Assembly: GCA_003649205.1 (NCBI GenBank)
Contig: QMRC01000010.1
Location: 1 to 60,908 of the forward strand
Length of the DNA: 60,908 nt
Reading direction: 5' to 3'
Origin: Thermoprotei archaeon
GTDB taxonomy: Archaea; Thermoproteota; Thermoprotei; Thermoproteales; B15-G16
Below are positions 1 to 60,908 of this stretch, one piece after another. The position numbers and the translations under genes are program-made. Numbering within the stretch: position 1 is the first letter of the stretch; every line of letters begins with the position of its first letter. The notes below the pieces were generated by a model, which saw only the letters and a list, made by a program, of their open reading frames with translations, made no database searches and had not been told where the DNA came from.

Positions 1-204
1 CGATCGGGGGCGTGGCTTCGCGGGGTGGTCCCCGGACCCCCTTTCGGGCCCAAGTTCCCCGAGGGCTTGCCCCTCGGGGTTTCCTTGGGCCCACATCCGA
101 ATAAGTGTGGGTGTCGCCGTGTTCGGAGGACCGCCCCTCATCTCTCGGAGGATGTTTATAAACTTAACCTCCGTACCTAGGGGCGGCCACGCCGGACACG
201 GCGC
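1..204. ncRNA. GC-rich structured RNA-like element, truncated at window start (possibly a pre-rRNA leader/spacer)
   Basis: Much higher GC than the flank. Long hairpins: GGGCCCAAG..CCCCGAGGG / CCCTCGGGG..CTTGGGCCC (~46-92) and CGCCGTGTTCGG..CCGCCCCT..CGGAGG / CCTCCG..AGGGGCGG..CCGGACACGGCG (~114-203). TATATA about 25 nt beyond 204 would suit a minus-strand transcript. No mature rRNA, SRP or RNase P signature recognised. Confidence 0.45.
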
Positions 205-334
205 GTGTTGTATACGTGGCTCGATACTATATATCCCTTGCGTTATTGTGTTCTCTGGGTTACCTCTGTGTTGTCTGTGTTTGGTTTACTGGGTTTTTCT
301 GTTGTTTGTTTGGTGAATTTTTACTTGGGTTACG

Positions 335-1318
335 TTGCTCTGTTATGTTTACTCGTGGTTCTGTTTGTTTGTGGGTGTTGTTTTCTCGGTCTTGTCCTCA
401 TGGGCGGTGGGGATATATTGTGTCTTTGTGTCGTGTGTTGTTGGGTGTTGGGGTGGTTGCTCTGTGGATTCGTGTGCTGATGTGTCGTCTATTGAGGGTG
501 CTGTGTCTGCTGCTTCTGTTGCTCTTGACTGTCTGAGGAGGGTTCACGGTCTCTGTGGTGATTCTCTGGGTGTTGAGTTGATTGGTTCTCTAGATGTTCG
601 TGATGTGGTTGCTGTTCGTGGTGTTGGTCGTGGTGTCTCGTACGTTCCTGATCTGAAGAGGGTTGTGGTTGGTGTTGGTAGGTATGCGTGGTGTGATCTC
701 GTTGCTAGGGTTGCTCGTGGGCTCGTGTTGGCTGCTGCTCACAGGTACGTCGGTGTTATGGATCCTGACCTCTACCTCCCGTGCTCTATATCTGGTCTCG
801 TTGCTGAGCGTCTCGTACGTGATCTCGTGTGTGGTCTCTCTACTCCGTCTGTGTCTAAGGTGTTTCGTGGTGTTGGTACGATATGTAGTGAGTACAGGAG
901 TGGTGTGTTGAGACCTATATCGCATGTCGTTGAGCTTCTCCTCAGTAGGTACGTTGGCTACAGGGCTTGCTTCGGTGATGTTAGGGTTCGTGGGAGGTTG
1001 CTCGGTGGTGTTTGGTCTTTTGTTCTTAGGGTTGGTGGTTGTGATTGGTGTACGTTCTGTACGAGGGTTGGTGTTGTGTTTTCTCGTCGTGAACACGTTG
1101 TGTATGCTGTTTCTCAGGTTCTCGATGTTGAGGTTGGTGGTTTTGGTAGGTTCTCTCTCGGTGCTGTGTTCCCTACGGTTATTCAGGAGCATAGTCCTGA
1201 GGATCTTAGGTTCATCTTGAAGAGGTTCGGTAAGAGGATGATTGAGGTGAGGAATATATCTGAGGTCATGTCTCCTACGGTACTGAGGTCTATGAGGGAT
1301 TCTAGGCACTATCTGTGA
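335..1318 (+). CDS. hypothetical protein (true start probably downstream of 335)
   Basis: 327-aa ORF in G/T-skewed DNA; N-terminus looks like low-complexity read-through; no family recognised. Confidence 0.55.
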   Translation: MLCYVYSWFCLFVGVVFSVLSSWAVGIYCVFVSCVVGCWGGCSVDSCADVSSIEGAVSAASVALDCLRRVHGLCGDSLGVELIGSLDVRDVVAVRGVGRGVSYVPDLKRVVVGVGRYAWCDLVARVARGLVLAAAHRYVGVMDPDLYLPCSISGLVAERLVRDLVCGLSTPSVSKVFRGVGTICSEYRSGVLRPISHVVELLLSRYVGYRACFGDVRVRGRLLGGVWSFVLRVGGCDWCTFCTRVGVVFSRREHVVYAVSQVLDVEVGGFGRFSLGAVFPTVIQEHSPEDLRFILKRFGKRMIEVRNISEVMSPTVLRSMRDSRHYL

Positions 1319-1328
1319 GGTCTGTGGG

Positions 1329-1380
1329 ATGATGATTTGAGGGCGCAGGTGATTTGGTGATCGGTGTGGTGGGGTCCTGA
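1329..1380 (+). ncRNA. box C/D methylation guide sRNA
   Basis: C box ATGATGA 1329-1335, degenerate D' GTGA and C' TTGGTGA, D box CTGA 1377-1380; intergenic; flanking GAGGTC/GACCTC can pair. Confidence 0.6.
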
Positions 1381-1385
1381 CCTCG

Positions 1386-2465
1386 ATGTCTGTCTCTATC
1401 TGGTGGGGTTGTGGTGGTGTTCACGTTAGGTTCCGTAGCTCGTACCTCTGTATTGACGTTACCTCAATTCCTGTTCAGCGTCCTGATGCTGTCTTGATCT
1501 CTCATGCTCATAGGGATCACTACTCTCCTGGTGTTGTCTCTAGGTTGAGATGTGGTGTTGTCTGTAGTGGTGGTACTCGTGATCTCTTGTTGAGGGAGGT
1601 CTCTCTCGGTATTGGTCGTTGGGTTCGTGTTGAGGATGGTCTTCGTGTCGATCTCGGTGGTGTATGTGTTGAGGGTTTCTCTGCTGGTCACGTTCTCGGT
1701 TCTCTCCAGTTCAGGATCGAGCTCCCTGGTGCTGTGATTGGTTACACTGGTGATCTCTGTACTGAGGGTTCTCTCGTTGAGTGTGGTTGTAGGTTTCTGG
1801 GTGATGTCGATGTGTTGGTTGTGGAGTCTACGTATGGTAGGGAGGAGTTTGTCTTTCCTCCTAGGGATGAGGTCTATAGGGAGGTTGCTGGTGTTCTGGA
1901 GCGTGAGGTTGGTAGGGGTAGGGTCGTTGTATTGATTGGTCAGCTCGTTGGTAAGTGTCAGGAGTTGACTGCTCTTGCCTCTAGGGTTGCTCGTGTTCCT
2001 GTTGTTGTTTCTAGGGGTGTGTATGGGGTTAATGAGGTGTATAGGTGTTGGGGTAGGGATCTCGGTGAGTACCATGTGCTTGGTAGTGAGGTTTCTCGTG
2101 AGTTACTTAAGTCTGGTTGTGCTCTCGTTGTTTCTCTTGGTGAGTTCAGGACCTGGTTTAGGTATGGTCTCAAGAGGTTTCTGAGGTTGAGTGATGTTCC
2201 TGTTACGGTTCTGTGTAGTGGTTGGGTTGTTTCGAGTTACTGGAGCTACGTACTTAGGTCTAGGTACTTGATCGATTACTTGTTTCCTCTTAGTTCTCAT
2301 GTTGATTTCAGGGAGCTTCTTGAGTACGTTGAGTGTGTTAGACCGAGGATCGTGATCACTACTAGGGGGTTCACGAGGGAGTTTGCTAGGGTTGTTGAGG
2401 AGAGGTTGGGTATTAGGGCTGTTGCTATTGAGGATCTTGGTTGTGGTGAGGTCTCTGTGGTGTAG
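1386..2465 (+). CDS. metallo-beta-lactamase fold beta-CASP nuclease (RNA processing exonuclease family)
   Basis: ISHAHRDH, AGHVLGS, YTGD, ESTYG and LSSH motifs. Confidence 0.85.
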   Translation: MSVSIWWGCGGVHVRFRSSYLCIDVTSIPVQRPDAVLISHAHRDHYSPGVVSRLRCGVVCSGGTRDLLLREVSLGIGRWVRVEDGLRVDLGGVCVEGFSAGHVLGSLQFRIELPGAVIGYTGDLCTEGSLVECGCRFLGDVDVLVVESTYGREEFVFPPRDEVYREVAGVLEREVGRGRVVVLIGQLVGKCQELTALASRVARVPVVVSRGVYGVNEVYRCWGRDLGEYHVLGSEVSRELLKSGCALVVSLGEFRTWFRYGLKRFLRLSDVPVTVLCSGWVVSSYWSYVLRSRYLIDYLFPLSSHVDFRELLEYVECVRPRIVITTRGFTREFARVVEERLGIRAVAIEDLGCGEVSVV

Positions 2466-2548
2466 TGTGGGTTTCTCCTGTATTCCTGTACCTGTGTTGC
2501 TTCTGTGATGTGTCTGCTAGCAATGTATTTACGTTGGTTCTCGCTTAG

Positions 2549-2965
2549 TTGTTGAGGAGGTTGTGTTCTGTGGGTGGTGGGAGGAGACGTAGGTTTAGGT
2601 TTGTTGAGGAGAGGGGTGGTAAGAAGTACTATCTCGGTGTTGAGCTTCCTTACTTCATAGCGTTCATAGTTTTCCTCATTATTGGTATCATTGGGTTCGT
2701 ACTACCGTTCTTTCTCTCTACGCCACCTGTAGATCTCGTATCTGTGGGTGTAGGTGTTGTTGGTATTTTACTCTCTACGATTTCATACCTTACTGGTGTT
2801 AGTAGGGGTTACATGGATGAATTTAGGGAAGAGATGAGGGAGTTTAGGAGGGAGATGAGGGATTTCAGGAATGAGGTGAGAGAGTTTAGAGAGGAGGTTA
2901 CTGCTTTGTTGAGGAGAGTTGTTGAGGTTCTTGAGGAAATTCGTGGTGCTGTTTCTAGGCGTTGA
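2549..2965 (+). CDS. small membrane protein (2 TM) with C-terminal heptad-repeat coiled coil
   Basis: two hydrophobic segments followed by EFREEMR-EFRREMR-DFRNEVR-EFREEVT. Confidence 0.65.
   Translation: MLRRLCSVGGGRRRRFRFVEERGGKKYYLGVELPYFIAFIVFLIIGIIGFVLPFFLSTPPVDLVSVGVGVVGILLSTISYLTGVSRGYMDEFREEMREFRREMRDFRNEVREFREEVTALLRRVVEVLEEIRGAVSRR
2819..2902 (+). repeat. 4 x 21-nt degenerate coding tandem repeat (heptad)
   Basis: GAATTTAGGGAAGAGATGAGG / GAGTTTAGGAGGGAGATGAGG / GATTTCAGGAATGAGGTGAGA / GAGTTTAGAGAGGAGGTTACT. Confidence 0.6.
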
Positions 2966-2970
2966 CCGTG

Positions 2971-3765
2971 CTATTCACGTGCTTGAGCATATCTGTGTAG
3001 TGTCTCGAGTGCTATCTTTGCTATCTTCTCGTAGTTCTGTGCTATTAGTGGTTCTAGTTTCTTGAGTTCTTCGTATGGTCGTGACTTCGTTACGTGGTCA
3101 CTAACTACGAGTAGTGCTATGCAGGGTATGTTTGCTAGGTACGTCAATGTGTACAGTACTGATACCTCGCACTCAACTGCTAGTACTCTGTACATGTTCC
3201 ATCTACGTCCCCAATCTGGTTCCTCTACGAATGTTGCTGGTGTTGTGAGGACTACACCGTAGTGTGTCCTCAGTTCTGGATACATTTCCTTAAGTACATC
3301 CTGCACTATCCTCAGTAACCTGTAGTCAGGTACTGCTGGGTACTCTCTAGGTACATATTGCTGAGTCGTGTTCTCCTCTCTGATAGCTCCTGTAGGTACC
3401 ACTACATCACCTACCTCAAGTTCTTCATCTAGTGCACCACAGAGACCTACACCTATCATTGCCCTTACTCCTCTCCTCCAGGCTAGTGCTACTACCCACT
3501 CTGTGTATATGGGTCCTCCAGCAATTGCTACTGTTGTTACCTTGATGCTACGGTACTTACCTATGTGGACCTTAGTTATGTGTGCTGTACCTGTGATATC
3601 TCTCGGTTCCTGAAGGAGTTTGTGTAGTGTTCTGAAGCCGCTTCCTAGACCAACTACCCAGTACCTACTCGTTAACTCTAAATTCCCTTCCTGTACGAGT
3701 ATGTCTGCACACATCTCAAACCAGTAGTCACTAGCTGTGAAGATACGTGGCATAACTGACCCCAC
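2971..3765 (-). CDS. nucleoside phosphorylase (PNP/UDP family)
   Basis: GVGLCGAL, GDVVVPTGAIREE, YPAVPD, AVECE and VVSD motifs. Confidence 0.85.
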   Translation of the reverse strand: MGSVMPRIFTASDYWFEMCADILVQEGNLELTSRYWVVGLGSGFRTLHKLLQEPRDITGTAHITKVHIGKYRSIKVTTVAIAGGPIYTEWVVALAWRRGVRAMIGVGLCGALDEELEVGDVVVPTGAIREENTTQQYVPREYPAVPDYRLLRIVQDVLKEMYPELRTHYGVVLTTPATFVEEPDWGRRWNMYRVLAVECEVSVLYTLTYLANIPCIALLVVSDHVTKSRPYEELKKLEPLIAQNYEKIAKIALETLHRYAQARE

Positions 3766-3820
3766 GTGGTACCTCGTCGTTGCTTCTCTACCTTACTCAC
3801 ATTGATCCTGAATATCGATG

Positions 3821-4255
3821 CTATCTCCAGTACTGTGGTGGATAGCTCTTTCGAACTATGCTTGGTGAATCATCTTCAAATCTCCACCTTCCTGAGGCTA
3901 GTCCCAGGATCACGATCCTTAGCTCCTCACCCAACTTATCCTTTATCAGTACTTCCTCCTCAATGTGGAAGATAACTGCATCACACCTTACAGGACCTAC
4001 CGTACGATCACTCTCAATAACCTCTACCTCCAGTGCGTTGGGTACTAGGTACTTTCTCACAGGTCCGCCAGCTGTACCTAGCTCAATTATCGTTGCTGTT
4101 GGTGGTGGAGGCCAGAGGCCTAGCTCTCTAGCTAGAGCTATGGGTATCATGAGCTCAGGTCTCTCAGTCTCGTAGCCACTATTGACCAGAGCTACAGTAT
4201 CAACAACTTTGCCACTACCTGAGCACCTAATTCTTAACCTCACCCTTACAGCCAA
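3821..4255 (-). CDS. clan AA aspartyl-protease-like protein (archaeal small family)
   Basis: VALVNSGY (DSG-like motif with Asn), IPIALARELGL, ELGTAGG. Confidence 0.65.
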   Translation of the reverse strand: MAVRVRLRIRCSGSGKVVDTVALVNSGYETERPELMIPIALARELGLWPPPPTATIIELGTAGGPVRKYLVPNALEVEVIESDRTVGPVRCDAVIFHIEEEVLIKDKLGEELRIVILGLASGRWRFEDDSPSIVRKSYPPQYWR

Positions 4256-4477
4256 CTACGATCCCTCTAAACCAAATATGTCCAACTCTCCTCCTGCGAA
4301 CGTATATGTGTCCAACTCTACCATGAAGCTTCATAGAGGGTACCCCCAATCGCTCACCAGTACCTACGAACTCGCAGTATATTTCCTTAGCTAAATACCT
4401 CATGTCCTGGTAGTTGCTGGTGTATAAGTACAGGTACAACTAGAGGAGAGGCTCAAGTCTGCGTTACTTATGTACAG

Positions 4478-4897
4478 CTAGTAAGTTATCCTCTGGAGTT
4501 CGAAGACTTCGATTCCTTGATCTACAATACACGTCTCTTTAAGGTCCTCTGGTGCTGATTCACATATGACTACAGCTTTTGGTCTCAACCTCCTATGTCT
4601 CTGGAAGATGTGTCTGTAGTGCAGTATCTGTCCAAGACCTGTATACGTTAGTGAACCTCTCTCAACCTCAATTACGTACCAGGTACAGTCGCTGCTGTGA
4701 AGTACAGCATCTATTTCCCTATCACCAACCCTACACTTAGGGTACACCTCCTTATCGTCAATGGAAATGCCTTTACTTCTCAAATATGCTAGGTACTTTG
4801 TGATTGCCTGCTCTTCATATTCTGTCAATGGACCCTTTTCGGTGGTGGTGCTTCTGTTCTTGACTGACATATCTCCCATAAGGGACATCTGTAACAT
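4478..4897 (-). CDS. PD-(D/E)XK-fold nuclease-like protein (resembles NucS C-terminal domain)
   Basis: REIDAV..VIEVE..GLGQILHY pattern; catalytic Lys position is Glu. Confidence 0.6.
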   Translation of the reverse strand: MLQMSLMGDMSVKNRSTTTEKGPLTEYEEQAITKYLAYLRSKGISIDDKEVYPKCRVGDREIDAVLHSSDCTWYVIEVERGSLTYTGLGQILHYRHIFQRHRRLRPKAVVICESAPEDLKETCIVDQGIEVFELQRITY

Positions 4898-5124
4898 AGT
4901 GATGTGGTTCGATTGCGTTTGCAGTACCTCATAACTACTGGTCTCGAAAATACGTAATCGTACTTTGCTGAATCCTCCTCACTGATACTCCTATAGAGCT
5001 TAATTATCGCAGGTGCTTGTAGGAGCCCATCATAGATTTCATCCAGGAACTGTCTCAATTCGATAGGAGATGCCCCAGTAGGTTACCTCTCTTGGAGCTT
5101 TACATCAGTTTCCGTAATCCACAT
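4825..5124 (-). pseudogene. 3' remnant of a DUF2400/HhH-GPD-like gene with Cys cluster
   Basis: EEDSAKYDYVFSR followed by C-x8-C-x2-C-x5-C; in-frame TAA at 5083-5085; N-terminal part absent. Confidence 0.5.
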
Positions 5125-5195
5125 TGTGAGTTGCTTGGAGGTGGAGCTGAGGTACTTTTTAAGTTCTGTTACGTCATTTACTATGGGTTCTATTC

Positions 5196-5909
5196 ATGAG
5201 TCTTGGTCCTGAGTTAACGCTGTACATAGTGTATCTCTTGGATGATCAAGCTTACTTGACTAAGATAGTTAAAGCTCTATTCCTTAGTGATTACATTTCC
5301 AAAAAGATACTCAATCATCGTATTTCCGGTATTAGGTGGATTAAGCATCTATATGGTCCTTGGTCGTATGAAGTGCATACAGCTCTTGATTTATTGAGGA
5401 ATTTGGGTTATGTGAATGAGGTTGCAACATCATCTCTATTGTCTTTGGTTGGTTTACCTGTTGCTAGGAGGTTTCGTGTTAAGAAATTGGGTAGGGCAGC
5501 TGTTGAGAGGTATGTGAGGAAGTTGTTGACTCAGAGGGAGGACTCTATTGTGAGATGTGTTTGCGGACGTTTACGTAAGTTCAAATTGGAGCAAGTTCTG
5601 CGTCTGGTCTATGTACTGCCTGAAGTTAGGTATGCTCGAAGTGGTGAGGAGATTAGGATTCTACCTCATCCCGATACCTTGCTTAATGAGGTTAGAAGTT
5701 GTTTGAGAGAGATGGGGCTTGATGCTGTGGGAGGTATTGATGAGCTTGAGGAGAAAGTAAATGAGATTCCAGCACTTATTGAAAGAGGATTACTGCCTGA
5801 GCATCCTACTTGGGAGAAGTACATTGAGTTAAGGGGATTGGTTGGTATGGCTAGAGAGCTATACCGAGTGCTAGATATGCTTAGCAGTATCTTCAATTTG
5901 GCGTTTTAA
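5196..5909 (+). CDS. Panacea/SocA (DUF4065)-like antitoxin with TumA-like C-terminal extension
   Basis: LTKIVKALFLSDY..W..HLYGPWSYEV (DUF4065-like); C-terminal EHPTWEKYIE. Confidence 0.6.
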   Translation: MSLGPELTLYIVYLLDDQAYLTKIVKALFLSDYISKKILNHRISGIRWIKHLYGPWSYEVHTALDLLRNLGYVNEVATSSLLSLVGLPVARRFRVKKLGRAAVERYVRKLLTQREDSIVRCVCGRLRKFKLEQVLRLVYVLPEVRYARSGEEIRILPHPDTLLNEVRSCLREMGLDAVGGIDELEEKVNEIPALIERGLLPEHPTWEKYIELRGLVGMARELYRVLDMLSSIFNLAF

Positions 5910-5924
5910 TAATGGAGGTGAGAG

Positions 5925-6308
5925 ATGGAGTCCATACTGATCTTGATTCGTGATCTGCTACTGGATTTACTCGATAGATCAACTTTGACGAAATTTGTGG
6001 AGAACGTTGGGTCGTTATATGAGCGAAATACGCTCAAGGTATTCTTCAGGGGTGGTATAACGTTGATAGTCAGGCACGCTGGAGATAGTTATGCTGTGGT
6101 AATCCATGGTGTTGATTGTGAGGAGATGGTTAAGTGGGATAACGCACCACATCATAGGGACTTAAGTTCGTTTCCACACCATGTTCATGAGGGAGGACTT
6201 GTAAAGGAATCCAGCAAGAGATTTACGGTAGATACCCTTGCAGAGGATCTACTTCAGGTCCTGATGAGACTTAGGAAGTACGTACTGAAGTCAACACAGG
6301 ATTCCTGA
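5925..6308 (+). CDS. DUF6516/TumE-family toxin-like protein
   Basis: WDNAPHH.....FPHHVH signature; GGAGGTGA Shine-Dalgarno upstream. Confidence 0.7.
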   Translation: MESILILIRDLLLDLLDRSTLTKFVENVGSLYERNTLKVFFRGGITLIVRHAGDSYAVVIHGVDCEEMVKWDNAPHHRDLSSFPHHVHEGGLVKESSKRFTVDTLAEDLLQVLMRLRKYVLKSTQDS

Positions 6309-6356
6309 ATAGAATTGAGATCACTGTAATTGTTAATGTCTAAAATTTTGAGGGAG

Positions 6357-6433
6357 TGGTGCCGGGGGTGGGATTTGAACCCACGCCCTCCGGATTATGA
6401 GTCCGGCGCCCTACCAGGCTAGGCTACCCCGGC
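6357..6433 (-). tRNA. tRNA-Met (CAT), elongator type, intronless, CCA encoded
   Basis: reverse complement GCCGGGGTAGCCTAGCCTGGTAGGGCGCCGGACTCATAATCCGGAGGGCGTGGGTTCAAATCCCACCCCCGGCACCA folds as a cloverleaf. Confidence 0.93.
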
Positions 6434-6505
6434 TCTTGAGAGCCCTCAACTGATGTCTTTATATGGGGAAAATATTTTGTTTTCGCTCTTCTTGGCTTAT
6501 TCTTG

Positions 6506-6559
6506 GTGATGAGTCCAGCCGAGCTGATTTTGGTGATGTTGTCCCTTCCGCCCCACTGA
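6506..6559 (+). ncRNA. box C/D methylation guide sRNA
   Basis: C GTGATGA 6506-6512, D' CTGA 6524-6527, C' GTGATGT 6533-6539, D CTGA 6556-6559; intergenic. Confidence 0.75.
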
Positions 6560-6560
6560 T

Positions 6561-7283
6561 TCACTTCTTCGTGAGTTCGGTTACCTTATCTGGGTGTGCT
6601 ACCACTACTCTCGTGACTAGTTTGTTTGGGAAGAGTCCTACCTCTACTACTCCTGTTATGGTCTTGAGTGTGGTCTCTAGCTCCTCTACTCTGTGTGGTG
6701 GTATTGGTTCTTGTGGCTGTATGTCTAGTATGAGGTTTCCGTTGTCTGTCACTACTGGTCCTACTTTCCCGGTTCCTTCTCTCAGTCTCATGTCTTTGCA
6801 GGGTATGACTTCGCTTACTCTCTTCATTACGTACTTTACTGCTTGTGGTAGTACTTCTATTGGTAGTGGGTGTCTCGTACATAGTCTATCGACTAGCTTC
6901 CTGTAGTCTACTATGATTATGACTTGTCTTGCCATGGAGTCTACGATCTTTTCTCTTGTTAGTGCTGCTCCTCCTCCCTTGAGTAGGTTTAGGTCTGGAT
7001 CTACTTCATCTGCTCCGTCTACTGCTATGTCTATTTCTTGGTAGTGCTGTGGTTGTCTTACTTTGAGTCCTAGTTCTGTTGCTAGTAGCTCTATGTCGTG
7101 TGATGTCGGTACTACCTCTATGTTCCTCAGCTCTCCTGCCCTAACTTTCTCTGCTAGGTGCTTGACGAAGTACCTCATTGTTGATCCTGAACCTAGTCCA
7201 ACTACTTGGTTGTCCTGTATGTACTTGAGTGCTTCTCTTGCTGCTGCTTGCTTGCACTTCTCAACTATGTCTCGTTCTGTCAT
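6561..7283 (-). CDS. rpiA: ribose-5-phosphate isomerase A
   Basis: GLGSGST, DGADEVD, KGGGAALTREK, VTDNGN; start moved to ATG 7283 because the longer ORF overlaps a C/D sRNA. Confidence 0.95.
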   Translation of the reverse strand: MTERDIVEKCKQAAAREALKYIQDNQVVGLGSGSTMRYFVKHLAEKVRAGELRNIEVVPTSHDIELLATELGLKVRQPQHYQEIDIAVDGADEVDPDLNLLKGGGAALTREKIVDSMARQVIIIVDYRKLVDRLCTRHPLPIEVLPQAVKYVMKRVSEVIPCKDMRLREGTGKVGPVVTDNGNLILDIQPQEPIPPHRVEELETTLKTITGVVEVGLFPNKLVTRVVVAHPDKVTELTKK

Positions 7284-7341
7284 CGCTTTTGTCTGGTATG
7301 TGTTTGAGGTTAAATACTTCCCTCTCTCGTGTTCTTGGTTG

Positions 7342-7392
7342 GTGATGATGTTGCAGCCATGCTGATTGAGTGATGTGGATTCCACGTGCTGA
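7342..7392 (+). ncRNA. box C/D methylation guide sRNA
   Basis: C GTGATGA 7342-7348, 13-nt guide, D' CTGA 7362-7365, C' GTGATGT 7370-7376, 12-nt guide, D CTGA 7389-7392. Confidence 0.8.
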
Positions 7393-7432
7393 TTTTCTGT
7401 GGTTAAGTTGATTAGGGGTTTCTGCTGTTGCT

Positions 7433-7762
7433 GTGTTGGTGTTGTGTATGGGTTTGCTGTTGATTAGGAATGAGGATGTTGTGAGGGTTCTCGCTGGTGT
7501 TCCTAGGGGTCATAAGCACCTTAGGTTTGTGTTGTTTTTGAGGGATGGTACCTGTATCGTTCTTCATGAGGCTACTGTTGCTGCTCTCGTGAGGGCTTAC
7601 GTAGATATTGTTACTCATCCCTGTAGGAGGGGTGTTGAGCTTTGTCAGGTTAGGTTGGGTAGGGGTTTGAGGAAGGAGGGTTTTGCTGAGTTTCAGTTGG
7701 TTGAGAGTGGTCGTTGTGAGGAGGAGGTTGTTGATGAGCTCACCAGGGTTATCTTTGGTTGA
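7433..7762 (+). CDS. conserved hypothetical protein
   Basis: protein-like ORF (GVPRGHKHLR, VLHEATVAALVRAYVDIVTHP) overlapping dph2. Confidence 0.7.
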   Translation: MLVLCMGLLLIRNEDVVRVLAGVPRGHKHLRFVLFLRDGTCIVLHEATVAALVRAYVDIVTHPCRRGVELCQVRLGRGLRKEGFAEFQLVESGRCEEEVVDELTRVIFG

Positions 7763-8780
7763 GGTTGTTGATGTTCTTAGGGGGTTGGGTGTTTCTCGTG
7801 TTTTGCTTCAGTGTGCTCCTGGTCTTCGTGGTGATGTGCTTGATTCTTGGTGTGGTTTCTTGAGTGAGCGGGGGGTTGATGTTGTGGTTAGTGGTTCTTC
7901 GTGTTGGGGTCCTTGTGATGTTGCTGTTAATGAGTGTAGGTTGTTTGGTTGTGATGCTGTTCTTCATGTTGGTCATTGGTGGTTTGGTTGTGAGGGGGGT
8001 GTTCAGGTTGTTTGGTTTGGTGGTGTTCCCGTTGTCTTTGCTCCTTACTTCTACGATCTCGATGTAGGTGCTTGCTGTGGGGATGTTGTTGAGGTTGTTC
8101 GTGGCCGTGGTTTTAGGAGGGTTCTCGTGTGCTGTACTCAGCAGTACTATCCTCTTGCTAGGTACTTGGTCTCTGTTCTTAGGTCTTGTGGTGTTGATGT
8201 TGTTTGTGATCGTGTTACTTACCTTGGTTGTGAGGTAGTTAATCTTCGTCAGTTTAAGGGCTCTATTGACTGTGTTGTTGCTGTTTCTGGTGGTTACTTT
8301 CTTGGTGTTGGTTTCTTCTGTGTCTTTGATGGTGAGGTTCCTGTTATTCAGTATGATCCTCACTCTAGGAGGTTTCTTGATGTTGGTTCTGTTGCTAGGA
8401 GGTTGATTGGTATTAAGTTGAGTAGGTTGGTGGATTTGCTTTCTCGTGGTTTTGAGAGGGTTGGTGTTGTTGTTTCGAGGAAGTTTGGTCAGTGTAGGTT
8501 TGCTCTAGCGGTTAGGGTTAGGGATTTCCTTAGGTCTAGGTTGCGTGGTGTGAGGGTTGATTTGTTGGTTTTCGATGATGTTCCTCTCGAGGTTCTTGAC
8601 GAGCTACCTTACGATGTGTATGTCAATACTGCTTGTCCTAGGTTGGGTCTCGATGATGTTGATAGGTTGAGGTTTAAGGTCTTGCTGAATCTAGGTGAGG
8701 TTAAGTACTTGATCTCTCGATCTATCTCTGGGTATAGGTTTAGTGATGTCTTTGGGGTTCCTACATGGTTGGTAGGTTGA
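7734..8780 (+). CDS. dph2: diphthamide synthesis protein Dph2
   Basis: LLQCAPGL, CWGPCD, HVGH, LGC, NTACPRL; ATG 7734 preceded by GGAGG. Confidence 0.88.
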   Translation: MSSPGLSLVEVVDVLRGLGVSRVLLQCAPGLRGDVLDSWCGFLSERGVDVVVSGSSCWGPCDVAVNECRLFGCDAVLHVGHWWFGCEGGVQVVWFGGVPVVFAPYFYDLDVGACCGDVVEVVRGRGFRRVLVCCTQQYYPLARYLVSVLRSCGVDVVCDRVTYLGCEVVNLRQFKGSIDCVVAVSGGYFLGVGFFCVFDGEVPVIQYDPHSRRFLDVGSVARRLIGIKLSRLVDLLSRGFERVGVVVSRKFGQCRFALAVRVRDFLRSRLRGVRVDLLVFDDVPLEVLDELPYDVYVNTACPRLGLDDVDRLRFKVLLNLGEVKYLISRSISGYRFSDVFGVPTWLVG

Positions 8781-9391
8781 GGAAGAAAGTTCTTGAGAGG
8801 TTGATTGAGGAGGTTCCTCCTCATCCCTGTCCTCGTATCGAGCTTGAGCAGTATACTACTCCGGCTTACATCGTTGCTGATGTTCTTTGGCGTGCTTGTG
8901 TTGAGTTTGGTGATGTTGAGGGTAGGAGGGTTCTCGATCTTGGTTGCGGTACTGGTAGGTTTGCCTATGGTGCTGCTCTGTTGGGTGCTGATGTGGTTGT
9001 TGGTGTTGATGTGGATAAGGTTGCTCTTGAGGTTGCTCGTGACTTCACTAGGTCCAAGGGTTTAGACGGTGTTGTTAGCTTTGTTCAGTGTGATGTTAAG
9101 TGTCTAAATTTGGTGAGGAGGGTTGATACTGTGTTTCAGAATCCTCCGTTTGGTGTTCACAGGAGGGGTGCTGATGTGGAGTTCCTGGTTAAGGCTATGG
9201 AGTTGGCTGATGTTGTGTACACGATGCACAAAGCAAGTACTCGCGACTATGTGCTTAGGGTTATAGAAAAGTATAATTTTAGAGCGGTTATCCTGCAAAC
9301 AGTAGAGTACCCTATTTTCGCCATGTTTCCACATCATGAGAAGAGGAAGCATATCGTGTTAGTTGACGTCATTAGAGCTGAGAGGTGTTAG
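8765..9391 (+). CDS. METTL5-family RNA N6-adenine methyltransferase
   Basis: LEQYTTP, DLGCGTG, QNPPFG. Confidence 0.9.
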   Translation: MVGRLRKKVLERLIEEVPPHPCPRIELEQYTTPAYIVADVLWRACVEFGDVEGRRVLDLGCGTGRFAYGAALLGADVVVGVDVDKVALEVARDFTRSKGLDGVVSFVQCDVKCLNLVRRVDTVFQNPPFGVHRRGADVEFLVKAMELADVVYTMHKASTRDYVLRVIEKYNFRAVILQTVEYPIFAMFPHHEKRKHIVLVDVIRAERC

Positions 9392-9967
9392 TTGATGAAG
9401 AGTGAGAAGAAGATTGCATTGCCAGGTGAGAGGATTGCTGTTATCGAGGAGTTCATGCCGTACAGTGGTTCTTATCCTTACGCGTACGAGGAGGATGGTA
9501 ACATCTACTCCTCAGTTGTGGGTATTGTGAGGAAGGATCTCAGTAAGAGGTTAATTGCTGTTGAGCCTGTACCTAAGTGCACTAGGTTACCTACGTATAA
9601 CGATGTTGTGTATGGTCAGGTGATGTCGGTGATAAAGGATACTGTAGCGGTTACCAAGATACTGGGTAAGGAAGGGGGTACTAGATATGAGGTCACTGTC
9701 ACAGGGCTACTTCACATATCGCAGGTTTCTGAGACAGTCATTAGATCGATATACGATGCTGTTAGGATTGGTGACTACATTCGCGCTAAGGTAATCTCAA
9801 GACACGGCCCACCATACCTACTAACGATAAAGGGTAGAGACCTAGGTGTTATCCTAGCATTTTGTCCTTTCTGCCACCAGCCACTACGTAGACACGGTAC
9901 ACTGCTTCAGTGTCGAAACTGTAGACTCAGCTTTAAGAGGAAGATTTCCGCCATGTACTTGGTGTAG
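9392..9967 (+). CDS. csl4: exosome RNA-binding subunit Csl4
   Basis: LPGE..EEF, S1 domain GDYIRAKV, LGVILAFCPFC..CRNC..RKIS. Confidence 0.92.
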   Translation: MMKSEKKIALPGERIAVIEEFMPYSGSYPYAYEEDGNIYSSVVGIVRKDLSKRLIAVEPVPKCTRLPTYNDVVYGQVMSVIKDTVAVTKILGKEGGTRYEVTVTGLLHISQVSETVIRSIYDAVRIGDYIRAKVISRHGPPYLLTIKGRDLGVILAFCPFCHQPLRRHGTLLQCRNCRLSFKRKISAMYLV

Positions 9968-9969
9968 TC

Positions 9970-10638
9970 ATGCCCATTAAGAAGCTAGTTATCAAGGTAT
10001 CGAGTACTGCTGAGCAGGAAATGCTACTTGAGGAGATCACAGCTAGGGTCAAGAGCACTACTATCAGGATTCAGTCTAGATTGAACACTATTGAGATCTA
10101 CATATATGGTACTAAGGATATGATACGTGCAGCTGAGAGCGAGATTAGGGAGATTGTGAAGTACGTACGTGGGATGTTAACTCGTGACTTTAGAGGTTTG
10201 TACACATATCCTATATCTCACGTACTCTCGAGAGCAGGTCTAAGAGTTGCTATACCTGTAGATCTCTTGATTCAGGTACTTGAGGTTAAGGGTTACAGAG
10301 CTAAGATTGAGGGTGGTTCAATTAGGACTGATGCTACTGTCGATGTTGTTCAGGATCTAGCAAGGAAGATCTCTGAAGTGTACTACAACCTCAGCACCTC
10401 TAACTTAGCTCCAACAGCTAAGAAGTTGGTTGCTTACTACATTCTCGCTAAGAACTACAGTGTTGAAGAGGTTGATAGAGCTGTCAAGGAGTTGAGCGAG
10501 TTAGGGTTGCTGAAGGAAGTTGAACTACCTAATGGTGAGGTAAGGGTTATATTGGGTAAGGAACTGAGTTCTGCGATAAGTACTGTGAGGGAGCTTATTC
10601 ATGGGAAAGTTAGTAGTGAAGGTTCTGGAAAGGAATGA
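9970..10638 (+). CDS. DUF2067-like protein
   Basis: conserved position between csl4 and rpoL; IEIYIYG and LEVKGY motifs. Confidence 0.6.
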   Translation: MPIKKLVIKVSSTAEQEMLLEEITARVKSTTIRIQSRLNTIEIYIYGTKDMIRAAESEIREIVKYVRGMLTRDFRGLYTYPISHVLSRAGLRVAIPVDLLIQVLEVKGYRAKIEGGSIRTDATVDVVQDLARKISEVYYNLSTSNLAPTAKKLVAYYILAKNYSVEEVDRAVKELSELGLLKEVELPNGEVRVILGKELSSAISTVRELIHGKVSSEGSGKE

Positions 10639-10882
10639 GAGGAAGCTACTACTTGAGGTAGAGGGTGAGACGCATACTCTACTAAATCTCATCACCACTG
10701 CGTTACTGGAGGATCCTGATGTTGAGATAGCTTACTATGACATTGATCACCCTCTACGTGGTGTTGCTCGTGTATATGTGAAGACTAGGAGTAAGAGACC
10801 TGAAGATGCCTTGAGAGAAGCTGTTGAGAGGGTTAGGAAGTTAATTGCTGAGTGTAGGGAGGTACTAGCTAAAGTGCTCTAG
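10601..10882 (+). CDS. rpoL: RNA polymerase subunit Rpo11 (L)
   Basis: EGETHTLLNL, YDIDHPL. Confidence 0.93.
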   Translation: MGKLVVKVLERNERKLLLEVEGETHTLLNLITTALLEDPDVEIAYYDIDHPLRGVARVYVKTRSKRPEDALREAVERVRKLIAECREVLAKVL

Positions 10883-10902
10883 TGATCATGGTCATTGGAC
10901 AA

Positions 10903-11202
10903 TTACTTGATTCTTGTCCTAATGACATTGCCGCATAGTAGACATCTCTTGATAATGTAGCTACCACGTACCCTAACGCTACATGTCTTACCGGGGATTA
11001 ACAACGTGTAGCACCTCTTGCATATGAGTACTCGATATCTCTTTGGGAGCTTGATTCTGCATCTCTGAGCTATTCTAGTTGCTAGGTATACGTACCTCCT
11101 AACTAGAGCTATGTCACCTCTACGTAGCATCTCATGGGCTAGGCTAAATAATCTCGAAATACGTTGAATAGCTAGATCCCTTATGTCTTCACTACAGGAC
11201 AT
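10903..11202 (-). CDS. rnp4: RNase P protein Rpp21
   Basis: AIQRISRLF, RRYV, CKRC..LIPG..CLLCG. Confidence 0.9.
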   Translation of the reverse strand: MSCSEDIRDLAIQRISRLFSLAHEMLRRGDIALVRRYVYLATRIAQRCRIKLPKRYRVLICKRCYTLLIPGKTCSVRVRGSYIIKRCLLCGNVIRTRIK

Positions 11203-11920
11203 AGCTAAGAGCAGTAGCTCTATGGGTGTTAATCAGTTTAAGCTACATCTACTACTTGTTGAAGCTGCACTGGAGACAATACCTAGAGAGATCTGGTCGC
11301 ATCCACTCGTGAGGAAACACTCTAAGACAAGATCAAAACCACCTGCATTCATACTATTCGATCTCTCATTTCACTACCAAGCTGCTAAGAAGCTACCTGA
11401 TCTACATAAAAGAGGAAGACCCGATATCGTGCACTTTTGTCTTCTCGAGGCATTAGGTTCACCACTTAACAAGAGGGGTCTCCTTGAGGTCTATGTACAT
11501 ACGTACAGCGACTACGTGATCTGGATAAATCCTGAGACACGACTACCGAGGCACTACCTGAGGTTCTGTGGGTTGATAGAGCAGTTGTTTGAGGTTAGGA
11601 AGGTACCTCCTGAGAGTGAGAAACCTCTTCTAACGCTTGAGAAAATGACTTTGAGTGAACTACTGATGAAGCTTAGACCTGATAGGGTGTTTCTACTCGA
11701 TGAACGAGGTGAACGAATTAGTGCTACTGAACTGGCTAGGAAGGTCTTGTCTTACTCCAGACCAGCTGTCATGATTGGTGCTTTTCAGGCAGGTAGCTTT
11801 AGAGAGGAGACCTATAGGTTAGCTCACGAGGTGTATTCGATATATCCGGAGGCGCTAGATGCCTGGGTTGTTGTAGCTCGTGTATTGACAGCTATTGAAC
11901 TTCAGCTAGGTATACTGTGA
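11183..11920 (+). CDS. nep1: 16S rRNA pseudouridine N1-methyltransferase Nep1/Emg1 (start possibly 11222)
   Basis: KRGRPDIVH, SPLNK, RLPRHYLRFCGLIEQL, IGAF. Confidence 0.92.
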   Translation: MSSLQDIAKSSSSMGVNQFKLHLLLVEAALETIPREIWSHPLVRKHSKTRSKPPAFILFDLSFHYQAAKKLPDLHKRGRPDIVHFCLLEALGSPLNKRGLLEVYVHTYSDYVIWINPETRLPRHYLRFCGLIEQLFEVRKVPPESEKPLLTLEKMTLSELLMKLRPDRVFLLDERGERISATELARKVLSYSRPAVMIGAFQAGSFREETYRLAHEVYSIYPEALDAWVVVARVLTAIELQLGIL

Positions 11921-11984
11921 ACTGTAGTACATTTTGCCATGGTCAAGTACCTTATTTACTCCCTCGAGTAGAATCATGTCGTAG

Positions 11985-12413
11985 GTGAGTACATTGCAGG
12001 AAAAGAAGTGTCCAGTTCCTGGATGTAACTTCACTACATCTAGGTGGGATGTGTTGGCTGATCACATAGCATCCTGTGATGACCCAGCACACAGTAAGCT
12101 CTATGAGTTTCTCGCATATGGTTCAGTTGCTGATGGTAGGTGTATTCTCTGTGGTGAGGAGATTCCGTATAGGTCTAAGAGACATGGTATAACAACTCAG
12201 CTCAAACACTATATTGAGAAGCACCTAGATTACTTAGTGGAGGTTGTGCTGCAGGGGTTTGGTGTTAGGTATTGTGAGAACTGCGGTACGGTATTAAAAC
12301 CTCTCTCAGTAGCTAATGCTAGTGGTGGGGATGAGACTGTTGTTGTGTGGATTTGTGAGAGGTGTGGTCAGAGGTATGTTGAACTATTGAGGAAGGGTGA
12401 TGTACATGAGTGA
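11985..12413 (+). CDS. multi-zinc-finger hypothetical protein
   Basis: CPVPGC..H..H, CILC..H..H, CENC..CERC. Confidence 0.7.
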   Translation: MSTLQEKKCPVPGCNFTTSRWDVLADHIASCDDPAHSKLYEFLAYGSVADGRCILCGEEIPYRSKRHGITTQLKHYIEKHLDYLVEVVLQGFGVRYCENCGTVLKPLSVANASGGDETVVVWICERCGQRYVELLRKGDVHE

Positions 12414-12789
12414 GAGACGTAGCGATGTTGTGAAGAAGATGGCTGAACTCGTTAAGGCTGGTGCTACGTTACTTGCCTATTCATGTCCTGTCTGTGGTAC
12501 GCCATTACTTAGGTTGAAGTCTGGTGAGGTGTACTGTGTTAGGTGTGGTAAGAGGGTCTTCATTGTTAAGAGCGATCTTGAGGAGCGTAGTGTCTTGACT
12601 TCAGCTGTCTTAGAGGAGCTTAGGGATACTATAACTAGTCTCCTGAGCGATCTAGTACGTAACTTGAGAGAGGGTAAGTTCTCTCCCGGTGAGAGAATTG
12701 AAGTTGGTAGAGAGGTATTGGTTTGGCTTGAAGCTCTTGAGAGAGTCAATAGGTTACTTCGTGAGGTGAGTAGTGGTGGGTCGTCGTAG
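12397..12789 (+). CDS. UPF0148 / autoantigen-p27 zinc-ribbon protein
   Basis: KMAELVKAGATLL..CPVCGTPL..GEVYCVRC. Confidence 0.85.
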   Translation: MMYMSERRSDVVKKMAELVKAGATLLAYSCPVCGTPLLRLKSGEVYCVRCGKRVFIVKSDLEERSVLTSAVLEELRDTITSLLSDLVRNLREGKFSPGERIEVGREVLVWLEALERVNRLLREVSSGGSS

Positions 12790-13495
12790 GAAGGTTGTGT
12801 ACCTTGCTGATGCTCGTGAGGTGATTTATGACGAGACTAGGTGGGAGATACTGCGTGAGAAACGTAGGCAAGCACTCGAGATCATGAAGGTACTGAGACA
12901 GCATGGTCTAGAGCCTATAGTTCATGGTTCAATTGCTAGAGGTGATGTGAGACACGATAGCGATATCGATATAGTGATTCCGTACATGGTCAATCCATCA
13001 ATTGTTGAGGCTGCGTTAGAGAATGGTGGTTTTGAACCAATTAAGAAGGCTATCGTACAGGCTACTCCAACACACGTGATTAAGGCCCACATATATCTTG
13101 ATGAGCTAATTTGCGTGACATTCCCTTTAACAGAGCTTAGACCGCGTGAGAGGGAATTCTACAAGTTTGGTGGTGAACTTACTTACGAGCAGTTACTCCG
13201 TGACATGAGGGTACCTGGAGTTGATAAGAGGTTGATGCTCATTGAGCCAACAGATAGAGGTCACATAGAGAGTAGCATTATCGGGAGAGAGGTTGAGGTT
13301 GCTGAAAGACTTGGTGTATCACTGGATATAATACGTGAGAGGATTTACGTATTGACTAGGAGGGATAGAGTTGGGAGAACAGGTGTCTACCTTAAGCTTG
13401 AGCTACCGGGTAGTGAACCAATTCAGCCATACATTAAATCACTTGCTTCCACTGATCCAGCTATACGTAAGAGATTACTTGGCTTCGCTATCTAA
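12773..13495 (+). CDS. pol-beta-type nucleotidyltransferase domain protein
   Basis: HGSIARGDV..SDIDI, RVPGVDKRL, RVGRTG. Confidence 0.85.
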   Translation: MVGRRRKVVYLADAREVIYDETRWEILREKRRQALEIMKVLRQHGLEPIVHGSIARGDVRHDSDIDIVIPYMVNPSIVEAALENGGFEPIKKAIVQATPTHVIKAHIYLDELICVTFPLTELRPREREFYKFGGELTYEQLLRDMRVPGVDKRLMLIEPTDRGHIESSIIGREVEVAERLGVSLDIIRERIYVLTRRDRVGRTGVYLKLELPGSEPIQPYIKSLASTDPAIRKRLLGFAI

Positions 13496-14562
13496 GTCCT
13501 TATCTTAAACCTTAGGAAAGCAGCAATCCCACCTAGCGAATCGAGCTTCTGACCACACTCTTCCTCAGATGGTATCACAATTACCTTAATGTGTTGTGCA
13601 CCTAGCCTCTCCAGTACAGTTCTGGTATCTTCACTCCTATATGAGTTTGTGAGAAAATTACTCGTCATGATCAGCGTATCGACAGCATGGTACTCCACAG
13701 CTTCTTTCACTTCCTCAATACCGATAGCTACTTGTGCTTCATCAGTTGCTAGGTAGCGGAAGAGCTTCTCGACATACGATGAGTAGAAGTGAACATTTAC
13801 CTTCTTCAGGTAGTCACAGAAATCATCTCTTCTAAGTAACTCGTATACACCGGATTCACCTCCTTCTCCAACATTGAATATTGTGAAGTTTATCGAGGAT
13901 AGGTCCATTACCTTCCTCAATGCTTCTAACACCATTGACTTGAGAACAGAGGGTACGGCTATAGCTACAGCTGAGTACTCACGTAGGTGTAGTGTCAGCC
14001 TTGTAAGTAATTTACGTAGTGTAGCCTCTAGTTCATTGAGTAAGCTAGCTCTGTGAGAGAGCTTACCACTTAAGCTTAGAGAGGATGAGTACAGTATTCT
14101 TGAACCTATAGCCGTTACCTCGGCTAAGCATACGCTCCTTAGGTCTATTGATATCACGAGTACCTTAGCTCTTGACTGAATACACTGCTCAAGAATACCC
14201 CTTATTAGTGAAGTGTTGAAGTGCTCCTTAACTATCTTGACCTCAACTCCAGGCTCAACAGCTATTGTGTGGTGCCTACCCTTAGCCGGTAACCAATCAG
14301 GAACCTCAATAACCACTCCATGAATCCTCAACCTATTCGTGAATCTCTGAAAATCAAGAGATAGGACTCGCAACCCCATATACACTTTAACCCTCTCACC
14401 ACGCTCCGTACCAGTAACGCCCTCACGCTTAAGCATACGGTAAGTCCATGAGTAAACGACGTCACCAGGCTCAATGAGAAGAGTCAAGAAGAAAAGATCT
14501 TCAGAGCACTCAGGAACCACTCTAATCACGTGATGCCTCTCATCTAGCTCAAGAACCTTCAA
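13492..14562 (-). CDS. pelA: mRNA surveillance protein pelota
   Basis: EDLFFL..IEPGDVV, RLRIHG, GRHHTI, LDSLGGIAAFLRF. Confidence 0.9.
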   Translation of the reverse strand: MKVLELDERHHVIRVVPECSEDLFFLTLLIEPGDVVYSWTYRMLKREGVTGTERGERVKVYMGLRVLSLDFQRFTNRLRIHGVVIEVPDWLPAKGRHHTIAVEPGVEVKIVKEHFNTSLIRGILEQCIQSRAKVLVISIDLRSVCLAEVTAIGSRILYSSSLSLSGKLSHRASLLNELEATLRKLLTRLTLHLREYSAVAIAVPSVLKSMVLEALRKVMDLSSINFTIFNVGEGGESGVYELLRRDDFCDYLKKVNVHFYSSYVEKLFRYLATDEAQVAIGIEEVKEAVEYHAVDTLIMTSNFLTNSYRSEDTRTVLERLGAQHIKVIVIPSEEECGQKLDSLGGIAAFLRFKIRT

Positions 14563-14623
14563 GCGACATCACCCTCAAACGAGAAAACACTAAATAACTC
14601 AAACACTACATAGGGTACTGAGA

Positions 14624-14711
14624 GCGGGGGTGCCCGAGCCAGGTCAAAGGGGCGGGACTCAAGATCCCGTGGCGTAGGCCTGCGTGGGTTCAAATCCCAC
14701 CCCCCGCACCA
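14624..14711 (+). tRNA. tRNA-Leu (CAA), CCA encoded
   Basis: GCGGGGGTGCCCGAGCCAGGTCAAAGGGGCGGGACTCAAGATCCCG, long variable arm, GGTTCAAATCCCACCCCCCGCACCA. Confidence 0.95.
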
Positions 14712-15235
14712 TAGACCCTCTTCCTCTTCACAACCTTCCTCTTAATGAGAGGTGATCCACAGTTATCACAAACGTCTCTCTTCTCGTGAAATACCTTACC
14801 ACAAGCTGGACAGTAGATTAGCCACTTCCTGTACTCCCTGATACCTCTGGTTCTTAGTGGTCTATACTGGATACCTAGGTACCTCAGTACATTCATTATT
14901 GCGTAGTCGTCTGTTATGACTACTGGTTCTAGTCCCTGATCCTTGATTTGTAGCGCTAGAGCAATTACCTCAATATCTACGTCCGATAACCTAAGTATGT
15001 CACCGGTAGCTTTAGCTGCATTTGTTGCCCTTTTCAGGTACTCTTCACTAGGTTCAACTATTGCTAATCGTCTCTGTATCATGGTTACTTCGAGTATCGT
15101 CCTCGATTTATCGTCTAGTACTTCTTGAGTTACTCTAGGTGTTGTGTAGCATGGTCTATCGAATATCTGTAAGGTGTTTGTATGGAGTATTGCTGATGCA
15201 TCGAGTACGTACACTACGTTACTCAGAACCATCAC
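14690..15235 (-). CDS. nob1: Nob1 endonuclease (PIN + zinc ribbon)
   Basis: VLDASA, LSDVDIEVIALA, TDDYAIMN, CPAC..CDNCGS. Confidence 0.9.
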   Translation of the reverse strand: MMVLSNVVYVLDASAILHTNTLQIFDRPCYTTPRVTQEVLDDKSRTILEVTMIQRRLAIVEPSEEYLKRATNAAKATGDILRLSDVDIEVIALALQIKDQGLEPVVITDDYAIMNVLRYLGIQYRPLRTRGIREYRKWLIYCPACGKVFHEKRDVCDNCGSPLIKRKVVKRKRVYGAGGGI

Positions 15236-16054
15236 CTACGGGGTGTGTAACCTTCGAAATACCTTATCGTAGAAACTCTCACCTCTTCTGTGAAATCTGA
15301 TGAACTTGATGTAGCTATCTACTCCACACAGCTCTAGGTGTGTCTCCGTACTTAAGCTTATTTGCTGGATACCATCTACTATAGCCAACATTCTGTGTTC
15401 ACATGTTAGGTCTACACGTAGTTTCTTGTTCACTGGTAATACGTATGGTACATTAGCTACTGGTGTGTGGGGGTTAAGTAACTTAAACACTATTGCTTTT
15501 AGCTCTGGGTCTATTATGGGTCCTCCGGTTGAGAGGAGGTATGCTGTTGACCCTAACGTGCTTGAGAGGAGAACGCCATCAGCTCTGTTCCTGTACACGA
15601 GGTAGTTTGCGTGATCTACGTCAGGTATGTACGCTGTAACCCTAATCATGGGTCTTGGTATTTCGGGTTTAATCACTATGTCATTTATGAACTTAACCTT
15701 AGTACCCTCTACGTACACAGCAATTAGTGGGTATTCCTCAAGTGTGTAGTCGTGCTTCATTACTTTCGCTATTGCTTCCTCAGCTTCGTACACTGTGTAC
15801 TCACTGAGGAAGTTTAGCTTACCTGTACCTAGTGGTAGTAGAAGAGTTTCCTCCAGAGCTTTCACATAGTGAATGGCTCTAAGTACCGTACCATCACCAC
15901 CAATGATGAGTACTACCTCGGTTTCACTAGGTAGTGTTATTGGTTTCTCGAGATTAGTAAAAGACGTCACCTCTAAACCGTAGCTTGTTAGTAGAGTCTT
16001 CACCTTTCGTGCTAAGTTCACGTATTGTGTACTATACAGCACTGCTATGCCCAT
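15236..16054 (-). CDS. nadK: NAD(+) kinase
   Basis: GGDGTVL, GKLNFL, ADG..STLGSTAY.LSTGGPI. Confidence 0.9.
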   Translation of the reverse strand: MGIAVLYSTQYVNLARKVKTLLTSYGLEVTSFTNLEKPITLPSETEVVLIIGGDGTVLRAIHYVKALEETLLLPLGTGKLNFLSEYTVYEAEEAIAKVMKHDYTLEEYPLIAVYVEGTKVKFINDIVIKPEIPRPMIRVTAYIPDVDHANYLVYRNRADGVLLSSTLGSTAYLLSTGGPIIDPELKAIVFKLLNPHTPVANVPYVLPVNKKLRVDLTCEHRMLAIVDGIQQISLSTETHLELCGVDSYIKFIRFHRRGESFYDKVFRRLHTP

Positions 16055-16135
16055 GCACTCGCTAGACCTCTTATGCTACTTCGTCATTAAAACATATAAA
16101 CGTAGTGCCTGCTCTCTCTCCATGAGGTGTAGTTC

Positions 16136-16531
16136 GTGGCTGTGAAACCCGTATCAGCAGGTAGCTTGAAGGAAGGTTCATTCATAGTAATCGACGGAGA
16201 GCCCTGTAAGATAGTTGAGATCGAGAAGTCTAAGACGGGAAAACATGGTTCTGCAAAGTGTCGAATAGTCGCTATCGGTATCTTCGATGGTGTTAAGAGG
16301 AGTATAGTTGTTCCAGCTGATGCACAGGTTGAGGTACCTGTCGTGAATAAGAAGGTTGGGCAGGTTATAGCTGTAACTGGAGACATGGTACAGGTCATGG
16401 ACTTATCGACCTACGAGACATACGAACTACCAATGCCAGAGGAGGAGGATCTTAGGAGTAGGTTAGCACCTGGCATTGAGGTAGAGATCTGGGAGATCAT
16501 GGGTAGGCACAAGATAATGAGGATCAGGTAG
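16136..16531 (+). CDS. eif5a: translation factor aIF5A
   Basis: hypusine motif [10 protein letters not shown]. Confidence 0.97.
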
Positions 16532-17153
16532 TTCCCTGCTGTGTTGATGGTGGTGCAACGAATAGGTAGTACTTTTGACCACCCTTAAGCTCCTCAATGA
16601 TGCGTTCGACTATTACTTTCTTCGCATCAATACCTGTCCTGTTTTTTATATCTTCAAAGCTCTTGAATGGTTCCTTCTTTCTCTCATTAAGTATATCCCA
16701 AAGGGTCTTCTTCCCTATACCACGAAGTAGCTCGAGAGAGTGTAGTCTAGGTGTGATAGGTCCTGCTCTATTGAAGAAATCAACGAAGTACTGCTCTTTA
16801 TTGCTCACGATCTCCTCTACAATACTTGGGATTAAGTCCTTAGCTTCCTGAGATAGCTCATCGTACGTTATTCTCCTCACAATTCTCTCTATCTTATCTC
16901 TGTAGCCCTTACCTATGAAGACCTTCTCGCGTACCTTAATCTCCTTACCTACCTTAGGTGTTAGCTCGAGTAGTGTGAAGTATTGCTCACCAAGTGCGTG
17001 CACTATGTAGTCGTACCCCTGTAGCTTGTATGTCCTAATCCTCTGGAAGTCAAGTGCTGAGGTTGGTATTATGTCAAGTATGTACGCGTACTCTTCAAAG
17101 TACCTACGTCCTCTCTGAAGTAGTTGCCAGTACATCTGACTCAAGTTCATCAC
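16524..17153 (-). CDS. DUF655 RNA-binding protein
   Basis: [28 protein letters not shown]. Confidence 0.9.
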
Positions 17154-17159
17154 CTCAAC

Positions 17160-17498
17160 TCACTTACTAGCAGCTTCATTTACTATTGACAACATTTTCT
17201 CTAGGTCTTCTTTGGTGAAGACTCTTCTCTCTGGAGCAAGTATTGTTCTAAGCTCTTCAATACTCTTGGGAACTATGTTTGCTATTTGTACTGCTGTTAA
17301 CCTAGATATCAGGAACTCCGATACTAACTTCTCAACAAGTTCCTCTGCAACTTCTGGTTTTAACTTTGAGAACTTCGTGAGGTACTCATATGTTATTCTC
17401 TGTTGCTCAGTTGGTGGTGTATCGTCGTTGAGTCTCTGTTCTAGTAACTGTTTTGCTACACTATTTGGTATGTCTTTAGCCTTAATTACTCTCCTCAT
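17160..17498 (-). CDS. rpoF: RNA polymerase subunit Rpo4 (F)
   Basis: YLTKFSKL, AVQIANIVP..EELRTIL; adjacent to DUF655. Confidence 0.9.
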   Translation of the reverse strand: MRRVIKAKDIPNSVAKQLLEQRLNDDTPPTEQQRITYEYLTKFSKLKPEVAEELVEKLVSEFLISRLTAVQIANIVPKSIEELRTILAPERRVFTKEDLEKMLSIVNEAASK

Positions 17499-17594
17499 AT
17501 CAAGTCCGCTCCTTCTATGGTCTGTCTTGTCGCTAATTTTATAAAGTCTATTACCTTACGGGATATAGCACCTAGGAAGCGTAGGTGAGACACT

Positions 17595-17888
17595 ATGGTT
17601 AAGAGAACTCACGGCTATAGAGCTAAGTGTAGGAAGCTACTGAGTAAGCCACCGAGAGAACGTGGTAGGAGCGGTCTAAGTAGGTTAATGTACGAGTACC
17701 AAATTGGTCAGAGGGTGCACATAGACATTGACCCGACGTACATTGAGACTGCACCACATAGAAGGTATCAGGGTAAGACAGGGGTCGTGATTGGTAAGCA
17801 AGGTAGAGCTTACGTAGTTGAGGTGTACTTGGGCGATAAGAGGAAGATCATCGTTACAACACCGGAACACCTTAAACCTGCTACCTAG
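17595..17888 (+). CDS. rpl21e: 50S ribosomal protein L21e
   Basis: HGYR, VHIDIDP, PHRRYQGKTG, PEHLKP. Confidence 0.95.
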   Translation: MVKRTHGYRAKCRKLLSKPPRERGRSGLSRLMYEYQIGQRVHIDIDPTYIETAPHRRYQGKTGVVIGKQGRAYVVEVYLGDKRKIIVTTPEHLKPAT

Positions 17889-19203
17889 CTCTCTCCTCTA
17901 CGTGTAGTACATCTAGTTCGAGACAGGTAATCTCCACGTTAAGCACCTCGCTGAAGCTAGGTTTTGTTCTACCGCTATCTCCTGTAGCTAACTCCTTGAC
18001 ATATAGGCCACCTTGACACTCAACCAGCACCTCAATTACCCTTGGTGCTACCTTTCTAGCACGAACCTCATAGAGGAGCTTCTCACGAAGTCGATCACCT
18101 CTCCTATGCAGTACTCGACTTGGAGTGTACTGCGTAATAATTACGTTCCTGAAATTCTCTCTTAGCTTCTCAAGATCTTCCTCCCTAACATCGTTTGAGA
18201 GAAGGAGAAGGAGACGATACACCTTCCTAGCTTTTTCAGAACCTAGCTTAAGCTCCTGAACGTACTTCCTATCAACAGCTCGCTCAAGTGAGAGTATAAC
18301 GTGTTGTGACCTAAATCTACCTATCACTACCTTACGTTCAATAGGCTTCTTAAACTCTATGATTACTGGTCTTCCAGTACCTATGCATCTAGCATCAACA
18401 TCTTCTCTACCAGCAGCATGCATTACGATGTCTTGACACAGCACCTTACCTGTAAGGAGGTTCCTGATTTCTTCTTCAACAGAGGTCGGTAGCTTCTTAC
18501 CCTGGAAATTACATTCAGGACAACCTCTTCCTCTACATCTAGTACAGATCCATGGATTTAGTGAAATTCCTCTAGTCAACTTAAGGTATCGACCTAGAAT
18601 TGTTATTGGTCGTGGCTCTATGTTCACTACCTTGTTGACTAAGTCAACTACTACTGTTATGTCAGGTTTCGTGAAGTCTACCTCCTTATCAAAGGCTTCC
18701 TTAATTGCCTTACCTATCCTCCTATTCAGCTCGCTCTTAATAGATTCACTGAACTCAAGACCATATAGTGAACGTAGTGAATCCTCACGTTCAATTATGT
18801 CTCCAGGAACTACTACACCGACGACAAACGTCGAGAACTCACCAGACCACTCCCTAATCTTAGATATGACCCACTCAGTAATGGAATCTACACTCCTCAT
18901 TAAGTCACCACATACGTAACACGGCTCTGCGGGTGGTACCTCGATACCTAATTGCTTGAGTACTTCACATGCTTCAACCATACCTGATCTAGCTAGTGCC
19001 TTCATAACCTCTACCCACTCCTTTTCACCATGGAGATACCTGCTATGTGCTTCCATTAGGATGAGAAGCTTCAGTGCTCTACCTCTAACGTCATTCTCTA
19101 CTCCTCTACCGAGAGAAGCGAAGAACCTACCTAGACAGGAATCACACAGCGGAACAGACTTAATTACTTCAAGTGCCTTCTCAAGGACTTTGAAGTTCTT
19201 CAT
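17881..19203 (-). CDS. pus10: tRNA pseudouridine 54/55 synthase Pus10
   Basis: LCDSCLGR, GRYLKL.RGI, AGREDVDAR, GGLYVKEL. Confidence 0.93.
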   Translation of the reverse strand: MKNFKVLEKALEVIKSVPLCDSCLGRFFASLGRGVENDVRGRALKLLILMEAHSRYLHGEKEWVEVMKALARSGMVEACEVLKQLGIEVPPAEPCYVCGDLMRSVDSITEWVISKIREWSGEFSTFVVGVVVPGDIIEREDSLRSLYGLEFSESIKSELNRRIGKAIKEAFDKEVDFTKPDITVVVDLVNKVVNIEPRPITILGRYLKLTRGISLNPWICTRCRGRGCPECNFQGKKLPTSVEEEIRNLLTGKVLCQDIVMHAAGREDVDARCIGTGRPVIIEFKKPIERKVVIGRFRSQHVILSLERAVDRKYVQELKLGSEKARKVYRLLLLLSNDVREEDLEKLRENFRNVIITQYTPSRVLHRRGDRLREKLLYEVRARKVAPRVIEVLVECQGGLYVKELATGDSGRTKPSFSEVLNVEITCLELDVLHVEERAR

Positions 19204-19206
19204 AGG

Positions 19207-19770
19207 CTAAACACCTAGTCTATCGAGTTGTGTATTCACAAGTACAATGATGTGATCAAGTGGTAAAGTACGTGAATCTACACTCCACAGTACGTGGTTA
19301 GGAGGTATCCTCACTAGCTTAAGTAGGTTATGTAGAGCTTCGATTACGACAACTACATCCCTTACTACGTTACGTAAATTCACTCTAGCACCTTTATAGT
19401 CACTTACTACGATGTACGTTGCAGGTGAGGAGCTACCAATTACCTGTGGAATGCTTACCTCACCTTTCAGTGATCTAACATAGATACCTGAGTGTAGTTG
19501 TCTCGTTCTTGAGCTATATCCTGCACTTTCCCTGAGGTACCTAATTACCTTCCTTAGTAATCCACCAGCTGATTGCTCATCTGCTCTCAACTGTCTTAGT
19601 TTGGAACCTACGAACTTTACATGAAATCCCTCTCTAGGGAGCACGAGGTGAAGTGTTGTGTCTCTCCTTATGGTATGTGAGAGGAGGAGTGAAGCTACTA
19701 TGCATCGAATGTAGGTGGGGTAATTCCGCTCTATTGAATCTAGAGTTGTGAGTAGAACTATGTGTCTCAT
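19207..19770 (-). CDS. TrmY/DUF358-like SPOUT protein (divergent)
   Basis: RCIVASLLLSHTIRRD, LRADEQS, SGIYV; next to pus10. Confidence 0.65.
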   Translation of the reverse strand: MRHIVLLTTLDSIERNYPTYIRCIVASLLLSHTIRRDTTLHLVLPREGFHVKFVGSKLRQLRADEQSAGGLLRKVIRYLRESAGYSSRTRQLHSGIYVRSLKGEVSIPQVIGSSSPATYIVVSDYKGARVNLRNVVRDVVVVIEALHNLLKLVRIPPNHVLWSVDSRTLPLDHIIVLVNTQLDRLGV

Positions 19771-21116
19771 AGACCGAGGTCTAGACCTGTCTCAAAATGT
19801 TTGGTAAAGTACTTAGCTAGTAATTTCTCCCTTCTTCTACCCAACTTACTCACCTTCTTGAATATCTCGTATGCTTGGAGTAATTCCTTGACGTCTCTTA
19901 CTGTTGTTCCTGATCCTCTAGCTATTCTCCTCATTCTCGAGGCATTTATTATCTCGGGATTGAGTAGTTCCTCTAAGGTCATTGACTTCAATATAGCGTA
20001 CCACTTCCTTAGCTTTTCCTCACCAATCTTCATCTGCTCCTCACCGAGTGGTAGTAGAGAGAAGCCGGGTATTAGCTCAAGTACTTTGCGTAGTGGTCCC
20101 ATCTTCATTATCGCTTCAAGCTGCTTCATGAAGGTTAGTAGGGTCACCTTCTTCGTCTTACTGATTTCCTCCATTAACTTCATATGCTCTTCAACTGCCT
20201 TCATTCGCTCAATGAGGCCAACTATGTCACCCATGCCTAGTAATCTCGAAACAAATCTTGGTGGATCAAAGACCTCTATGTCCTCAACATCCTCTCCTAA
20301 ACCAACAAACTTGATCTTAGCTCCCGTCTCTACAACTGCCATTAAGGCACCTCCACCTCTTGCTGACCCATCTAGCTTTGCTAGAAATATCGAGTCTATT
20401 GCTGCTGCTTCCTTAAATGCTCTTGCCTGAGCACCTGCTTGCTTACCTATTGAGGCGTCTAGAACTAGCATCACTTCATCCGGTTTTATCTCTCGATATA
20501 TCTCACGTAGCTCAGCTATGAGGTACTCCTCCTTTCTATGTCTACCAGCAGTATCGACTATTATTATATCAACACCCTCTTCCTTGAAGTACTCAATACC
20601 TCTTCTCGCTATATCAACCGAATCCCTGGAACTCTTATCTATGAACACAGGGACACCAACCTTATCACCTAACTGCTTTAACTGATCCATAGCACCTGGC
20701 CTGTAGACGTCAGTACTGATGAGACCTACCCTAAAGCCTCTCCTCTTGTAGAATAGTGCTAGCTTAGCAGCACTCGTGGTCTTACCTGAACCTTCAAGAC
20801 CAACCAACAGTATTACGTATGGTCTCTTGCTAGGTAGTACATTCGGCTTCCTCTCACCACCGAGAACCTTAATTAACTCTTCGTAAATTGCTCTGAGTAG
20901 TAGTTCTCGCTTAGAGAATCCAGGTGGTGGTTCTTCCTCCTTAACTCTCCTCTCTATTGCTCTACACAGCTTCAGCACTAACTCAGCGCTGACATCAGCT
21001 CTCAAGAGGGCTCTCTGTATGTCTCTCAGTACACTCTTAACTAATTCCTCATCTACGTAAGTAGCTGAGAGTATCTTCTTGATTACTGAGGTAAAGCCTT
21101 CAATTAACTGCTTCAT
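19767..21116 (-). CDS. srp54: signal recognition particle protein SRP54
   Basis: GLEGSGKTT, DTAGRH, GMGDI, M-domain RIARGSG. Confidence 0.96.
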   Translation of the reverse strand: MKQLIEGFTSVIKKILSATYVDEELVKSVLRDIQRALLRADVSAELVLKLCRAIERRVKEEEPPPGFSKRELLLRAIYEELIKVLGGERKPNVLPSKRPYVILLVGLEGSGKTTSAAKLALFYKRRGFRVGLISTDVYRPGAMDQLKQLGDKVGVPVFIDKSSRDSVDIARRGIEYFKEEGVDIIIVDTAGRHRKEEYLIAELREIYREIKPDEVMLVLDASIGKQAGAQARAFKEAAAIDSIFLAKLDGSARGGGALMAVVETGAKIKFVGLGEDVEDIEVFDPPRFVSRLLGMGDIVGLIERMKAVEEHMKLMEEISKTKKVTLLTFMKQLEAIMKMGPLRKVLELIPGFSLLPLGEEQMKIGEEKLRKWYAILKSMTLEELLNPEIINASRMRRIARGSGTTVRDVKELLQAYEIFKKVSKLGRRREKLLAKYFTKHFETGLDLGL

Positions 21117-22189
21117 ACGCTCGTAGATATACCAGAGAACTTCCTAATATATTCCTCTAACCTACCCCTAATCACTATGCCAGCTCTAGGTGCTATCTCG
21201 AAAACTAATTTCTGTGGTTGTACATTCATCCACCTCATCTTGCGTATGAACATTACTCTGAGAACTCTACCGTAGATTTCCTCTAGCTTGAGCACAATAA
21301 CGCCAGAGGCTAGATACTCCTCAACACCGAATCTACTCAGTAGGTTACTTCCTGTAGGTATTTCTGATGTAAAGATCGTAGTTACGTTACCAAGTCTCTC
21401 AAGTGCGAAGACTAACTCTCTAACGTACTCTCTAACCCACAGTACGTCACTGTGACCGCTCTGTATTAGTGGTGCTATTGGATCTACAACTAGTCTCTGG
21501 ACATTGTACTTAGTGACGTACTCAACTATTGCATCGGCAACAGCTCTTGGATCAATGTACTGTCTCTCACCTCTAGCATATAGTCTGAAGTGAGTTCTGA
21601 GATCTACGAAGTGTAGTAATCCATCGTCAATTAGTCTATCTACATCCCACTCCAGTGTCCTTAGTCCTCTAATCACGTGTTCAGAAGGTTCGTCGATTGA
21701 TACGTAGAGACCCGACTCACCCATGAGGGCTCCAGTTACTAGGAACTGTAGTGAGAATATTGTCTTTCCCGTACCTGCTTCACCAGATATTAGGTATGTC
21801 TTGCCCCTCCAGAAGCCACCCTGTAGAACCTCATCTAGACCCTGTATACCCGTTGGTGCTTTAAACTCGCTTGTCTGAACTCTAGTCATGTGAGCTTGAG
21901 ATTCCGGGACTGCTTGCTGTACTGGTACTGTATGTACTTGTGGTTGGGGTGTGTACGTGGGTGTGTACTGTACCTCCGTCGTAGTTGGAGGCTGTACTTG
22001 AGGTTGAGTTACTGGGATTGTTCTGTTCTCCCTCACTACCTCTTCGCGTGATAGATGGAGACATGGTGGGTCATCGGGGTTCTCAATGATGATACCACCA
22101 TAGGTTGGATGTAGGCAGAGACCTGAATCCTCATCATAGTATATGCATTTCCTACACGTGTACTTCTTCCTTCGTCTAAAGAGACCCAC
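21113..22189 (-). CDS. KaiC-like RecA-superfamily ATPase with N-terminal Cys cluster and P/Q/T linker
   Basis: TGIQGLD, GEAGTGKT, SIDE, VVDP, GVEEYLASG, IRKMR. Confidence 0.85.
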   Translation of the reverse strand: MGLFRRRKKYTCRKCIYYDEDSGLCLHPTYGGIIIENPDDPPCLHLSREEVVRENRTIPVTQPQVQPPTTTEVQYTPTYTPQPQVHTVPVQQAVPESQAHMTRVQTSEFKAPTGIQGLDEVLQGGFWRGKTYLISGEAGTGKTIFSLQFLVTGALMGESGLYVSIDEPSEHVIRGLRTLEWDVDRLIDDGLLHFVDLRTHFRLYARGERQYIDPRAVADAIVEYVTKYNVQRLVVDPIAPLIQSGHSDVLWVREYVRELVFALERLGNVTTIFTSEIPTGSNLLSRFGVEEYLASGVIVLKLEEIYGRVLRVMFIRKMRWMNVQPQKLVFEIAPRAGIVIRGRLEEYIRKFSGISTSV

Positions 22190-22258
22190 ATTTAACTACC
22201 TCGGTATCTATCTACCTGTATTACCTGAAAAAATATACTTATATCGCTTAACCAATGT

Positions 22259-23872
22259 CTATCTCGGAACTACACGAATTCTAACACCGTACTTACTACT
22301 TAGCGCTTCAAGTTTCTTTCTGCAACGGGCATTTACGATATCGTAGTGTCTATCCGGTACGTAGATGTTTATTGTTGATTCATCAATTACCTCGATGTCT
22401 ATGTTTTCTGGTGCTACGTACTTGCTAATTATCTTCTTAGCTCTACTTATGACCTTTCTTAGGCCTCTCTCGATCTGAAGTCTCCTAACCGGGACAACGA
22501 AGGTCTGCTCACCAAATACATAGATCTCGTACTCAGGTTCCTCAGTTAAGAAATCCTTAACGACAACAACTGGTCTAGCTAAGTCCTCTTCTCTGAGTCC
22601 TGTAGGTATCTTAACAACTAGCTCTAGTGAGTACACCTTGGTTACTTCGCCGTTCTTCATGAAGATCACGGTATCTATTATGGATGGTATCATACCTAGC
22701 TCAACTCTACCAATGAACCTTTGTATAGCATCGATAGGACTTGTGGCGTGTACCACACCAACCATACCGACTCCAGCAAGCCTTAAGTCCTTAAACAATT
22801 CGAAATCTTTCGTATCTCTCATCTCGTCAAATATCGTGTAGTCAGGTCTTGAAAGTAGTAGTACGTCATGTAGTTCCTCAGATGTCGCGAATGCTTTTGA
22901 GTATTGAGTAATCTCCGGTGGTAGTATCATATCTCTAGGTGCTTCAATTGTCTTCACTATCCTACCTTTCCTTAGGTAGAATTCAGCTAGCGCCTGTGCG
23001 AAGGTTGTCTTACCAGCACCTGGTGGACCTGCTATGAGTATTCCCTCAGCTTGCTTCTCAAGTCTCCTAATTAGCTTCTCAGGTAAGTTATAGTCTTCCA
23101 ACCTCTTCTTAATTATTGGTCTAACAATGGTGACTTCATATCCATCAGCTGTTGGTGGTTTCACTATGATGATCCTATAGTTTCTGTACTGAACGATAGT
23201 TGTGTTCGGTCGCTCAACTTCAATAAATGCATCTCCCCTCTTACTCTCTCTACAGTACTCAAGTATTTCACGAACAATGTTCTCGATATCGTTCCTCGTT
23301 AGTGGTTTCTCACCTACTTGAACTAAGTACCACATTCCTGGTCTACCTTTCTTCGCTGTCGGTGGTACACCCTCTTTGAGGTGAATAGACATTGTTTCGG
23401 AGTCAAATAAGTCCTCAAAGCTTAGCTTCTCCTTAACCCTGCGCTCAACGTATATGCAACGTATTCCAGAGGCCTCACATACCTGTTTCTTAACTTCGTC
23501 ACAGGTAATTACTACTGCATCCCAGTCCCGAGCTAGCTCACGTATTAAACTATCAACATCCTCAAGACTGAACACCCTATACCCACTAGGTACCTCACGA
23601 GTGAACTCAATAGCAACTTCATCTGATAGACCAAACTTAGAGATGAGATCCAGTACTTCACGAAGCTCAGTAATGCCTATGTACCCGAGAGATTTACCCT
23701 CATGAGCAAGCTTCTCGAAGTAGTCCAACAGCTTCGTATGTATTATCACTCTACCCCTGATCTCTCCACGTAGTACAAGCTCCTTAAGCCCGCCTCTAAC
23801 AAGTGCTGTGGAATCAGGTAGGTAAACATCCATACCTACTTCACGTGCAGTACTCATACCCACGTCACTCAC
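22259..23872 (-). CDS. PINA-type ATPase (PIN + VirB11-like ATPase + KH)
   Basis: YLPDST PIN start, SIHLKEG, GPPGAGKTTFAQAL, DEMR, GVVHA, EIYVFGE. Confidence 0.9.
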   Translation of the reverse strand: MSDVGMSTAREVGMDVYLPDSTALVRGGLKELVLRGEIRGRVIIHTKLLDYFEKLAHEGKSLGYIGITELREVLDLISKFGLSDEVAIEFTREVPSGYRVFSLEDVDSLIRELARDWDAVVITCDEVKKQVCEASGIRCIYVERRVKEKLSFEDLFDSETMSIHLKEGVPPTAKKGRPGMWYLVQVGEKPLTRNDIENIVREILEYCRESKRGDAFIEVERPNTTIVQYRNYRIIIVKPPTADGYEVTIVRPIIKKRLEDYNLPEKLIRRLEKQAEGILIAGPPGAGKTTFAQALAEFYLRKGRIVKTIEAPRDMILPPEITQYSKAFATSEELHDVLLLSRPDYTIFDEMRDTKDFELFKDLRLAGVGMVGVVHATSPIDAIQRFIGRVELGMIPSIIDTVIFMKNGEVTKVYSLELVVKIPTGLREEDLARPVVVVKDFLTEEPEYEIYVFGEQTFVVPVRRLQIERGLRKVISRAKKIISKYVAPENIDIEVIDESTINIYVPDRHYDIVNARCRKKLEALSSKYGVRIRVVPR

Positions 23873-24201
23873 ACATGCTACTTACCGTAACACAACAACA
23901 CGTCTCCCTTAAATCTCTACCTAAAAGAAGAGAAGAGAAGTGAGTAGGTGACATAGCGTGACGTATACAGGATAGGTCCTGTACCTACAACACCTCGGTA
24001 TCACGTAGGTAACTCACTGAACTAGTGAGCAATGAGCGAGCAATGTAGTATAATTTCGTTAAGGTATTTCAGTCCATGCGCTTAGGTAGGTGTGTAGGTG
24101 TTGATGGTTACCTGTAGTCCTCTACTAGCTATCCTACATGAGCTTCCTAAACTTAAATAAGTCCTTAGGACATTGTTTAGTTAGGCGAAGGTGTTGAGTA
24201 C

Positions 24202-24621
24202 ATGGATAGTCCTAGAGTTAAATTCAGTGTGATTGGTGTTACTCTAGCATCCGTAGGTATTGCTCTCGTGATATTGTGCTCTCTCTGCTGTATGGGTATT
24301 GCTTTGCTAGCTATGAGAGAGGCTCTCACGATGAAGAAGGTAGGTGTACCGACATTCATAGTCATGGCGTTAGATGCCAAGCTCTTAGCTGTTTTAGGTG
24401 TATTCACGTTGTTTCTCGGTATTGCAGCTCTCACTGCTATGCTAATGCACTATAGGTATCCGAGTGAGACAACGAGCCCAGGTCTAGCAATTCTACTGTG
24501 TTCCTTAGTGGCGTTAGCTCTATTCATGATACCTCTTGCATCGGGTCTCTACGTGTTCATAATTGGTGTCGTTGGGGCTATTCTCAGTGCTGCAGGTGGA
24601 TTAGTTATAATGACTTCGTAG
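24202..24621 (+). CDS. small multi-pass membrane protein (~4 TM)
   Basis: almost entirely hydrophobic; TTAAATA TATA-like box upstream; co-oriented with the JAMM gene. Confidence 0.7.
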   Translation: MDSPRVKFSVIGVTLASVGIALVILCSLCCMGIALLAMREALTMKKVGVPTFIVMALDAKLLAVLGVFTLFLGIAALTAMLMHYRYPSETTSPGLAILLCSLVALALFMIPLASGLYVFIIGVVGAILSAAGGLVIMTS

Positions 24622-24685
24622 CTATCCACTGAAGTCCGTGAAGGTTAGGTATTTAGTACATGGTGAGGTCACTAGGTCTGTATAG

Positions 24686-26473
24686 GTGGATTTCATGAGT
24701 TACGGAAGCTATGCCCTTCCTAAGATCTTGCTATCTAGGGGAGCCTTTAGGAAGGTATGTAAGCACGTGTACTCCGTTTTTGATAAGGAGGTTATTGGTC
24801 TTTTAATTGGTGAGATAGTTTATGAGGATACTCAACCAGTGGTTGTTATTTGGGATGCTATACCGGGTGAGGCGGAAGCTTCTGAAATTCACGTTAGCTT
24901 GAGACCTGAGTTCTTGGCAAAAGTCATGAACGATATCTTAACTGGTAAGATTAGTGGTCGAATCGTTGGTTGGTACCACTCTCATCTCGGTGTTGGTGTC
25001 TTCCTTAGTGAAGTAGATGCGAGGACCCAGTCAATGCTACAGCAATTTTCTCAGAATGTAGTTGCTCTCGTTGTTGATGTTATTCAGAAGAAAGCTGGTT
25101 TCTTCATTCTAAGGAATGGTCAGCCCATTAAAATTCCTAGAGAAAACATTCAGATGATCTCCAATGAGGAGATGACTAAACTTAAGCAGCAGATAGTAAC
25201 TAAGTGCTCGCAGACAATACTTGGGGGGAAGTCCATTCGAGTATCGATTGTACCTAGGAAGAGAATTATCTTCAGGAGGAAAAGGTCTAGTGCTCTATTG
25301 TTCGTAGCAACTATATGCATCGTCACTATAGTACTTCTAGCTACATTACTTGTCATGTATCGAGGTATACATTATCGAGGTGTAAGTAGGGAAGCTGCTA
25401 CATTAAGGGATTTGGTACGTAGTTACAACACTACTCTCTTCAAAATAGCAGAGAGTATAGGATGTGGGGGTAGGGAAGTTGAACTATCATCTCTACTCGC
25501 TCTCATGGTTAAGTACGGTGAGATGAACATCAGTAGTACTCAAGCTAACTTACTTACCTCTACTTGGCCTCTCTCACTTTTCATACTAAATGCGACAGGT
25601 AGTGTCGAAAAAACCTGTACCACCTTACATAGGCTAGATAAGGTCATGAACATTTCCTCGCTAAGTTCTACCCAAAGATACTTACTTCTTCACACACTCT
25701 ACTTACTGAGCGAGAAACTGGATGGTAATCTAAGCAAGGCTGTTGACGTACTTATCAAGCTTTACAGAGCTATCGAGGAATGTGGTGGTGATCTAGCTAC
25801 TACTCACTCGTTAATTGAGTACGTTAGCTCATCTACTCTAGATGCCATATGGGAGGTACGAGATGATGAGAAGTTGGTTAGTAAGGTGTGTCTTCTACTT
25901 AAGCTTCAAGAGGTAAATCCAAAGCTACTGAGTTATGATGTTATTGAGTTGACTCTCTGGTTGAGAAATTTAGAGGGTTTAGGTATTGGGTGGATTACAT
26001 TAGCTAGAATTAACATGTCGAATATTGAGGATTTAGGAGCTTTCCCTCTTAACTTAACGCTTTTTGTAAATGGTTCTTCGAGGGGAAGTGTGGTGATTTC
26101 GCTAGAGAATCTAGTGAATGTACTGGAGCTACTTCATCTGAAGTATGGTGATTTGGTGTCGATGGGAAATAGCTTAGTCATAACATCGTCGAGAGGTGTT
26201 AGGTCTATTAAGCTTCTCGTGAATGAGCCTAAGAGTGCTGTGGTAATCCTCAAGATTGGGACTCACATGATCAAGTTAGGTACTGGTAGGAGTTTTAACA
26301 TATGTATTGTACTCAATCCTCCACTACCTAAGGAACTTATTGAGAAGCTCCTGTTTGGTGAAGGTCTTTTAAAGGTCACTATTAATGGTAGGGAGGTATC
26401 GCTAAGGTTTAGTAGTGAGCAGACTAGTCTTAAGGAAGGAATCCTAGTATACACAGTTCGTAGTGCTCAGTGA
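24686..26473 (+). CDS. Rpn11-like JAMM/MPN+ metalloprotease with central TM helix and large C-terminal domain
   Basis: KEVIGLLIG, IVGWYHSHLGVGVFLSEVD (H-x-H-x7-S-x2-D), ALVVD; basic RKRIIFRRKR followed by a TM helix. Confidence 0.88.
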   Translation: MDFMSYGSYALPKILLSRGAFRKVCKHVYSVFDKEVIGLLIGEIVYEDTQPVVVIWDAIPGEAEASEIHVSLRPEFLAKVMNDILTGKISGRIVGWYHSHLGVGVFLSEVDARTQSMLQQFSQNVVALVVDVIQKKAGFFILRNGQPIKIPRENIQMISNEEMTKLKQQIVTKCSQTILGGKSIRVSIVPRKRIIFRRKRSSALLFVATICIVTIVLLATLLVMYRGIHYRGVSREAATLRDLVRSYNTTLFKIAESIGCGGREVELSSLLALMVKYGEMNISSTQANLLTSTWPLSLFILNATGSVEKTCTTLHRLDKVMNISSLSSTQRYLLLHTLYLLSEKLDGNLSKAVDVLIKLYRAIEECGGDLATTHSLIEYVSSSTLDAIWEVRDDEKLVSKVCLLLKLQEVNPKLLSYDVIELTLWLRNLEGLGIGWITLARINMSNIEDLGAFPLNLTLFVNGSSRGSVVISLENLVNVLELLHLKYGDLVSMGNSLVITSSRGVRSIKLLVNEPKSAVVILKIGTHMIKLGTGRSFNICIVLNPPLPKELIEKLLFGEGLLKVTINGREVSLRFSSEQTSLKEGILVYTVRSAQ

Positions 26474-26546
26474 TGTAAGTCAGGGAAAGTTAAATAAACT
26501 ACCTTCGTAAGTTCCAATTGTCAGCACGTGTTACTTGGGTGTGAAA

Positions 26547-27005
26547 ATGGTTAAAATTTGTCCAAAGTGTGGTAAGGAAAATCCGGACGAAGCATCATAT
26601 TGCTTGCACTGTGGTGCACAGTTAGGTGCTGCACCATCAGCACCTGTAGCGAAGCCACCACCTACTGTTACCGTGACGAAGCCACCTGTAACTGCTAAGC
26701 CAGTACCTACAGCACCGGCAGTCACAGCACCTAGACTACCAACAGTAACATCAACTATAATAAGACCACCAGGGATGTGCTTCTACCATCCACAGATACC
26801 TGCTAAGTACATCTGTAGCAGATGTGGAAGACCAATCTGCGAAAACTGCGCAACGGAAATTGGAGGACTGATCCTATGTCCTCAGTGCGCAGCAGGTATA
26901 GCACCTATTAGAGGAAGAAGCTATTGGTGGATAGCGGTAATTGTTGGTGTTGCTATTGCCGCAGCCATAGCCTTCGTAATACTGTTCTTCCCAACAGTAC
27001 CCTAA
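26547..27005 (+). CDS. zinc ribbon + Pro/Thr linker + B-box-like Zn finger + C-terminal TM anchor
   Basis: CPKCG..CLHCG; CFYH..CSRC..ICENC..LCPQC; C-terminal WWIAVIVGVAIAAAIAFVILFF. Confidence 0.8.
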   Translation: MVKICPKCGKENPDEASYCLHCGAQLGAAPSAPVAKPPPTVTVTKPPVTAKPVPTAPAVTAPRLPTVTSTIIRPPGMCFYHPQIPAKYICSRCGRPICENCATEIGGLILCPQCAAGIAPIRGRSYWWIAVIVGVAIAAAIAFVILFFPTVP

Positions 27006-27020
27006 GCTTGTCGGAGAAAG

Positions 27021-28274
27021 TTAATCTCCCTTTTCTTCCCTACTCTCCAGTCTATGCACTAAAGAGCTCATCTCTAGCAGACTCATTGTGAACTTCTCAA
27101 GTGTGTTCAATAGCTCTTCTGCCTTTTTACATACTTCAATGACTATCCTACGTACTTCTTCATTTAGGTCGGTGGTAATGTTGAGAGAGTCTTCAATGCA
27201 CGTTCTCAATTTATTGATTAGGGCTGTAGTCTCTGTTCTACACCTCTCTGCACTTAGCACCGTAATCTCTAGCGAAGTAGTTTCCTCCTTAAGTTGCTTA
27301 AGATATTTCTCAAGCTCTTCCCTCCTAGCTAGTAATGTAGCTAGCTCGTTCTGGAGCTCAGGTCTCTCTTCAATCAGTATTCTAGCACGTAACAGCTCAA
27401 TCTCATCATCTAATCTCCTAATCTCCTCCTCAATGCTCTCAATCTTCGCCTTAACATTGCTAGGTATCGGTACGCTACCTACCTCACCAGGTACAAGGTC
27501 TATCTTCAACTTCGTTAAAGGAATTGACAAACCTAGCTTAGTTAATGCATCTGCTACTAAGGTATTCAACTTAGAAATATCGCTTAATATCTCTCTCTTC
27601 TTGGCTACATACTCCTCGACCTCCACATCACCTATCTCAAGCTTGGTCTCTAAGACCTCTAGGTCTTCCACCTTACCTTTCAGAAGTTCTTCGAATTGCT
27701 TAGCTACTTCCACTAGCAACATCGTAGCTAGTGAACAACATGTTGTGAGACTACTTAACTTAGCCAAGTACTCACTACTTAATCTCTTATAAGCTGTTTC
27801 GCTAACTCTACCTTCTTTCCTGAAGTTACTCAATTTCTTTAGCTTTGTGACTAGTGAATGTAGGTCGATGAAGATAGAGCTTATGTAGTTCTCAATTGTT
27901 TTGCTCAGTACGTTGAGTAGTGTTGTTTGATGTAGTTTCTTCACTAGATCAATTAGTCTTCTCTTCTTTCCTTCGTACTCATTAGTGCTAATTTCTCCCA
28001 GTAGCTGCTTTGCGGTTAACTCAGCATACTTACTGAGTACTATGTCCTCAAGTTCTCTAGACTTGGTAGTGGGTAGTCTATCTATGTCTATGAGGTCTTC
28101 TAGGTACAGATCAATTAATGCGGCTAATACATTGTAGGTGGATGCTATTCCTAGTTCCCGACTTAAAGTGCCTAGTTCTAGGTGGAGTGTGGTATTTCCT
28201 GTTTCTCGATATTTCTTGAGTAGTACATCTATGAGCTTCTGCTTTAGCTCCTTATCCTGTACATTACTTGTCAT
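27021..28274 (-). CDS. coiled-coil protein with N-terminal wH-like segment and CdvA/SHOCT-like motifs
   Basis: GEISTNEY, GRVSETAYKRL, LEIGDVEVEEY; long heptad helices; third gene of the Ubl-E2/E1 operon. Confidence 0.6.
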   Translation of the reverse strand: MTSNVQDKELKQKLIDVLLKKYRETGNTTLHLELGTLSRELGIASTYNVLAALIDLYLEDLIDIDRLPTTKSRELEDIVLSKYAELTAKQLLGEISTNEYEGKKRRLIDLVKKLHQTTLLNVLSKTIENYISSIFIDLHSLVTKLKKLSNFRKEGRVSETAYKRLSSEYLAKLSSLTTCCSLATMLLVEVAKQFEELLKGKVEDLEVLETKLEIGDVEVEEYVAKKREILSDISKLNTLVADALTKLGLSIPLTKLKIDLVPGEVGSVPIPSNVKAKIESIEEEIRRLDDEIELLRARILIEERPELQNELATLLARREELEKYLKQLKEETTSLEITVLSAERCRTETTALINKLRTCIEDSLNITTDLNEEVRRIVIEVCKKAEELLNTLEKFTMSLLEMSSLVHRLESREEKGD

Positions 28275-28296
28275 TGTTCTTTCTTCTCCGTAGGAG

Positions 28297-29562
28297 TTAC
28301 TTAATTCTAATCAAGACCTCACGTATGTTGTCTCTGACTTCGTCACGAAATAGTACCTGTAATATCGTACCTTGGGTGTTTGGTATCTCTTTACCTAAGT
28401 CTATGGGTACTACCCCTTCACTAGTTAGCTCATGTATGTACAATCTCTCCCTATCAATTTTGGTACTCAATCTATCTTCAATCATTCGTACTAGTGTGTC
28501 TATGTCTGTGACTTTATTTGGCTCAATATCGATTACCGGTACTTTCTCTTTAACGATACCTTCGTAACCACATACAACACATCTCGTATTTCTTGCTATG
28601 TTTAGCACTGTGTAGCGATTGTTATCTAGGTCAATTAGCAGTACACCTCTAAGTGGTTTGCCTGCATCCTTAGGCCATGTACCTTTTTCCCTGTACTCTC
28701 TGTAGCCGAGAACTAGCTTAATGACCTCTTGTGCCTCTATGGCAGCTACTACGGAGGTTGTAGTCGGTAGTGATGGCATCTTCACCTCCTCTATTGGTGG
28801 TGCACATGGATTACTTAGTTGAATAGCTTCACTGTACTTCTCGGGTGCTATAGTACATGCGAGACATGGTGTTTCAAATGGTAGGACGACCTGTACTCTA
28901 CCCTGGGGACCGTACATACCTCCATCAACTAGTGGTATGTCATATTTTAGTGAGATCGTTGAGAGGTATACTCTAGCTGCTACATTGTCTAGACCTGACA
29001 CAACTACGTCGTGCTCAAGTAGTTTCCTCAGTGGTATCTTCTCTACGAAGTCACATATGTAGTTGAAGTTCGTCCAAGGGAATAGTTTCTTTGCTCTCTC
29101 TGCTAGGGCCTTGGCCTTTAATGCACCTAGATCTGTCTTCTTGAAGAAAATCATTCTGTTTAGGTTTGAGTACTCGACAGTGTCGAAGTCAACTATGGTT
29201 ATGGAGCCAATACCTAGCTGAGCTAAGTTCTTAACTAGTTCATTCCCTAGAGCACCTGCACCTACGATGAGTACCTTTGCTCTTCTTAACTTCTTCTGAT
29301 TTTCAGTACCCCACAGGATTAGTTGCCTTGCCCAGAGGTAATCAACTACTATCCTAACGCTATCTCTAATGTTCTTCTGTTCAAGTACTTCGCGCAAGGT
29401 CTTGTCCTCAGGTAGTAGCTCACCCTCGAGGAGAAGCTTCGTCAATTCAGGTTCAATACCTAAGTCTCTACATATTCTCTTCTTCAGTGTCTTGATCTTT
29501 ATTCCTGGATTTACTTTGATTTGGCTTTTCGTGACGTTAGGTATCTCGACAATGATCCTCAT
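28297..29562 (-). CDS. ubiquitin-like domain fused to E1 (ThiF/MoeB/UBA) activating enzyme
   Basis: N-terminal IKTLKKRICRDLGIEPELTKLLLEGELLPEDKTL (ubiquitin-like); ARQLILWG, VGAGALG, DFDTVEYSNLNR, GLDNVAAR, CLAC..NPC..CVVC. Confidence 0.9.
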   Translation of the reverse strand: MRIIVEIPNVTKSQIKVNPGIKIKTLKKRICRDLGIEPELTKLLLEGELLPEDKTLREVLEQKNIRDSVRIVVDYLWARQLILWGTENQKKLRRAKVLIVGAGALGNELVKNLAQLGIGSITIVDFDTVEYSNLNRMIFFKKTDLGALKAKALAERAKKLFPWTNFNYICDFVEKIPLRKLLEHDVVVSGLDNVAARVYLSTISLKYDIPLVDGGMYGPQGRVQVVLPFETPCLACTIAPEKYSEAIQLSNPCAPPIEEVKMPSLPTTTSVVAAIEAQEVIKLVLGYREYREKGTWPKDAGKPLRGVLLIDLDNNRYTVLNIARNTRCVVCGYEGIVKEKVPVIDIEPNKVTDIDTLVRMIEDRLSTKIDRERLYIHELTSEGVVPIDLGKEIPNTQGTILQVLFRDEVRDNIREVLIRIK

Positions 29563-29567
29563 GATCT

Positions 29568-30434
29568 CTATTGTTGCTGTGTCTTCTTATCCCATCTCAA
29601 GACCCTAACTCTAATACCTAGATCTTCAGGTCTCTCCATTACTTCCAGCTCTATTATGTCCTTTATCTCTTCCTCCTTAACTACCTTCCTCTTCCTTGGG
29701 AATCCATACTTGAGGCATATCTCTGCTGCTCTCCTGCATCTTGGGTGATCGAAGATGTCTAGTGGGTTAGGGTCAGCTAGTAGGTGGTACAGTGCATTTA
29801 TCACGGTTGTTAATCTGAAGTATGGTCTCCAACCATCACCCAGTATTGAATGGCATACACCGCCTGGTACGTTTGGAACTATATTTGGGTGATCTATCTC
29901 TGTTAACCATGTAACTACTGGTGGTGCGAAGGGGTACTCTGGTTCCTGTGGGTACTTCTTCCTGAGGTGTGGGTACTTCTTGTATGTTTCCTTGGTTGGT
30001 AACTCTATTAGGAATTTGTGCCACTGTACGTACTGTGTGAATGGCCATACTCCTCTATTAGCTAGCTCAACTATGTCCTTGTCCTCACATCTAATCAATC
30101 CCTCATACATTGTTGGTGGGTAGTTCAGTGCTTTAACTAGTGGAAATTGTCTCCTAACTAGCTCATACTCCTCAAGTAATCTCGCTACGTCAATACCACC
30201 TATGAGGTATGTTGGCATGAGTGCTAGTCTAGCGTATTCTGGTATTGCTAATTGAGCTACAGTTAATCCTTCATTTAGTATTGTTCCTCCGTAGACGAGT
30301 ACTACGGTATTTGGGTCTATACCCAGTTGCTGACAGACTACTGCTTTGATCTCACCTATTGTATGTTCTGGAAGGACATCGACTTCAACCAGACCAGAAG
30401 CTTCACCTATTGGGATCTCTATAAATAGCTTCAT
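29568..30434 (-). CDS. ubiquitin-like domain (ending LIGG) fused to UBC/E2 conjugating enzyme
   Basis: 80-aa Ubl (TIGEIKAVVCQQLGIDP..LVYGGTILNEGLTV..LIGG), then RLLEEY..YPFAPP..HPNI..GGVCHSIL..WRP..LLADPN; ATG 30434. Confidence 0.92.
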   Translation of the reverse strand: MKLFIEIPIGEASGLVEVDVLPEHTIGEIKAVVCQQLGIDPNTVVLVYGGTILNEGLTVAQLAIPEYARLALMPTYLIGGIDVARLLEEYELVRRQFPLVKALNYPPTMYEGLIRCEDKDIVELANRGVWPFTQYVQWHKFLIELPTKETYKKYPHLRKKYPQEPEYPFAPPVVTWLTEIDHPNIVPNVPGGVCHSILGDGWRPYFRLTTVINALYHLLADPNPLDIFDHPRCRRAAEICLKYGFPRKRKVVKEEEIKDIIELEVMERPEDLGIRVRVLRWDKKTQQQ

Positions 30435-30483
30435 ACCACACACCTATGGTGAAGCAGCTTCCCACTACTCTCTGTACTAAGGT

Positions 30484-30494
30484 CTATATAAATT
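30484..30494 (-). promoter_or_regulatory. putative TATA box of the Ubl-E2 / Ubl-E1 / coiled-coil operon
   Basis: TTTATATA on the minus strand about 50 nt upstream of ATG 30434. Confidence 0.45.
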
Positions 30495-30950
30495 CTATGC
30501 TAGCTTCGTTATCTGCTCTATTCTCACCTAATCGCCACTACGATTGCTTTAGATCCCCTTCTCACAGTAAGGTTATTGTTCCTGAGGCAACTAAGTAGTG
30601 TGCATCTGAGTTCATCTTGTGTTTAATCTCTCTTCGATATGGGAATGGGAATGAGGTATAGATGCTGTGATTGCTAGCCCCTTGTCAAAAACTCTGCTTA
30701 TTTATGAGTTATTGAACGGAATAGGGGGCTGTCTTTGTGAATTTATCTGCTATTACTTGAGGTTCTAGGATGTTGTTAGAGTTCACCACTTATCTCAATA
30801 CCTGAAGGAAATACCTCACCCTCTAATTCACTACTTCATGAAATCTGACTAATTCTAAACTTGATACGCCAAGCTATAGTGACATCTCTCACCTACAGAG
30901 TAAACTCATTGTAGGGGAAGAAGGATATAGCTTTAGATTAAGTTTCATGT

Positions 30951-31438
30951 TTAAGTTTCTTTTCTACTTCTTAACTTTGCTCCACACTTTCTACACTTCT
31001 TCATTAGTGGTGAATTTGGTGTTCCCCACTCACTATATACTACGGCACCTGGCTCACCAGCTTTCTCTCTCATTTTCTCAAGCTGCGTAGTTAATTTTCC
31101 TTTTTCCTTATCTATAGTATTCAATTAACTTCCTGTAGGTTTCCTCAGATATTTCTCCTTGTTTGAACTTCTCTTCTGCTCTTGAAATGTACCTATTGTA
31201 TTGAATTCCTCAATTTTCTCACTCAGCTCATCGTACTCGGCTATAGCTCTATCTAGTTCTGGTGCTAAATCTGCATCACTTCACTCCTCAGGACCAATAT
31301 ACTCATCTACAGTGATCCCTATCCTCAATCTCTTACTCTGAAGATCCAACTGAGTCTCTAAGGTACTGAAACCAATACCAGAACAATTAGCAATATCGCT
31401 AGTACGATTAAGTACCTATCACGTAAGTACGTCCTCAT
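30951..31438 (-). pseudogene. decayed gene: signal/TM segment, coiled coil, GEISEETY motif, zinc ribbon
   Basis: fragments across frames: MRTYLRDRYLIVLAILLIVLVLVSVP*, DADLAPELDRAIAEYDELSEKIEEF, RYISRAEEKFKQGEISEETYRKLIEYY, VVYSEWGTPNSPLMKKCRKCGAKL. Confidence 0.65.
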
Positions 31439-31489
31439 GAGGTGTCTCTCCAAGGTACTATACATGATTTTGTTGAGTTATCTAGTGCA

Positions 31490-31822
31490 CTAGATCTTTG
31501 CTCTTAATTTTCCCAATCTAATCAACTTCCTAATTATTTCCTTCAGTTGCTCCTCTGTTATACCGAATTCGTAAGCTGTTCTCGATATGGAGATTCTACC
31601 TCTATGCGCAACTATGTACCTGTAGATCTTCAGCTCTAAGTCACTTAACTCCTCCTCAACTTGAGGCTTAGGTATCTCACTCCCTTCAACTCTTGAAAGT
31701 AACTTACTGAGTAGCCTAATCACAATACCTTTCTCTCTACCCCCTGCGTATGTGCTCAAGAGCTTAGGTCTTAGATGAATCACTACGAAATCTCCTTCAC
31801 TCACTACATCTGTACTCATCAT
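31490..31822 (-). CDS. small protein with C-terminal winged-helix domain
   Basis: LSDLELKIYRYIVAHRGRISISRTAYEFGITEEQLKEIIRKLIRLGKL. Confidence 0.7.
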   Translation of the reverse strand: MMSTDVVSEGDFVVIHLRPKLLSTYAGGREKGIVIRLLSKLLSRVEGSEIPKPQVEEELSDLELKIYRYIVAHRGRISISRTAYEFGITEEQLKEIIRKLIRLGKLRAKI

Positions 31823-31867
31823 AGCTCTCTAACTTGGTTGTAACATACGTCTTTAATAGTTGTTCTT

Positions 31868-32920
31868 TTGTTCAATTTCTCGATGTACCTACTAGTTACG
31901 GTGCCTGGTGTTGAGGATGTTGTTGTTAAGGAGTTGAGAGAGTGTTTTGGTTGTGATGCCGTTGCTAAGCCTTTTGGTACCTTTGGTAGGGTTTTGTTGA
32001 GTTCTTACGTTCCTCTCTATAGTCTTCGCTGTCTTCGTTCTATTGAGAGGATTGTTAGGTTACTTACCTATCACGTTTTCGACTACACTCCTAAGTTGAG
32101 CGATGTTATGCGTGTTGTAGAGTGTGTTGATTTTTCGAAGTATATTACTCCTTACGTTACTTTTGCTGTTCGTGTTTTGAGGGAGGGTTCACATGACTTT
32201 ACGTCTGTTGATGTTGCGAGAGAGGTTGGTAGAGTTATTCAGGAGCAGATTCGTAGGTGTAGAGGTGTTTCTCCTGTTGTTAGTCTTGAGGGTCCTGATG
32301 TTGAGGTTGAGGTGCAGATTATCAATAGGGTTGTGTTTGTTGGGTTAGATATCACTGGTCCTAAGGCTCTGCACTCGAGACCGTATAGGGTGTACTTTCA
32401 TCCAGCAGCACTCAATCCAATACTGGCCTACTCCATGATTGTGATAGCTGGTGTCGATAGGGGTAGTCGCGTTCTCGATCCCTTCTGTGGTAGTGCAACT
32501 ATCCTCATTGAAGGTGCATTAGCTCGTAGATGCATGTGTATTGGTTCAGACATATCGTTAAGGCACATAAGGGGGGCTATCATGAATGTTGAGAAAGCCG
32601 GTGTGCTCGAGTTAATTGACTTCCTTCACTCAGATATTGCGTACCTGGGTGATAAGTTGAGGAGTGAGGTATTTGACTTTGTGATAACGAACCCACCGTA
32701 TGGTATTCGTGAGGTACCTGAGACTAAGTTACCCGACTTATACGGTGAGTTATTTAGGCTCTGTAAGCACGTACTTAGAAGGGGTGGAGTCCTGTGTCTG
32801 ATCTCTCCTAGGAGGAGACTAGTACACGTGATGGTTGAGAGGTTTAGAGCTGAGTTGGTTCATGAGCGAGAGGTTTTACAAGGTGGTATGCGCTCTAGCA
32901 TCTACGTAATTAAGTTCTAA
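31868..32920 (+). CDS. THUMP-domain tRNA guanine N2-methyltransferase (Trm14-like)
   Basis: TVPGVED, TFAVRV, HPAALNP, DPFCGSATI, TNPPYG. Confidence 0.85.
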   Translation: MFNFSMYLLVTVPGVEDVVVKELRECFGCDAVAKPFGTFGRVLLSSYVPLYSLRCLRSIERIVRLLTYHVFDYTPKLSDVMRVVECVDFSKYITPYVTFAVRVLREGSHDFTSVDVAREVGRVIQEQIRRCRGVSPVVSLEGPDVEVEVQIINRVVFVGLDITGPKALHSRPYRVYFHPAALNPILAYSMIVIAGVDRGSRVLDPFCGSATILIEGALARRCMCIGSDISLRHIRGAIMNVEKAGVLELIDFLHSDIAYLGDKLRSEVFDFVITNPPYGIREVPETKLPDLYGELFRLCKHVLRRGGVLCLISPRRRLVHVMVERFRAELVHEREVLQGGMRSSIYVIKF

Positions 32921-32956
32921 AGTGCTGTACGTAATCAATCTCAATCCTGGAGGGTG

Positions 32957-33005
32957 GTGATGAGATTTGCACGAACTGACGGGTGAAGAACCTCCACTGG
33001 GCTGA
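32957..33005 (+). ncRNA. box C/D methylation guide sRNA (double guide)
   Basis: C GTGATGA 32957-32963, 12-nt guide, D' CTGA 32976-32979, C' GTGAAGA 32983-32989, 12-nt guide, D CTGA 33002-33005; lies between convergent genes. Confidence 0.88.
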
Positions 33006-33010
33006 TATCT

Positions 33011-34012
33011 CTACTCCTTCTCCCAGAGCTTATAGATTTCATCGCGAATGTACTCATTCACTTCCTCCACTACACCAGTAACTCGATGAACCTTGACTCC
33101 ACAACCTTCTCTAGCAACACCTATTACCGTAGCACCCACACCTACTTCCTTCAATGCTGTAAGTGCTCTATCGAGGTTTTCTGGTGGTACAGCAGCTAGG
33201 AGAACACCGGAGCTAATTAGCTTTAGAGGATCTAAACCCAGTACCTGACATACCACCCTCGTTTCCTCTCGAATGGGTACTCTCTCTTCCCATACCTCGA
33301 TGAGTACTCTAGATGAGTACGCCATCTCAGCTAAACCACATAGGATACCACCTTCGGTAGGATCATGCATTGAATGTACTCCTACCTTAGCTAGCGTGAG
33401 TGCCTCCTTAACGACGCTGATTTCCCTAATGAATTGCCTTGCCCTCTCAATCACTACCTTCGACACTCCTCTACTTAGCAGTGTTTCCTCGAAGTCTGTA
33501 GCTAGAATTGATGTACCTTCAAGAGCTACTGCTTTTGTCATGATTATATAGTCACCAGGCTTAACACCGCTAGTCGTTACGTACCTATCTCTAGGAGCTA
33601 ACCCGATAGCGCTCATCACCACAATTGGTCTAGCGAGATGTGGTGTGTACTCACTATGACCTCCAACGACCATAGCACCCACCTCCTTAGCAGCAGCATC
33701 TATCTGCCTGGTTATCTTGTCCAGTAACTCCTCCGGCGCGTTCTCAGGTAGAAGGATCGTACTCAGTAACCAACGTGGTTTTGCACCACATACTGCAACA
33801 TCGTTACAGGCTATGTGCACAGCTAACCAACCAATATTCTCCTCAGCTGCTGTTATTGGATCTACGTGAACTACCAGCACTACATTATCTCCTAGATCTA
33901 TGATTGCTGAGTCCTCACCGTACGTAGGTCCTACAATAACTGCTGGATCAGCTGCTCCTATTCTCGAAAATACATACTTACGTAGGAGATTTGGTGGTAT
34001 CTTTCCTGACAT
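33011..34012 (-). CDS. AIR synthase-related (HypE/PurM-like) protein
   Basis: GEDSA, VDPIT, NDVAVCGA, VGGHSE, MHDPTEGG, DPLKLISSG. Confidence 0.85.
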   Translation of the reverse strand: MSGKIPPNLLRKYVFSRIGAADPAVIVGPTYGEDSAIIDLGDNVVLVVHVDPITAAEENIGWLAVHIACNDVAVCGAKPRWLLSTILLPENAPEELLDKITRQIDAAAKEVGAMVVGGHSEYTPHLARPIVVMSAIGLAPRDRYVTTSGVKPGDYIIMTKAVALEGTSILATDFEETLLSRGVSKVVIERARQFIREISVVKEALTLAKVGVHSMHDPTEGGILCGLAEMAYSSRVLIEVWEERVPIREETRVVCQVLGLDPLKLISSGVLLAAVPPENLDRALTALKEVGVGATVIGVAREGCGVKVHRVTGVVEEVNEYIRDEIYKLWEKE

Positions 34013-34541
34013 AACGACATCCTCTAATACCGAACCTACTTAATTGCTTTAGCAGTACGTACTCCAGCTCAAGTAGTCGTCTATACTTACTCTCATCCCG
34101 TCTTCTCAATGCATCTAGTACTTGAGTCTCTAACTCTTGAAGCTTTCTCAGGTACTCAATGACTACATCTGAGCAACTTGGTGAGATCTCTATCACTAGT
34201 ACCTCGTAACCTCTCGGTGATCTAGCTACCGTACACACATAGAGGGGGTATCCTAGGAAGCTAGCTTTCGTAGCTACATCACCTAAGTCAACCGTTGATG
34301 GCGTCCACTTGCTAAGTGGATGCGTGTGAACGTAACCGATGAACCTCATGTAGGGATTACTTGTATCTACGGGAAAGACTCCACCATAGGTTGATAACAC
34401 AAGTGGTTCAGTAACTACGACCTCACCACTTGAATTCAGGTAGAGAGGTGTAACTACTTCACTACCTGTTTCACTCTGTAGCTCAAGTAATTTAGGTGCT
34501 AAGGTTATAGCTATCTTCACCACCTTACTGAATAAATCCAC
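33978..34541 (-). CDS. soluble JAB/JAMM-domain protein
   Basis: GSEV upstream Glu, FIGYVHTHPLSKWTPSTVDL (H-x-H-x7-S-x2-D). Confidence 0.7.
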   Translation of the reverse strand: MDLFSKVVKIAITLAPKLLELQSETGSEVVTPLYLNSSGEVVVTEPLVLSTYGGVFPVDTSNPYMRFIGYVHTHPLSKWTPSTVDLGDVATKASFLGYPLYVCTVARSPRGYEVLVIEISPSCSDVVIEYLRKLQELETQVLDALRRRDESKYRRLLELEYVLLKQLSRFGIRGCRYVRKDTTKSPT

Positions 34542-34648
34542 ACTGAATCACCAGTTCTGTAGCACTTCTCGTGAATCCTGATATAAGTGTCTACTTGTTT
34601 TGAATTAAGTTAAAGATAAATAGTTATGCCTTACTGTAACTGATTTCG

Positions 34649-34697
34649 CTGATGAGTTGTCGCTATGCTGATTAGTGCTGAGGACGCTCGAGGCTGA
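34649..34697 (+). ncRNA. box C/D methylation guide sRNA
   Basis: C CTGATGA 34649-34655, 12-nt guide, D' CTGA 34668-34671, C' GTGCTGA 34675-34681, 12-nt guide, D CTGA 34694-34697. Confidence 0.75.
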
Positions 34698-34701
34698 TAG
34701 C

Positions 34702-35364
34702 TTGATTAGAGCTGTGATATTTGACTTAGATGGTACCCTCTGTGATAGTGTTGAAGCACACGTGAGATCCTGGATTGAGGCTGTTGCTAGTTTTGGTCAT
34801 GTACTACCTAGAGACTTAATCCTGAAGTTAGTTGGTAGGACAACTAGGGAGATTGCTGAGGAGTTAGCTAGGTTAGGTCTCTGCCCTTCTGTTGATGAGC
34901 TTGTTAGGAGGAAGACAGAGATCTTTATTGGTAAGTACGTGGATTTAGTGAAGCCTAAACCTGGTGTCTATGATGTGTTGAAAGAGCTTAGGGAGTTAGG
35001 TCTTAGATTGGGTATTGCGTCTTCATCTAAGCGTGAAGCTGTCTATCGTGTGTTGTCACGTCTTGAATTGTGGAATTTCTTCAATGTTGTGGTTACTGGT
35101 GAGGAGGTTCGAAGAGGGAAGCCCGAGCCAGATATATTTCTTGAGGTATGTAGGAGATTGAGTGTTAAGCCTTTGGAGTGTGTTGGTGTTGGTGACACGG
35201 TGCACGATGTCATCGCGTGCAAAAGAGCGGGAATGATGGCTATAGCTATCGCTAGTGAGTTCTATCCTCGTGATCTACTCGCTGCTCATGGAGCTGATTA
35301 CGTAGTAAGTACTTTATTCGAGGTTGCTACCATCATTAAGTCGCTTATCGGTGCTTCTCGATGA
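34702..35364 (+). CDS. HAD-family phosphatase (beta-PGM/Gph-like)
   Basis: IFDLDGTL, GIASS, GKPEPDIF, GDTVHD; start moved to TTG 34702, after the sRNA. Confidence 0.88.
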   Translation: MIRAVIFDLDGTLCDSVEAHVRSWIEAVASFGHVLPRDLILKLVGRTTREIAEELARLGLCPSVDELVRRKTEIFIGKYVDLVKPKPGVYDVLKELRELGLRLGIASSSKREAVYRVLSRLELWNFFNVVVTGEEVRRGKPEPDIFLEVCRRLSVKPLECVGVGDTVHDVIACKRAGMMAIAIASEFYPRDLLAAHGADYVVSTLFEVATIIKSLIGASR

Positions 35365-36066
35365 TTGGAGTCTTTGAACTGCTCTTCTAAAGATACCGCA
35401 GAGGGTGTAGTACTCTCGCTTTGTTATGAATGCTCTACCTAGTGTCCTCTTGAGTATTATCTCTGCTATGTGTACTCTGTAATCAGGTAGTTCGACCAAT
35501 CTCATTAACTCCCTCATGTAGTTCAGCAGTATTTCTCGTTCTTTTCTCGTTGCTAGCTTCTGTTCTCTAGTTCTCTTCTCGAGTAGGTACCTATGCTTGT
35601 AAATTTCGTAGAGTACCACAGCAGCCGCGTGAGATACATTCATTATGGGGTACTCTGGATTTGCTGGTATCGTCACTATGATGTCACATTTCTCCAGCTC
35701 TTCATTCGTTAGTCCTATTGATTCCCTTCCAAAGAGTATAGCTACCCTACCCTCCATCTTTAAGCAGTACTTCAGCTCCCATGGTGGTACAGCTATTCTG
35801 TGAACTAAGTAGTCGTGACCTGGTTTACCTGTCGTGCCGATCACTACGTCGACATCGTCTATTGCCTCATCTAGCTTATTGACTATCACTGCACTTTCAA
35901 GTACATCCACTGCATGTGAAGCAAACTTTCTTGCTATCTCACCTATCTGTACTTTAGGGTTCACTATGTATAGTTCGTAGAACTCGAAGTTCTTCATGAC
36001 TCTAGCTACGTACCCGATGTTGATCTCATACTCTGGCTCTACGAGGACTATTCTGAACTCAACCAC
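35314..36066 (-). CDS. trmJ: TrmJ-family tRNA 2'-O-methyltransferase
   Basis: VLVEP..NIGYVARVMKNF, LFGRESIGLTNEEL, YPIMNVSHA. Confidence 0.9.
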   Translation of the reverse strand: MVEFRIVLVEPEYEINIGYVARVMKNFEFYELYIVNPKVQIGEIARKFASHAVDVLESAVIVNKLDEAIDDVDVVIGTTGKPGHDYLVHRIAVPPWELKYCLKMEGRVAILFGRESIGLTNEELEKCDIIVTIPANPEYPIMNVSHAAAVVLYEIYKHRYLLEKRTREQKLATRKEREILLNYMRELMRLVELPDYRVHIAEIILKRTLGRAFITKREYYTLCGIFRRAVQRLQSSRSTDKRLNDGSNLE

Positions 36067-36243
36067 TGTCCATCCCTCGAACTCTAGTCATTATCCTTGA
36101 GTTCTGCTCTATTATCACTTACCCCTAGTTCATGACCTATCTCTCTGCTCTGGAGGAGGTAGCGATATATATGTTGAGGAACACTATCTCTCTTCAGTAC
36201 AACATTCAGAGAGTACCTTAACCTCAGCATCGGTGTACTCGCT

Positions 36244-38448
36244 ATGAGTAGTGAAGATAGATTGATTACAATGCTGAAATTGCTTTCAGACGAGAAGAGG
36301 TACAGAGTACTCAAGTTTCTAGCTGCTCATGGACCTCTCTCCCTTAGTGACTTAGCTAGGTTGCTTGGTATGGATGCTTACACCGAGATAAGTAAGCTAA
36401 GATACCACATGAGGAAGCTTGAGAGTGAAGGATTAGTAGTACACGATACAAAGGTGAACAAGTACTACCTGACAAAACTCGGTAAGGAGCTGGTTAAGTG
36501 TCTAGGGGAGCTTCAATCTAAGCTGCTTGAGGATGAAAGAGAGATTCATGGTGTCCATGTTATGGATATTGCTTCTGTAGAGTTACTTGACTGGCATTAT
36601 TTGTACGAGCTTTTAAGACGTGAACTCTCTCTACCTAGGAAGATGGCTAAGGAACTCGCTAAGGCAGTAGAGCTGAAGATTCACTCACTAGGCCTTAAAG
36701 TAGTTCCGTTATCACTTGTTAGGGAGGTAGTATCAGCTACTCTTCTTGAGCAAGGTCTTACTGAGTACAGTAGTCTACTCGGTAAGTTAGGTCCACCAGC
36801 ATCCATCCTTAGAAGAGTACTCAGGAAATTGAAGTCCATGGGTAGCATCAAGTTAGTGCTACAGAAGATATCTGAGTTCACTATAAAGGAGTTCCTCCTC
36901 ACGAAGTTATTTCCTAGTGCTGTATCTCTTCACTACGTTAAGGGCGAGGTATTGATCGAGGCTTTAAGCAGATGGCTTCTCAATGACTTACTCTTCGTTC
37001 ACAATCCCTTTATAGTGTACAATTCCACTATACGTTTTGTCACAAGTTCATGCGTAGGTACAGTACACTGTAAGGATGGTGAAAGCACCTTAAGAACAAT
37101 TTCCTACCTAATTGGTCTATTCTCCGAGCTATATCCACTAGGTCAAGTACTTCCTCATTTCTCAACCTTCCTAGCAATGTTAAGAGCATCAAGAGACTCA
37201 GTGAAGAGATTTCTACAGGAAATACTCCTGAAAGACTATACTGGAGATCATGTTGTTACAATTCACCTAGATTACGGTATTCCTCCCGTACTTAGTAGGT
37301 ACTTGGAGAAGTACTTTAGCTACTACGTACCTACAGCTGAGGAAATTAATGAGTATTGGAGGTTAGTTCTCAGCGAACTAAGTGAGCTATTTAGTAAGTT
37401 CACCTCTCTACATGTTGTTGTTTCTCTATCACTATGGTGTGATCTACGTGATGAGGATTTTGCTCTCTTAACTAAGACCATAGCTAATGGTGTACCCGTT
37501 GTGTTGATGAGGGGATCAGAAGAGAATGTTTGCTTTACAGGTTCACTCTTTCCTCTGAATGCTAGTGATGATGTACCTACTTACCTCGGCTCAGTAGTTA
37601 GCACATCCATTATCGTGAATACTCCTCTCGCACTACTCCTAGGTGCTGATGAGGCGAAGATATTGTGCACGCTCCGTAAGTGGATTCAAGATATTACTCC
37701 TCTCATTAAGATCAAGGAGAAGTACGGTAGATCTCTCAGCTCTATTGTGGAAATTGTTAGAGGGAGTACATGTCTCAAATACACATCTGTACCCACTAAG
37801 TATTACTTGCTATCTTTTGTTGGTCTACCAGAGATAGCTCTAACACTACTAGGTGTTAAGAAGCTAGATGATATTAATCTACATAGCTACTACGACCTAA
37901 TTACACGTTTCATTGCTGGAATTCAGGAGTTTGTAAAGGAATTTAGTTCCATTGTACGGAATGAGAGGGTTAAGGTTATGTGGTGTTTACGTACGACAAG
38001 TTGTGCTAGTAAGGTACTTTCCTCAGTTAAGAAGTCTAAGATCCTACCCCAAGCAGTACCAAATACCACGTACTTGGGTCTTGTACCACTTTACCTACCT
38101 ATCTCCTTACAGGAGAGATTGGAGCTTGCACATAGGTTATGTAACTTCGGAGATGTCATGTATGTTCAATTAGGTTCATCAGCTAAAGACTTCATTGCTG
38201 AATTAGTTCATGAGGTGATTTCATCCGGTAGCTGTACCGCGCTGATTCCATTGATGGATCTAACGAAGTGCATGTACTGTTGCTGTAGTTCAATAGGTCT
38301 ATACGATTCATGTAGGTCCTGCCTATCGTACATGGGAGTAATTAAAGTGGGTAGGGTGATCTCTAGGTATCTATTCCTAGATGATGTACCAGCAGTTGTT
38401 AGGGAGGAGTACCTTAAGAGGGTTAGGTACCAGTACTTCTCCTCCTAG
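36244..38448 (+). CDS. ArsR-type HTH fused to a degenerate class III ribonucleotide reductase (NrdD)-like domain
   Basis: N-terminal HTH (LSDEKRYRVL..LRYHMRKLESEGLV); ATP-cone-like LVREVVSATLLEQGL; NrdD-like FVHN, GQVLPHFSTFLA, SFVGLPE, C-terminal CMYC..CRSC; RVISRY in place of the glycyl-radical loop. Confidence 0.6.
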   Translation: MSSEDRLITMLKLLSDEKRYRVLKFLAAHGPLSLSDLARLLGMDAYTEISKLRYHMRKLESEGLVVHDTKVNKYYLTKLGKELVKCLGELQSKLLEDEREIHGVHVMDIASVELLDWHYLYELLRRELSLPRKMAKELAKAVELKIHSLGLKVVPLSLVREVVSATLLEQGLTEYSSLLGKLGPPASILRRVLRKLKSMGSIKLVLQKISEFTIKEFLLTKLFPSAVSLHYVKGEVLIEALSRWLLNDLLFVHNPFIVYNSTIRFVTSSCVGTVHCKDGESTLRTISYLIGLFSELYPLGQVLPHFSTFLAMLRASRDSVKRFLQEILLKDYTGDHVVTIHLDYGIPPVLSRYLEKYFSYYVPTAEEINEYWRLVLSELSELFSKFTSLHVVVSLSLWCDLRDEDFALLTKTIANGVPVVLMRGSEENVCFTGSLFPLNASDDVPTYLGSVVSTSIIVNTPLALLLGADEAKILCTLRKWIQDITPLIKIKEKYGRSLSSIVEIVRGSTCLKYTSVPTKYYLLSFVGLPEIALTLLGVKKLDDINLHSYYDLITRFIAGIQEFVKEFSSIVRNERVKVMWCLRTTSCASKVLSSVKKSKILPQAVPNTTYLGLVPLYLPISLQERLELAHRLCNFGDVMYVQLGSSAKDFIAELVHEVISSGSCTALIPLMDLTKCMYCCCSSIGLYDSCRSCLSYMGVIKVGRVISRYLFLDDVPAVVREEYLKRVRYQYFSS

Positions 38449-38830
38449 TTTGGAGTAGCAGTATTGCTTGAGCCAAGTCACCACCAGTTTCTTCAAGTGC
38501 TTTTCTAGCTTCCTCTAGACTAACACCAGCTTGTGCTGCTACTAGAGCTACATCCTCCTCTGTGAATGTAGGTTTTGGCTTTTCCTCAACTACTGGTTTC
38601 TCTGCAATGCTACGCTCTGTAACCTCCTGCTCCCTGCATAAGACTTGGTACATGACCATACCCTGAGGTAGCTTTATCTGAGAGACCTGCGGGTTGTAGA
38701 GGACAAGCTCCTTACCAGTGCTAAACTTAATGACAACACACTCAACATCCTTGACCTCACTTAACTGAATACCAAGACTCTGCATGTGCTGCATTAATCT
38801 CCTAAGTTCACGCATGCTAAGTCTTCTCAC
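38423..38830 (-). CDS. nac: nascent polypeptide-associated complex protein
   Basis: NAC domain plus UBA (EDVALVAAQAGVSLEEARKALEETGGDLAQAI). Confidence 0.92.
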   Translation of the reverse strand: MRRLSMRELRRLMQHMQSLGIQLSEVKDVECVVIKFSTGKELVLYNPQVSQIKLPQGMVMYQVLCREQEVTERSIAEKPVVEEKPKPTFTEEDVALVAAQAGVSLEEARKALEETGGDLAQAILLLQTRRRSTGT

Positions 38831-41594
38831 TCCTAAACACCTCCTCCAATATCTCCTTCACCTTATCCTCAACCTTACTCAAGTCTGTACTCCTACATAT
38901 ACCCATTCCATAGGTACCCCTTCCTCCTCCTCTTCCACCAAATTCCTTAACTACTTTCGTAACTACATCACCGCAGTCAATACCTAGCTGATGGCAGAGT
39001 TCTTTATTAGCAGCAACATACACCTCAATAATACCTCTATCCTCTAGGAGATTTAGCACTACAGCAAGAGCTCTAGTACTTTCGGTGAAGTCCTTTAATA
39101 CCTCATTCACTACATCTCTATCGAGATTCTTGAAGCTACATACTGCACAGGATACACCACGTACATGTGATGTACTTGCCTTAAGTAGCTGAAGGAGTAG
39201 GTCTCTGGTAATTCTGTAGTACCTACTTAGCTTTTCTGAAGTCTCTTTTAGTCTTTCTACTAAACTCCGTGTGCTCTGCTCTATCGTTCTCACATCTGGG
39301 CTACAGTTCAAGACTCTCGCTATTTCCCGTAATTTCTCCTCAATCTCGTCAGTGTACCTAACTAAGCTAGGTCCGACAGTGAAGTATAGCCTAATAACAC
39401 CTTCTTGAACTCTCTCCCACTTAACAACCTTTATAGCACCAACCTCACCCGTAGTCCTGCAGTGTGTTCCACCACAGGCTTGTGCATCAAATCCCTCGAT
39501 CTCTACAACGCGTATTACTCTAGCTGGTACAACACCTCCTTGATAGAGTGTAAATCCGAACTTAGCTTCTGCTTTTTCTCGCTCAATGAAGTATGTCTTT
39601 ACTGGTAAGTTTTTGAGAACGATATCGTTAGCTAGCATCTCTATCTTCTTAACCTCATCATGAGTTAGGTGCTTGTAATGTGTTATGTCGAGTCTACTGA
39701 TGTAGGGGTCTTTCTGTGCACCTGCTTGCCAAACATGTTTACCTAGTACTGCTCTAGCTGCTGCAAGTACTATGTGTGTTGCTGTGTGTGCTCTCATGAG
39801 TAATCTCCTTCTTGTGTAGTCTATTACTCCCTTCACTACCTCTCCTTCCTTAGGTGCTGAGCCCTCGATCTTATGCACTATGATGTTCCCAATTAATTTC
39901 ACATCAATAACCCTACACTTACCACTTTCGTGAACTAACTCACCTACATCAGCTGGTTGCCCACCACCTTCAGGGTAGAATGCCGTTCTGTCTAGAACTA
40001 CATACTTACCATCGATGACCTTCAGCACCCTCGCAGTGAACTCTATGAGGTATGGATCGTCATAGTAGAGCTGCTGCGTAGGTGGTAAGTCTTTGAGAAT
40101 GGTGCTTAGTCTGGTGTACTCGTCCTCAATCCTCTCCTCAACTCTAGCTCTCTGATGCTTCTCTGCTAGTATGGTGTAGAAGTTGTCAGGTATTGTAACA
40201 GATATGCCGTGTCTAGATGCTACGTCTGTAACTACCTCAGGTGGTATACCGTGTGAGTCATATAGCTCGATTAAGCTGTCTAGAGATAGCTCCTTACCGC
40301 CTCTCCTCACTACATCCTCAATTAACTTCTCAACAACCTTCCTACCTCTCCTAAGTACTTCCCTATACTTCCTCTCCTCAAGATCAACAATCTCGAGTAC
40401 CTTGTCTTCAACCTCCTTAACCTCTGGTACTATCGTAGCTACATGTGGTATTTGAAGTGCTACCACCTCAGTTAGTGGGTACTCGACGTTCATGGAGTAC
40501 ATAGCTCTTAACATACGACGTATGAGTAGTCTAACGAGGTATCCAGCACCTGAATTCGATGGTACTACACCATCTGTTAACATGAGTACGACGCTCTTAC
40601 TGTGATCAGCTAGTGTGTAGAGTAGTTCCTGTGGAGTAGTTATCTTCTCAAGTTCATCAATTTCCATACCAAGGCTCTTCGCTATAAATTCTCTAAACTT
40701 CCTCAAGCTCATTTTCTTGAGATCTAGCTTACCCGATATCCTGGTTATCTTTGCCAGTAGGTCATCACTTACCCTCTCGAAGCCTAGCCTAGTCCTTAAC
40801 TTCTCTATGAAGTTGGGGAACACGGCGTCATATATTGTAGGTCTTCCTGTGAGCAACCAGTATATCCTCTCAAGCCCATACCCCGTATCTACGATCCTAT
40901 TCTCCATCGGTACTACCTTCTCCTCATCAAGTACCCTGTAGTGCATGAATACTAGAGTAGCTACTTCAAGTCCTCTAATCAGTACTTCAAAATCCTCACC
41001 AGCATTACCACCACCAGACCACCAATCCTCAATAAATGATATTTCCTCAGGTGGTATCTTGAGTTCCTTAGTGAAGAAGTCAAAACATAGCTCAACAGTT
41101 TCATTATTCCAGTACACTTCCATTGGTGGTATGTTGAATGCGTGGTGAGCCATCATCTCGAACGCTGTTAGGTGTCTACCACTTCTACCCACATTATCTA
41201 CATCTGTTAAGCGGATACAGGGCTGTGAAATGACTAGTGGATTCGCTGGTGGTGGAACAATACCCTCAGTTACCCATGGTTGGAAGTCGTAGATTGAAGC
41301 TCCAACTAGGTATACATCCTCTCTCCACCTAGCTACGACCGGGTACCTTTTAACTCTAGTATGTCCTCTCCTCTCAAAGAATGATAGAAACCTCTCTCTA
41401 ACTTCATCCATTGAGCTAGGTCTAATAGATGGTGGAGGATTAAGTATGAAGGTGTAGTCAGTACAGGGCTGATCCCCACAAACCTCTTGATCTTCACGAA
41501 GTGTCCAGAAGTACCTACCACATATCTTACATTTCTTCCTGATAAATCCTTCACGCTTGAAGAGTTCAACGAAGTACAGCTCTTCTCTACTCAT
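38817..41594 (-). CDS. alaS: alanine--tRNA ligase
   Basis: VGASIYDFQP, FEMMAHHAFN, DTGYGLER, FYPEGGGQ, HTATH, QACGGTH, GGRGGG. Confidence 0.97.
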   Translation of the reverse strand: MSREELYFVELFKREGFIRKKCKICGRYFWTLREDQEVCGDQPCTDYTFILNPPPSIRPSSMDEVRERFLSFFERRGHTRVKRYPVVARWREDVYLVGASIYDFQPWVTEGIVPPPANPLVISQPCIRLTDVDNVGRSGRHLTAFEMMAHHAFNIPPMEVYWNNETVELCFDFFTKELKIPPEEISFIEDWWSGGGNAGEDFEVLIRGLEVATLVFMHYRVLDEEKVVPMENRIVDTGYGLERIYWLLTGRPTIYDAVFPNFIEKLRTRLGFERVSDDLLAKITRISGKLDLKKMSLRKFREFIAKSLGMEIDELEKITTPQELLYTLADHSKSVVLMLTDGVVPSNSGAGYLVRLLIRRMLRAMYSMNVEYPLTEVVALQIPHVATIVPEVKEVEDKVLEIVDLEERKYREVLRRGRKVVEKLIEDVVRRGGKELSLDSLIELYDSHGIPPEVVTDVASRHGISVTIPDNFYTILAEKHQRARVEERIEDEYTRLSTILKDLPPTQQLYYDDPYLIEFTARVLKVIDGKYVVLDRTAFYPEGGGQPADVGELVHESGKCRVIDVKLIGNIIVHKIEGSAPKEGEVVKGVIDYTRRRLLMRAHTATHIVLAAARAVLGKHVWQAGAQKDPYISRLDITHYKHLTHDEVKKIEMLANDIVLKNLPVKTYFIEREKAEAKFGFTLYQGGVVPARVIRVVEIEGFDAQACGGTHCRTTGEVGAIKVVKWERVQEGVIRLYFTVGPSLVRYTDEIEEKLREIARVLNCSPDVRTIEQSTRSLVERLKETSEKLSRYYRITRDLLLQLLKASTSHVRGVSCAVCSFKNLDRDVVNEVLKDFTESTRALAVVLNLLEDRGIIEVYVAANKELCHQLGIDCGDVVTKVVKEFGGRGGGRGTYGMGICRSTDLSKVEDKVKEILEEVFRSEKT

Positions 41595-41730
41595 TTCCTA
41601 AACCTCTACTCAAGCACTTCCTCACCTAGGTATCTTAGGACGAGGTATTATTAGTTTACACTACCTTCATAGGTATTGAGAGGAGGGGTACTTTACTTAG
41701 GAAGAGAGAATTTAAAATAACTAGATTTTG

Positions 41731-42768
41731 CTAGCCGAAGAGGCTTGCTAGTCCTTCTGCTATTGATTCTTCTGTGGTTTCTTCCTTCTCCTCCTCCTTA
41801 GGCTTCTCCTCTTTCTTCTCCTCTACCTTCTCTACCGGCTTCGGTATCTGTGGCAGCTCTACCCTTATACCTAGCTCAGGTACCTTACTCGAGAGTACTG
41901 CTGCTAGTATCTGCGCTTCTGCATGTGCTTTAGCTAGTAGTAGTGGTGCTGTCTCGCTTGTCAGTATTCCTGCATTGACTGCTAGGTTGACTGCCCTAGT
42001 GTGTGCTAGCGAGATTACGTACTTCATTGCCTCTGGTACTGGTATAGCTGCATTAACTGCTAGGTTCATGGCAAATCTAACAGCGTTCTCGATATCGCTT
42101 CTGTACTGATCTATGTTGAGTATTAGCTGTTCACCTGGTATGACCATCTTGTCCGATAGTGCTGCCTTAACCTTAAGCTCTATGGGTATTGGCTTTATAC
42201 CCAATCTCATCAGTATCTCAGCTAGTTCTGGACTAATTACGTCACCAGGCTTAGCAACTACTGTATCCTTAACTACCCAAATCGTTCCTTCCTGTATCCT
42301 AGCTGGGATCCTCAATCTACTGAACCTGCTCAGTATTGGACCTGGTGGTATACCTGTATTCCCTGCTGGTATCACGATCTCGGAGGGTGCTATGTCGCCG
42401 GGTCTAGCCTCTCTAAATACCTTGTTCTTCTCCAAGAACATACATAGCTCAAATGGGTTCTCGTTGCTAAATACGAAGATGTTCTGTCCGGTCAGGTAAT
42501 TCTCCATCTCCTGAACAATGGGGTTATTCTCACCATACACCTTCTTCAGAGCTAATCTCATTAAGGTGTTCTTGATCAACTTCATCACACTACCTCTCTT
42601 CCTAAGCTCTGCTCTTATCTGGTGGAGTGCCGCTGCAGGTACACCCTGTAAGTTGATCACTAGCACTGTGCGGTAGCTACTTAAGAGCTTCGTAGCTTCC
42701 TCTAGCATTCTCCTCTTTCTCTCTGGGTAAGGTCTCCTCCTAACGTACTTACCCTTGACCGTACTCAT
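41731..42768 (-). CDS. rpl10: 50S ribosomal protein L10/P0
   Basis: KNTL, ARPGDIAP, GNTGIPPGP, acidic tail ending GLASLFG. Confidence 0.95.
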   Translation of the reverse strand: MSTVKGKYVRRRPYPERKRRMLEEATKLLSSYRTVLVINLQGVPAAALHQIRAELRKRGSVMKLIKNTLMRLALKKVYGENNPIVQEMENYLTGQNIFVFSNENPFELCMFLEKNKVFREARPGDIAPSEIVIPAGNTGIPPGPILSRFSRLRIPARIQEGTIWVVKDTVVAKPGDVISPELAEILMRLGIKPIPIELKVKAALSDKMVIPGEQLILNIDQYRSDIENAVRFAMNLAVNAAIPVPEAMKYVISLAHTRAVNLAVNAGILTSETAPLLLAKAHAEAQILAAVLSSKVPELGIRVELPQIPKPVEKVEEKKEEKPKEEEKEETTEESIAEGLASLFG

Positions 42769-42773
42769 CTACA

Positions 42774-43433
42774 TCACTTCCATGGAGTCATACGCACTGC
42801 TGGTCCCATAGTCAACTTCACGTACGCGCACTCAACGTTTTGTGGTATCTTAAACTTTTGCTCAATAGCTTCAAACACAGCAACTATGTTCTCAGCTATC
42901 TTCCTACTGTCCATATCTTCAGTACCAACTCTACACATTACTAGAGGTTGATCTCTGACACGAATTCTAACAGCTCTACGTAATCTCTCTATGTAGGCTT
43001 TTAAGTCGACAGCCGGTGTTATCGGCTCTGGCATCTTACCTCGTGGACCGAGTATTGGACCCATTATCCTACCTATGAGTGGTAGTAGATCTCTCTGAGC
43101 TATGAAGAAGTCATAGGTCTGAGCTAGTTTCCTAACAGCTTTCTTATTACCAGCCATTTTCTCCACATCATCTCTCGTCAAGACAGCATCGGCACCGGCT
43201 TCGCGAGCCTTGACAGCGAGATCTCCATGAGCTATGACGCATACCTTCCTCTCTTTACCAGGTATTGAGTGTGGTAGTGGTACTACGATATTGAGTCTGT
43301 TCTCAGGTCTCTTTAGATCAACATCCCTCAACACGATTACTAAGTCAACAGATTGCTTGAATTTCCTTGGCTTAGCCAACTTCTTAGCTTCCTCAACAGC
43401 TCTAACAATTTCATCTAGGTTCAGGGTAACCAT
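42774..43433 (-). CDS. rpl1: 50S ribosomal protein L1
   Basis: RKFKQSVDL, LGPRGKMP, KLTMGP. Confidence 0.96.
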   Translation of the reverse strand: MVTLNLDEIVRAVEEAKKLAKPRKFKQSVDLVIVLRDVDLKRPENRLNIVVPLPHSIPGKERKVCVIAHGDLAVKAREAGADAVLTRDDVEKMAGNKKAVRKLAQTYDFFIAQRDLLPLIGRIMGPILGPRGKMPEPITPAVDLKAYIERLRRAVRIRVRDQPLVMCRVGTEDMDSRKIAENIVAVFEAIEQKFKIPQNVECAYVKLTMGPAVRMTPWK

Positions 43434-43951
43434 TACAGTAGACCCTCCTCCTTAAGCTTCTCCTCATACTTCTTCAAAACTTCGTCGTATAAACCTTGGT
43501 CAATCTCCTTAGACACAATCTTGGGATCCTTACCCTCAACTAAAACACCAGCACTCTTACACGAACCAAGAACTTGCTTCACAGCACCTCTAAAAGTTTT
43601 TGATCTGAGATCTCTGAACTTTATGTAAGCTATCTTCGCTACTTGCTCAATTGTTAGATTTGCTGCTTGTTCTCTACCAGGTTGGTGAGCACCTGTCTGT
43701 ATACCTGCTTCCTTGAATATCAGCGCTGCAGTAGATGGTGTACCGACTTCGACTTCAAATTCCTTTGTATCCAGGTCAACAGTTACCTTAACAGGTACTG
43801 TTAGACCACTGAATTCCTTTGTCTTCTCATTGATGACCTTAACTACCTCAGCTATGTTCACTCCTAGTGGGCCTAGTGCTGGTCCTATTGGTGGTCCTGT
43901 CGTCGCGTTTCCACCCTGTACCATAAACGTGAAAGTCTTCTTGGTACCCAT
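43433..43951 (-). CDS. rpl11: 50S ribosomal protein L11
   Basis: GPPIGPALGPLG, VPVKV, GSCKSAGV. Confidence 0.96.
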   Translation of the reverse strand: MGTKKTFTFMVQGGNATTGPPIGPALGPLGVNIAEVVKVINEKTKEFSGLTVPVKVTVDLDTKEFEVEVGTPSTAALIFKEAGIQTGAHQPGREQAANLTIEQVAKIAYIKFRDLRSKTFRGAVKQVLGSCKSAGVLVEGKDPKIVSKEIDQGLYDEVLKKYEEKLKEEGLL

Positions 43952-43963
43952 CTATGGTCCCTC

Positions 43964-44428
43964 CTAGGTCTTAGCTTTCTTCACTGGTTTAACGAAATCT
44001 GCTTTTAAGGTAAGCGGTAGTGGGTAGGAGGCATCCAGTAGCTCTATCCTAATGGTACCACTAGCCTTATCTATGTGTGTTACTCTACCTCTAACACCCC
44101 TAAAGGGTCCACTAATGACCTCTACCTCATCACCTATCGATAGCTCCTCAATAACTGGCTTAGGTATAAGTAGGTGCTCCAGCTCGGCTATATTGACCTT
44201 ACCAGGTACTCTACCCCGTACATGCTTTATACCATAGATCAACCTATCTACGTAGTATGGGTATGTTGTCTCAACAAAGACCACACCTCTTATGTTCTCT
44301 ATGACGACAATCGATCTAATTGGTAGCTTCTGTCCCTCAGCTCTAGCTCTCATGATGAGAGCTACATTCATTTCTTGTCCCGATACTGTTCTAACTGCGT
44401 AGATAAATGATACAGGTTTTTGAGACAT
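43964..44428 (-). CDS. spt5: transcription elongation factor Spt5
   Basis: AVRTVSGQE, GVVFVE, KOW motif GDEVEVISGPFRG. Confidence 0.95.
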   Translation of the reverse strand: MSQKPVSFIYAVRTVSGQEMNVALIMRARAEGQKLPIRSIVVIENIRGVVFVETTYPYYVDRLIYGIKHVRGRVPGKVNIAELEHLLIPKPVIEELSIGDEVEVISGPFRGVRGRVTHIDKASGTIRIELLDASYPLPLTLKADFVKPVKKAKT

Positions 44429-44688
44429 TATCTTCGCCTCCTAAGGAAGATCATAAGTAGCACACCCACGAGTACGGCTAGTACCACTAGCATTATGATA
44501 ACGGTAGTTGAAGTTAAACCTGCTCTCAGTGGTGAGTATGGTAGCAATATGAGGGATGCTATCAACCTTATTATGAAGGTGTAGAATCCGAGGATTAGTA
44601 AGCCGATTCCAGTAACTCGTAGCATGAGCCTGTACTCCTTGCTCGAGGGCTTCTTCGATACCTTGAGTATCCAAATTACCTTCGACAT
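44428..44688 (-). CDS. secE: protein translocase subunit SecE/Sec61-gamma (with a second TM)
   Basis: ILKVSKKPSSKEY..VTGIG..G; immediately upstream of spt5. Confidence 0.85.
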   Translation of the reverse strand: MSKVIWILKVSKKPSSKEYRLMLRVTGIGLLILGFYTFIIRLIASLILLPYSPLRAGLTSTTVIIMLVVLAVLVGVLLMIFLRRRR

Positions 44689-45626
44689 TACTTAGCACCT
44701 ACCAACCATAGTAAAACTGCTTTCGTGGTGTGCAATCTATTCTCTGCCTGTTTAAAAACTAAGCTATGAACGTTGTCCTCAATGACCTCATCAGTTACCT
44801 CCTCACCCCTCATAGCAGGTAGACAGTGCATGAACACGTAGTTATTATGTCCTATAGCTCTCAGTAGTTCCCTATTCACCTGGTACTTGGGTAGGAACGC
44901 CCTTAACCTAGTACTCCTCTCATGCTCTTGACCCATGCTAACAAGTACGTCTGTGTAGATCACATCAGCATCCTTAACAGCAGTGAAGGGATCCGGTACG
45001 ATCTCAATCCTAGCACCTGTCTCCTTAGCTTCTTCTCTAGCGAGTTCTAGGACGAATGAACATGGCCTATACTCCTCTGGACAAGCAACGACGTAGTCTA
45101 TACCTACCTTTACGCAAGCGATCATAAGTGAGTGACAAACATTACTACCTCCATCACCTACAAACACAACCCTACCTACTCTGTTGAAGGACTTAAAGTG
45201 CTCTTCAATAGTCATGAGGTCTGCTAGTGCTTGAAGTGGATGAAAGAGATCACTCAATGCATTGACTATTGGTATCGATGAATATTTCGTGAACTCAATC
45301 AAGGTCTCATGTAGCTTAACTCTGGCAAAGAGACAGTGAATATACCTTGACAGTACTCTAGCTGTGTCTTTAATAGGTTCACCACGTACTAGCTGAAGCT
45401 CATCACCCCTCATGTACAGTGTCGATCCACCTAACTCCCTAACAGCAACCTCTATTGACACTCTTGTCCTAGTAGATGGCTTCTCGAAGAGTAGACCAAC
45501 AACTTTCCCTCTCAAGTTACTCCTCAGATAACCTTCATACCTTTCCCACTTCAATACCTTAGAGAGCTTGATTAGGTGCATAATCTCAGATCTATCGAGG
45601 TCAAGTAATGTCAGGAGATGCCTCAT
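44688..45626 (-). CDS. argF: ornithine carbamoyltransferase
   Basis: FEKPSTRTR, HPLQALAD, SMGQE, MHCLPA, QAENRLH. Confidence 0.95.
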   Translation of the reverse strand: MRHLLTLLDLDRSEIMHLIKLSKVLKWERYEGYLRSNLRGKVVGLLFEKPSTRTRVSIEVAVRELGGSTLYMRGDELQLVRGEPIKDTARVLSRYIHCLFARVKLHETLIEFTKYSSIPIVNALSDLFHPLQALADLMTIEEHFKSFNRVGRVVFVGDGGSNVCHSLMIACVKVGIDYVVACPEEYRPCSFVLELAREEAKETGARIEIVPDPFTAVKDADVIYTDVLVSMGQEHERSTRLRAFLPKYQVNRELLRAIGHNNYVFMHCLPAMRGEEVTDEVIEDNVHSLVFKQAENRLHTTKAVLLWLVGAK

Positions 45627-45629
45627 GTG

Positions 45630-46538
45630 CTAACCCTTAATCAACTTCTCAACGAACTCCTCAGCATTAAACTCAACTAAGTCACTGTACTTCTGACCCG
45701 TACCCAGGTACACGATAGGTCTCCTAGAGCACCAGACAAGTGTTATCGCTGCTCCTCCCTTAGGATCTGCATCTACCTTCGTCAGTACAATTCCATCAAC
45801 TCTAATGTACTTCATGTAGTTCTGTATCTGATCTAGAGCATCAGAACCCATTAGTGAATCAGCTACGAAGACCACTAGATCAGGTCTCACCACCCTGTAT
45901 ATCTTGCTTATCTCCTCCATCAAGTTTATATCAGTATGCTGTCTACCTGCTGTATCAATGAGGACGACATCATAGCCTCTACTCCTAGCATGCTGAACAG
46001 CGTCATAGGCTACAGCCGCTGGATCAGCACCGTACTTATGAGTTAGCATCCTCACCCCGACTCTCCTACAATGCTCCTCAAGCTGCTCAATAGCACCAGC
46101 CCTGAACGTGTCAGAACATGCTACAAGGACTCTGTAACCCTCATTCTTCAACCTATAGGCTATCTTCGCAATAGTGGTAGTCTTCCCATGTCCATTAGGA
46201 CCCACGAACAGTACAACAAATGGCTGCTTCTCAGACCTCTTCTTCTCAATTAACTCTTCAAGACGTATCCTACCTACACCACTAAATAGCTCCAGCAATA
46301 TCTCCTTCACAACCTTCTCAACAACTTCACTCTTACCACCAAGTAGTGGAACTCGTTCACTACGTAATCTCTCCTCAATCCTCTTAACTAATTCCTCAGC
46401 TACGTCTAAAGCCACATCAGCTTCAACGAGCTTTATAACTAAGTCATCACATATCCTCTTAAGCTCATGACCAGTTAGAGGTCTAGTCGTTACTGCTTTA
46501 ACAAAGTTCCTTAGAGCTTCACGAAACTTCTCAAACAT
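45630..46538 (-). CDS. ftsY: SRP receptor FtsY
   Basis: GPNGHGKTTT, DTFRAGA, DTAGR, TKVD, GTGQ. Confidence 0.95.
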   Translation of the reverse strand: MFEKFREALRNFVKAVTTRPLTGHELKRICDDLVIKLVEADVALDVAEELVKRIEERLRSERVPLLGGKSEVVEKVVKEILLELFSGVGRIRLEELIEKKRSEKQPFVVLFVGPNGHGKTTTIAKIAYRLKNEGYRVLVACSDTFRAGAIEQLEEHCRRVGVRMLTHKYGADPAAVAYDAVQHARSRGYDVVLIDTAGRQHTDINLMEEISKIYRVVRPDLVVFVADSLMGSDALDQIQNYMKYIRVDGIVLTKVDADPKGGAAITLVWCSRRPIVYLGTGQKYSDLVEFNAEEFVEKLIKG

Positions 46539-46556
46539 CTACACCACGCTCAAATC

Positions 46557-47054
46557 CTAGGTAGCTGTTGCTGTAGCTGTTTCCCTCCTACTAGCTAACT
46601 CACTACGGATTCTCTCAAGCAAGCTCTCAATCTGAGATAACCTCGTTGCTACCTGCGTCATATTAGTCTGGATACTCTCTAAATTCTTCTCAAGTTCTTT
46701 CTGTCTTCGCTCAAGTATCGATATTACGTCCTCTATCGGTACCTCAATCATGTAGTTTGCACCAATACCTATCAGTGCTCTCTCCCTATCCCTTATGGTA
46801 GCTCTAATGTAGGTCGTAGCTCCTAGAGGTACAAGTATCTCGTTGTCTGGATTCAATGTCTTGACCTGTCTAAGAACCTCTCTAGTAACCTCTATTTCCC
46901 TGATTAGAGATGAGACTATCGATGCTTGTCTCTGAAGGTTTTGAAGTATGTTTCTAAGTAGTTCAGCTTCCTGTACAATTCTAATTATGTCTTCTCGTGT
47001 CAACCTTACCTCTGTACTCTCTCCTCCACTACCTGCACTACTCAGATAAATCAC
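46557..47054 (-). CDS. pfdA: prefoldin subunit alpha
   Basis: EILVPLG..IGIGANY between coiled coils. Confidence 0.9.
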   Translation of the reverse strand: MIYLSSAGSGGESTEVRLTREDIIRIVQEAELLRNILQNLQRQASIVSSLIREIEVTREVLRQVKTLNPDNEILVPLGATTYIRATIRDRERALIGIGANYMIEVPIEDVISILERRQKELEKNLESIQTNMTQVATRLSQIESLLERIRSELASRRETATATAT

Positions 47055-47305
47055 CTCACAGCAATCTTAGTCATGTTGAGTAGCTGTACAATGTGTCTTC
47101 TCTGCCTCGATACCTCCTCTGGTGAAATCTCCTTAATCTCCTCAATCTTGACATGGCACCTCCTTAGACCATGCTTACTACCGAAGTGAGCATATGTCCT
47201 TTCAATGACTTCACTCTCCTTAGTAGCTAACATCTCTAGCGTGAACTTCTGCCATGTCCAGCCTGTGAATATCTTACCACTAACCCTATACAGCTTGACC
47301 TGCAT
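47051..47305 (-). CDS. rpl18a: 50S ribosomal protein L18Ae (LX)
   Basis: YRVSG, FGSKHGLRR..KIEEI. Confidence 0.9.
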   Translation of the reverse strand: MQVKLYRVSGKIFTGWTWQKFTLEMLATKESEVIERTYAHFGSKHGLRRCHVKIEEIKEISPEEVSRQRRHIVQLLNMTKIAVR

Positions 47306-47353
47306 GAGTTACCCCCACAACTCCTCATGAGGGTACTTACTTATGTAGTTAGC

Positions 47354-48049
47354 TCAAGTTAGGACACCTGAGAGTGCTTGTGTTATCCTCATGATTTCAG
47401 GACCTGTAGTCTCATCACCTACTAGAGCACCGTTACTATTAGCTATTAGACCAGCTCTAACAAATGGTCTACCTCTATTCACGGTACCAACACTTACAGG
47501 TAGCTTAAATATCTCTCTCAATTGAGCTATCTCGTCATCTGTCGCATCTGGTGTCACTAGTACCCCCCTATTCGTAGCTACGATTAAAGAACCTACTACA
47601 TTTAAATTACAAATCTTCATCTGAATAACCTCAACGCCAAGAGCATCTTCCATAGCTTTAATGTCTTCAGGAGGTAGCAGTAGTGAAGCTACTGCAGCTC
47701 TATCATTTACGGCAACTAAGTTCCCTAGAGCAGTGAGTTTCGTCTTCAGTATAGCTATGTTGATGTCTCTTAGCTCTCTCTTAATGATCTCAATCTCTTC
47801 ATCAGCTACAGTATGTGGGAGAACTATACCGTGTGAGTTACCTACTGTAAAGACTCCGACAAGAGTTGAGTGGCTTATGAAGGTCTTGACTATCCGCACC
47901 TTTAGTATCTCCATTAATGCTTGAACTACCTTATCAGGTACGTCAGGTGGGATGATGACGTAGGAATCCGTTGCTGTGGAGAAAGCACCTATGTTCGAGG
48001 TACCGTAGATTGAGAGTTTCTGAACAGGATAAGTAGTTAATTCACTCAT
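47354..48049 (-). CDS. eif6: translation initiation factor aIF6
   Basis: [30 protein letters not shown]. Confidence 0.95.
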
Positions 48050-48071
48050 GGAGACACCGAGCTAGACCATA

Positions 48072-48350
48072 TTAAGGAACGAGGTATACCTTTACTGTAC
48101 CGTCCTTCAACTTAACAGCTCTAACCCTGATCTTCCTAGGAGGTTTCTCAATACCTCGACTCCATATGTACTCATTAACTTCAGGCATTATCTTGACCTT
48201 CTCAACATCAGTCTTCATGTGTCTAGCCATGAAGTCCCTCAGAAATCTAATAGCTCTAGGTGCTCTCTTTGTCCTCGGTACAAACCTAGTGATTCTCAGT
48301 GGAACGGTGTAGACCCTCTCTAACTCAATCTCTTCACTCTCACTAGCCAT
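48072..48350 (-). CDS. rpl31e: 50S ribosomal protein L31e
   Basis: YTVPL, KRAPRAI, WSRGIEKPP. Confidence 0.95.
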   Translation of the reverse strand: MASESEEIELERVYTVPLRITRFVPRTKRAPRAIRFLRDFMARHMKTDVEKVKIMPEVNEYIWSRGIEKPPRKIRVRAVKLKDGTVKVYLVP

Positions 48351-48363
48351 GGCTACCCACCTA

Positions 48364-48519
48364 CTACGCCTTTAGCTTAACTCTTCTCCAGTGTCTTCTA
48401 TGGGGGTTATACGTGAACTTCCAGTGAGACTTAACGATAACCCAAAGTGGTACTGCTCTATTCTGCTTAAGTGCTGCTGCTAGCCTCAACTTCTTACCCA
48501 ATGGCTTATTCCTAGCCAT
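48364..48519 (-). CDS. rpl39e: 50S ribosomal protein L39e (missing from ORF track)
   Basis: manual translation [51 protein letters not shown]. Confidence 0.95.
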
Positions 48520-48530
48520 ACGTACCTACC

Positions 48531-48872
48531 CTACGTGAACCTAATCCTGATCTCACGTCTATACCTCCTATCTATCTCAGCCAAAATTCTCTTCAAGTCT
48601 TCATCTGTTATAGGGGTCTTTATCCTCCCAGCTTGAGCTAGAGCTATTAGCTGATTCTCGAGTTGCTCAACTAGTTCAGGATTGACTAATCTCAAGTTAG
48701 CTAATCTCTGCCTAGCTTCAGGAGTTAGTATTACACGTAGTACAGCTCTCTTCCTAGCCTCTAACTCAGCTCTCTTCTGTTCCTCAATTAACCTCCTTTG
48801 ATACTCCAACAACTTCCTCCTCTTAATCTCCTCAAGTTCCTCATCGTAGTAGTACTCCTCACCCATACTCAA
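48531..48872 (-). CDS. PDCD5-family DNA-binding protein
   Basis: [29 protein letters not shown]. Confidence 0.92.
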
Positions 48873-48879
48873 CTACCAC

Positions 48880-49350
48880 CTAGGGAACTGCGTACTTCTT
48901 TAACTCAGGTCTCTCTCTCAATAACTCCCTAAAGACTTTTGTCGCTATTCTATCAAGTAGTGACCTACCCTCAGGAGTAAGGACCCTACCCTTACCAGGT
49001 ATCTTAGTGACCAAACCAGCAGCTTCAAGCTGCTGCAGTGCCTTCCTAATGATTGAGCCACCAGCTTTTCTGAAGTGCTCTCTCCTGTACTCACTACCTA
49101 TCTTACAAGCACCACCATAGGCAGTTCTCAACCTCTCAATACCAACTGGGCCATGTAAGTATAGCTTTCTGAGCAGTGAAGCACATCTGTAGTACCACCA
49201 ATCTTCCTGCATTGGAACTCTCTCCTTATGCGCACCTGTCTTGACGAAGTAAGCCCAGGGTGGTGGCTTTACCTGTGGGACATTTTCCTTTAAGTACTTA
49301 GCTAGTGCTTCAATGAACTTCTGTGGGGGTACATCCTTCACAGAGACCAT
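48880..49350 (-). CDS. rps19e: 30S ribosomal protein S19e
   Basis: [32 protein letters not shown]; ATG 49350. Confidence 0.96.
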
Positions 49351-49462
49351 ACTTAGTACCCCAAGCACTTGTAGTGCATGTCTATAAAAACCCTACCGAC
49401 AACCCTCATCGAGACACTACACTTAAATTTTCTACCTTACGTTAGTGTTGTAAGGTGTAATA

Positions 49463-49795
49463 ATGGCTTTTTGTCCGAGATGTGGTTCGTTGATGGTACC
49501 TCAGAAGGTAGGTGGGAAGACTATACTTAAGTGTAGGAAGTGTGGTTTCGAGAAGGAAGCTACATCAGGTATCTCAGTTCTCAGAGAGAAGAAGGTTATT
49601 GAGCATAAGCCAAGTGAGGGTATTATTGTTGAACAGAATTTACCACGTGTACTACCTACCGTTAGGGTTGAGTGTCCTAGGTGTGGTAATAAGGAAGCTT
49701 ACTGGTGGACTATGCAGACGAGAGCTGCTGATGAACCACCAACTAGGTTCTATAGGTGCACTAAGTGTGGCTACACTTGGCGTGAGTACGAGTAG
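49463..49795 (+). CDS. tfs: transcription factor S (TFS)
   Basis: FCPRCGS..CRKCG; [18 protein letters not shown]. Confidence 0.95.
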
Positions 49796-49880
49796 CTAGC
49801 TCTGGCGATATACTGTACGTGAAATAAACCATAAGCCAAATATTTCTAGGAGCTGATATTAGGTACTTGGGTGAGTAGTT

Positions 49881-50627
49881 GTGAGTTTTAGGTTTGTGTT
49901 TAGCGATGCACGTGAGTGGAGGTACATAATTGAGTCCATAGCTGCATTAATTGAGGAAGCTACGTTCGTTGTAACTCCTGAGGGTGTTAAGCTGAGAGCA
50001 CTTGACCCATCTAGAGTAGCTATGGTCGATCTAGAGCTACCTAGCACAGCATTTGAGGAGTATAGCTGTGAAGCTGAGACTAGAGTTGGTGTGAACTTCG
50101 ATGATATGAAGAAGATCTTGAAGAGATGTAAGAAGGATGATAAGGTTGAGTACGAGGTTGCTGGTGGTAAGCTCAAGATAAAGATCATCGGTAAAGCTAC
50201 TAGGAGCTTCGTTCTGCCGCTCATAGATATCGGAGCTGAGACACTACCAACACCTAGAGTTGCCTTCACGGCTAGGGTCAAGCTTCTGAGCGATGCTGTT
50301 GAGGAGGCTATCAGAGATGCCGAAGTCATCGCTGATACCGTCAAGCTAGAGGCTAGTGAGGAGATGTTCGCAATAAAAGCTATGAGCGATAAGGGTGATC
50401 TAGAGGTTCAGTTCGGTAGGGAATCTGGATCACTCATTGAGTACGAGGTAACTGAGCCAGCAGTAGCTTCATATAGCTTAGAGTACATGGGTGATATAGT
50501 CAAGAAGTCGGCGAAGATAGCTGACCTAGTTACGATAGAGTTCGCGACAAATAAGCCAGTTGCATTAACATTCGAGATTCCACTAGGTGGTAGACTAGTG
50601 TACTACCTAGCTCCGAGAATGGAGTAA
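49881..50627 (+). CDS. pcn: DNA sliding clamp PCNA
   Basis: ALDPSRVAMV, YSLEY, YYLAPR. Confidence 0.95.
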   Translation: MSFRFVFSDAREWRYIIESIAALIEEATFVVTPEGVKLRALDPSRVAMVDLELPSTAFEEYSCEAETRVGVNFDDMKKILKRCKKDDKVEYEVAGGKLKIKIIGKATRSFVLPLIDIGAETLPTPRVAFTARVKLLSDAVEEAIRDAEVIADTVKLEASEEMFAIKAMSDKGDLEVQFGRESGSLIEYEVTEPAVASYSLEYMGDIVKKSAKIADLVTIEFATNKPVALTFEIPLGGRLVYYLAPRME

Positions 50628-50631
50628 GTAC

Positions 50632-51675
50632 ATGATATCAACACACATAATTACAATTGAGGACCTGGTCAAGTACCCATTCCTACCTGAAGCTACTGAG
50701 CGAATTCGTAGACTAAACCTATCTCTAAGAGAAGTACTGAGTCTACGTGATGTAGTTGAGAGAGCCATTAAGAGAGCTACCTCCAGGAACTACACCATAG
50801 ACCTCACAGATCCAGATACAGAACTACTCTCATTTTACCTATCACTTGTACTAGCTGCGTTAACTCGTGATAACGTAGCTATTAGGAGATTTGCCGATAT
50901 AGAATCTAAGAGAGTTAGCAAATTTCTCCAGCAAGAACCTCTCGATAAGGTGGTGTACATAGCTAAGAAAGCCTTTAACATCGATGTCAAGGTAGTTAAT
51001 GGTTTGATACAGGTTCACTTTGTACACTACCTCAAGTACATGCCTCAGGGTGATCTAGAGTGGAAGCTAGTGAATAGGGTACTGCATAGAGGTTTTGTGT
51101 ACTTATCTCTTCGTGAACTTACTAGGTTGATTGAGGAAGCTTATGAGAAGTGGATACTTAGTAAATGTAGTGAGATTGCTAATTCCATGATTGTTTTTCC
51201 TGAAGAAATTACGTCGCTAGTAGATGAGCTTCGTAGTAAGCTGAGGACAGTTAGCTCTGAGGTTAGTGTGCGTAGACGTAGGTTGGAGGGTGTAGTTGAT
51301 CCTTACCCACCATGCATTAGGAAGTTAATAGAGGAAGCTAAAGCAGGTGAGAACCTTAGTCACATAGCTAGGTTCACCTTAGCTAGCTTCCTAATTCACA
51401 TAGGTTTCTCTGTTGATGAAGTTGTTAAGTACTTCGAGAATTTACCTGATTACGATGAGAAGAAGACTAGGTACCAGGTTGAGCATATTGCTGGTTTAAG
51501 AGGATCGAGGAAGAAGTACCTACCACCCTCCTGTGACTACTTGAGGAGTGTTGGTCTTTGTCCAGGTGAGTGTATTAAGGGGATTCACCACCCACTTCAG
51601 TACTATAGGTTAGCTACTAGGTCGAGAGCTAGTGAAGGAGGTGTAGGTAGTGAGCAGAGAGCTGAAGCTACTTAA
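50632..51675 (+). CDS. priL: DNA primase large subunit
   Basis: KYPFL, WKLVNR, YPPCI, YQVEHIAG, PPSC..C..HPLQYY. Confidence 0.95.
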   Translation: MISTHIITIEDLVKYPFLPEATERIRRLNLSLREVLSLRDVVERAIKRATSRNYTIDLTDPDTELLSFYLSLVLAALTRDNVAIRRFADIESKRVSKFLQQEPLDKVVYIAKKAFNIDVKVVNGLIQVHFVHYLKYMPQGDLEWKLVNRVLHRGFVYLSLRELTRLIEEAYEKWILSKCSEIANSMIVFPEEITSLVDELRSKLRTVSSEVSVRRRRLEGVVDPYPPCIRKLIEEAKAGENLSHIARFTLASFLIHIGFSVDEVVKYFENLPDYDEKKTRYQVEHIAGLRGSRKKYLPPSCDYLRSVGLCPGECIKGIHHPLQYYRLATRSRASEGGVGSEQRAEAT

Positions 51676-52816
51676 GTCACTCTTCTCACGGTACTATAGG
51701 TACGCTGAGTTCACTACCGACTTTCCGAGAGATTTACCTAGACGTGAGATTGCTCTTCAACTACTTGAGAACGAGGCTATGGTTCGACACCTGAGCTTTA
51801 ACAGTATTGAGGATCTTAGGAAGTACGTGGTTAAGAATGTCCCTTCTCATCTCTACTACTCAACAGCTTACTATGAGAATCCTGGTGTAGATGATATGGA
51901 TCAGAAGGGGTGGTTAGGTGCTGAGTTGGTTTTTGACATAGATGTCGATCACATACCTACACCATGTAAGGAAGAGCACGATAGATGGATTTGTGAGAAC
52001 TGTGGTGAAGCTGGTAGGGGTTCTAAACCTGAGAAGTGCCCTAAGTGTGGTGGTTCTAAGTTTAGGCAAATTTCCTGGATTTGTGATAAGTGTCTTGAAG
52101 TTGCTCGTGAGGAAGCTCTTAAGGTTATCGAAGTTCTCGATAGTGACTTCGGTGTATCGCCTCATGAGGTTTACATATGTTTCTCAGGTCATAGGGGTTT
52201 TCACATACATGTAGATACTGACGTAATTAGGGAACTCTCTCAAGATGCTAGGAGGGAGATAGCTGACTACATGAGGTTAATTGGTTTACGTATTGACAAG
52301 TTCTTCACTAAGAGGGGAAAGCGCACATACTCAAGGCTCATGATTACTAGCAGTGGCATTCCTGGTCGTTTAGCTAGGTCTCTATACGAGAAGGTTATTG
52401 AGGTAGGTACTCAAGTAGCTAGAGAAGTTGAGCTTGTCTTAGAGGGTAAGAAGGAGACTATATCTAGGAAGGGTATCAAGTTAATTGAGAAGCTACTTCC
52501 TGAAGTCCTCCCCAGTATTAGGTGCGAGATCGATGAGAAAGTCCTCATAGATACACATAGATTGATTAGATTTCCGAACTCTCTTCATGGGAAAACTGGT
52601 CTCAAGGTAACACCACTAACGGTAAGTGAACTAGAGAGATTCAGCATTGAGAAAGCTATAGTCTTTAGAAAGGGGTCCCTTCGTGTGAGACTACATGATG
52701 CTCCTCCTAAGCTCTTCGACATGAATTTAGGAAATTGTGTTGGTAGGGTTCTCGATTTACCTATGTATGTGGCGATATACCTAATTTGTAGGAAAGTAGC
52801 TACCTTAGAGGAGTGA
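51650..52816 (+). CDS. priS: DNA primase small subunit
   Basis: RREI, YYSTAYY, ELVFDIDVD, FSGHRGFHIH, RLIRFPNSLHGKTG. Confidence 0.95.
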   Translation: MSRELKLLKSLFSRYYRYAEFTTDFPRDLPRREIALQLLENEAMVRHLSFNSIEDLRKYVVKNVPSHLYYSTAYYENPGVDDMDQKGWLGAELVFDIDVDHIPTPCKEEHDRWICENCGEAGRGSKPEKCPKCGGSKFRQISWICDKCLEVAREEALKVIEVLDSDFGVSPHEVYICFSGHRGFHIHVDTDVIRELSQDARREIADYMRLIGLRIDKFFTKRGKRTYSRLMITSSGIPGRLARSLYEKVIEVGTQVAREVELVLEGKKETISRKGIKLIEKLLPEVLPSIRCEIDEKVLIDTHRLIRFPNSLHGKTGLKVTPLTVSELERFSIEKAIVFRKGSLRVRLHDAPPKLFDMNLGNCVGRVLDLPMYVAIYLICRKVATLEE

Positions 52817-52823
52817 ACACCTC

Positions 52824-53393
52824 ATGAGTAGTATCATAGATGAGCTCTACATGTATCTAAGGAAAGAGAGTGAGAGTGCTGAGTTACAGGAAGTGCCAAG
52901 GGATCTATTGAGGAAGGTTAGGGATGAGATTGAGAGATTGAGAAGTAGTCTAGGTGTGACTTACGTTAAAGATCAAGTTATTGAGAGGAAGATAGAGAGC
53001 ATAACTCAGCTACTAACAGCACTAATCCTAACTAGATTGAGCAAATTACTGAGCGATCTCAAGTTCCTTAGTGTAGATACGTCACGACTTCTCGATGAAG
53101 AGAGAGACATAGTGAATTACCTACAGGAGAAGATACGTAGCATGTTAATTACTTACGTAGGTAAGGTACCAGAGAACTTGAGAGCAACGATCACAGCTAC
53201 AGAACAACGGAGAGAATACGTCATAGTGCTCTTCACTAAAGACTACCCACCACTAATGTGTAGTGACCTACACATCTACGGACCCTTCTCAAGAGAAGAT
53301 GTAGCGTACATACCTAAGGCTGATGCTGAGAAGTTGAGGGAAAAAGGTGTAGTTATTGTACTTGGTCAAGTACCTAACATGGGAGAGAGTTAA
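52824..53393 (+). CDS. GINS complex subunit (Gins15-like)
   Basis: ELQEVP, RLSKL, YGPF..EDVAYIP..AEKL; canonical position after priS. Confidence 0.8.
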   Translation: MSSIIDELYMYLRKESESAELQEVPRDLLRKVRDEIERLRSSLGVTYVKDQVIERKIESITQLLTALILTRLSKLLSDLKFLSVDTSRLLDEERDIVNYLQEKIRSMLITYVGKVPENLRATITATEQRREYVIVLFTKDYPPLMCSDLHIYGPFSREDVAYIPKADAEKLREKGVVIVLGQVPNMGES

Positions 53394-53439
53394 TATAGTT
53401 GAGACATAGCTTAGGTGTAGAGAGCTGTAGGTGATAGCG

Positions 53440-53727
53440 ATGAAGGTACCTAGGGTCATAAGAACATACTGTCCAAGATGTAATGCACATACTGAGCACG
53501 TAGTGACACTATATACACACGGTAAGAGAAGAACACTAGCTGAAGGACAGAGAAGGTACCTAGCAAAGTGCAAGGGATATGGTTCAAGTAGAAAGCCGAA
53601 GCAGAAGAGATTTGCTAAGGTGACTAAGAAGCAGGTACTAAAGCTGAGGTGTAAGGTCTGTGGCTACATTCAGCATAGAGAAGGTATTAGGTTGAAGAGG
53701 CTTGAAATTGTAGAGCTGAAGAGGTAG
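53440..53727 (+). CDS. rpl44e: 50S ribosomal protein L44e
   Basis: [26 protein letters not shown]. Confidence 0.95.
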
Positions 53728-53739
53728 AGGTGAAGTAGG

Positions 53740-53940
53740 GTGGTCAAGAAGAGGAAGATACTGATACCACAACCAACGAGTAAGTTCCTAAGAGTTCGCT
53801 GTCCAGACTGTGGTAACGAGCAGATAATATTCAACAAACCTGCTATAGTGGTTAGATGCTTAGTCTGTGGACGTGTTCTAGCTAGACCAACAGGTGGTAA
53901 AGGAATTATCGAGGCTAAGATAATTAAGGAACTTGATTAG
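53740..53940 (+). CDS. rps27e: 30S ribosomal protein S27e
   Basis: [25 protein letters not shown]. Confidence 0.96.
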
Positions 53941-54745
53941 AGGGATTACTGTGTCAAGGAGGAGAAAGAATTTTCCTGAAGTTGGTGAGCTCGTCATAGG
54001 TACTGTGAAGAAGATCTTTGAGCATGGTGCGTACGTAGCGCTAGATGAGTATGGTGGATTAGAAGCTTATGCACCTATAAATGAGATAGTTACGAGCTGG
54101 TTTCACAGTATAAAGGATTACCTCAAGGAAGGTCAGAAAGCGGTCTTCAAGGTAGTTCGAGTAGATAGACGTAAAGGTCTGGTAGATGTTTCATTGAAGA
54201 GAGTTACTCCCAGTGAGAGGAAGAGTAAGTTATTCATGTGGAAGAGACTTCAGAAAGCTACGAGATTGCTAAACCTAGTAGCTCAGAGATTAGGTAGGAA
54301 GCCTGAGGAGATCTTAGATATTGTCGAGGATAAAGCTGTATCGAACTTTGGTGATTTGCTCGCAGTATTTGAGGTTGCCGCGAAGGAAGGTATAGAACCT
54401 CTAAAAGCTGCATCCCTACCTCAGGAAATCGCTGAGAAAATAGTTGAGGTAGCTAGGCAGTACATACCTGTACCGGAGGTTAAGGTAAGTGGAGTGCTTA
54501 AGGTACTGTGCATGAAGCCCGGTGGTCTCTACGAGGTCAGGGAAACACTGCTAAAGGCATATGAGGTGGCGAAGCAGTATGGTAATGTCAAGGTGAGAGT
54601 CTACACAGTAGGTGTTCCGCGGTATAGAGTTGACGTTATTGCTAGAGATTACAAGGTTGCTGAGAAGGTTCTGGAAGATATTGTGAATGTCGTGATGGAG
54701 GAAGGTAAGAGAAGACAGTGTGAAGTCTCATTTACTAGATTATAG
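53933..54745 (+). CDS. eif2a: translation initiation factor aIF2 alpha
   Basis: [33 protein letters not shown]. Confidence 0.95.
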
Positions 54746-54755
54746 GGGGAGTCGC

Positions 54756-54983
54756 GTGGGTAGACAAGGTCTCTTACGTAGATGTGAAGTCTGTGGAGCC
54801 TACACCCTCTCACAAGATAAATGCCCTAAGTGTGGTGGTCCTGTTAGGACACCTCACCCACCTAAGTTCTCACCTGATGATAGGTTCGCGAAGTATAGAC
54901 TAGCTATGAAGCTTACTTCTGGAATCCTCAAGGTAAGTGATGAGGTTAGGGAAAAGATCTTGAAGTCGCTCCTCAAGACTTAG
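54756..54983 (+). CDS. nop10: H/ACA RNP protein Nop10
   Basis: YTL..CPKCG..PHPPKFSPDDRFAKYR. Confidence 0.93.
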   Translation: MGRQGLLRRCEVCGAYTLSQDKCPKCGGPVRTPHPPKFSPDDRFAKYRLAMKLTSGILKVSDEVREKILKSLLKT

Positions 54984-57174
54984 GGTACTCTATCCTAAAT
55001 ACCTTGACCCAACCATTTGGTGCTGATACGTACACTAGCTTGAAGTACTTAGGTTGTTCAACAACTACTCTTGGTCCCTGGTAATAAGCTCCAACAGGTG
55101 CCATTGGTTCGAAGATCCATATGAATGATGTACCTGGTGGTTTAGCACCGAAGATTAGCTTGTACAGTGTTGCGTTACGTGCTTCCGTGGTATTTGCTGG
55201 TACAAGTATCCTGAGTATTGTTTCACCGATTCTCAAGGTTGCTGTAGCTAGGTACTTCCTCCTAACTTCCTCATCTGAGAGCCCAGCTATTCTAGCCATC
55301 CAGTAGCTCTTAGCGAAATCGCCTGCATATGGATGTGGCATCTTTATGATACCAGCTGGAACAATATCGATAGCAGGTTCAAACACCACTACATACTGCG
55401 CTCCCAATTCCTTAAATATCTTCACTGCAGTTTCCTCATCACTTATGAATGCTAGTGCTATCCTCCTTATCTGAGTACCATTTATTGTTGAGTTATCCGC
55501 TAGTGAAGTTCTATTGGCAACCACCGAGATCCAGTACCCATAATCCCACCAACTAGCTATAACTGCGTTTTGAGGTAAGTTATTCCTCATCCACTCTAGA
55601 GCTGATAACCAGTCAGCATACTCCATCTTATACCTTGGACTACCTGCTAGCGATGACGATAGTATGAGTGCTGGCGCATCAGCTAACCTCATGGCATTAT
55701 TTACCGAGTAGCATACAGCAGCTGTGAACACAATCACCATCAGCAATAGAACACCTATAGCGTACTCTCTCGGAAATCCATACATCTTCTTCAACTTCCT
55801 CGAGTACCTCACCTGCTCCCTAGTCTTCTGCACAAAGAGTATGAAAAATTCACGTAGTGTGTATACAGCTAGTAGAGGCCATATAGGTGTCATGAGTACT
55901 GTTAACCTAACCATGCTAGCTGCTGAGTAGAGAGATGTTATTGCGTAGAGTATCACGAGGAGAGTTACCTCATCTACTCCTCGATATATCATAAGGGGTA
56001 TAGCAACTATGGCAAATGGTATTAAGTACCCTAGATCGCTGAATATGTTGTACCATGTAGATACCTTGTGCTCACCTACAGACTCAACGAGCGGACTCCT
56101 CTCCTTAGGTATCACGACAGCTAGTATTCTACCAGCTGGGAGCACGAGTATACCAACTATGAGGAGTGCAGTCAGTACTACAATCAGTAGTGGAAGAACG
56201 TACACTATCCTTTTGTACAGTTTCTCGAAGCTAACCTCTACCCTGAACTTAGTTAAGACGATGTATAGTAGGGACAGTACTGTAGCTATATTCGGTAAAG
56301 CAGCTGTTAGAGATCTGAGTGCTGTAATTCCGTATCTAGGCATGGAAACTATCATCGCTGTGAACACTGTATTGCATAGCAGGTACGTTAGAACGACCTT
56401 ATCGACCTTACCTACACGTAGCAGTATAGCGACAATTACGTAGAGTGCAAGTAGGTTCCAGAGGTAGAGGTATGCACCCCAAGTCCAGGCTACAAAGCCA
56501 AAGCAGAGACCACTCAGTAGTGAAAGGAGTAGAGTCCATGACCTCCTCTCTTCTTTAAGTGCCTGTACGAAGAGGTACAGCCCCCAGACTATAAATGGCA
56601 TTGCAATTGCTTCATCATCGAACCAACCAGCTACTGATCTGCTCACGTATGCTGGACAGAAGGTAACGAGTAGTGCAGTGAGTAATCCACCGAATCTACC
56701 GCAGATAGCTTGACCTAGTAGGTATGCACCTATAACTGTGAAAATCGACATTACTGCAGGGGTTATAACAGCTACTTCCTTGAGCGTAAGGCCAAGTAGT
56801 GGACCAAGTAGCCTATGTAGTACCACACCCATTAGGGAGACTCCAGGAACAAATGACTTCCTGATGTCAATACCGTAAGGGTACCAGAACTTCGTATCTA
56901 AGATCTTATCGTGCTCGAACCACCATGAGAACCACCATGAAAATCCTCTTCTCTCAATCTGTTCAGCTACGTAGTACCTCATGAAGGGGTCGAACTCATT
57001 CAAGTAGTATCCCCACTTCACTACTGGTATTAACCTTAGGTACAGAGATATAGCACATATTGCAGTGAGCGTAAGTACGGTGATTACGTGCTTAAGGTCA
57101 ATGAACTCACTTAACTTGCTTAGCTTGTACAAGACACTTGGTCTCTTGACTCGACTACTCACAATAATCACCAA
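54973..57174 (-). CDS. aglB: oligosaccharyltransferase AglB (STT3)
   Basis: EFDP, RSVAGWFDDE, SVGEH, WWDYGY, DNST. Confidence 0.95.
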   Translation of the reverse strand: MVIIVSSRVKRPSVLYKLSKLSEFIDLKHVITVLTLTAICAISLYLRLIPVVKWGYYLNEFDPFMRYYVAEQIERRGFSWWFSWWFEHDKILDTKFWYPYGIDIRKSFVPGVSLMGVVLHRLLGPLLGLTLKEVAVITPAVMSIFTVIGAYLLGQAICGRFGGLLTALLVTFCPAYVSRSVAGWFDDEAIAMPFIVWGLYLFVQALKEERRSWTLLLSLLSGLCFGFVAWTWGAYLYLWNLLALYVIVAILLRVGKVDKVVLTYLLCNTVFTAMIVSMPRYGITALRSLTAALPNIATVLSLLYIVLTKFRVEVSFEKLYKRIVYVLPLLIVVLTALLIVGILVLPAGRILAVVIPKERSPLVESVGEHKVSTWYNIFSDLGYLIPFAIVAIPLMIYRGVDEVTLLVILYAITSLYSAASMVRLTVLMTPIWPLLAVYTLREFFILFVQKTREQVRYSRKLKKMYGFPREYAIGVLLLMVIVFTAAVCYSVNNAMRLADAPALILSSSLAGSPRYKMEYADWLSALEWMRNNLPQNAVIASWWDYGYWISVVANRTSLADNSTINGTQIRRIALAFISDEETAVKIFKELGAQYVVVFEPAIDIVPAGIIKMPHPYAGDFAKSYWMARIAGLSDEEVRRKYLATATLRIGETILRILVPANTTEARNATLYKLIFGAKPPGTSFIWIFEPMAPVGAYYQGPRVVVEQPKYFKLVYVSAPNGWVKVFRIEYPKS

Positions 57175-57235
57175 GAGTACTTTGGTCTGAAGTACTCACT
57201 TATTTCACTTATCTATTACTTGGAGTTGAGTAGAT

Positions 57236-57403
57236 CTAGCTCTTTTTACTAATGACGACTACGCGATTAGGCTTAATTACTAACTTTGCTAAGCAACGTG
57301 GACACCTGGTACCGAATTTCTTAACGATCTCTTCAGGTGCTATCAACTCGGATTTCGAATATAGTACGAATCCGCAATTACTACAGACTATCTTAATGGG
57401 CAT
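57236..57403 (-). CDS. small zinc-ribbon protein, 55 aa (missing from ORF track)
   Basis: manual translation MPIKIVCSNCGFVLYSKSELIAPEEIVKKFGTRCPRCLAKLVIKPNRVVVISKKS. Confidence 0.75.
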   Translation of the reverse strand: MPIKIVCSNCGFVLYSKSELIAPEEIVKKFGTRCPRCLAKLVIKPNRVVVISKKS

Positions 57404-57467
57404 TCCTTTACTCTCACTTGTGTAAAGTACTTAAGTTTTTGTGGTAGCTACCATTTTGTGATACTAG

Positions 57468-58772
57468 TTGGTGATCGCTGTGAGTAGAGGTATTGAGATA
57501 CGTGATCCAGTGCATGGTTACATTGAGTTGAGTGAGCTAGAGAAGAGGTTGATAGATACTGAGGTTTTTCAACGTCTCAGGTACATAAAGCAGCTCGCGC
57601 TCGCCTACCTCGTATACCCTGGTGCTGAGCATACGAGATTCGGGCACAGCATCGGCGTTATGTACCTTGCCTCCATCTACGGTAGGCACTTCATGGAAGA
57701 GGGTGTCCTCGATGGAGATGATGTAGCTCTACTGAGGGTATCTGCTCTCTTACACGATATTGGTCACGGACCTTTTTCGCATCTGTATGAGGAACTCCTC
57801 ATCAAGTACCGTGGTAAGACGCATGAGGATATTGGTTCGTGGATCATTGAGGAGAGCGAGATTAGTGACGTCTTGAGCGAGCACGGTTTTGACCCAAAGG
57901 TAGTATCGAAGCTTGCTGTGGGGAAGTATCATGTATCTGACAAGGGTAAGCTCATGTCACAGATAATATCTGGTCCTGTAGATGCTGATAAGATGGACTT
58001 CTTACTTCGTGACTCGTACTTCACAGGTGTTGAGTATGGTAGGATAGATCCCCATAGGTTGATAAGTAAGTCAAAGTACATAGATGGTGTCATTGCATTT
58101 AGGCTACCGGCATCGTTGTATGCTTTGGAAGCCTTCATGATTGCTAGGTACGAGATGTTTAGGGCTGTGTACTTCCACAAGACTGTTCGTGCTGCTGAGT
58201 TGATGTTGTTGAGAGTTCTCGATGGTCTTAAGGATGAGCTTGGAATTCTCGACTTTAGATCAGTTGAGGAGTACTGTAGGTTAACTGACTACACAATACT
58301 AGCTGAATTGAGGAGATTAGTTAAGACATCGCAGCCACGGGGTGAGCAACGTAAGATTCTTGAACTCACTTCAATGCTCTATAGGAGAGATCTCTTCAAG
58401 TGTGTCTTCGATAAAATACTTCACGTATCAACCCCACAGAGCATAGACCTCAGAGTAAAGGTCAAAGATCTTGAGAGAGAGATTGCGAGTATGGTAGGTA
58501 TAGATGACATCTACGTAATCGTTGATATAGTGGGCATCCCATCTCTCCCCTACACATCCTACCTACCTGAACCAATGGACATACCAGTGTACGAGTACTG
58601 CGATGATGGTATTAAGCTTGGGTACTTAACGCAGTACTCAACCATTGCTGGCGTATTGAGGAAGTTCATGAATTTCATTAGGGTCTATACACATAGGAAA
58701 TTTAGAAATGAAGTGAGGAAGGCTGCTGAGAAGGTATTGAGTGAGGTTATTAGCAGTCTAGCTTTTGAGTAG
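57468..58772 (+). CDS. HD-domain phosphohydrolase (SAMHD1/dNTP triphosphohydrolase-like)
   Basis: DPVHGYI, FQRLRYIKQL, HTRFGHSIG, LLHDIGHGPFSH, DADKMDFLLRD, VYFHK. Confidence 0.92.
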   Translation: MVIAVSRGIEIRDPVHGYIELSELEKRLIDTEVFQRLRYIKQLALAYLVYPGAEHTRFGHSIGVMYLASIYGRHFMEEGVLDGDDVALLRVSALLHDIGHGPFSHLYEELLIKYRGKTHEDIGSWIIEESEISDVLSEHGFDPKVVSKLAVGKYHVSDKGKLMSQIISGPVDADKMDFLLRDSYFTGVEYGRIDPHRLISKSKYIDGVIAFRLPASLYALEAFMIARYEMFRAVYFHKTVRAAELMLLRVLDGLKDELGILDFRSVEEYCRLTDYTILAELRRLVKTSQPRGEQRKILELTSMLYRRDLFKCVFDKILHVSTPQSIDLRVKVKDLEREIASMVGIDDIYVIVDIVGIPSLPYTSYLPEPMDIPVYEYCDDGIKLGYLTQYSTIAGVLRKFMNFIRVYTHRKFRNEVRKAAEKVLSEVISSLAFE

Positions 58773-58775
58773 GTA

Positions 58776-60083
58776 CTACAGAATTAGCGTGTTTGGTGGG
58801 TACTTATCCTTCTCATTGAAGTACTCATCCAACCTTATTCTCCCGACATGGATTGTCGATACTCTCTTCTTTGCTGGTGTCAGGACCTTGACCTCACCTT
58901 TCCTAAAGTTTATTTCCTGTAGTATCCCTAGACCAAGGAATGAACCATCGCTTGAGTAGAGACCACAGAGGAGCCCTCTCTCGTCCCCTTCACGCACTAC
59001 TACAACCTCTTCAACGTCGGGAAATACTTGCTTTGCACATTCCTTCACATAGTTCTTATCCACTGCCTTTCCTCGAGGTAGAACTACGAGCATTGTATCC
59101 TCAGCTCTCTCCACATACACCGGTTCAATACCTAGAGCATTAGCCAGCTTCCCATACTCACTACTTGACCTAGCTATTGTGAAGCCTGAACCAAGTACAG
59201 TGTTTTGGAAATTAACTTCACCTAAATCAAGTGAGAGAACTCTAGCATTTCTGAAGTGTCTCTTGTACATGTTTTCCCTAAACATCTTCCTCTCAACGGC
59301 ATCTCTCTGAGGTACCCCTCTTAATGCAGGTACCCTAATTATGTCAATGAACTCATACTTCTCTATTGGCTTCAGAATGGGTTCAAGCTCTGTACCTAGC
59401 TCTAGAGCAATAACTACATCAGGTCTAACTACGTCGATTAGAGATAGCTTCTGCTCCCTAGCCTCCCAGCCTCTAATCCACCCATCGGTAACAACAACAG
59501 TGAAATCAACTCCACTACTCAGTGCTCTGTTTAGCAACTTCTGAACACCGAGAACAACTTTGTGTGTTAAGCCTGCGGGACTGACGCAACCAACGAAATA
59601 ACCATCGACAAATGGTAGGAGTGAAAGCGATGGATATGGCCTACTCACAATACTCATGCTGATGACAGAGGGTAGCCCGAAGTCTGATTGACCGAGATCA
59701 GTATCAATTATGGCGCACTTCTTATCCATAGCAGTCAACGTATTTAGCAGTAGTAGTGAGAACGTAGATTTCCCAGATGCTACATTACCCAGAACAAGAA
59801 TTCTACCACTACTTAACCTAGTTGTTATCCTCTCAATAGCGTACTTCCACTCAACAGGTGCTCTAACTTCAGGCTCCCTCTCTAGCGAACCACCTTCACC
59901 AACCTTAACCTCGAGAACGGACTTCTCAAGAGCTAGAATTATAGTTGCTCTGCTACGAGGTATCGAAATTGATTCACGTTCACCAAGCTGCTTACCCCAA
60001 ACCTCAATCAACCCCTCAACAACCTTGATATTTGCTGGCCCAATAACCTTAATCCACTTACCCTTCTCAACCTCAATCCTCAT
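58776..60083 (-). CDS. Clp1/Grc3-family polynucleotide 5'-hydroxyl kinase
   Basis: GNVASGKST, DTDLGQ, FVG..SP, TDGW, R..RE..Y..F. Confidence 0.88.
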   Translation of the reverse strand: MRIEVEKGKWIKVIGPANIKVVEGLIEVWGKQLGERESISIPRSRATIILALEKSVLEVKVGEGGSLEREPEVRAPVEWKYAIERITTRLSSGRILVLGNVASGKSTFSLLLLNTLTAMDKKCAIIDTDLGQSDFGLPSVISMSIVSRPYPSLSLLPFVDGYFVGCVSPAGLTHKVVLGVQKLLNRALSSGVDFTVVVTDGWIRGWEAREQKLSLIDVVRPDVVIALELGTELEPILKPIEKYEFIDIIRVPALRGVPQRDAVERKMFRENMYKRHFRNARVLSLDLGEVNFQNTVLGSGFTIARSSSEYGKLANALGIEPVYVERAEDTMLVVLPRGKAVDKNYVKECAKQVFPDVEEVVVVREGDERGLLCGLYSSDGSFLGLGILQEINFRKGEVKVLTPAKKRVSTIHVGRIRLDEYFNEKDKYPPNTLIL

Positions 60084-60123
60084 GTACAGTACCTCACAGA
60101 CACTAGGTAACTTTGGTTATTTG

Positions 60124-60873
60124 TTATTTCTCGAATGTAAGTAGTTCCCTCGTCACATACCTTCTACACAGCGCTATCTCGAGAGCATCGTAGATGTCTG
60201 ATGGTAATTTCAAACCGAAATACTCAATAGGGAGAACCCTCCACACTTCACGTTCTGAAACCAAGATCAAGTACACGAGACAGCTACAGCACCTAAATAC
60301 CTCGCTAACACATCTCCTAAACCTCTCCAATAACTCAGAAACAGGACTCGAAGGTACAGAACCAACCTTAATCTCCACAACACTACACGAACTACACAAG
60401 ACCTCAGCAACATCACGGAGAATAGAGAGAACACCGTCAAGAGACCTAACAACCCACCACATAGCAGGAACACCATCAATAAGGAGAACAACACCAATTC
60501 TCTTCAACCCAAGGTCAATACCGAGAACAACACGATCAAAGAAAACCCTACCCAAAACCCTACGCACAACCTCACGAACAATGTAGAGAGCTAAGTACCT
60601 ATCAGAGACACAGCACAAATCCTCACGACACACAACAACAGGAACAGAGACATCACGAAGCTCAACATCAGAGACCAAGACATCAACACCAGGTATAGGA
60701 GGTACAGAGTCAAGTACATGAACCTCAAAACAACACCTAGAGAAAACAGTGAGCAACCTCCTCAACAACCTCGGATCACGAACATACACACCAACACGAA
60801 CACGGAAAACACAATCCAACACAGAACCAAAACAGCGAAAACACAAAGAAAAACTTATAGACACAACGACCAA
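60124..60873 (-). CDS. hypothetical protein with RNase H-like (YqgF-like) C-terminal domain; start uncertain
   Basis: VLGIDLGLKRIGVVL, VSE, DIYDALEIAL. Confidence 0.55.
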   Translation of the reverse strand: MVVVSISFSLCFRCFGSVLDCVFRVRVGVYVRDPRLLRRLLTVFSRCCFEVHVLDSVPPIPGVDVLVSDVELRDVSVPVVVCREDLCCVSDRYLALYIVREVVRRVLGRVFFDRVVLGIDLGLKRIGVVLLIDGVPAMWWVVRSLDGVLSILRDVAEVLCSSCSVVEIKVGSVPSSPVSELLERFRRCVSEVFRCCSCLVYLILVSEREVWRVLPIEYFGLKLPSDIYDALEIALCRRYVTRELLTFEK

Positions 60874-60891
60874 ACGAGAATACAGTAGAGA

Positions 60892-60908
60892 GCGGGGGTG
60901 CCCGAGCC
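60892..60908 (+). tRNA. 5' end of a second tRNA (Leu-type), truncated by window end
   Basis: GCGGGGGTGCCCGAGCC is identical to the first 17 nt of the tRNA-Leu at 14624; TTATA box upstream. Confidence 0.65.

Follow-up and report, generated by a model that had tools for sequence, protein, structure and literature searches.

Whether a small gene island in the genome of a Thermoprotei archaeon encodes a working ubiquitin-like conjugation system, and how the island came to be there, are the questions raised by the analyzed stretch of DNA (60,908 nt; the window), which stems from a metagenome-assembled genome (MAG) with a completeness of 93.8% and a contamination of 4.2%. ORF calls and Pfam searches delimited an 8-kb island spanning 24.2–31.8 kb of the window, in which all eight elements named by the original prediction were found (ORF list, Pfam; Table 1). 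The plus strand encodes a small transmembrane (TM) protein, a JAMM/MPN+ protease with TM helix and ectodomain, and a Zn-ribbon/B-box protein with TM helix, and the minus strand a winged-helix (wH) protein, a decayed ORF, a ubiquitin-like module (Ubl) ending in GG and fused to an E2, a Ubl-E1, and a wH/coiled-coil protein. The ubiquitin, UQ_con, ThiF, JAB, and zf-B_box domains were all matched in Pfam searches. The predicted insertion in housekeeping DNA also held, the flanking genes being PINA and Trm14, which lie adjacent and divergent, ~50 bp apart, in one of five order-level relatives examined (G007). Within its own class, the island was carried by two of 120 genomes, in this genus only. 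Because of this narrow distribution and the empty site in G007, the island appears to have been acquired horizontally by the genus, and the sequence comparison indicates its insertion into a housekeeping site.

Table 1. Features of the gene island (window coordinates) and the evidence for each.
Feature	Position	Strand	Evidence
Small polytopic membrane protein (TM4), 139 aa	24202–24621	+	Hydropathy scan
Membrane-anchored Rpn11-like JAMM/MPN+ metalloprotease	24686–26473	+	JAB 3.8e-13, residues 13–124 (Pfam)
Zn-ribbon + B-box protein, one C-terminal TM helix	26535–27005	+	Zn_Ribbon_1 2e-9, zf-B_box 2.5e-6
wH-like/coiled-coil protein, 417 aa	27021–28274	-	Sub-threshold coiled-coil Pfam matches only
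Ubl-E1	28297–29562	-	ThiF 1.6e-55, ubiquitin 3.8e-7 (Pfam)
Ubl(GG)-E2 ORF	29568–30443	-	Ubiquitin 2.2e-7, UQ_con 1.1e-13 (Pfam)
E2 (UBC) part	29568–30194	-	UQ_con 1.1e-13
Ubiquitin module, 80 aa, ends ...LIGG	30195–30434	-	Free-ubiquitin profile match
Upstream region of Ubl-E2 gene, promoter-like	30435–30510	-	Cross-species conservation
Decayed gene remnant	30951–31477	-	ORF fragments, stops
Winged-helix protein, 110 aa	31490–31822	-	tblastn and alignment to cluster proteins

A conserved cluster of seven genes, coding for a Zn-ribbon/B-box protein with a 4TM domain, a JAMM-TM-ectodomain protein, ubiquitin, E2, Ubl-E1, a second Zn-ribbon/B-box protein, and an ectodomain-TM-Zn-ribbon-wH protein, was found at 80 loci in metagenomes; in another Thermoproteota class, 42 of 251 genomes carry it. 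The architecture of the island is thus not a one-off. In this canonical cluster, ubiquitin is normally encoded by a free gene, which ends in GG and is located just before the E2 gene; the JAMM gene lies upstream in 38 of 41 loci and the wH protein is present in 28 of 29. Fusion of the Ubl to E2 was observed in seven loci, has at least two origins, and is a derived minority state. Some families of the donor-like class carry the cluster almost universally, as a single syntenic copy (f52, 12/13; f50, 4/4; f31, 3/3; f74, 3/3), and it was not found in the families f71 (0/59) and f23 (0/33). The island is a rearranged, horizontally acquired member of this large conserved cluster family, most of which resides in that other class and which forms a distinct, conserved “Ubl-E1/B-box/membrane-JAMM” subtype. 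The original prediction of a eukaryote-like Ub/E1/E2/JAMM system was borne out. Its claim of a distinct variant stands with respect to the RING-type operon, but not as regards a unique architecture, given the membership in a cluster family with free ubiquitin. Crenarchaeal ubiquitin labels and RING-less Ub/E1/E2/JAMM operons are already in print.

The ubiquitin module of the Ubl-E2 ORF, whose likely true start is the ATG at 30434, is joined to the first E2 residue without a linker, with ...LIGG at the domain junction. A profile of the free cluster ubiquitins matched it end to end (positions 1–80, E = 8.3e-33), it aligned in PDB searches with polyubiquitin up to the boundary between GG and M, and in 47 loci the fusion junction is collinear with the point where the free ubiquitin stops and E2 starts. 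Ubiquitin-family modules occur in the genome at the N-termini of E2 and E1 only (two PF00240 matches, both in the cluster), and the Ubl of E1 has no terminal Gly, as expected if the only GG-terminated modifier is a pro-domain on the E2. Profile searches of the 93.8%-complete genome yielded no ThiS match and no other ubiquitin or ThiS/MoaD-family gene. The E2-borne Ubl is presumed to be the pro-form of the only modifier, and it would have to be released to act because none of these genes, nor a RING gene or a second E1, was found in the genome. C-terminal processing exists in the family, since some free ubiquitins have one to three residues after the GG. As read from the sequence, the last K/R before the Ubl C-terminus leaves an 11-residue tryptic remnant, which renders diGly proteomics unsuited here.

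The E2 part contains an HPN motif and the catalytic Cys197, both invariant in the alignment, as well as a genus-specific loop insert of 18 aa; two short hydrophobic-strand motifs are conserved in its C-terminal tail. Its PDB matches include UBE2E1 and UBE2D, and since the UQ_con match covers only profile positions 53–119 of 140, the E2 is divergent. Upstream of the Ubl-E2 gene, a promoter-like TTTATATA box is located ~50 nt before the ATG. The region is nearly identical between two species, with five mismatches in the final 67 columns of the alignment, while the DNA further upstream is poorly alignable.

The E1 consists of the N-terminal Ubl (residues 1–75), a ThiF/UBA-type adenylation domain (77–332) that contains two CxxC pairs and the invariant Cys253, and, at the C-terminus, a domain (336–421) for which no hhalign match was obtained. 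C233, C236, C253, C328, C331, and the GxGxxG motif are invariant across 47 E1 sequences, and the best solved relatives are active adenylation domains of UBA1 (1.7e-34 vs. 3.4e-20 for MoeB). The profile of the N-terminal domain matched that of the cluster ubiquitins (hhalign probability 97.3%, E = 1.8e-11), and such a Ubl is present on E1 in 73 of 75 loci; as a fixed domain across the whole family that has no terminal Gly, it was rejected as a second modifier.

The protease, which likely starts at 24695 (residue 4), comprises a JAMM domain (~residues 4–200) with intact HSHx7SxxD (HxHx7SxxD) motif, a TM helix (205–223), and an ectodomain of ~370 aa, an architecture common to the cluster relatives. 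Positive-inside bias (seven K/R before the TM helix vs. three after it) and the distribution of N-x-S/T sequons (none in residues 1–200 vs. eight in 226–595) serve as topology indicators and suggest that the JAMM domain is cytoplasmic and the ~370-aa domain extracytoplasmic. Its closest solved relative is the Caldiarchaeum Rpn11-like protein CsRpn11 (6fjv, 5.6e-18), followed by Rpn11 and CSN5. CsRpn11 is described, in the available parts of two reports, as cutting pro-ubiquitin after GG and also a linear Ub-GFP fusion (PMC5654768, PMC6043591). Release of the Ubl would most likely be carried out by the JAMM protease.

No zf-RING_2 match was obtained in a profile search of the 93.8%-complete genome, in line with the predicted lack of a RING gene. 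In two RING-type operons, a zf-RING_2 gene of 75–80 aa follows the E1 gene; in the clusters, this slot is taken by a Zn-ribbon/B-box gene, which is the immediate successor of E1 in 38 of 44 eligible loci. The likely start of the island protein is at 26547 (Met5), its zf-B_box match is above the Pfam cut-off, and the domain has the binuclear C-H-C-C-C-C/D-C-C form; zf-B_box was matched by 49 of 54 family members, and the family alignment has an invariant G-x-C-x-Y-H...C...C...C pattern. Strong matches to the B-box family profile (E <= 1e-25) were found in 42 of 42 Ubl-E1-positive genomes vs. 2 of 209 negatives, counts that include kin, are not independent, and hence overstate the support; both exceptions are incomplete genomes of families otherwise carrying the system. 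Owing to this co-occurrence and the position in the slot of the RING gene, the B-box protein is the best E3 or adaptor candidate. As had been proposed, protease and candidate ligase each have a TM segment (hydropathy scan).

The small TM protein, described originally as a 4-TM protein, has three clear TM segments, the fourth being Gly-rich (hydropathy scan). It had no Pfam, NCBIfam, or PADLOC match and no tblastn/blastp relative in 86 related loci, and is known from this genus only; an hhalign comparison with the 4TM domain of B-box proteins (probability 9.7%) does not support a relationship. The 417-aa protein, whose gene closes the E2-E1 transcription unit, has an N-terminal wH-like domain and a long coiled coil; in an Atlas model, residues 1 to ~65 are similar to wH domains of the LexA type (TM by row 0.53–0.75), a likeness that may serve as a lead only. 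The one relative found is 28% identical and located beside the closest related cluster (L048). The 110-aa wH protein is the counterpart of the cytoplasmic wH domain at the C-terminus of the canonical 545–703-aa ectodomain-TM-Zn-ribbon-wH protein. HTH_24 was matched by 12 of 37 tails of this family, and PCI was rejected as a family trait because it was matched in one of 37 tails only, that of the window itself. Positions 30446–31490 contain ORF fragments only (a 35-aa TM mini-ORF followed by coiled-coil and half-Zn-ribbon fragments), broken up by two in-frame stop codons (TGA, TAA) and a change of frame; related strains have indels there (+1 at 30825, -5 at 31194), and ~500 nt of the decayed region are missing from a same-genus genome.

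Between two species, the island genes are under purifying selection, with dN/dS values of 0.03 (Ubl), 0.05 (E2), 0.12 (E1), 0.14 (JAMM domain), 0.26 (protease ectodomain), and 0.31 (TM4) at dS 0.26–0.55; in G001, an independent MAG of the same genus, the Ubl is 97.5% and the small TM protein 82% identical. The genome contained one match each to UQ_con, JAB (PF01398), the B-box family profile, and the ubiquitin profile, and one ThiF-family match above cut-off, all in the island.

An assembly artefact, in which pieces of foreign contigs would have been joined within a Thermoproteales bin, is hardly credible. The contamination of the MAG, a GC content slightly below that of the flanks (0.40–0.44 vs. 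0.44–0.47), and a break in an independent Logan assembly (probable source run), whose contigs cover 23200–31271 and 31261–33000 with no differences and overlap by 11 nt only, would fit such an artefact; however, the two outer junctions are each spanned by Logan contigs, with equal depth (21.1 and 20.9), G001 has the same left junction (PINA-TM4-JAMM; G001:C21) and the E2-E1 block, with a second contig (L003) reaching from the small TM ORF through E2 into E1, and the flanks have a dS (0.24–0.43) like that of the island genes. Contig integrity is supported on these grounds, except at the break at 31261–31271. It also seems improbable that the Ubl of the E2 always stays uncleaved and serves permanently as a regulatory domain, either with an undetected modifier in use or in an island that no longer conjugates. 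The fixed, uncleavable paralogue on the E1 of the same cluster, the missing linker beyond the ubiquitin tail, and the decayed neighboring gene are compatible with this, and AG instead of GG at the junction in six of seven fused metagenome loci makes cleavage there less certain. Yet the genome has no other detected modifier, the Ubl is under stronger constraint than any other part of the island, it keeps the full ubiquitin tail and the terminal Gly (invariant in fused forms) that the E1 Ubl has lost, and all catalytic residues of E1, E2, and JAMM are retained.

A cascade that is real but in which the B-box protein is not the ligase is less probable than not, though a serious possibility: the E2 would pass on the Ubl by itself, an ability that Ubc9 and the bacterial Bil E2 have, with the Zn-ribbon/B-box, JAMM, and wH membrane proteins as substrates, ubiquitin receptors, or scaffolds. 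To our knowledge, B-box domains are proven E3s in no prokaryote. All three membrane proteins of the canonical cluster have a cytoplasmic Zn ribbon or JAMM domain, and the N-terminal Zn ribbon gave weak, sub-threshold matches of RanBP (8/54) and UBZ (2/54) type, a hint of ubiquitin binding. Since prokaryotic B-boxes have been tied, according to a secondary citation in the available part of one article, to membrane-protein folding and proteolysis and not to ubiquitin (PMC4506424), the island protein could be a substrate, anchor, or ubiquitin receptor. Against this speak the post-E1 slot, the strictly conserved eight-ligand cross-brace pattern, and the soluble, TM-less B-box paralogue kept by most clusters, which is in better agreement with an enzyme cofactor than with a substrate in the membrane. 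An antiviral or other conflict system resembling Bil/Bub or CBASS type II, whose surface sensor would detect attack and trigger Ubl conjugation to proteins of the invader or to an effector, is unlikely. The parts of the island (Ubl, E1, E2, JAB) are, in the available text on them, those of bacterial Bil operons (10.1101/2023.09.26.559546, PMC11601596), the E1 adenylation domain matches 33 PADLOC “E1-E2” models (best 6.4e-17), one genus acquired the island horizontally, and the rate of evolution is higher in the ectodomain and TM4 than in the cytoplasmic enzymes. But the PADLOC E1 matches cover the generic adenylation fold only, the E2 had no PADLOC match and JAB only 0.029, E1 and JAMM are nearest to UBA1 and to CsRpn11/Rpn11, positive selection on the ectodomain is not apparent (dN/dS 0.26), housekeeping genes flank the island, and no relative was found in the viral contigs, phage records, or plasmids searched. 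The near-universal presence in some families of the donor-like class suggests vertical inheritance and not a patchy defence island, and the distribution data lean against a typical one.

The island therefore probably encodes, in our moderately confident view, a functional, horizontally acquired ubiquitin-like conjugation system with a membrane-JAMM protease, a B-box E3 candidate, and a cleavable Ubl-E2 pro-protein. In this pro-protein, the cytoplasmic Rpn11-like JAMM domain would cut after the GG of the Ubl and yield a free 80-residue ubiquitin and an active E2; the Ubl-E1 would adenylate the freed C-terminus and pass it via a thioester, with Cys253 as candidate, to Cys197 of the E2. The membrane-tethered Zn-ribbon/B-box protein, in the role of the small RING protein of RING-type archaeal operons, would recruit E2~Ub on the inner side of the membrane and aim conjugation at membrane-proximal proteins, and the same JAMM protease could reverse the modification. 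The protease ectodomain may couple this cycle to extracellular events, as may the ectodomain of the large wH protein in the canonical cluster, and the two wH proteins are probably regulators. The island would thus represent the full ubiquitin-tagging kit of a heat-loving archaeon and a little-studied cousin of the eukaryotic system.

All elements that the original prediction had listed for the island were recovered by ORF listing and Pfam searches, and their coordinates are compiled in the table. Three start sites probably differ from the listed ORF ends: the true start of the E2 gene is likely the ATG at 30434, that of the JAMM protease likely residue 4, and that of the B-box protein likely Met5.

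Genes and gene remnants of the island, with the properties recorded for each
Feature	Position	Strand	Properties
TM4, membrane protein, 139 aa	24202-24621	+	3 clear TM segments, fourth Gly-rich
JAMM protease, 595 aa	24686-26473	+	N-terminal JAB/MPN+, TM 205-223, then ~370 residues
Zn-ribbon/B-box protein, 156 aa	26535-27005	+	Zn ribbon 2e-9, B-box 2.5e-6, C-terminal TM helix
Coiled-coil protein, 417 aa	27021-28274	-	ORF listing/Pfam
Ubiquitin + ThiF protein (Ubl-E1), 421 aa	28297-29562	-	Pfam
Ubiquitin + UQ_con protein (Ubl-E2), 291 aa	29568-30443	-	Pfam
ORF debris, ~1 kb	between E2 and wH genes	-	
Winged-helix (wH) protein, 110 aa	31490-31822	-	

The ubiquitin-like (Ubl) module at the N-terminus of the E2 protein matched the Pfam ubiquitin family (PF00240, 2.2e-7) and is predicted to be a ubiquitin-family modifier with a C-terminal Gly-Gly. 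When compared to polyubiquitin, a full repeat was aligned, with ...LIGG placed on ...LRGG and the following residue on the Met of the next repeat. A profile built from 14 free cluster ubiquitins matched Ubl-E2 over positions 1-80 (E 8.3e-33), and this was its sole match in the genome holding the window (G000). On a modified lysine, trypsin would leave 11 residues of the Ubl C-terminus rather than diGly. Domain and profile searches of this assembly (2.07 Mb, 93.8% complete) gave one match each for UQ_con, JAB, and the B-box family profile, two for Pfam ubiquitin, both within the island, and one above cut-off for ThiF, which is the island E1. No zf-RING_2 domain was found in G000 at E ≤ 0.1 or among the eight island proteins, and ThiS/MoaD (PF02597) had no matches in the genome. 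Since these searches revealed no alternative modifier, the earlier statement that the only GG-terminated modifier is encoded as a pro-domain on the E2 holds for detectable genes. The organism, with ThiS/MoaD and other ThiF-type E1s undetected, would also lack the usual SAMP/MoaD-MoeB pair, if this absence is real.

The E2 moiety matched UQ_con with 1.1e-13, yet over profile positions 53-119 of 140 only, and HPN185 and Cys197 are invariant across its relatives. Two short motifs of the form acidic-[IV]-[VIL]-[RH]-F-[NK]-[IV] are conserved in the E2 tails of the family; we take them to resemble SUMO-interaction motifs and suggest that they may dock on a Ubl. Within the E2 gene an exact 14-nt repeat with 21-nt spacing (29947-29981) encodes a duplicated KKYP motif; it sits in an 18-aa loop insertion that, among the aligned E2 relatives, is confined to the two genomes of this genus.

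At 54 related loci the window protein could be aligned across the ubiquitin-E2 junction in one piece; at the remaining 26 of the 80 metagenome loci, Ub and E2 were separate matches or the locus was cut. At 47 of the 54 loci, ...GG is followed by a stop codon, either directly or 1-3 residues later, and E2 begins in frame within a few codons. The loss of one stop suffices for the fusion. Seven loci have no stop (L047, L048, L049, L050, L076, L078, and L094). The junction reads GG in the window, the sister genome, L048 (the closest related cluster), and P0004, and AG in the six other fused loci; its last Gly is invariant. By the E1 tree, obtained with a quick method and showing long branches, the fusion requires at least two separate origins, in the AG-junction group and in L048 with the window genus.

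Some free ubiquitins of the cluster family extend 1-3 residues beyond GG, so C-terminal trimming is already present in the family. In the available text of the Caldiarchaeum studies, the Rpn11-like protein CsRpn11 trims an 87-aa pro-ubiquitin exactly behind GG and likewise cleaves a linear Ub-GFP fusion (PMC5654768, PMC6043591). Given family trimming and this precedent, the simplest reading is that Ubl-E2 would be cut by the JAMM protease of the island.

This protease has a complete HSHx7SxxD motif (HxHx7SxxD) and a JAB match of 3.8e-13, its JAMM domain spanning about residues 4-200. Among solved structures it is closest to the Caldiarchaeum Rpn11-like protein (5.6e-18), followed by Rpn11 (2.7e-15), CSN5, and BRCC36. 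It shares the JAMM-TM-ectodomain order of the cluster family and is membrane-anchored, unlike the known Rpn11-like members of eukaryote-like archaeal systems. Seven K/R residues precede the TM segment versus three after it, and all eight N-x-S/T sequons lie beyond it; we infer that the protease domain faces the cytoplasm and the C-terminal domain the cell exterior. In sequence, the ectodomain is not similar to the Ig-like ones in the canonical form, and the ESM Atlas yielded no usable feature match for it, with all structure rows at TM <0.31 by query. At a distance of 2 kb from the island, a 187-aa ORF (33978-34541, minus strand) overlaps the end of an AIR-synthase-related gene and also has a complete HxHx7SxxD motif. 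Its Prok-JAB match was weak and below cut-off (E 0.0034), and it was missed by the PF01398 genome search; it may encode a second, minimal JAMM protease.

The E1 matched ThiF with 1.6e-55 in Pfam, and it scored best against human and yeast UBA1, in their active adenylation domain (1.7e-34), with MoeB behind (3.4e-20). No NCBIfam model exceeded its cut-off for this protein, the SAMP-activating E1 model reaching 97.1 bits versus the required 450. GxGxxG, two CxxC pairs, and Cys253 are invariant across 47 sequences, and a catalytic function is predicted. Cys253 is located in the stretch past the first CxxC and is presumably the crossover-loop catalytic Cys, by analogy to MoeB/Uba-type E1s. The N-terminal Ubl of E1 is paralogous to the cluster ubiquitin (hhalign 97.3%, E 1.8e-11), and a Cys in the first helix is conserved in both. 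It ends in ...VDY without Gly and continues directly into the adenylation domain; the E1 Ubl is a fixed domain. A ubiquitin fold was also considered for the C-terminal domain of E1; hhalign gave probabilities of 0.3% against Ub and 4.1% against the N-terminal domain, which speak neither for nor against it. In a quick LG+G4 tree search with SH-aLRT as the sole support measure, and with L038 and partial E1s excluded from the alignment, the Ubl-E1 sequences formed a clade of their own apart from five RING-type E1s (SH-aLRT 100). The window genus and L048 were long branches in a basal polytomy, and therefore neither a donor lineage nor a clade of window and L048 is claimed.

The B-box protein carries the binuclear zinc motif and scored 28 bits against PF00643 (cut-off 24.1), with the B-box domain at about residues 72-128. 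Eight ligands in the order C, H, C, C, C, C/D, C, C are conserved in the family, 49 of whose 54 members matched Pfam zf-B_box and seven Prok-RING_1. In the RING-type operons L042 and L044, a zf-RING_2 gene of 75-80 aa follows E1, the JAB protein is soluble, and E1 has no N-terminal Ubl; in the canonical cluster, a soluble ZnR-B-box gene occupies this post-E1 slot of the RING gene. All 42 Ubl-E1-positive genomes had a B-box-profile match at E ≤ 1e-25, compared to 2 of 209 other genomes, both of which are 83-88% complete and stem from positive families. Weaker matches of the profile elsewhere fall on its TM part. The two genome tables were compared by eye. Related genomes are non-independent, so that this co-occurrence shows a tight functional link and not catalysis. 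According to the available text of PMC4506424, citing Burroughs et al. 2011, prokaryotic B-boxes are tied to membrane-protein folding, stability, and proteolysis. Weak DUF6114 matches were obtained in 5 of 54 members for the 4TM domain (profile ~93-236) that the canonical B-box protein carries. In the cluster-bearing class, this domain also ends ORFs of ~725-827 aa or stands alone as ORFs of 125-200 aa (genomes and contigs G584:C1, G564:C242, G599:C24, G623:C3, and others).

The original prediction had regarded the architecture as a distinct variant. It is indeed RING-less and membrane-linked, but it is one member of a large cluster family that is conserved and occurs at 80 metagenome loci. 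The family was defined from 86 related loci, and the canonical order was drawn from six genome loci, their ORFs, and the 80 metagenome loci. This order is ZnR-B-box-4TM, JAMM-TM-ectodomain, Ub, E2, Ubl-E1, and soluble ZnR-B-box, with a protein of 545-703 aa on the opposite strand for which Pfam indicates a signal peptide, Ig-like repeats, a TM segment, a Zn ribbon, and a C-terminal wH. Counting loci with enough flank in each case, E1 had an N-terminal Ubl at 73 of 75, a B-box gene directly followed E1 at 38 of 44, the JAMM gene was located upstream at 38 of 41, the upstream B-box gene was present at 30 of 32, and the wH protein at 28 of 29.

E2 homologs numbered 105, of which 99 are stand-alone E2s of ~172-212 aa and six are ubiquitin + UQ_con proteins. 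E2 relatives occur in 66 of 401 genomes of the phylum, six of them close (E < 1e-40) besides the window's own. In the other, cluster-bearing class of Thermoproteota, Ubl-E1 is present in 42 of 251 genomes, with a single copy per genome. It is near-universal in some families (f52, 12/13; f50, 4/4; f31, 3/3; f74, 3/3; f76, 2/2) and was not found in others (f71, 0/59; f23, 0/33; f14, 0/14). Public names of these proteins are generic ("ThiF family adenylyltransferase", "ubiquitin-conjugating enzyme E2", "hypothetical protein"), and several E2 homologs are named just Bathyarchaeia E2 or hypothetical protein.

Compared to the canonical cluster, the window has one single-TM B-box protein instead of a 4TM copy and a soluble copy, an extra small TM protein, a protease ectodomain unrelated to the Ig-like ones, an extra wH/coiled-coil protein, and Ub fused to E2. 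The large signal-peptide/Ig-repeat/TM/Zn-ribbon/wH protein is absent in this form and reduced to its wH domain, a soluble protein of 110 aa. Most of these traits recur in L048, the closest locus, which encodes a 157-aa B-box protein with one TM segment, a wH protein of 91 aa, a JAMM-TM protein, a Ubl-E2 fused through a GG junction, and a coiled-coil homolog with 28% identity to that of the window. The L048 cluster is neighbored by the gene for a predicted surface protein of 1462 aa (324-4712, minus strand) and by that for a membrane protein of 240 aa. Between its E1 and JAMM genes lies a gene for a 156-aa Zn-ribbon/coiled-coil protein, which has no counterpart at this position in the window.

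Three other island proteins were searched for further relationships. For TM4 no relatives were detectable in the related clusters searched, and its derivation as the split-off 4TM domain of the canonical B-box protein was not supported (hhalign probability 9.7%). For the coiled-coil protein the ESM Atlas gave no usable feature match; structure rows were obtained for a small N-terminal wH only, with TM by row of 0.53-0.75, and serve as a lead only. The wH protein exceeded the Pfam PCI cut-off (22.5 versus 22 bits), but it was the sole PCI match among 37 family tails, 12 of which matched the generic HTH_24; a role as PCI partner in an MPN+PCI pair as in the proteasome lid was thus rejected.

The island E2 occurs in 2 of 41 close relatives and 2 of 120 genomes of the class, the positives being the window's own genus. 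The island is flanked by genes for PINA, a Holliday-junction ATPase, and Trm14, with SRP54, Pus10, a KaiC-like ATPase, and AlaRS nearby. In one of five order-level relatives (G007), Trm14 adjoins PINA divergently at a distance of ~50 bp, which is the arrangement expected once the island is removed and agrees with the proposed insertion into housekeeping DNA; the other four have different neighbors. The island borders showed no direct or inverted flanking repeats beyond chance size and no tRNA genes, the tRNAs being located at 6.4 and 14.6 kb. The KaiC-like ATPase (21113-22189, minus strand), whose N-terminal segment is Cys-rich and whose linker is rich in Pro, Thr, and Gln, is kept beside PINA in 4 of the 5 relatives examined from the order; in L110, L115, and L117, KaiC-like genes are located at 3-4 kb from the cluster, probably by chance. 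Strong strand skew (AT about -0.5, GC 0.25-0.43) was seen at 1-3000 and 7000-9000, where the ORFs include a metallo-beta-lactamase-fold protein and a diphthamide-synthesis protein.

A chimeric contig had been named as a finding that would refute the prediction. In the independent sister MAG, the PINA-TM4-JAMM junction recurs on one contig, and another contig runs from the small TM ORF through E2 into E1. In Logan assemblies of the probable source run, contigs span 23200-31271 (plus 8.3 kb upstream) and 31261-33000 without differences and at equal depth. Both sources support contig integrity, except for a break inside the decayed region, where the two Logan contigs overlap by 11 nt only (31261-31271). 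In two other runs (X2, X3), the contigs agree with the window as far as 31685, inside the wH ORF, and then both go on with the same unrelated sequence; hence, related strains differ in the N-terminal part of the wH protein or its neighbor.

The debris between the E2 and wH genes contains TGA and TAA stops plus a frame change, shows indels in related strains, and is ~500 nt shorter in the sister genome, and thus represents a decaying gene, as had been supposed. Stop recoding was rejected because two different stops and a frame change occur. About 65 nt ahead of the E2 ATG are conserved and include a TTTATATA box, whereas the DNA further upstream is not conserved. Between the two species of the genus, dN/dS was 0.03 for the Ubl (97.5% identity), 0.05 for E2, 0.12 for E1, 0.14 for the JAMM domain, 0.26 for its ectodomain, and 0.31 for TM4, compared to 0.02-0.07 for the flanking PINA, KaiC-like, and SRP54 genes; dS ranged from 0.26 to 0.55 in island genes and from 0.24 to 0.43 in the flanks. 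The island genes are maintained.

The Caldiarchaeum operon (Ub, E1, E2, small RING E3, and Rpn11-like JAMM) and its in vitro reconstitution are well described, and to our knowledge only this soluble, RING-dependent operon has been reconstituted so far. Systems of the Caldiarchaeum subterraneum type share with the window a GG-ended Ub, a UBA1-like E1, an HPN/Cys E2, an Rpn11-like JAMM, and the operonic arrangement of the genes; in the available descriptions their modifier also needs C-terminal processing, which is done by CsRpn11. The two RING-type operons examined have soluble JAB proteins of 202-266 aa and a free 87-aa pro-Ub, and their E1s have no N-terminal Ubl, one of them having a C-terminal ubiquitin-like domain. 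The window differs by a B-box in place of RING, a membrane JAMM with ectodomain, a Ubl on E1, and the Ub-E2 fusion. Of the components of eukaryote-like archaeal ubiquitylation, it is thus predicted to have Ub, E1, E2, and the Rpn11-like JAMM, and no RING E3. Eukaryotic ubiquitin-fusion precursors (polyubiquitin and Ub-ribosomal protein) are also linear fusions cut after GG; the fusion partner in the window, unlike in these, is the cognate E2 itself, and we know of no described eukaryotic case of this kind. TRIM/B-box proteins share the binuclear Zn pattern, but the window polypeptide has neither RING nor coiled coil and so does not show the tripartite RING-B-box-coiled-coil architecture. The SAMP/Urm1 type shares a beta-grasp modifier, a ThiF-family E1, and removal by JAMM; the window system falls outside this type, as an E2 is present, the modifier is of the ubiquitin family and not ThiS/MoaD, and PF02597 is missing from G000.

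Other reports of ubiquitin genes in uncultured archaea were compared by their descriptions. The "JAMM-3" group comprises JAMMs nearer to Rpn11, in operons with Ub, E1, and E2 without E3 (Fuchs et al. 2018, PMC6043591), and thus shares with the window a RING-less operon outside Caldiarchaeum and Asgard. Its available description mentions neither membrane anchoring nor a B-box partner, a Ubl-E1, or a Ubl-E2 fusion, and by this description the window system may belong to the same family. "Ub labels" in eight "YNPFFA" crenarchaeal single-cell genomes (Grau-Bove et al. 2015, PMC4327156) likewise indicate ubiquitin-family genes in uncultured Crenarchaeota, which the accessible text presents as Ub-domain presence without cluster, fusion, or membrane parts. 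A preprint on Bathyarchaeota MAGs lists ubiquitin-system ESPs, in its available part without detail. An archaeal Ub operon with a membrane-anchored JAMM, B-box partner, Ubl-E1, or Ubl-E2 fusion was not found in the open-access and bioRxiv literature by a search that was in part poorly targeted.

The best reading of these data is a working conjugation system at the cytoplasmic face of the membrane, in which the JAMM protease would free the pro-modifier and the B-box protein would act as ligase or adaptor. That the island is instead a standard defense system of the Bil/Bub or CBASS type II kind appears quite improbable, although its acquisition by a single genus and the faster evolution of its outward-facing parts would fit such a role. 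Bil/Bub and CBASS Cap2/Cap3 systems share with it the four enzyme and modifier classes and the E1 adenylation fold, as seen in the PADLOC E1-E2 matches. However, among the eight island proteins PADLOC matched the E1 only via this generic fold (best 6.4e-17, partial), the JAB protein reached 0.029, and the E2 had no match, so that the island was not assigned to Bil or CBASS type II (Cap2/Cap3). It has separate E1 and E2 genes without an E1-E2 fusion and no CD-NTase, its sequences are nearer to eukaryotic and Caldiarchaeum ones, and its distribution is lineage-conserved, with stable inheritance of the cluster within families and housekeeping genes as flanks. E2 relatives were also not found in viral, phage, and plasmid collections: none of six pattern matches in viral contigs was confirmed, and plasmids and phage records had none.

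Beyond a working conjugation system, the cluster could, in a reading that we put forward tentatively and consider unlikely, constitute a conserved archaeal transmembrane Ub-signaling module with B-box instead of RING ligases and with a membrane-bound Rpn11-like protease and a membrane-tethered wH factor that both bear extracellular sensor domains. Intracellular ubiquitylation, deubiquitylation, and gene regulation would thereby respond to events at the surface. The same joint reading holds, with equally low confidence, that the fused E2 would be made as a pro-enzyme without activity and, on being activated, would set free Ub, its own substrate, at a fixed 1:1 ratio. If true, transmembrane signaling of this kind would be a prokaryotic forerunner of B-box/TRIM-type ligases and of Ub-controlled membrane-bound transcription factors.

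Of greater interest than the single locus, in our view, is the picture at the level of the family. Even if every functional proposal should fail, the locus can be annotated clearly. The one hyperthermophile genus that acquired it offers five or six proteins for biochemical work, a set that is compact and probably thermostable. Insight into the origin of the eukaryotic ubiquitin network comes mainly from archaeal ubiquitin systems, and whole families of a widespread class of sediment archaea have retained this cluster. The subtype offers a different ligase candidate, a B-box where the known operon uses RING, ties the deubiquitinase to the membrane and an extracellular domain, and uses the ubiquitin fold in unusual ways, on E1 and, in G000, as a modifier fused to its own E2. 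Processing of Ubl-E2 by the JAMM protease, if it occurs, would be a new coupling of modifier supply to enzyme activation, and if the B-box protein proves to be a ligase, the link between B-box and ubiquitin would predate the eukaryotes.

What the first reader, a model, noticed from the sequence alone, without database searches (positions are those of the whole stretch)
29568..30434. Ubiquitin-E2 polyprotein: the modifier ends in LIGG directly before the E2
Seen: residues 1-80 follow the ubiquitin pattern (TIGEIK..LGIDP..LVYGGTILNEGLTV) and end Y-L-I-G-G (Gly codons at 30200-30195), with no stop, before a UBC domain with YPFAPP, HPN and catalytic Cys (GGVCHSIL). Known: eukaryotic Ub is made as fusions (polyUb, Ub-ribosomal protein) cleaved after GG, and Caldiarchaeum pro-Ub is matured by an Rpn11-like JAMM. 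Inference: cleavage yields Ubl and E2 in 1:1 stoichiometry, so conjugation depends on a JAMM protease, which could act as a built-in activation switch.
Basis: partly seen in the sequence, partly recalled or inferred. Interest (0 to 1): 0.88.

Follow-up and report, generated by a model that had tools for sequence, protein, structure and literature searches.

The report
Archaeal ubiquitin fused to its E2
An archaeon encodes its only ubiquitin-like protein joined head-to-tail to its ubiquitin-conjugating enzyme, most likely as a precursor that a neighbouring metalloprotease must cut after Gly-Gly before any tagging of proteins can start.

Summary
Window 29568-30434 (-) is one 288-aa frame. Residues 1-80 are a ubiquitin-family beta-grasp ending L-I-G-G. 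A UBC E2 with HPN and Cys194 follows with no stop between them.

It is not an assembly artefact, because a second genome of the same genus has the same join. In 84 of 84 related loci where the Ubl is a separate gene directly upstream of the E2, it ends in GG. In 49 of those it carries a 1-9 residue tail that must be trimmed. The conserved operon also holds an Rpn11-like JAMM, whose closest solved relative is Caldiarchaeum CsRpn11, plus a Ubl-E1 and a membrane Zn-ribbon/B-box protein.

The window's genome (93.8% complete) has no free Ubl, no ThiS/MoaD, and only one E1, one E2 and one Rpn11-type JAB. I therefore read the fusion as a precursor cut after G80 by the JAMM at 24686, with confidence about 0.65. 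Cleavage itself is not shown.

GG is not universal among fused homologues, which carry GG, AG or AA. The AA forms are degenerate Ubl domains, and their genomes also keep a free GG Ubl.

The mechanism has a bacterial precedent: BubAB is cut by a JAMM. I found no archaeal report. I rate it a new variant of a known kind, of moderate interest.

The parts
29568..30434 (-). Ubl-E2 fusion gene, 288 aa plus TAG stop
   Evidence: Searches show a single frame carrying PF00240 and PF00179. 94% identical fused copy in the same-genus genome G001/L003.
30195..30434 (-). Ubiquitin-family domain, residues 1-80, ending L-I-G-G
   Evidence: Pfam gives 31.0 bits. An HMM built from free Ubls only gives 113.8 bits. 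The domain is 56-63% identical to free Bathyarchaeia Ubls of the same 80-aa length. The AF2 model shows a beta-grasp at 2-74.
30189..30200 (-). Proposed scissile junction G79-G80 | I81-D82 (GGT GGT ATT GAC)
   Evidence: The sequence is read. It aligns to Ub G75-G76. The start of stand-alone E2s (M-D) aligns to I81-D82. The predicted JAMM complex places residues 73-81 in the interface.
29571..30194 (-). UBC E2 domain, residues 81-288. HPN is at 29883-29891 and the Cys194 codon at 29853-29855. An 18-residue insert at about residues 147-164 is unique to this genus. The tail at 250-288 is disordered.
   Evidence: H182, P183, N184 and C194 are invariant in 25 of 25 rows of alignment A1.
28297..29562 (-). 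E1 (ThiF family) with an N-terminal ubiquitin-like domain that has no GG. It starts 5 nt after the Ubl-E2 stop.
   Evidence: Pfam gives ThiF 188.3 bits and ubiquitin 30.2 bits. G101-G106, R136, D192, the Zn cysteines 233/236/328/331 and C253 are conserved in at least 95% of 74 rows, and the cysteines in 74 of 74. It is the only ThiF-family gene over the cut-off in the genome.
27021..28274 (-). 417-aa coiled-coil-like protein downstream of the E1 on the same strand. No family assigned and not conserved elsewhere.
   Evidence: Only sub-threshold hits. Homologues found in 0 of 73 related loci.
26535..27005 (+). Zn-ribbon plus B-box-like Cys/His domain plus a C-terminal hydrophobic helix. Candidate E3 or adaptor (inferred).
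   Evidence: Pfam gives Zn_Ribbon_1 37.3 bits and zf-B_box 28.0 bits. Homologues sit next to the Ubl/E2/E1 genes in 62 of 73 loci.
24686..26473 (+). Rpn11-like JAMM/MPN+ metalloprotease. The catalytic domain spans about 24686-25195, followed by a hydrophobic helix and a 370-aa C-terminal region. Proposed processing enzyme.
   Evidence: Pfam JAB PF01398 gives 49.7 bits. The E..., HSH...S..D motif is invariant in 16 of 16 rows. The closest solved relative is CsRpn11 6fjv at 108 bits, E 3.3e-30. Homologues are neighbours in 48 of 73 and 21 of 27 loci. It is the only PF01398 hit in the genome.

Best explanation
The gene encodes a precursor.

Shown:
- It is a single frame made of a ubiquitin-family domain ending G79-G80 and a canonical UBC E2.
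- It lies in a conserved archaeal operon with a cysteine-bearing E1, an Rpn11-like JAMM and a membrane Zn-ribbon/B-box protein.
- The fused Ubl is the orthologue of free, GG-ended Ubls that sit directly upstream of the E2 in relatives.
- It is the only Ubl found in this genome.

Inferred:
- The JAMM at 24686 cuts the G80|I81 peptide bond. This releases an 80-residue modifier with a free Gly-Gly carboxylate and an E2 that starts at I81.
- The E1 then adenylates the Ubl and takes it on C253.
- The Ubl passes to E2 C194 and on to targets, possibly helped by the B-box protein.
- Without the cut nothing can be activated, so modifier and E2 are made 1:1 and the pathway depends on the protease.
For: 1. 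Orthology. In 84 of 84 free Ubl ORFs from related loci the protein ends ..MPxxI[IV]GG. 35 have no tail and 49 have a tail of 1-9 residues before the stop. The E2 start lies 4-20 nt away or overlaps in most of them. Trimming after GG is therefore already part of this family's biology.

2. The window's Ubl scores 113.8 bits against an HMM built only from 64 unique free Ubls. The free Ubls' own self-scores are 126.9-167.3. Degenerate AA-type fused domains score 14.8-42.7.

3. The own genome (93.8% complete) contains:
- Ubl-family matches only in the Ubl-E2 and at the E1 N-terminus.
- One ThiF E1 over the cut-off.
- No ThiS/MoaD.
- One UQ_con.
- One PF01398 JAB.
The same-genus genome G001 (71% complete) also has only the fused Ubl.

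4. E1 and E2 catalytic residues are intact.

5. The JAMM motif is invariant. The nearest solved protein is CsRpn11. CsRpn11 cleaves pro-Ub exactly after GG and also cleaves linear Ub-GFP, Ub-DHFR and Ub-lactalbumin fusions. Uncleaved pro-Ub is not activated by the E1. These points come from PMC5654768 (passages) and PMC6043591 (sections 13 and 14 plus passages).

6. Predicted complex of Ubl-E2(1-250) with JAMM(1-150) and Zn: ipSAE 0.73 against a best control of 0.02. That mark was reached by 58 of 80 solved complexes and 2 of 110 mismatched pairs. The runs agree in at least 78% of contacts, and partner pLDDT is at least 85. The interface on the fusion is residues 6-12, 38-52 and 69-81 only. 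On the JAMM it includes H95, S105 and D108. A like complex (6FNO) is solved, so this pass may be from memory and shows likeness only.

7. Precedent. Bacterial Type I Bub BubAB is a Ubl-E2 pre-protein cut by the operon's JAMM domain right after the conserved Gly (PMC11601596, passages).

8. A second, 26%-identical Ubl(GG)-E2 fusion, flanked by an E1 and directly followed by a JAMM gene, exists in another family of the same phylum.
Against: No cleavage product, proteome or RNA evidence exists.

Uncleavable-looking Ubl-E2 fusions (AA, GA, CA at the junction) are stably kept in Thermoplasmata-type relatives, so a permanent Ubl domain on this E2 is viable.

The E1 of the same operon carries a permanent N-terminal Ubl domain without GG.

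The junction has no linker. E2 helix 1 starts at residue 83 and P1' is a beta-branched Ile. CsRpn11 was blocked by bulky residues just after the site and could not cut a folded Ub-DHFR fusion without a 3-residue linker (PMC6043591, sections 13-14). None of the 49 natural tails starts with Ile.

P0001's score lies slightly below the free-Ubl range.

GG is seen in only a few sequences of the window's own lineage: P0001, P0002/L003, and perhaps P0004 (support 83, branch drawn open). Its retention could therefore reflect a young fusion.

The genome is incomplete (93.8%).
Confidence: 0.65

Rival explanations
1. Permanent two-domain E2. The Ubl is never released and instead acts as a built-in interaction or regulatory module, for example docking to the E1, JAMM or B-box protein. 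GG is a leftover of a recent gene fusion.
For: AA, GA and CA junction fusions with diverged Ubl domains (14.8-42.7 bits) persist in Thermoplasmata-type relatives. The operon's E1 has a non-cleavable N-terminal Ubl. There is no linker between GG and E2 helix 1. P1' is Ile, unlike all 49 natural tails. Bulky P1'/P2' residues or a tightly folded neighbour blocked CsRpn11 (PMC6043591, sections 13-14).
Against: This would leave an intact Cys-bearing E1 and E2 with nothing to activate. No free Ubl and no ThiS/MoaD were found in the genome. All four genomes with AA-type fusions keep a strong free GG Ubl of 117-119 bits, whereas the window's genus does not. The window's Ubl domain stays close to free modifiers at 113.8 bits.
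Confidence: 0.25
2. A precursor, but cut by something other than the operon JAMM. Candidates are the second JAMM-motif protein at 33978-34541, another protease, or slow self-cleavage.
For: The 33978 ORF carries an H-x-H...S-x-x-D motif (sequence) and a weak Prok-JAB hit of 17.7 bits, below the 25-bit cut-off. Relatives of this Ubl exist that are fused at GG|C or AG|C to Hint-like self-cleaving domains (P0101, P0133). Release at this bond by other means therefore occurs in the family.
Against: Homologues of the 33978 protein lie near the system in 0 of 73 loci, against 48 of 73 for the 24686 JAMM. No Hint domain or nucleophile follows GG here, since the next residue is Ile. The 24686 JAMM is the CsRpn11 relative.
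Confidence: 0.07
3. Artefact: a sequencing or assembly error removed a stop codon between two genes.
For: In most relatives the two genes are separated by a single stop or a few bases, so one error could in principle fuse them.
Against: The same join is found in an independently assembled same-genus MAG. Contigs of runs from two other studies bridge the junction with no indel listed. Fused forms recur in several other lineages. No start codon for a separate E2 is present, because ATT replaces ATG/TTG/GTG.
Confidence: 0.02

Closest known systems
Caldiarchaeum subterraneum ubiquitin operon (pro-Ub, E1, E2, small RING E3, CsRpn11)
   Same: Both have a eukaryote-like Ub-family modifier with GG, a UBC E2 with HPN and Cys, an E1 with a catalytic Cys, and an Rpn11-like JAMM. 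CsRpn11 is the best PDB match of this JAMM family at 108 bits, and CsUb is a fold match. In Caldiarchaeum the modifier is made as a pro-form that the JAMM must trim after GG before the E1 can use it (PMC5654768, PMC6043591).
   Different: There the extension is a 9-residue peptide, whereas here it is the whole E2. No RING protein was identified here. A membrane Zn-ribbon/B-box protein is the conserved extra gene instead. The JAMM here carries a hydrophobic helix and a long C-terminal region, and the E1 has an N-terminal Ubl domain.
Bacterial Type I Bub operons: BubAB Ubl-E2 pre-protein cut by the JAMM domain of BubCD (PMC11601596, PMC11601603)
   Same: The same logic applies. The modifier is encoded as an N-terminal fusion to its E2, and a JAMM peptidase of the operon cuts right after the conserved C-terminal Gly.
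   Different: BubB lacks the catalytic Cys and uses Ser/His with oxyester intermediates. It also lacks the C-terminal UBC helices. Its JAMM is fused to the E1, and a DUF6527 serine protease is present. Here the E2 has Cys plus HPN, the JAMM is a separate membrane protein, and DUF6527 was not found. No PADLOC or NCBIfam model matches the fusion. It is an independent fusion in a different E2 family.
Eukaryotic ubiquitin precursors (polyubiquitin, Ub-ribosomal protein fusions)
   Same: A linear fusion of Ub through G76 to a downstream protein is released by a deubiquitinase, giving equimolar products (established knowledge; also stated in PMC5654768).
   Different: The partner there is a ribosomal protein or more ubiquitin, not an enzyme of the cascade. 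Processing is by Cys-protease DUBs.
Split Ubl + E2 + Ubl-E1 + JAMM + ZnR/B-box operons of Bathyarchaeia
   Same: These are orthologous genes: Ubl 56-63% identical, E2 about 50%, and the same neighbours.
   Different: There the Ubl is its own gene ending GG or GG plus 1-9 residues. I found no publication describing this operon family in the searches made.

Membership tests
Ubiquitin family (PF00240) | Beta-grasp fold with a sequence match over the curated cut-off | tested here: met
   31.0 bits against a cut-off of 25.4. AF2 beta-grasp at 2-74. Foldseek TM on target 0.83-0.89 to ubiquitin.
Ubiquitin family (PF00240) | C-terminal Gly-Gly at the position of Ub G75-G76 | tested here: met
   LIGG aligns on LRGG. 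The terminal Gly is invariant in 18 of 18 rows of A2.
Ubiquitin family (PF00240) | Covalent conjugation to targets through the C-terminal Gly | not testable with these tools
   Needs biochemistry or proteomics.
UBC E2 (PF00179) | UBC fold with HPN motif and catalytic Cys | tested here: met
   51.5 bits against a cut-off of 27. H182, P183, N184 and C194 invariant in 25 of 25 rows. Fold matches to UbcH5/UbcH7 at TM about 0.67 on target.
Caldiarchaeum-type archaeal ubiquitin system | Rpn11-like JAMM with an intact metal site encoded with the Ub/E1/E2 genes | tested here: met
   Motif invariant in 16 of 16 rows. Best PDB match CsRpn11. Neighbour in 48 of 73 loci. In the window it lies 3.1 kb from the fusion, on the other strand.
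Caldiarchaeum-type archaeal ubiquitin system | Small RING-finger E3 | tested here: inconclusive
   No RING hit among the 10 neighbouring proteins scanned. A Zn-ribbon/B-box protein is conserved instead. The genome was not scanned for RING families.
Caldiarchaeum-type archaeal ubiquitin system | Modifier made as a pro-form trimmed after GG by the JAMM | not testable with these tools
   Supported indirectly only: 49 of 84 free relatives carry tails, and the complex prediction passed.
Type I Bub (BubAB/BubCD/BubE) | Ubl fused N-terminally to the E2 | tested here: met
Type I Bub (BubAB/BubCD/BubE) | E2 with catalytic Ser/His instead of Cys, and JAMM fused to the E1 | tested here: not met
   Cys194 and HPN are present. 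The JAMM and E1 are separate genes. The features of Bub are taken from PMC11601596.
Type I Bub (BubAB/BubCD/BubE) | DUF6527 protease BubE in the operon | tested here: not met
   PF20137 found in 0 of 1 genome at E <= 0.1 (genome 93.8% complete). The control rang in Caulobacter.

The most novel reading that the evidence does not exclude
The fusion is a zymogen-like, spatially gated start switch. The Ubl sits two residues ahead of E2 helix 1, which is the face canonical E2s use for E1 and E3. The uncut protein would therefore be inert both as modifier and as E2. Both are licensed only where the membrane-anchored Rpn11-like JAMM acts, next to the membrane-anchored B-box protein. In an organism whose only Ubl, E1 and E2 are these genes, all ubiquitin-like tagging would then be made 1:1 and switched on at the membrane by one protease.
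Probability: 0.25. Interest if true: 0.7.

Novelty: new variant of a known kind. Interest (0 to 1): 0.55.

Why it matters
Archaeal eukaryote-like ubiquitin systems are the best available models for how the eukaryotic cascade arose. Only the Caldiarchaeum system has been reconstituted.

This case is a minimal natural experiment: one Ubl, one E1, one E2 and one Rpn11-like protease, with the modifier physically tied to its E2. If cleavage is confirmed, three things follow:
- Making ubiquitin as a fusion that a JAMM must release predates eukaryotes in a canonical, Cys-based cascade.
- The Ubl-E2 pre-protein solution arose independently of bacterial Bub systems.
- The system offers a small thermostable set of proteins for studying Rpn11-type processing of a folded linear substrate.

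The comparative set found here covers split forms, GG- and AG-fused forms, AA-fused forms kept alongside a free Ubl, and Ubl-Hint fusions. Together these give a ready series for asking when a fused Ubl stays a modifier and when it becomes a permanent domain.

Tried and rejected
- **Expression:** no RNA holder was listed for the stretch, so expression could not be examined. The runs laid were contigs only, so raw-read support at the junction was not obtained. 102 substitutions were not displayed.
- **Second JAMM (33978-34541):** rejected as an operon partner, with 0 of 73 loci and a Prok-JAB hit below the cut-off.
- **PCI-like hit on the 110-aa protein at 31490-31822:** 22.5 bits against a cut-off of 22. 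I followed this up. Its weak matches in 32 loci fall in large surface proteins with Ig-like domains and a Zn ribbon. I dropped it as generic winged-helix similarity.
- **One origin for all fusions:** I tried to decide this with a tree (quick method). The backbone is unresolved (61 of 136 inner branches open), the window's branch is long, and a long-branch warning was raised. No order of events is claimed.
- **Defence-system membership:** PADLOC and NCBIfam gave no model for the fusion, JAMM or B-box protein. Only generic E1 matches appeared.
- **Literature:** Burroughs et al. 2011 (PMC5938088) is not held and may describe related operons. Supplements of the Bub and Caldiarchaeum papers were not seen. 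My first two tries of two literature searches failed on a term that was too short and were re-sent.
- **Own-genome HMM note:** the HMM was built from fused sequences only, so I rebuilt one from free Ubls to avoid circularity.

Full report
**1. What is there**

On the minus strand, 29568..30443 is one open frame. The ATG at 30434 gives a 288-aa protein (P0001), and homologues start at the same MK[LI]F. The sequence shows GGT GGT at 30200-30195, followed in frame by ATT GAC, so there is no stop between the two parts.

- Pfam places ubiquitin (PF00240, 31.0 bits, cut-off 25.4) on residues 16-71. It places UQ_con (PF00179, 51.5 bits, cut-off 27) on residues 163-230.
- phmmer against PDB aligns residues 10-81 on ubiquitin, with LIGG-I on LRGG-M.
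- An AF2 model built on a 25-row alignment (mean pLDDT 81.9, pTM 0.64) has a beta-grasp at 2-74, a free tail at 75-82, E2 helix 1 from residue 83, and a disordered end at 250-288.
- Foldseek finds ubiquitin (TM on target 0.83-0.89), Caldiarchaeum Ub (0.80) and UbcH5/UbcH7 (about 0.67).

**2. Not an artefact**

- A MAG of the same genus (G001; contig L003) encodes a 94%-identical fusion with the same GGTGGT ATTGAC join.
- Contigs of runs from two other studies bridge the junction, and no insertion or deletion is listed. These are contigs only, X1 may be the source sample, and 102 substitutions were not shown.
- Fused forms also occur in other lineages (section 4).

**3. The operon**

- Five nucleotides downstream starts an E1 (28297-29562). 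It scores 188 bits for ThiF and has an N-terminal ubiquitin-like domain without GG.
- In an alignment of 74 unique E1s, the Gly-rich loop, R136, D192, four Zn cysteines and C253 in an N-P-C motif are conserved. The window has all of them.
- On the other strand lie an Rpn11-type JAB (24686-26473, PF01398 49.7 bits) and a Zn-ribbon/B-box protein (26535-27005). Each has a hydrophobic helix, which I read directly from the sequence.
- Among 73 related loci from species genomes, homologues of the JAMM, the ZnR/B-box protein and the Ubl-E1 lie beside the E2 in 48, 62 and 70 loci. Many loci are cut by contig ends. The second JAMM-motif ORF (33978) and the coiled-coil ORF (27021) have 0 of 73.
- The JAMM motif is invariant in 16 of 16 aligned catalytic domains.
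- The family's best solved match is CsRpn11 (6fjv/6fnn/6fno, 108 bits, E 3.3e-30), ahead of CSN5 and Rpn11.

**4. What the relatives show**

*Split relatives.* The 73 genome loci are mostly Bathyarchaeia, with some Thermoplasmata. In nearly all of them the Ubl is a separate ORF directly upstream of the E2, usually 4-20 nt away or overlapping.

I pooled these with 27 metagenome loci. 84 free Ubl ORFs passed my filter, and 84 of 84 end in GG. 35 stop right there. 49 carry 1-9 more residues, starting N, T, S, R, Q, C, G, A, H, V or K. Many relatives therefore encode pro-Ubls that must be trimmed after GG, as in Caldiarchaeum.

*Fused relatives.* Fused forms are the minority. Of 27 fused Ubl domains that passed the filter, 5 have GG, 11 AG, 8 AA, and 1 each GA, CA and AT at the junction. 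Scored against an HMM built from the 64 unique free Ubls only, they fall into two classes:
- 15 GG/AG domains of the window-like and AG clades score 113.8-144.4 bits, with the window at 113.8.
- 12 Thermoplasmata-type domains score 14.8-42.7 bits.
- For comparison, free Ubl self-scores are 126.9-167.3 bits.

*Free Ubl elsewhere in the genome.* The four genomes that carry AA-type fusions each also hold a strong free Ubl (117-119 bits). The window's sister genome holds only the fused one.

*The AG clade.* The AG-fused loci (L076-L081, up to 13.9 kb) show the JAMM, two ZnR/B-box genes and the Ubl-E1, but no free Ubl in the DNA available. A free Ubl ending AG plus a 4-residue tail also exists (P0080).

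*Tree.* A quick tree of 139 E2 domains separates a Bathyarchaeia clade (all split or context unknown), an AG-fused clade, a Thermoplasmata clade (split and fused mixed), and the window's long branch. The backbone is unresolved, so I do not say how many fusions there were.

**5. The window's genome**

The genome is 2.07 Mb in 31 contigs, 93.8% complete.
- Both PF00240 and my Ubl HMM run without filters hit only the Ubl-E2 and the E1 N-terminus.
- It has one ThiF-family gene over the cut-off, one PF01398 JAB, one UQ_con, no ThiS/MoaD and no DUF6527.
- In 39 genomes of two other families of the same order the fusion was not found. It occurs in 2 of 41 genomes searched, both of the window's genus.
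- In an even sample of the phylum, UQ_con occurs in 48 of 301 genomes.

The system is patchy. In this organism it is the only Ubl/E1 machinery found.

**6. Mechanism**

Adenylation by an E1 needs a free C-terminal carboxylate (established knowledge). Uncleaved Caldiarchaeum pro-Ub was refractory to its E1 (PMC5654768, passages). An intact E1 and E2, with no other Ubl, therefore argue that the Ubl must be released.

The agent best supported is the 24686 JAMM. Its closest characterised relative cuts pro-Ub exactly after GG, and also cuts linear Ub-sfGFP, Ub-lactalbumin and Ub-DHFR fusions (PMC5654768 passages; PMC6043591 sections 13-14).

A predicted complex of Ubl-E2(1-250), JAMM(1-150) and Zn passed:
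- The score was 0.73 against a best control of 0.02. The mark was reached by 58 of 80 solved complexes and 2 of 110 mismatched pairs.
- The runs agree in at least 78% of contacts, and partner pLDDT is at least 85.
- The interface uses only Ubl residues up to I81, and JAMM residues that include the motif's H95, S105 and D108.

A like complex is solved, so this shows likeness and is no proof that this copy binds.

Against the reading:
- The junction has no linker.
- P1' is Ile.
- CsRpn11 was blocked by bulky residues after the site and by a folded DHFR without a linker (PMC6043591 sections 13-14).
- The AA-type fusions and the Ubl-E1 show that permanent Ubl domains are tolerated in these proteins.

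I put the precursor reading at about 0.65, a permanent domain at 0.25, another protease at 0.07 and artefact at 0.02.

**7. Comparison with what is known**

The logic is the same as in bacterial Type I Bub operons. There the BubAB Ubl-E2 pre-protein is cut by the JAMM domain of BubCD after the conserved Gly (PMC11601596, passages; PMC11601603, passages). Iyer et al. 2006 had already listed a polyUbl fused to an inactive E2-like domain (PMC1779556, table passage).

The window's protein is not a Bub member. It has Cys194 and HPN where Bub has Ser/His. Its JAMM is separate from the E1, and there is no DUF6527. It also matches no PADLOC or NCBIfam model.

By sequence it belongs with the Caldiarchaeum-type eukaryote-like systems. 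It differs in the size of the extension, the membrane-anchored JAMM, the B-box protein in place of a RING protein, and the Ubl on the E1.

Five full-text searches returned no report of an archaeal Ubl-E2 fusion or of this Bathyarchaeia-type operon. Burroughs et al. 2011 could not be read, and supplements were closed.

**8. A second archaeal case**

In another family of the same phylum (G174, G206, G212), a 272-276-aa ORF encodes a Ubl ending P-V-G-G fused to an E2 with HPN and Cys. UQ_con scores 30.4-31.0 bits, over the cut-off of 27. Ubiquitin scores 21.2-23.2 bits, just under its cut-off of 25.4. The ORF is 26% identical to P0001 over both domains.

A 312-aa ThiF E1 lies about 600 nt upstream. 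A 160-aa JAB (52.9 bits) follows 10 nt downstream. Those genomes also have a separate free Ub next to a canonical E2 and a Ubl-E1.

So GG-junction Ubl-E2 fusions next to a JAMM recur in archaea. GG can also be kept in a fusion when a free Ub of another system is present.

**9. Verdict**

- It is a new variant of a known kind, with interest 0.55.

Noticed in passing
P0101 (321 aa) and P0133 (295 aa), from the representative library: Relatives of this Ubl (47% and 42% identical over residues 1-81) are fused at ..MGG|C and ..IAG|C directly to a Hint/intein-like domain. Several Hint families hit below their cut-offs, starting at the Cys. This suggests self-cleaving Ubl precursors or E1-independent C-terminal activation. 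Source organism and gene context are unknown.
   Followed up: partly
L107:6417-9283 (G206 contig C1); also L106 (G174) and G212: A second type of archaeal module in the same phylum. It consists of a ThiF E1 (312 aa), a Ubl(..PVGG)-E2 fusion (276 aa, HPN plus Cys), and a 160-aa JAB 10 nt downstream. It sits beside a metallo-beta-lactamase-fold gene. The same genomes also hold a free Ub, an E2 and a Ubl-E1 set elsewhere.
   Followed up: partly
window 28297-29562 (-), residues 1-75 of the E1: The E1 carries an N-terminal ubiquitin-family domain (30.2 bits) without a C-terminal GG. The E1 ORFs of most related loci show the same weak Ubl match. Its role is unknown. It might recruit the E2 or JAMM in the way a ubiquitin-fold domain does.
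   Followed up: partly
window 24686-26473 (+) and 26535-27005 (+): Both the Rpn11-like JAMM and the Zn-ribbon/B-box protein have a hydrophobic helix. The JAMM also has a 370-aa C-terminal region with no family. In relatives, large surface proteins with Ig-like or PKD domains and a Zn ribbon lie next to the operon. The system looks membrane-associated.
   Followed up: partly
window 33978-34541 (-): A 187-aa ORF has an H-x-H...S-x-x-D JAMM-type motif but only a sub-threshold Prok-JAB hit (17.7 bits). It overlaps the start of an AIR-synthase-family gene (33011-34012). No ThiS/MoaD-type substrate was found in this genome, so its substrate is unclear.
   Followed up: partly
Genomes G041-G044 (Thermoplasmata; loci L035/L024, L043/L072, L056/L071, L049): Each genome holds two paralogous sets. 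One has a free GG Ubl next to an E2. The other is a Ubl-E2 fusion whose Ubl is diverged and ends AA or similar. This is a natural example of a fused Ubl turning into a permanent domain.
   Followed up: partly
window 29943-29996 (-), residues about 147-164 of the fusion: An 18-residue Lys/Tyr/Pro-rich insert (TKETYKKYPHLRKKYPQE-like) precedes the YPFAPP strand of the E2. It is present only in the window and its 94% relative, among 25 aligned homologues.
   Followed up: no
window 33011-34012 (-) and loci L057, L064, L075, L083, L086, L099: Homologues of the AIR-synthase-family protein (AIRS and AIRS_C domains) recur several kb from the Ubl operon in some Bathyarchaeia loci. This could be conserved linkage or chance synteny.
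   Followed up: no
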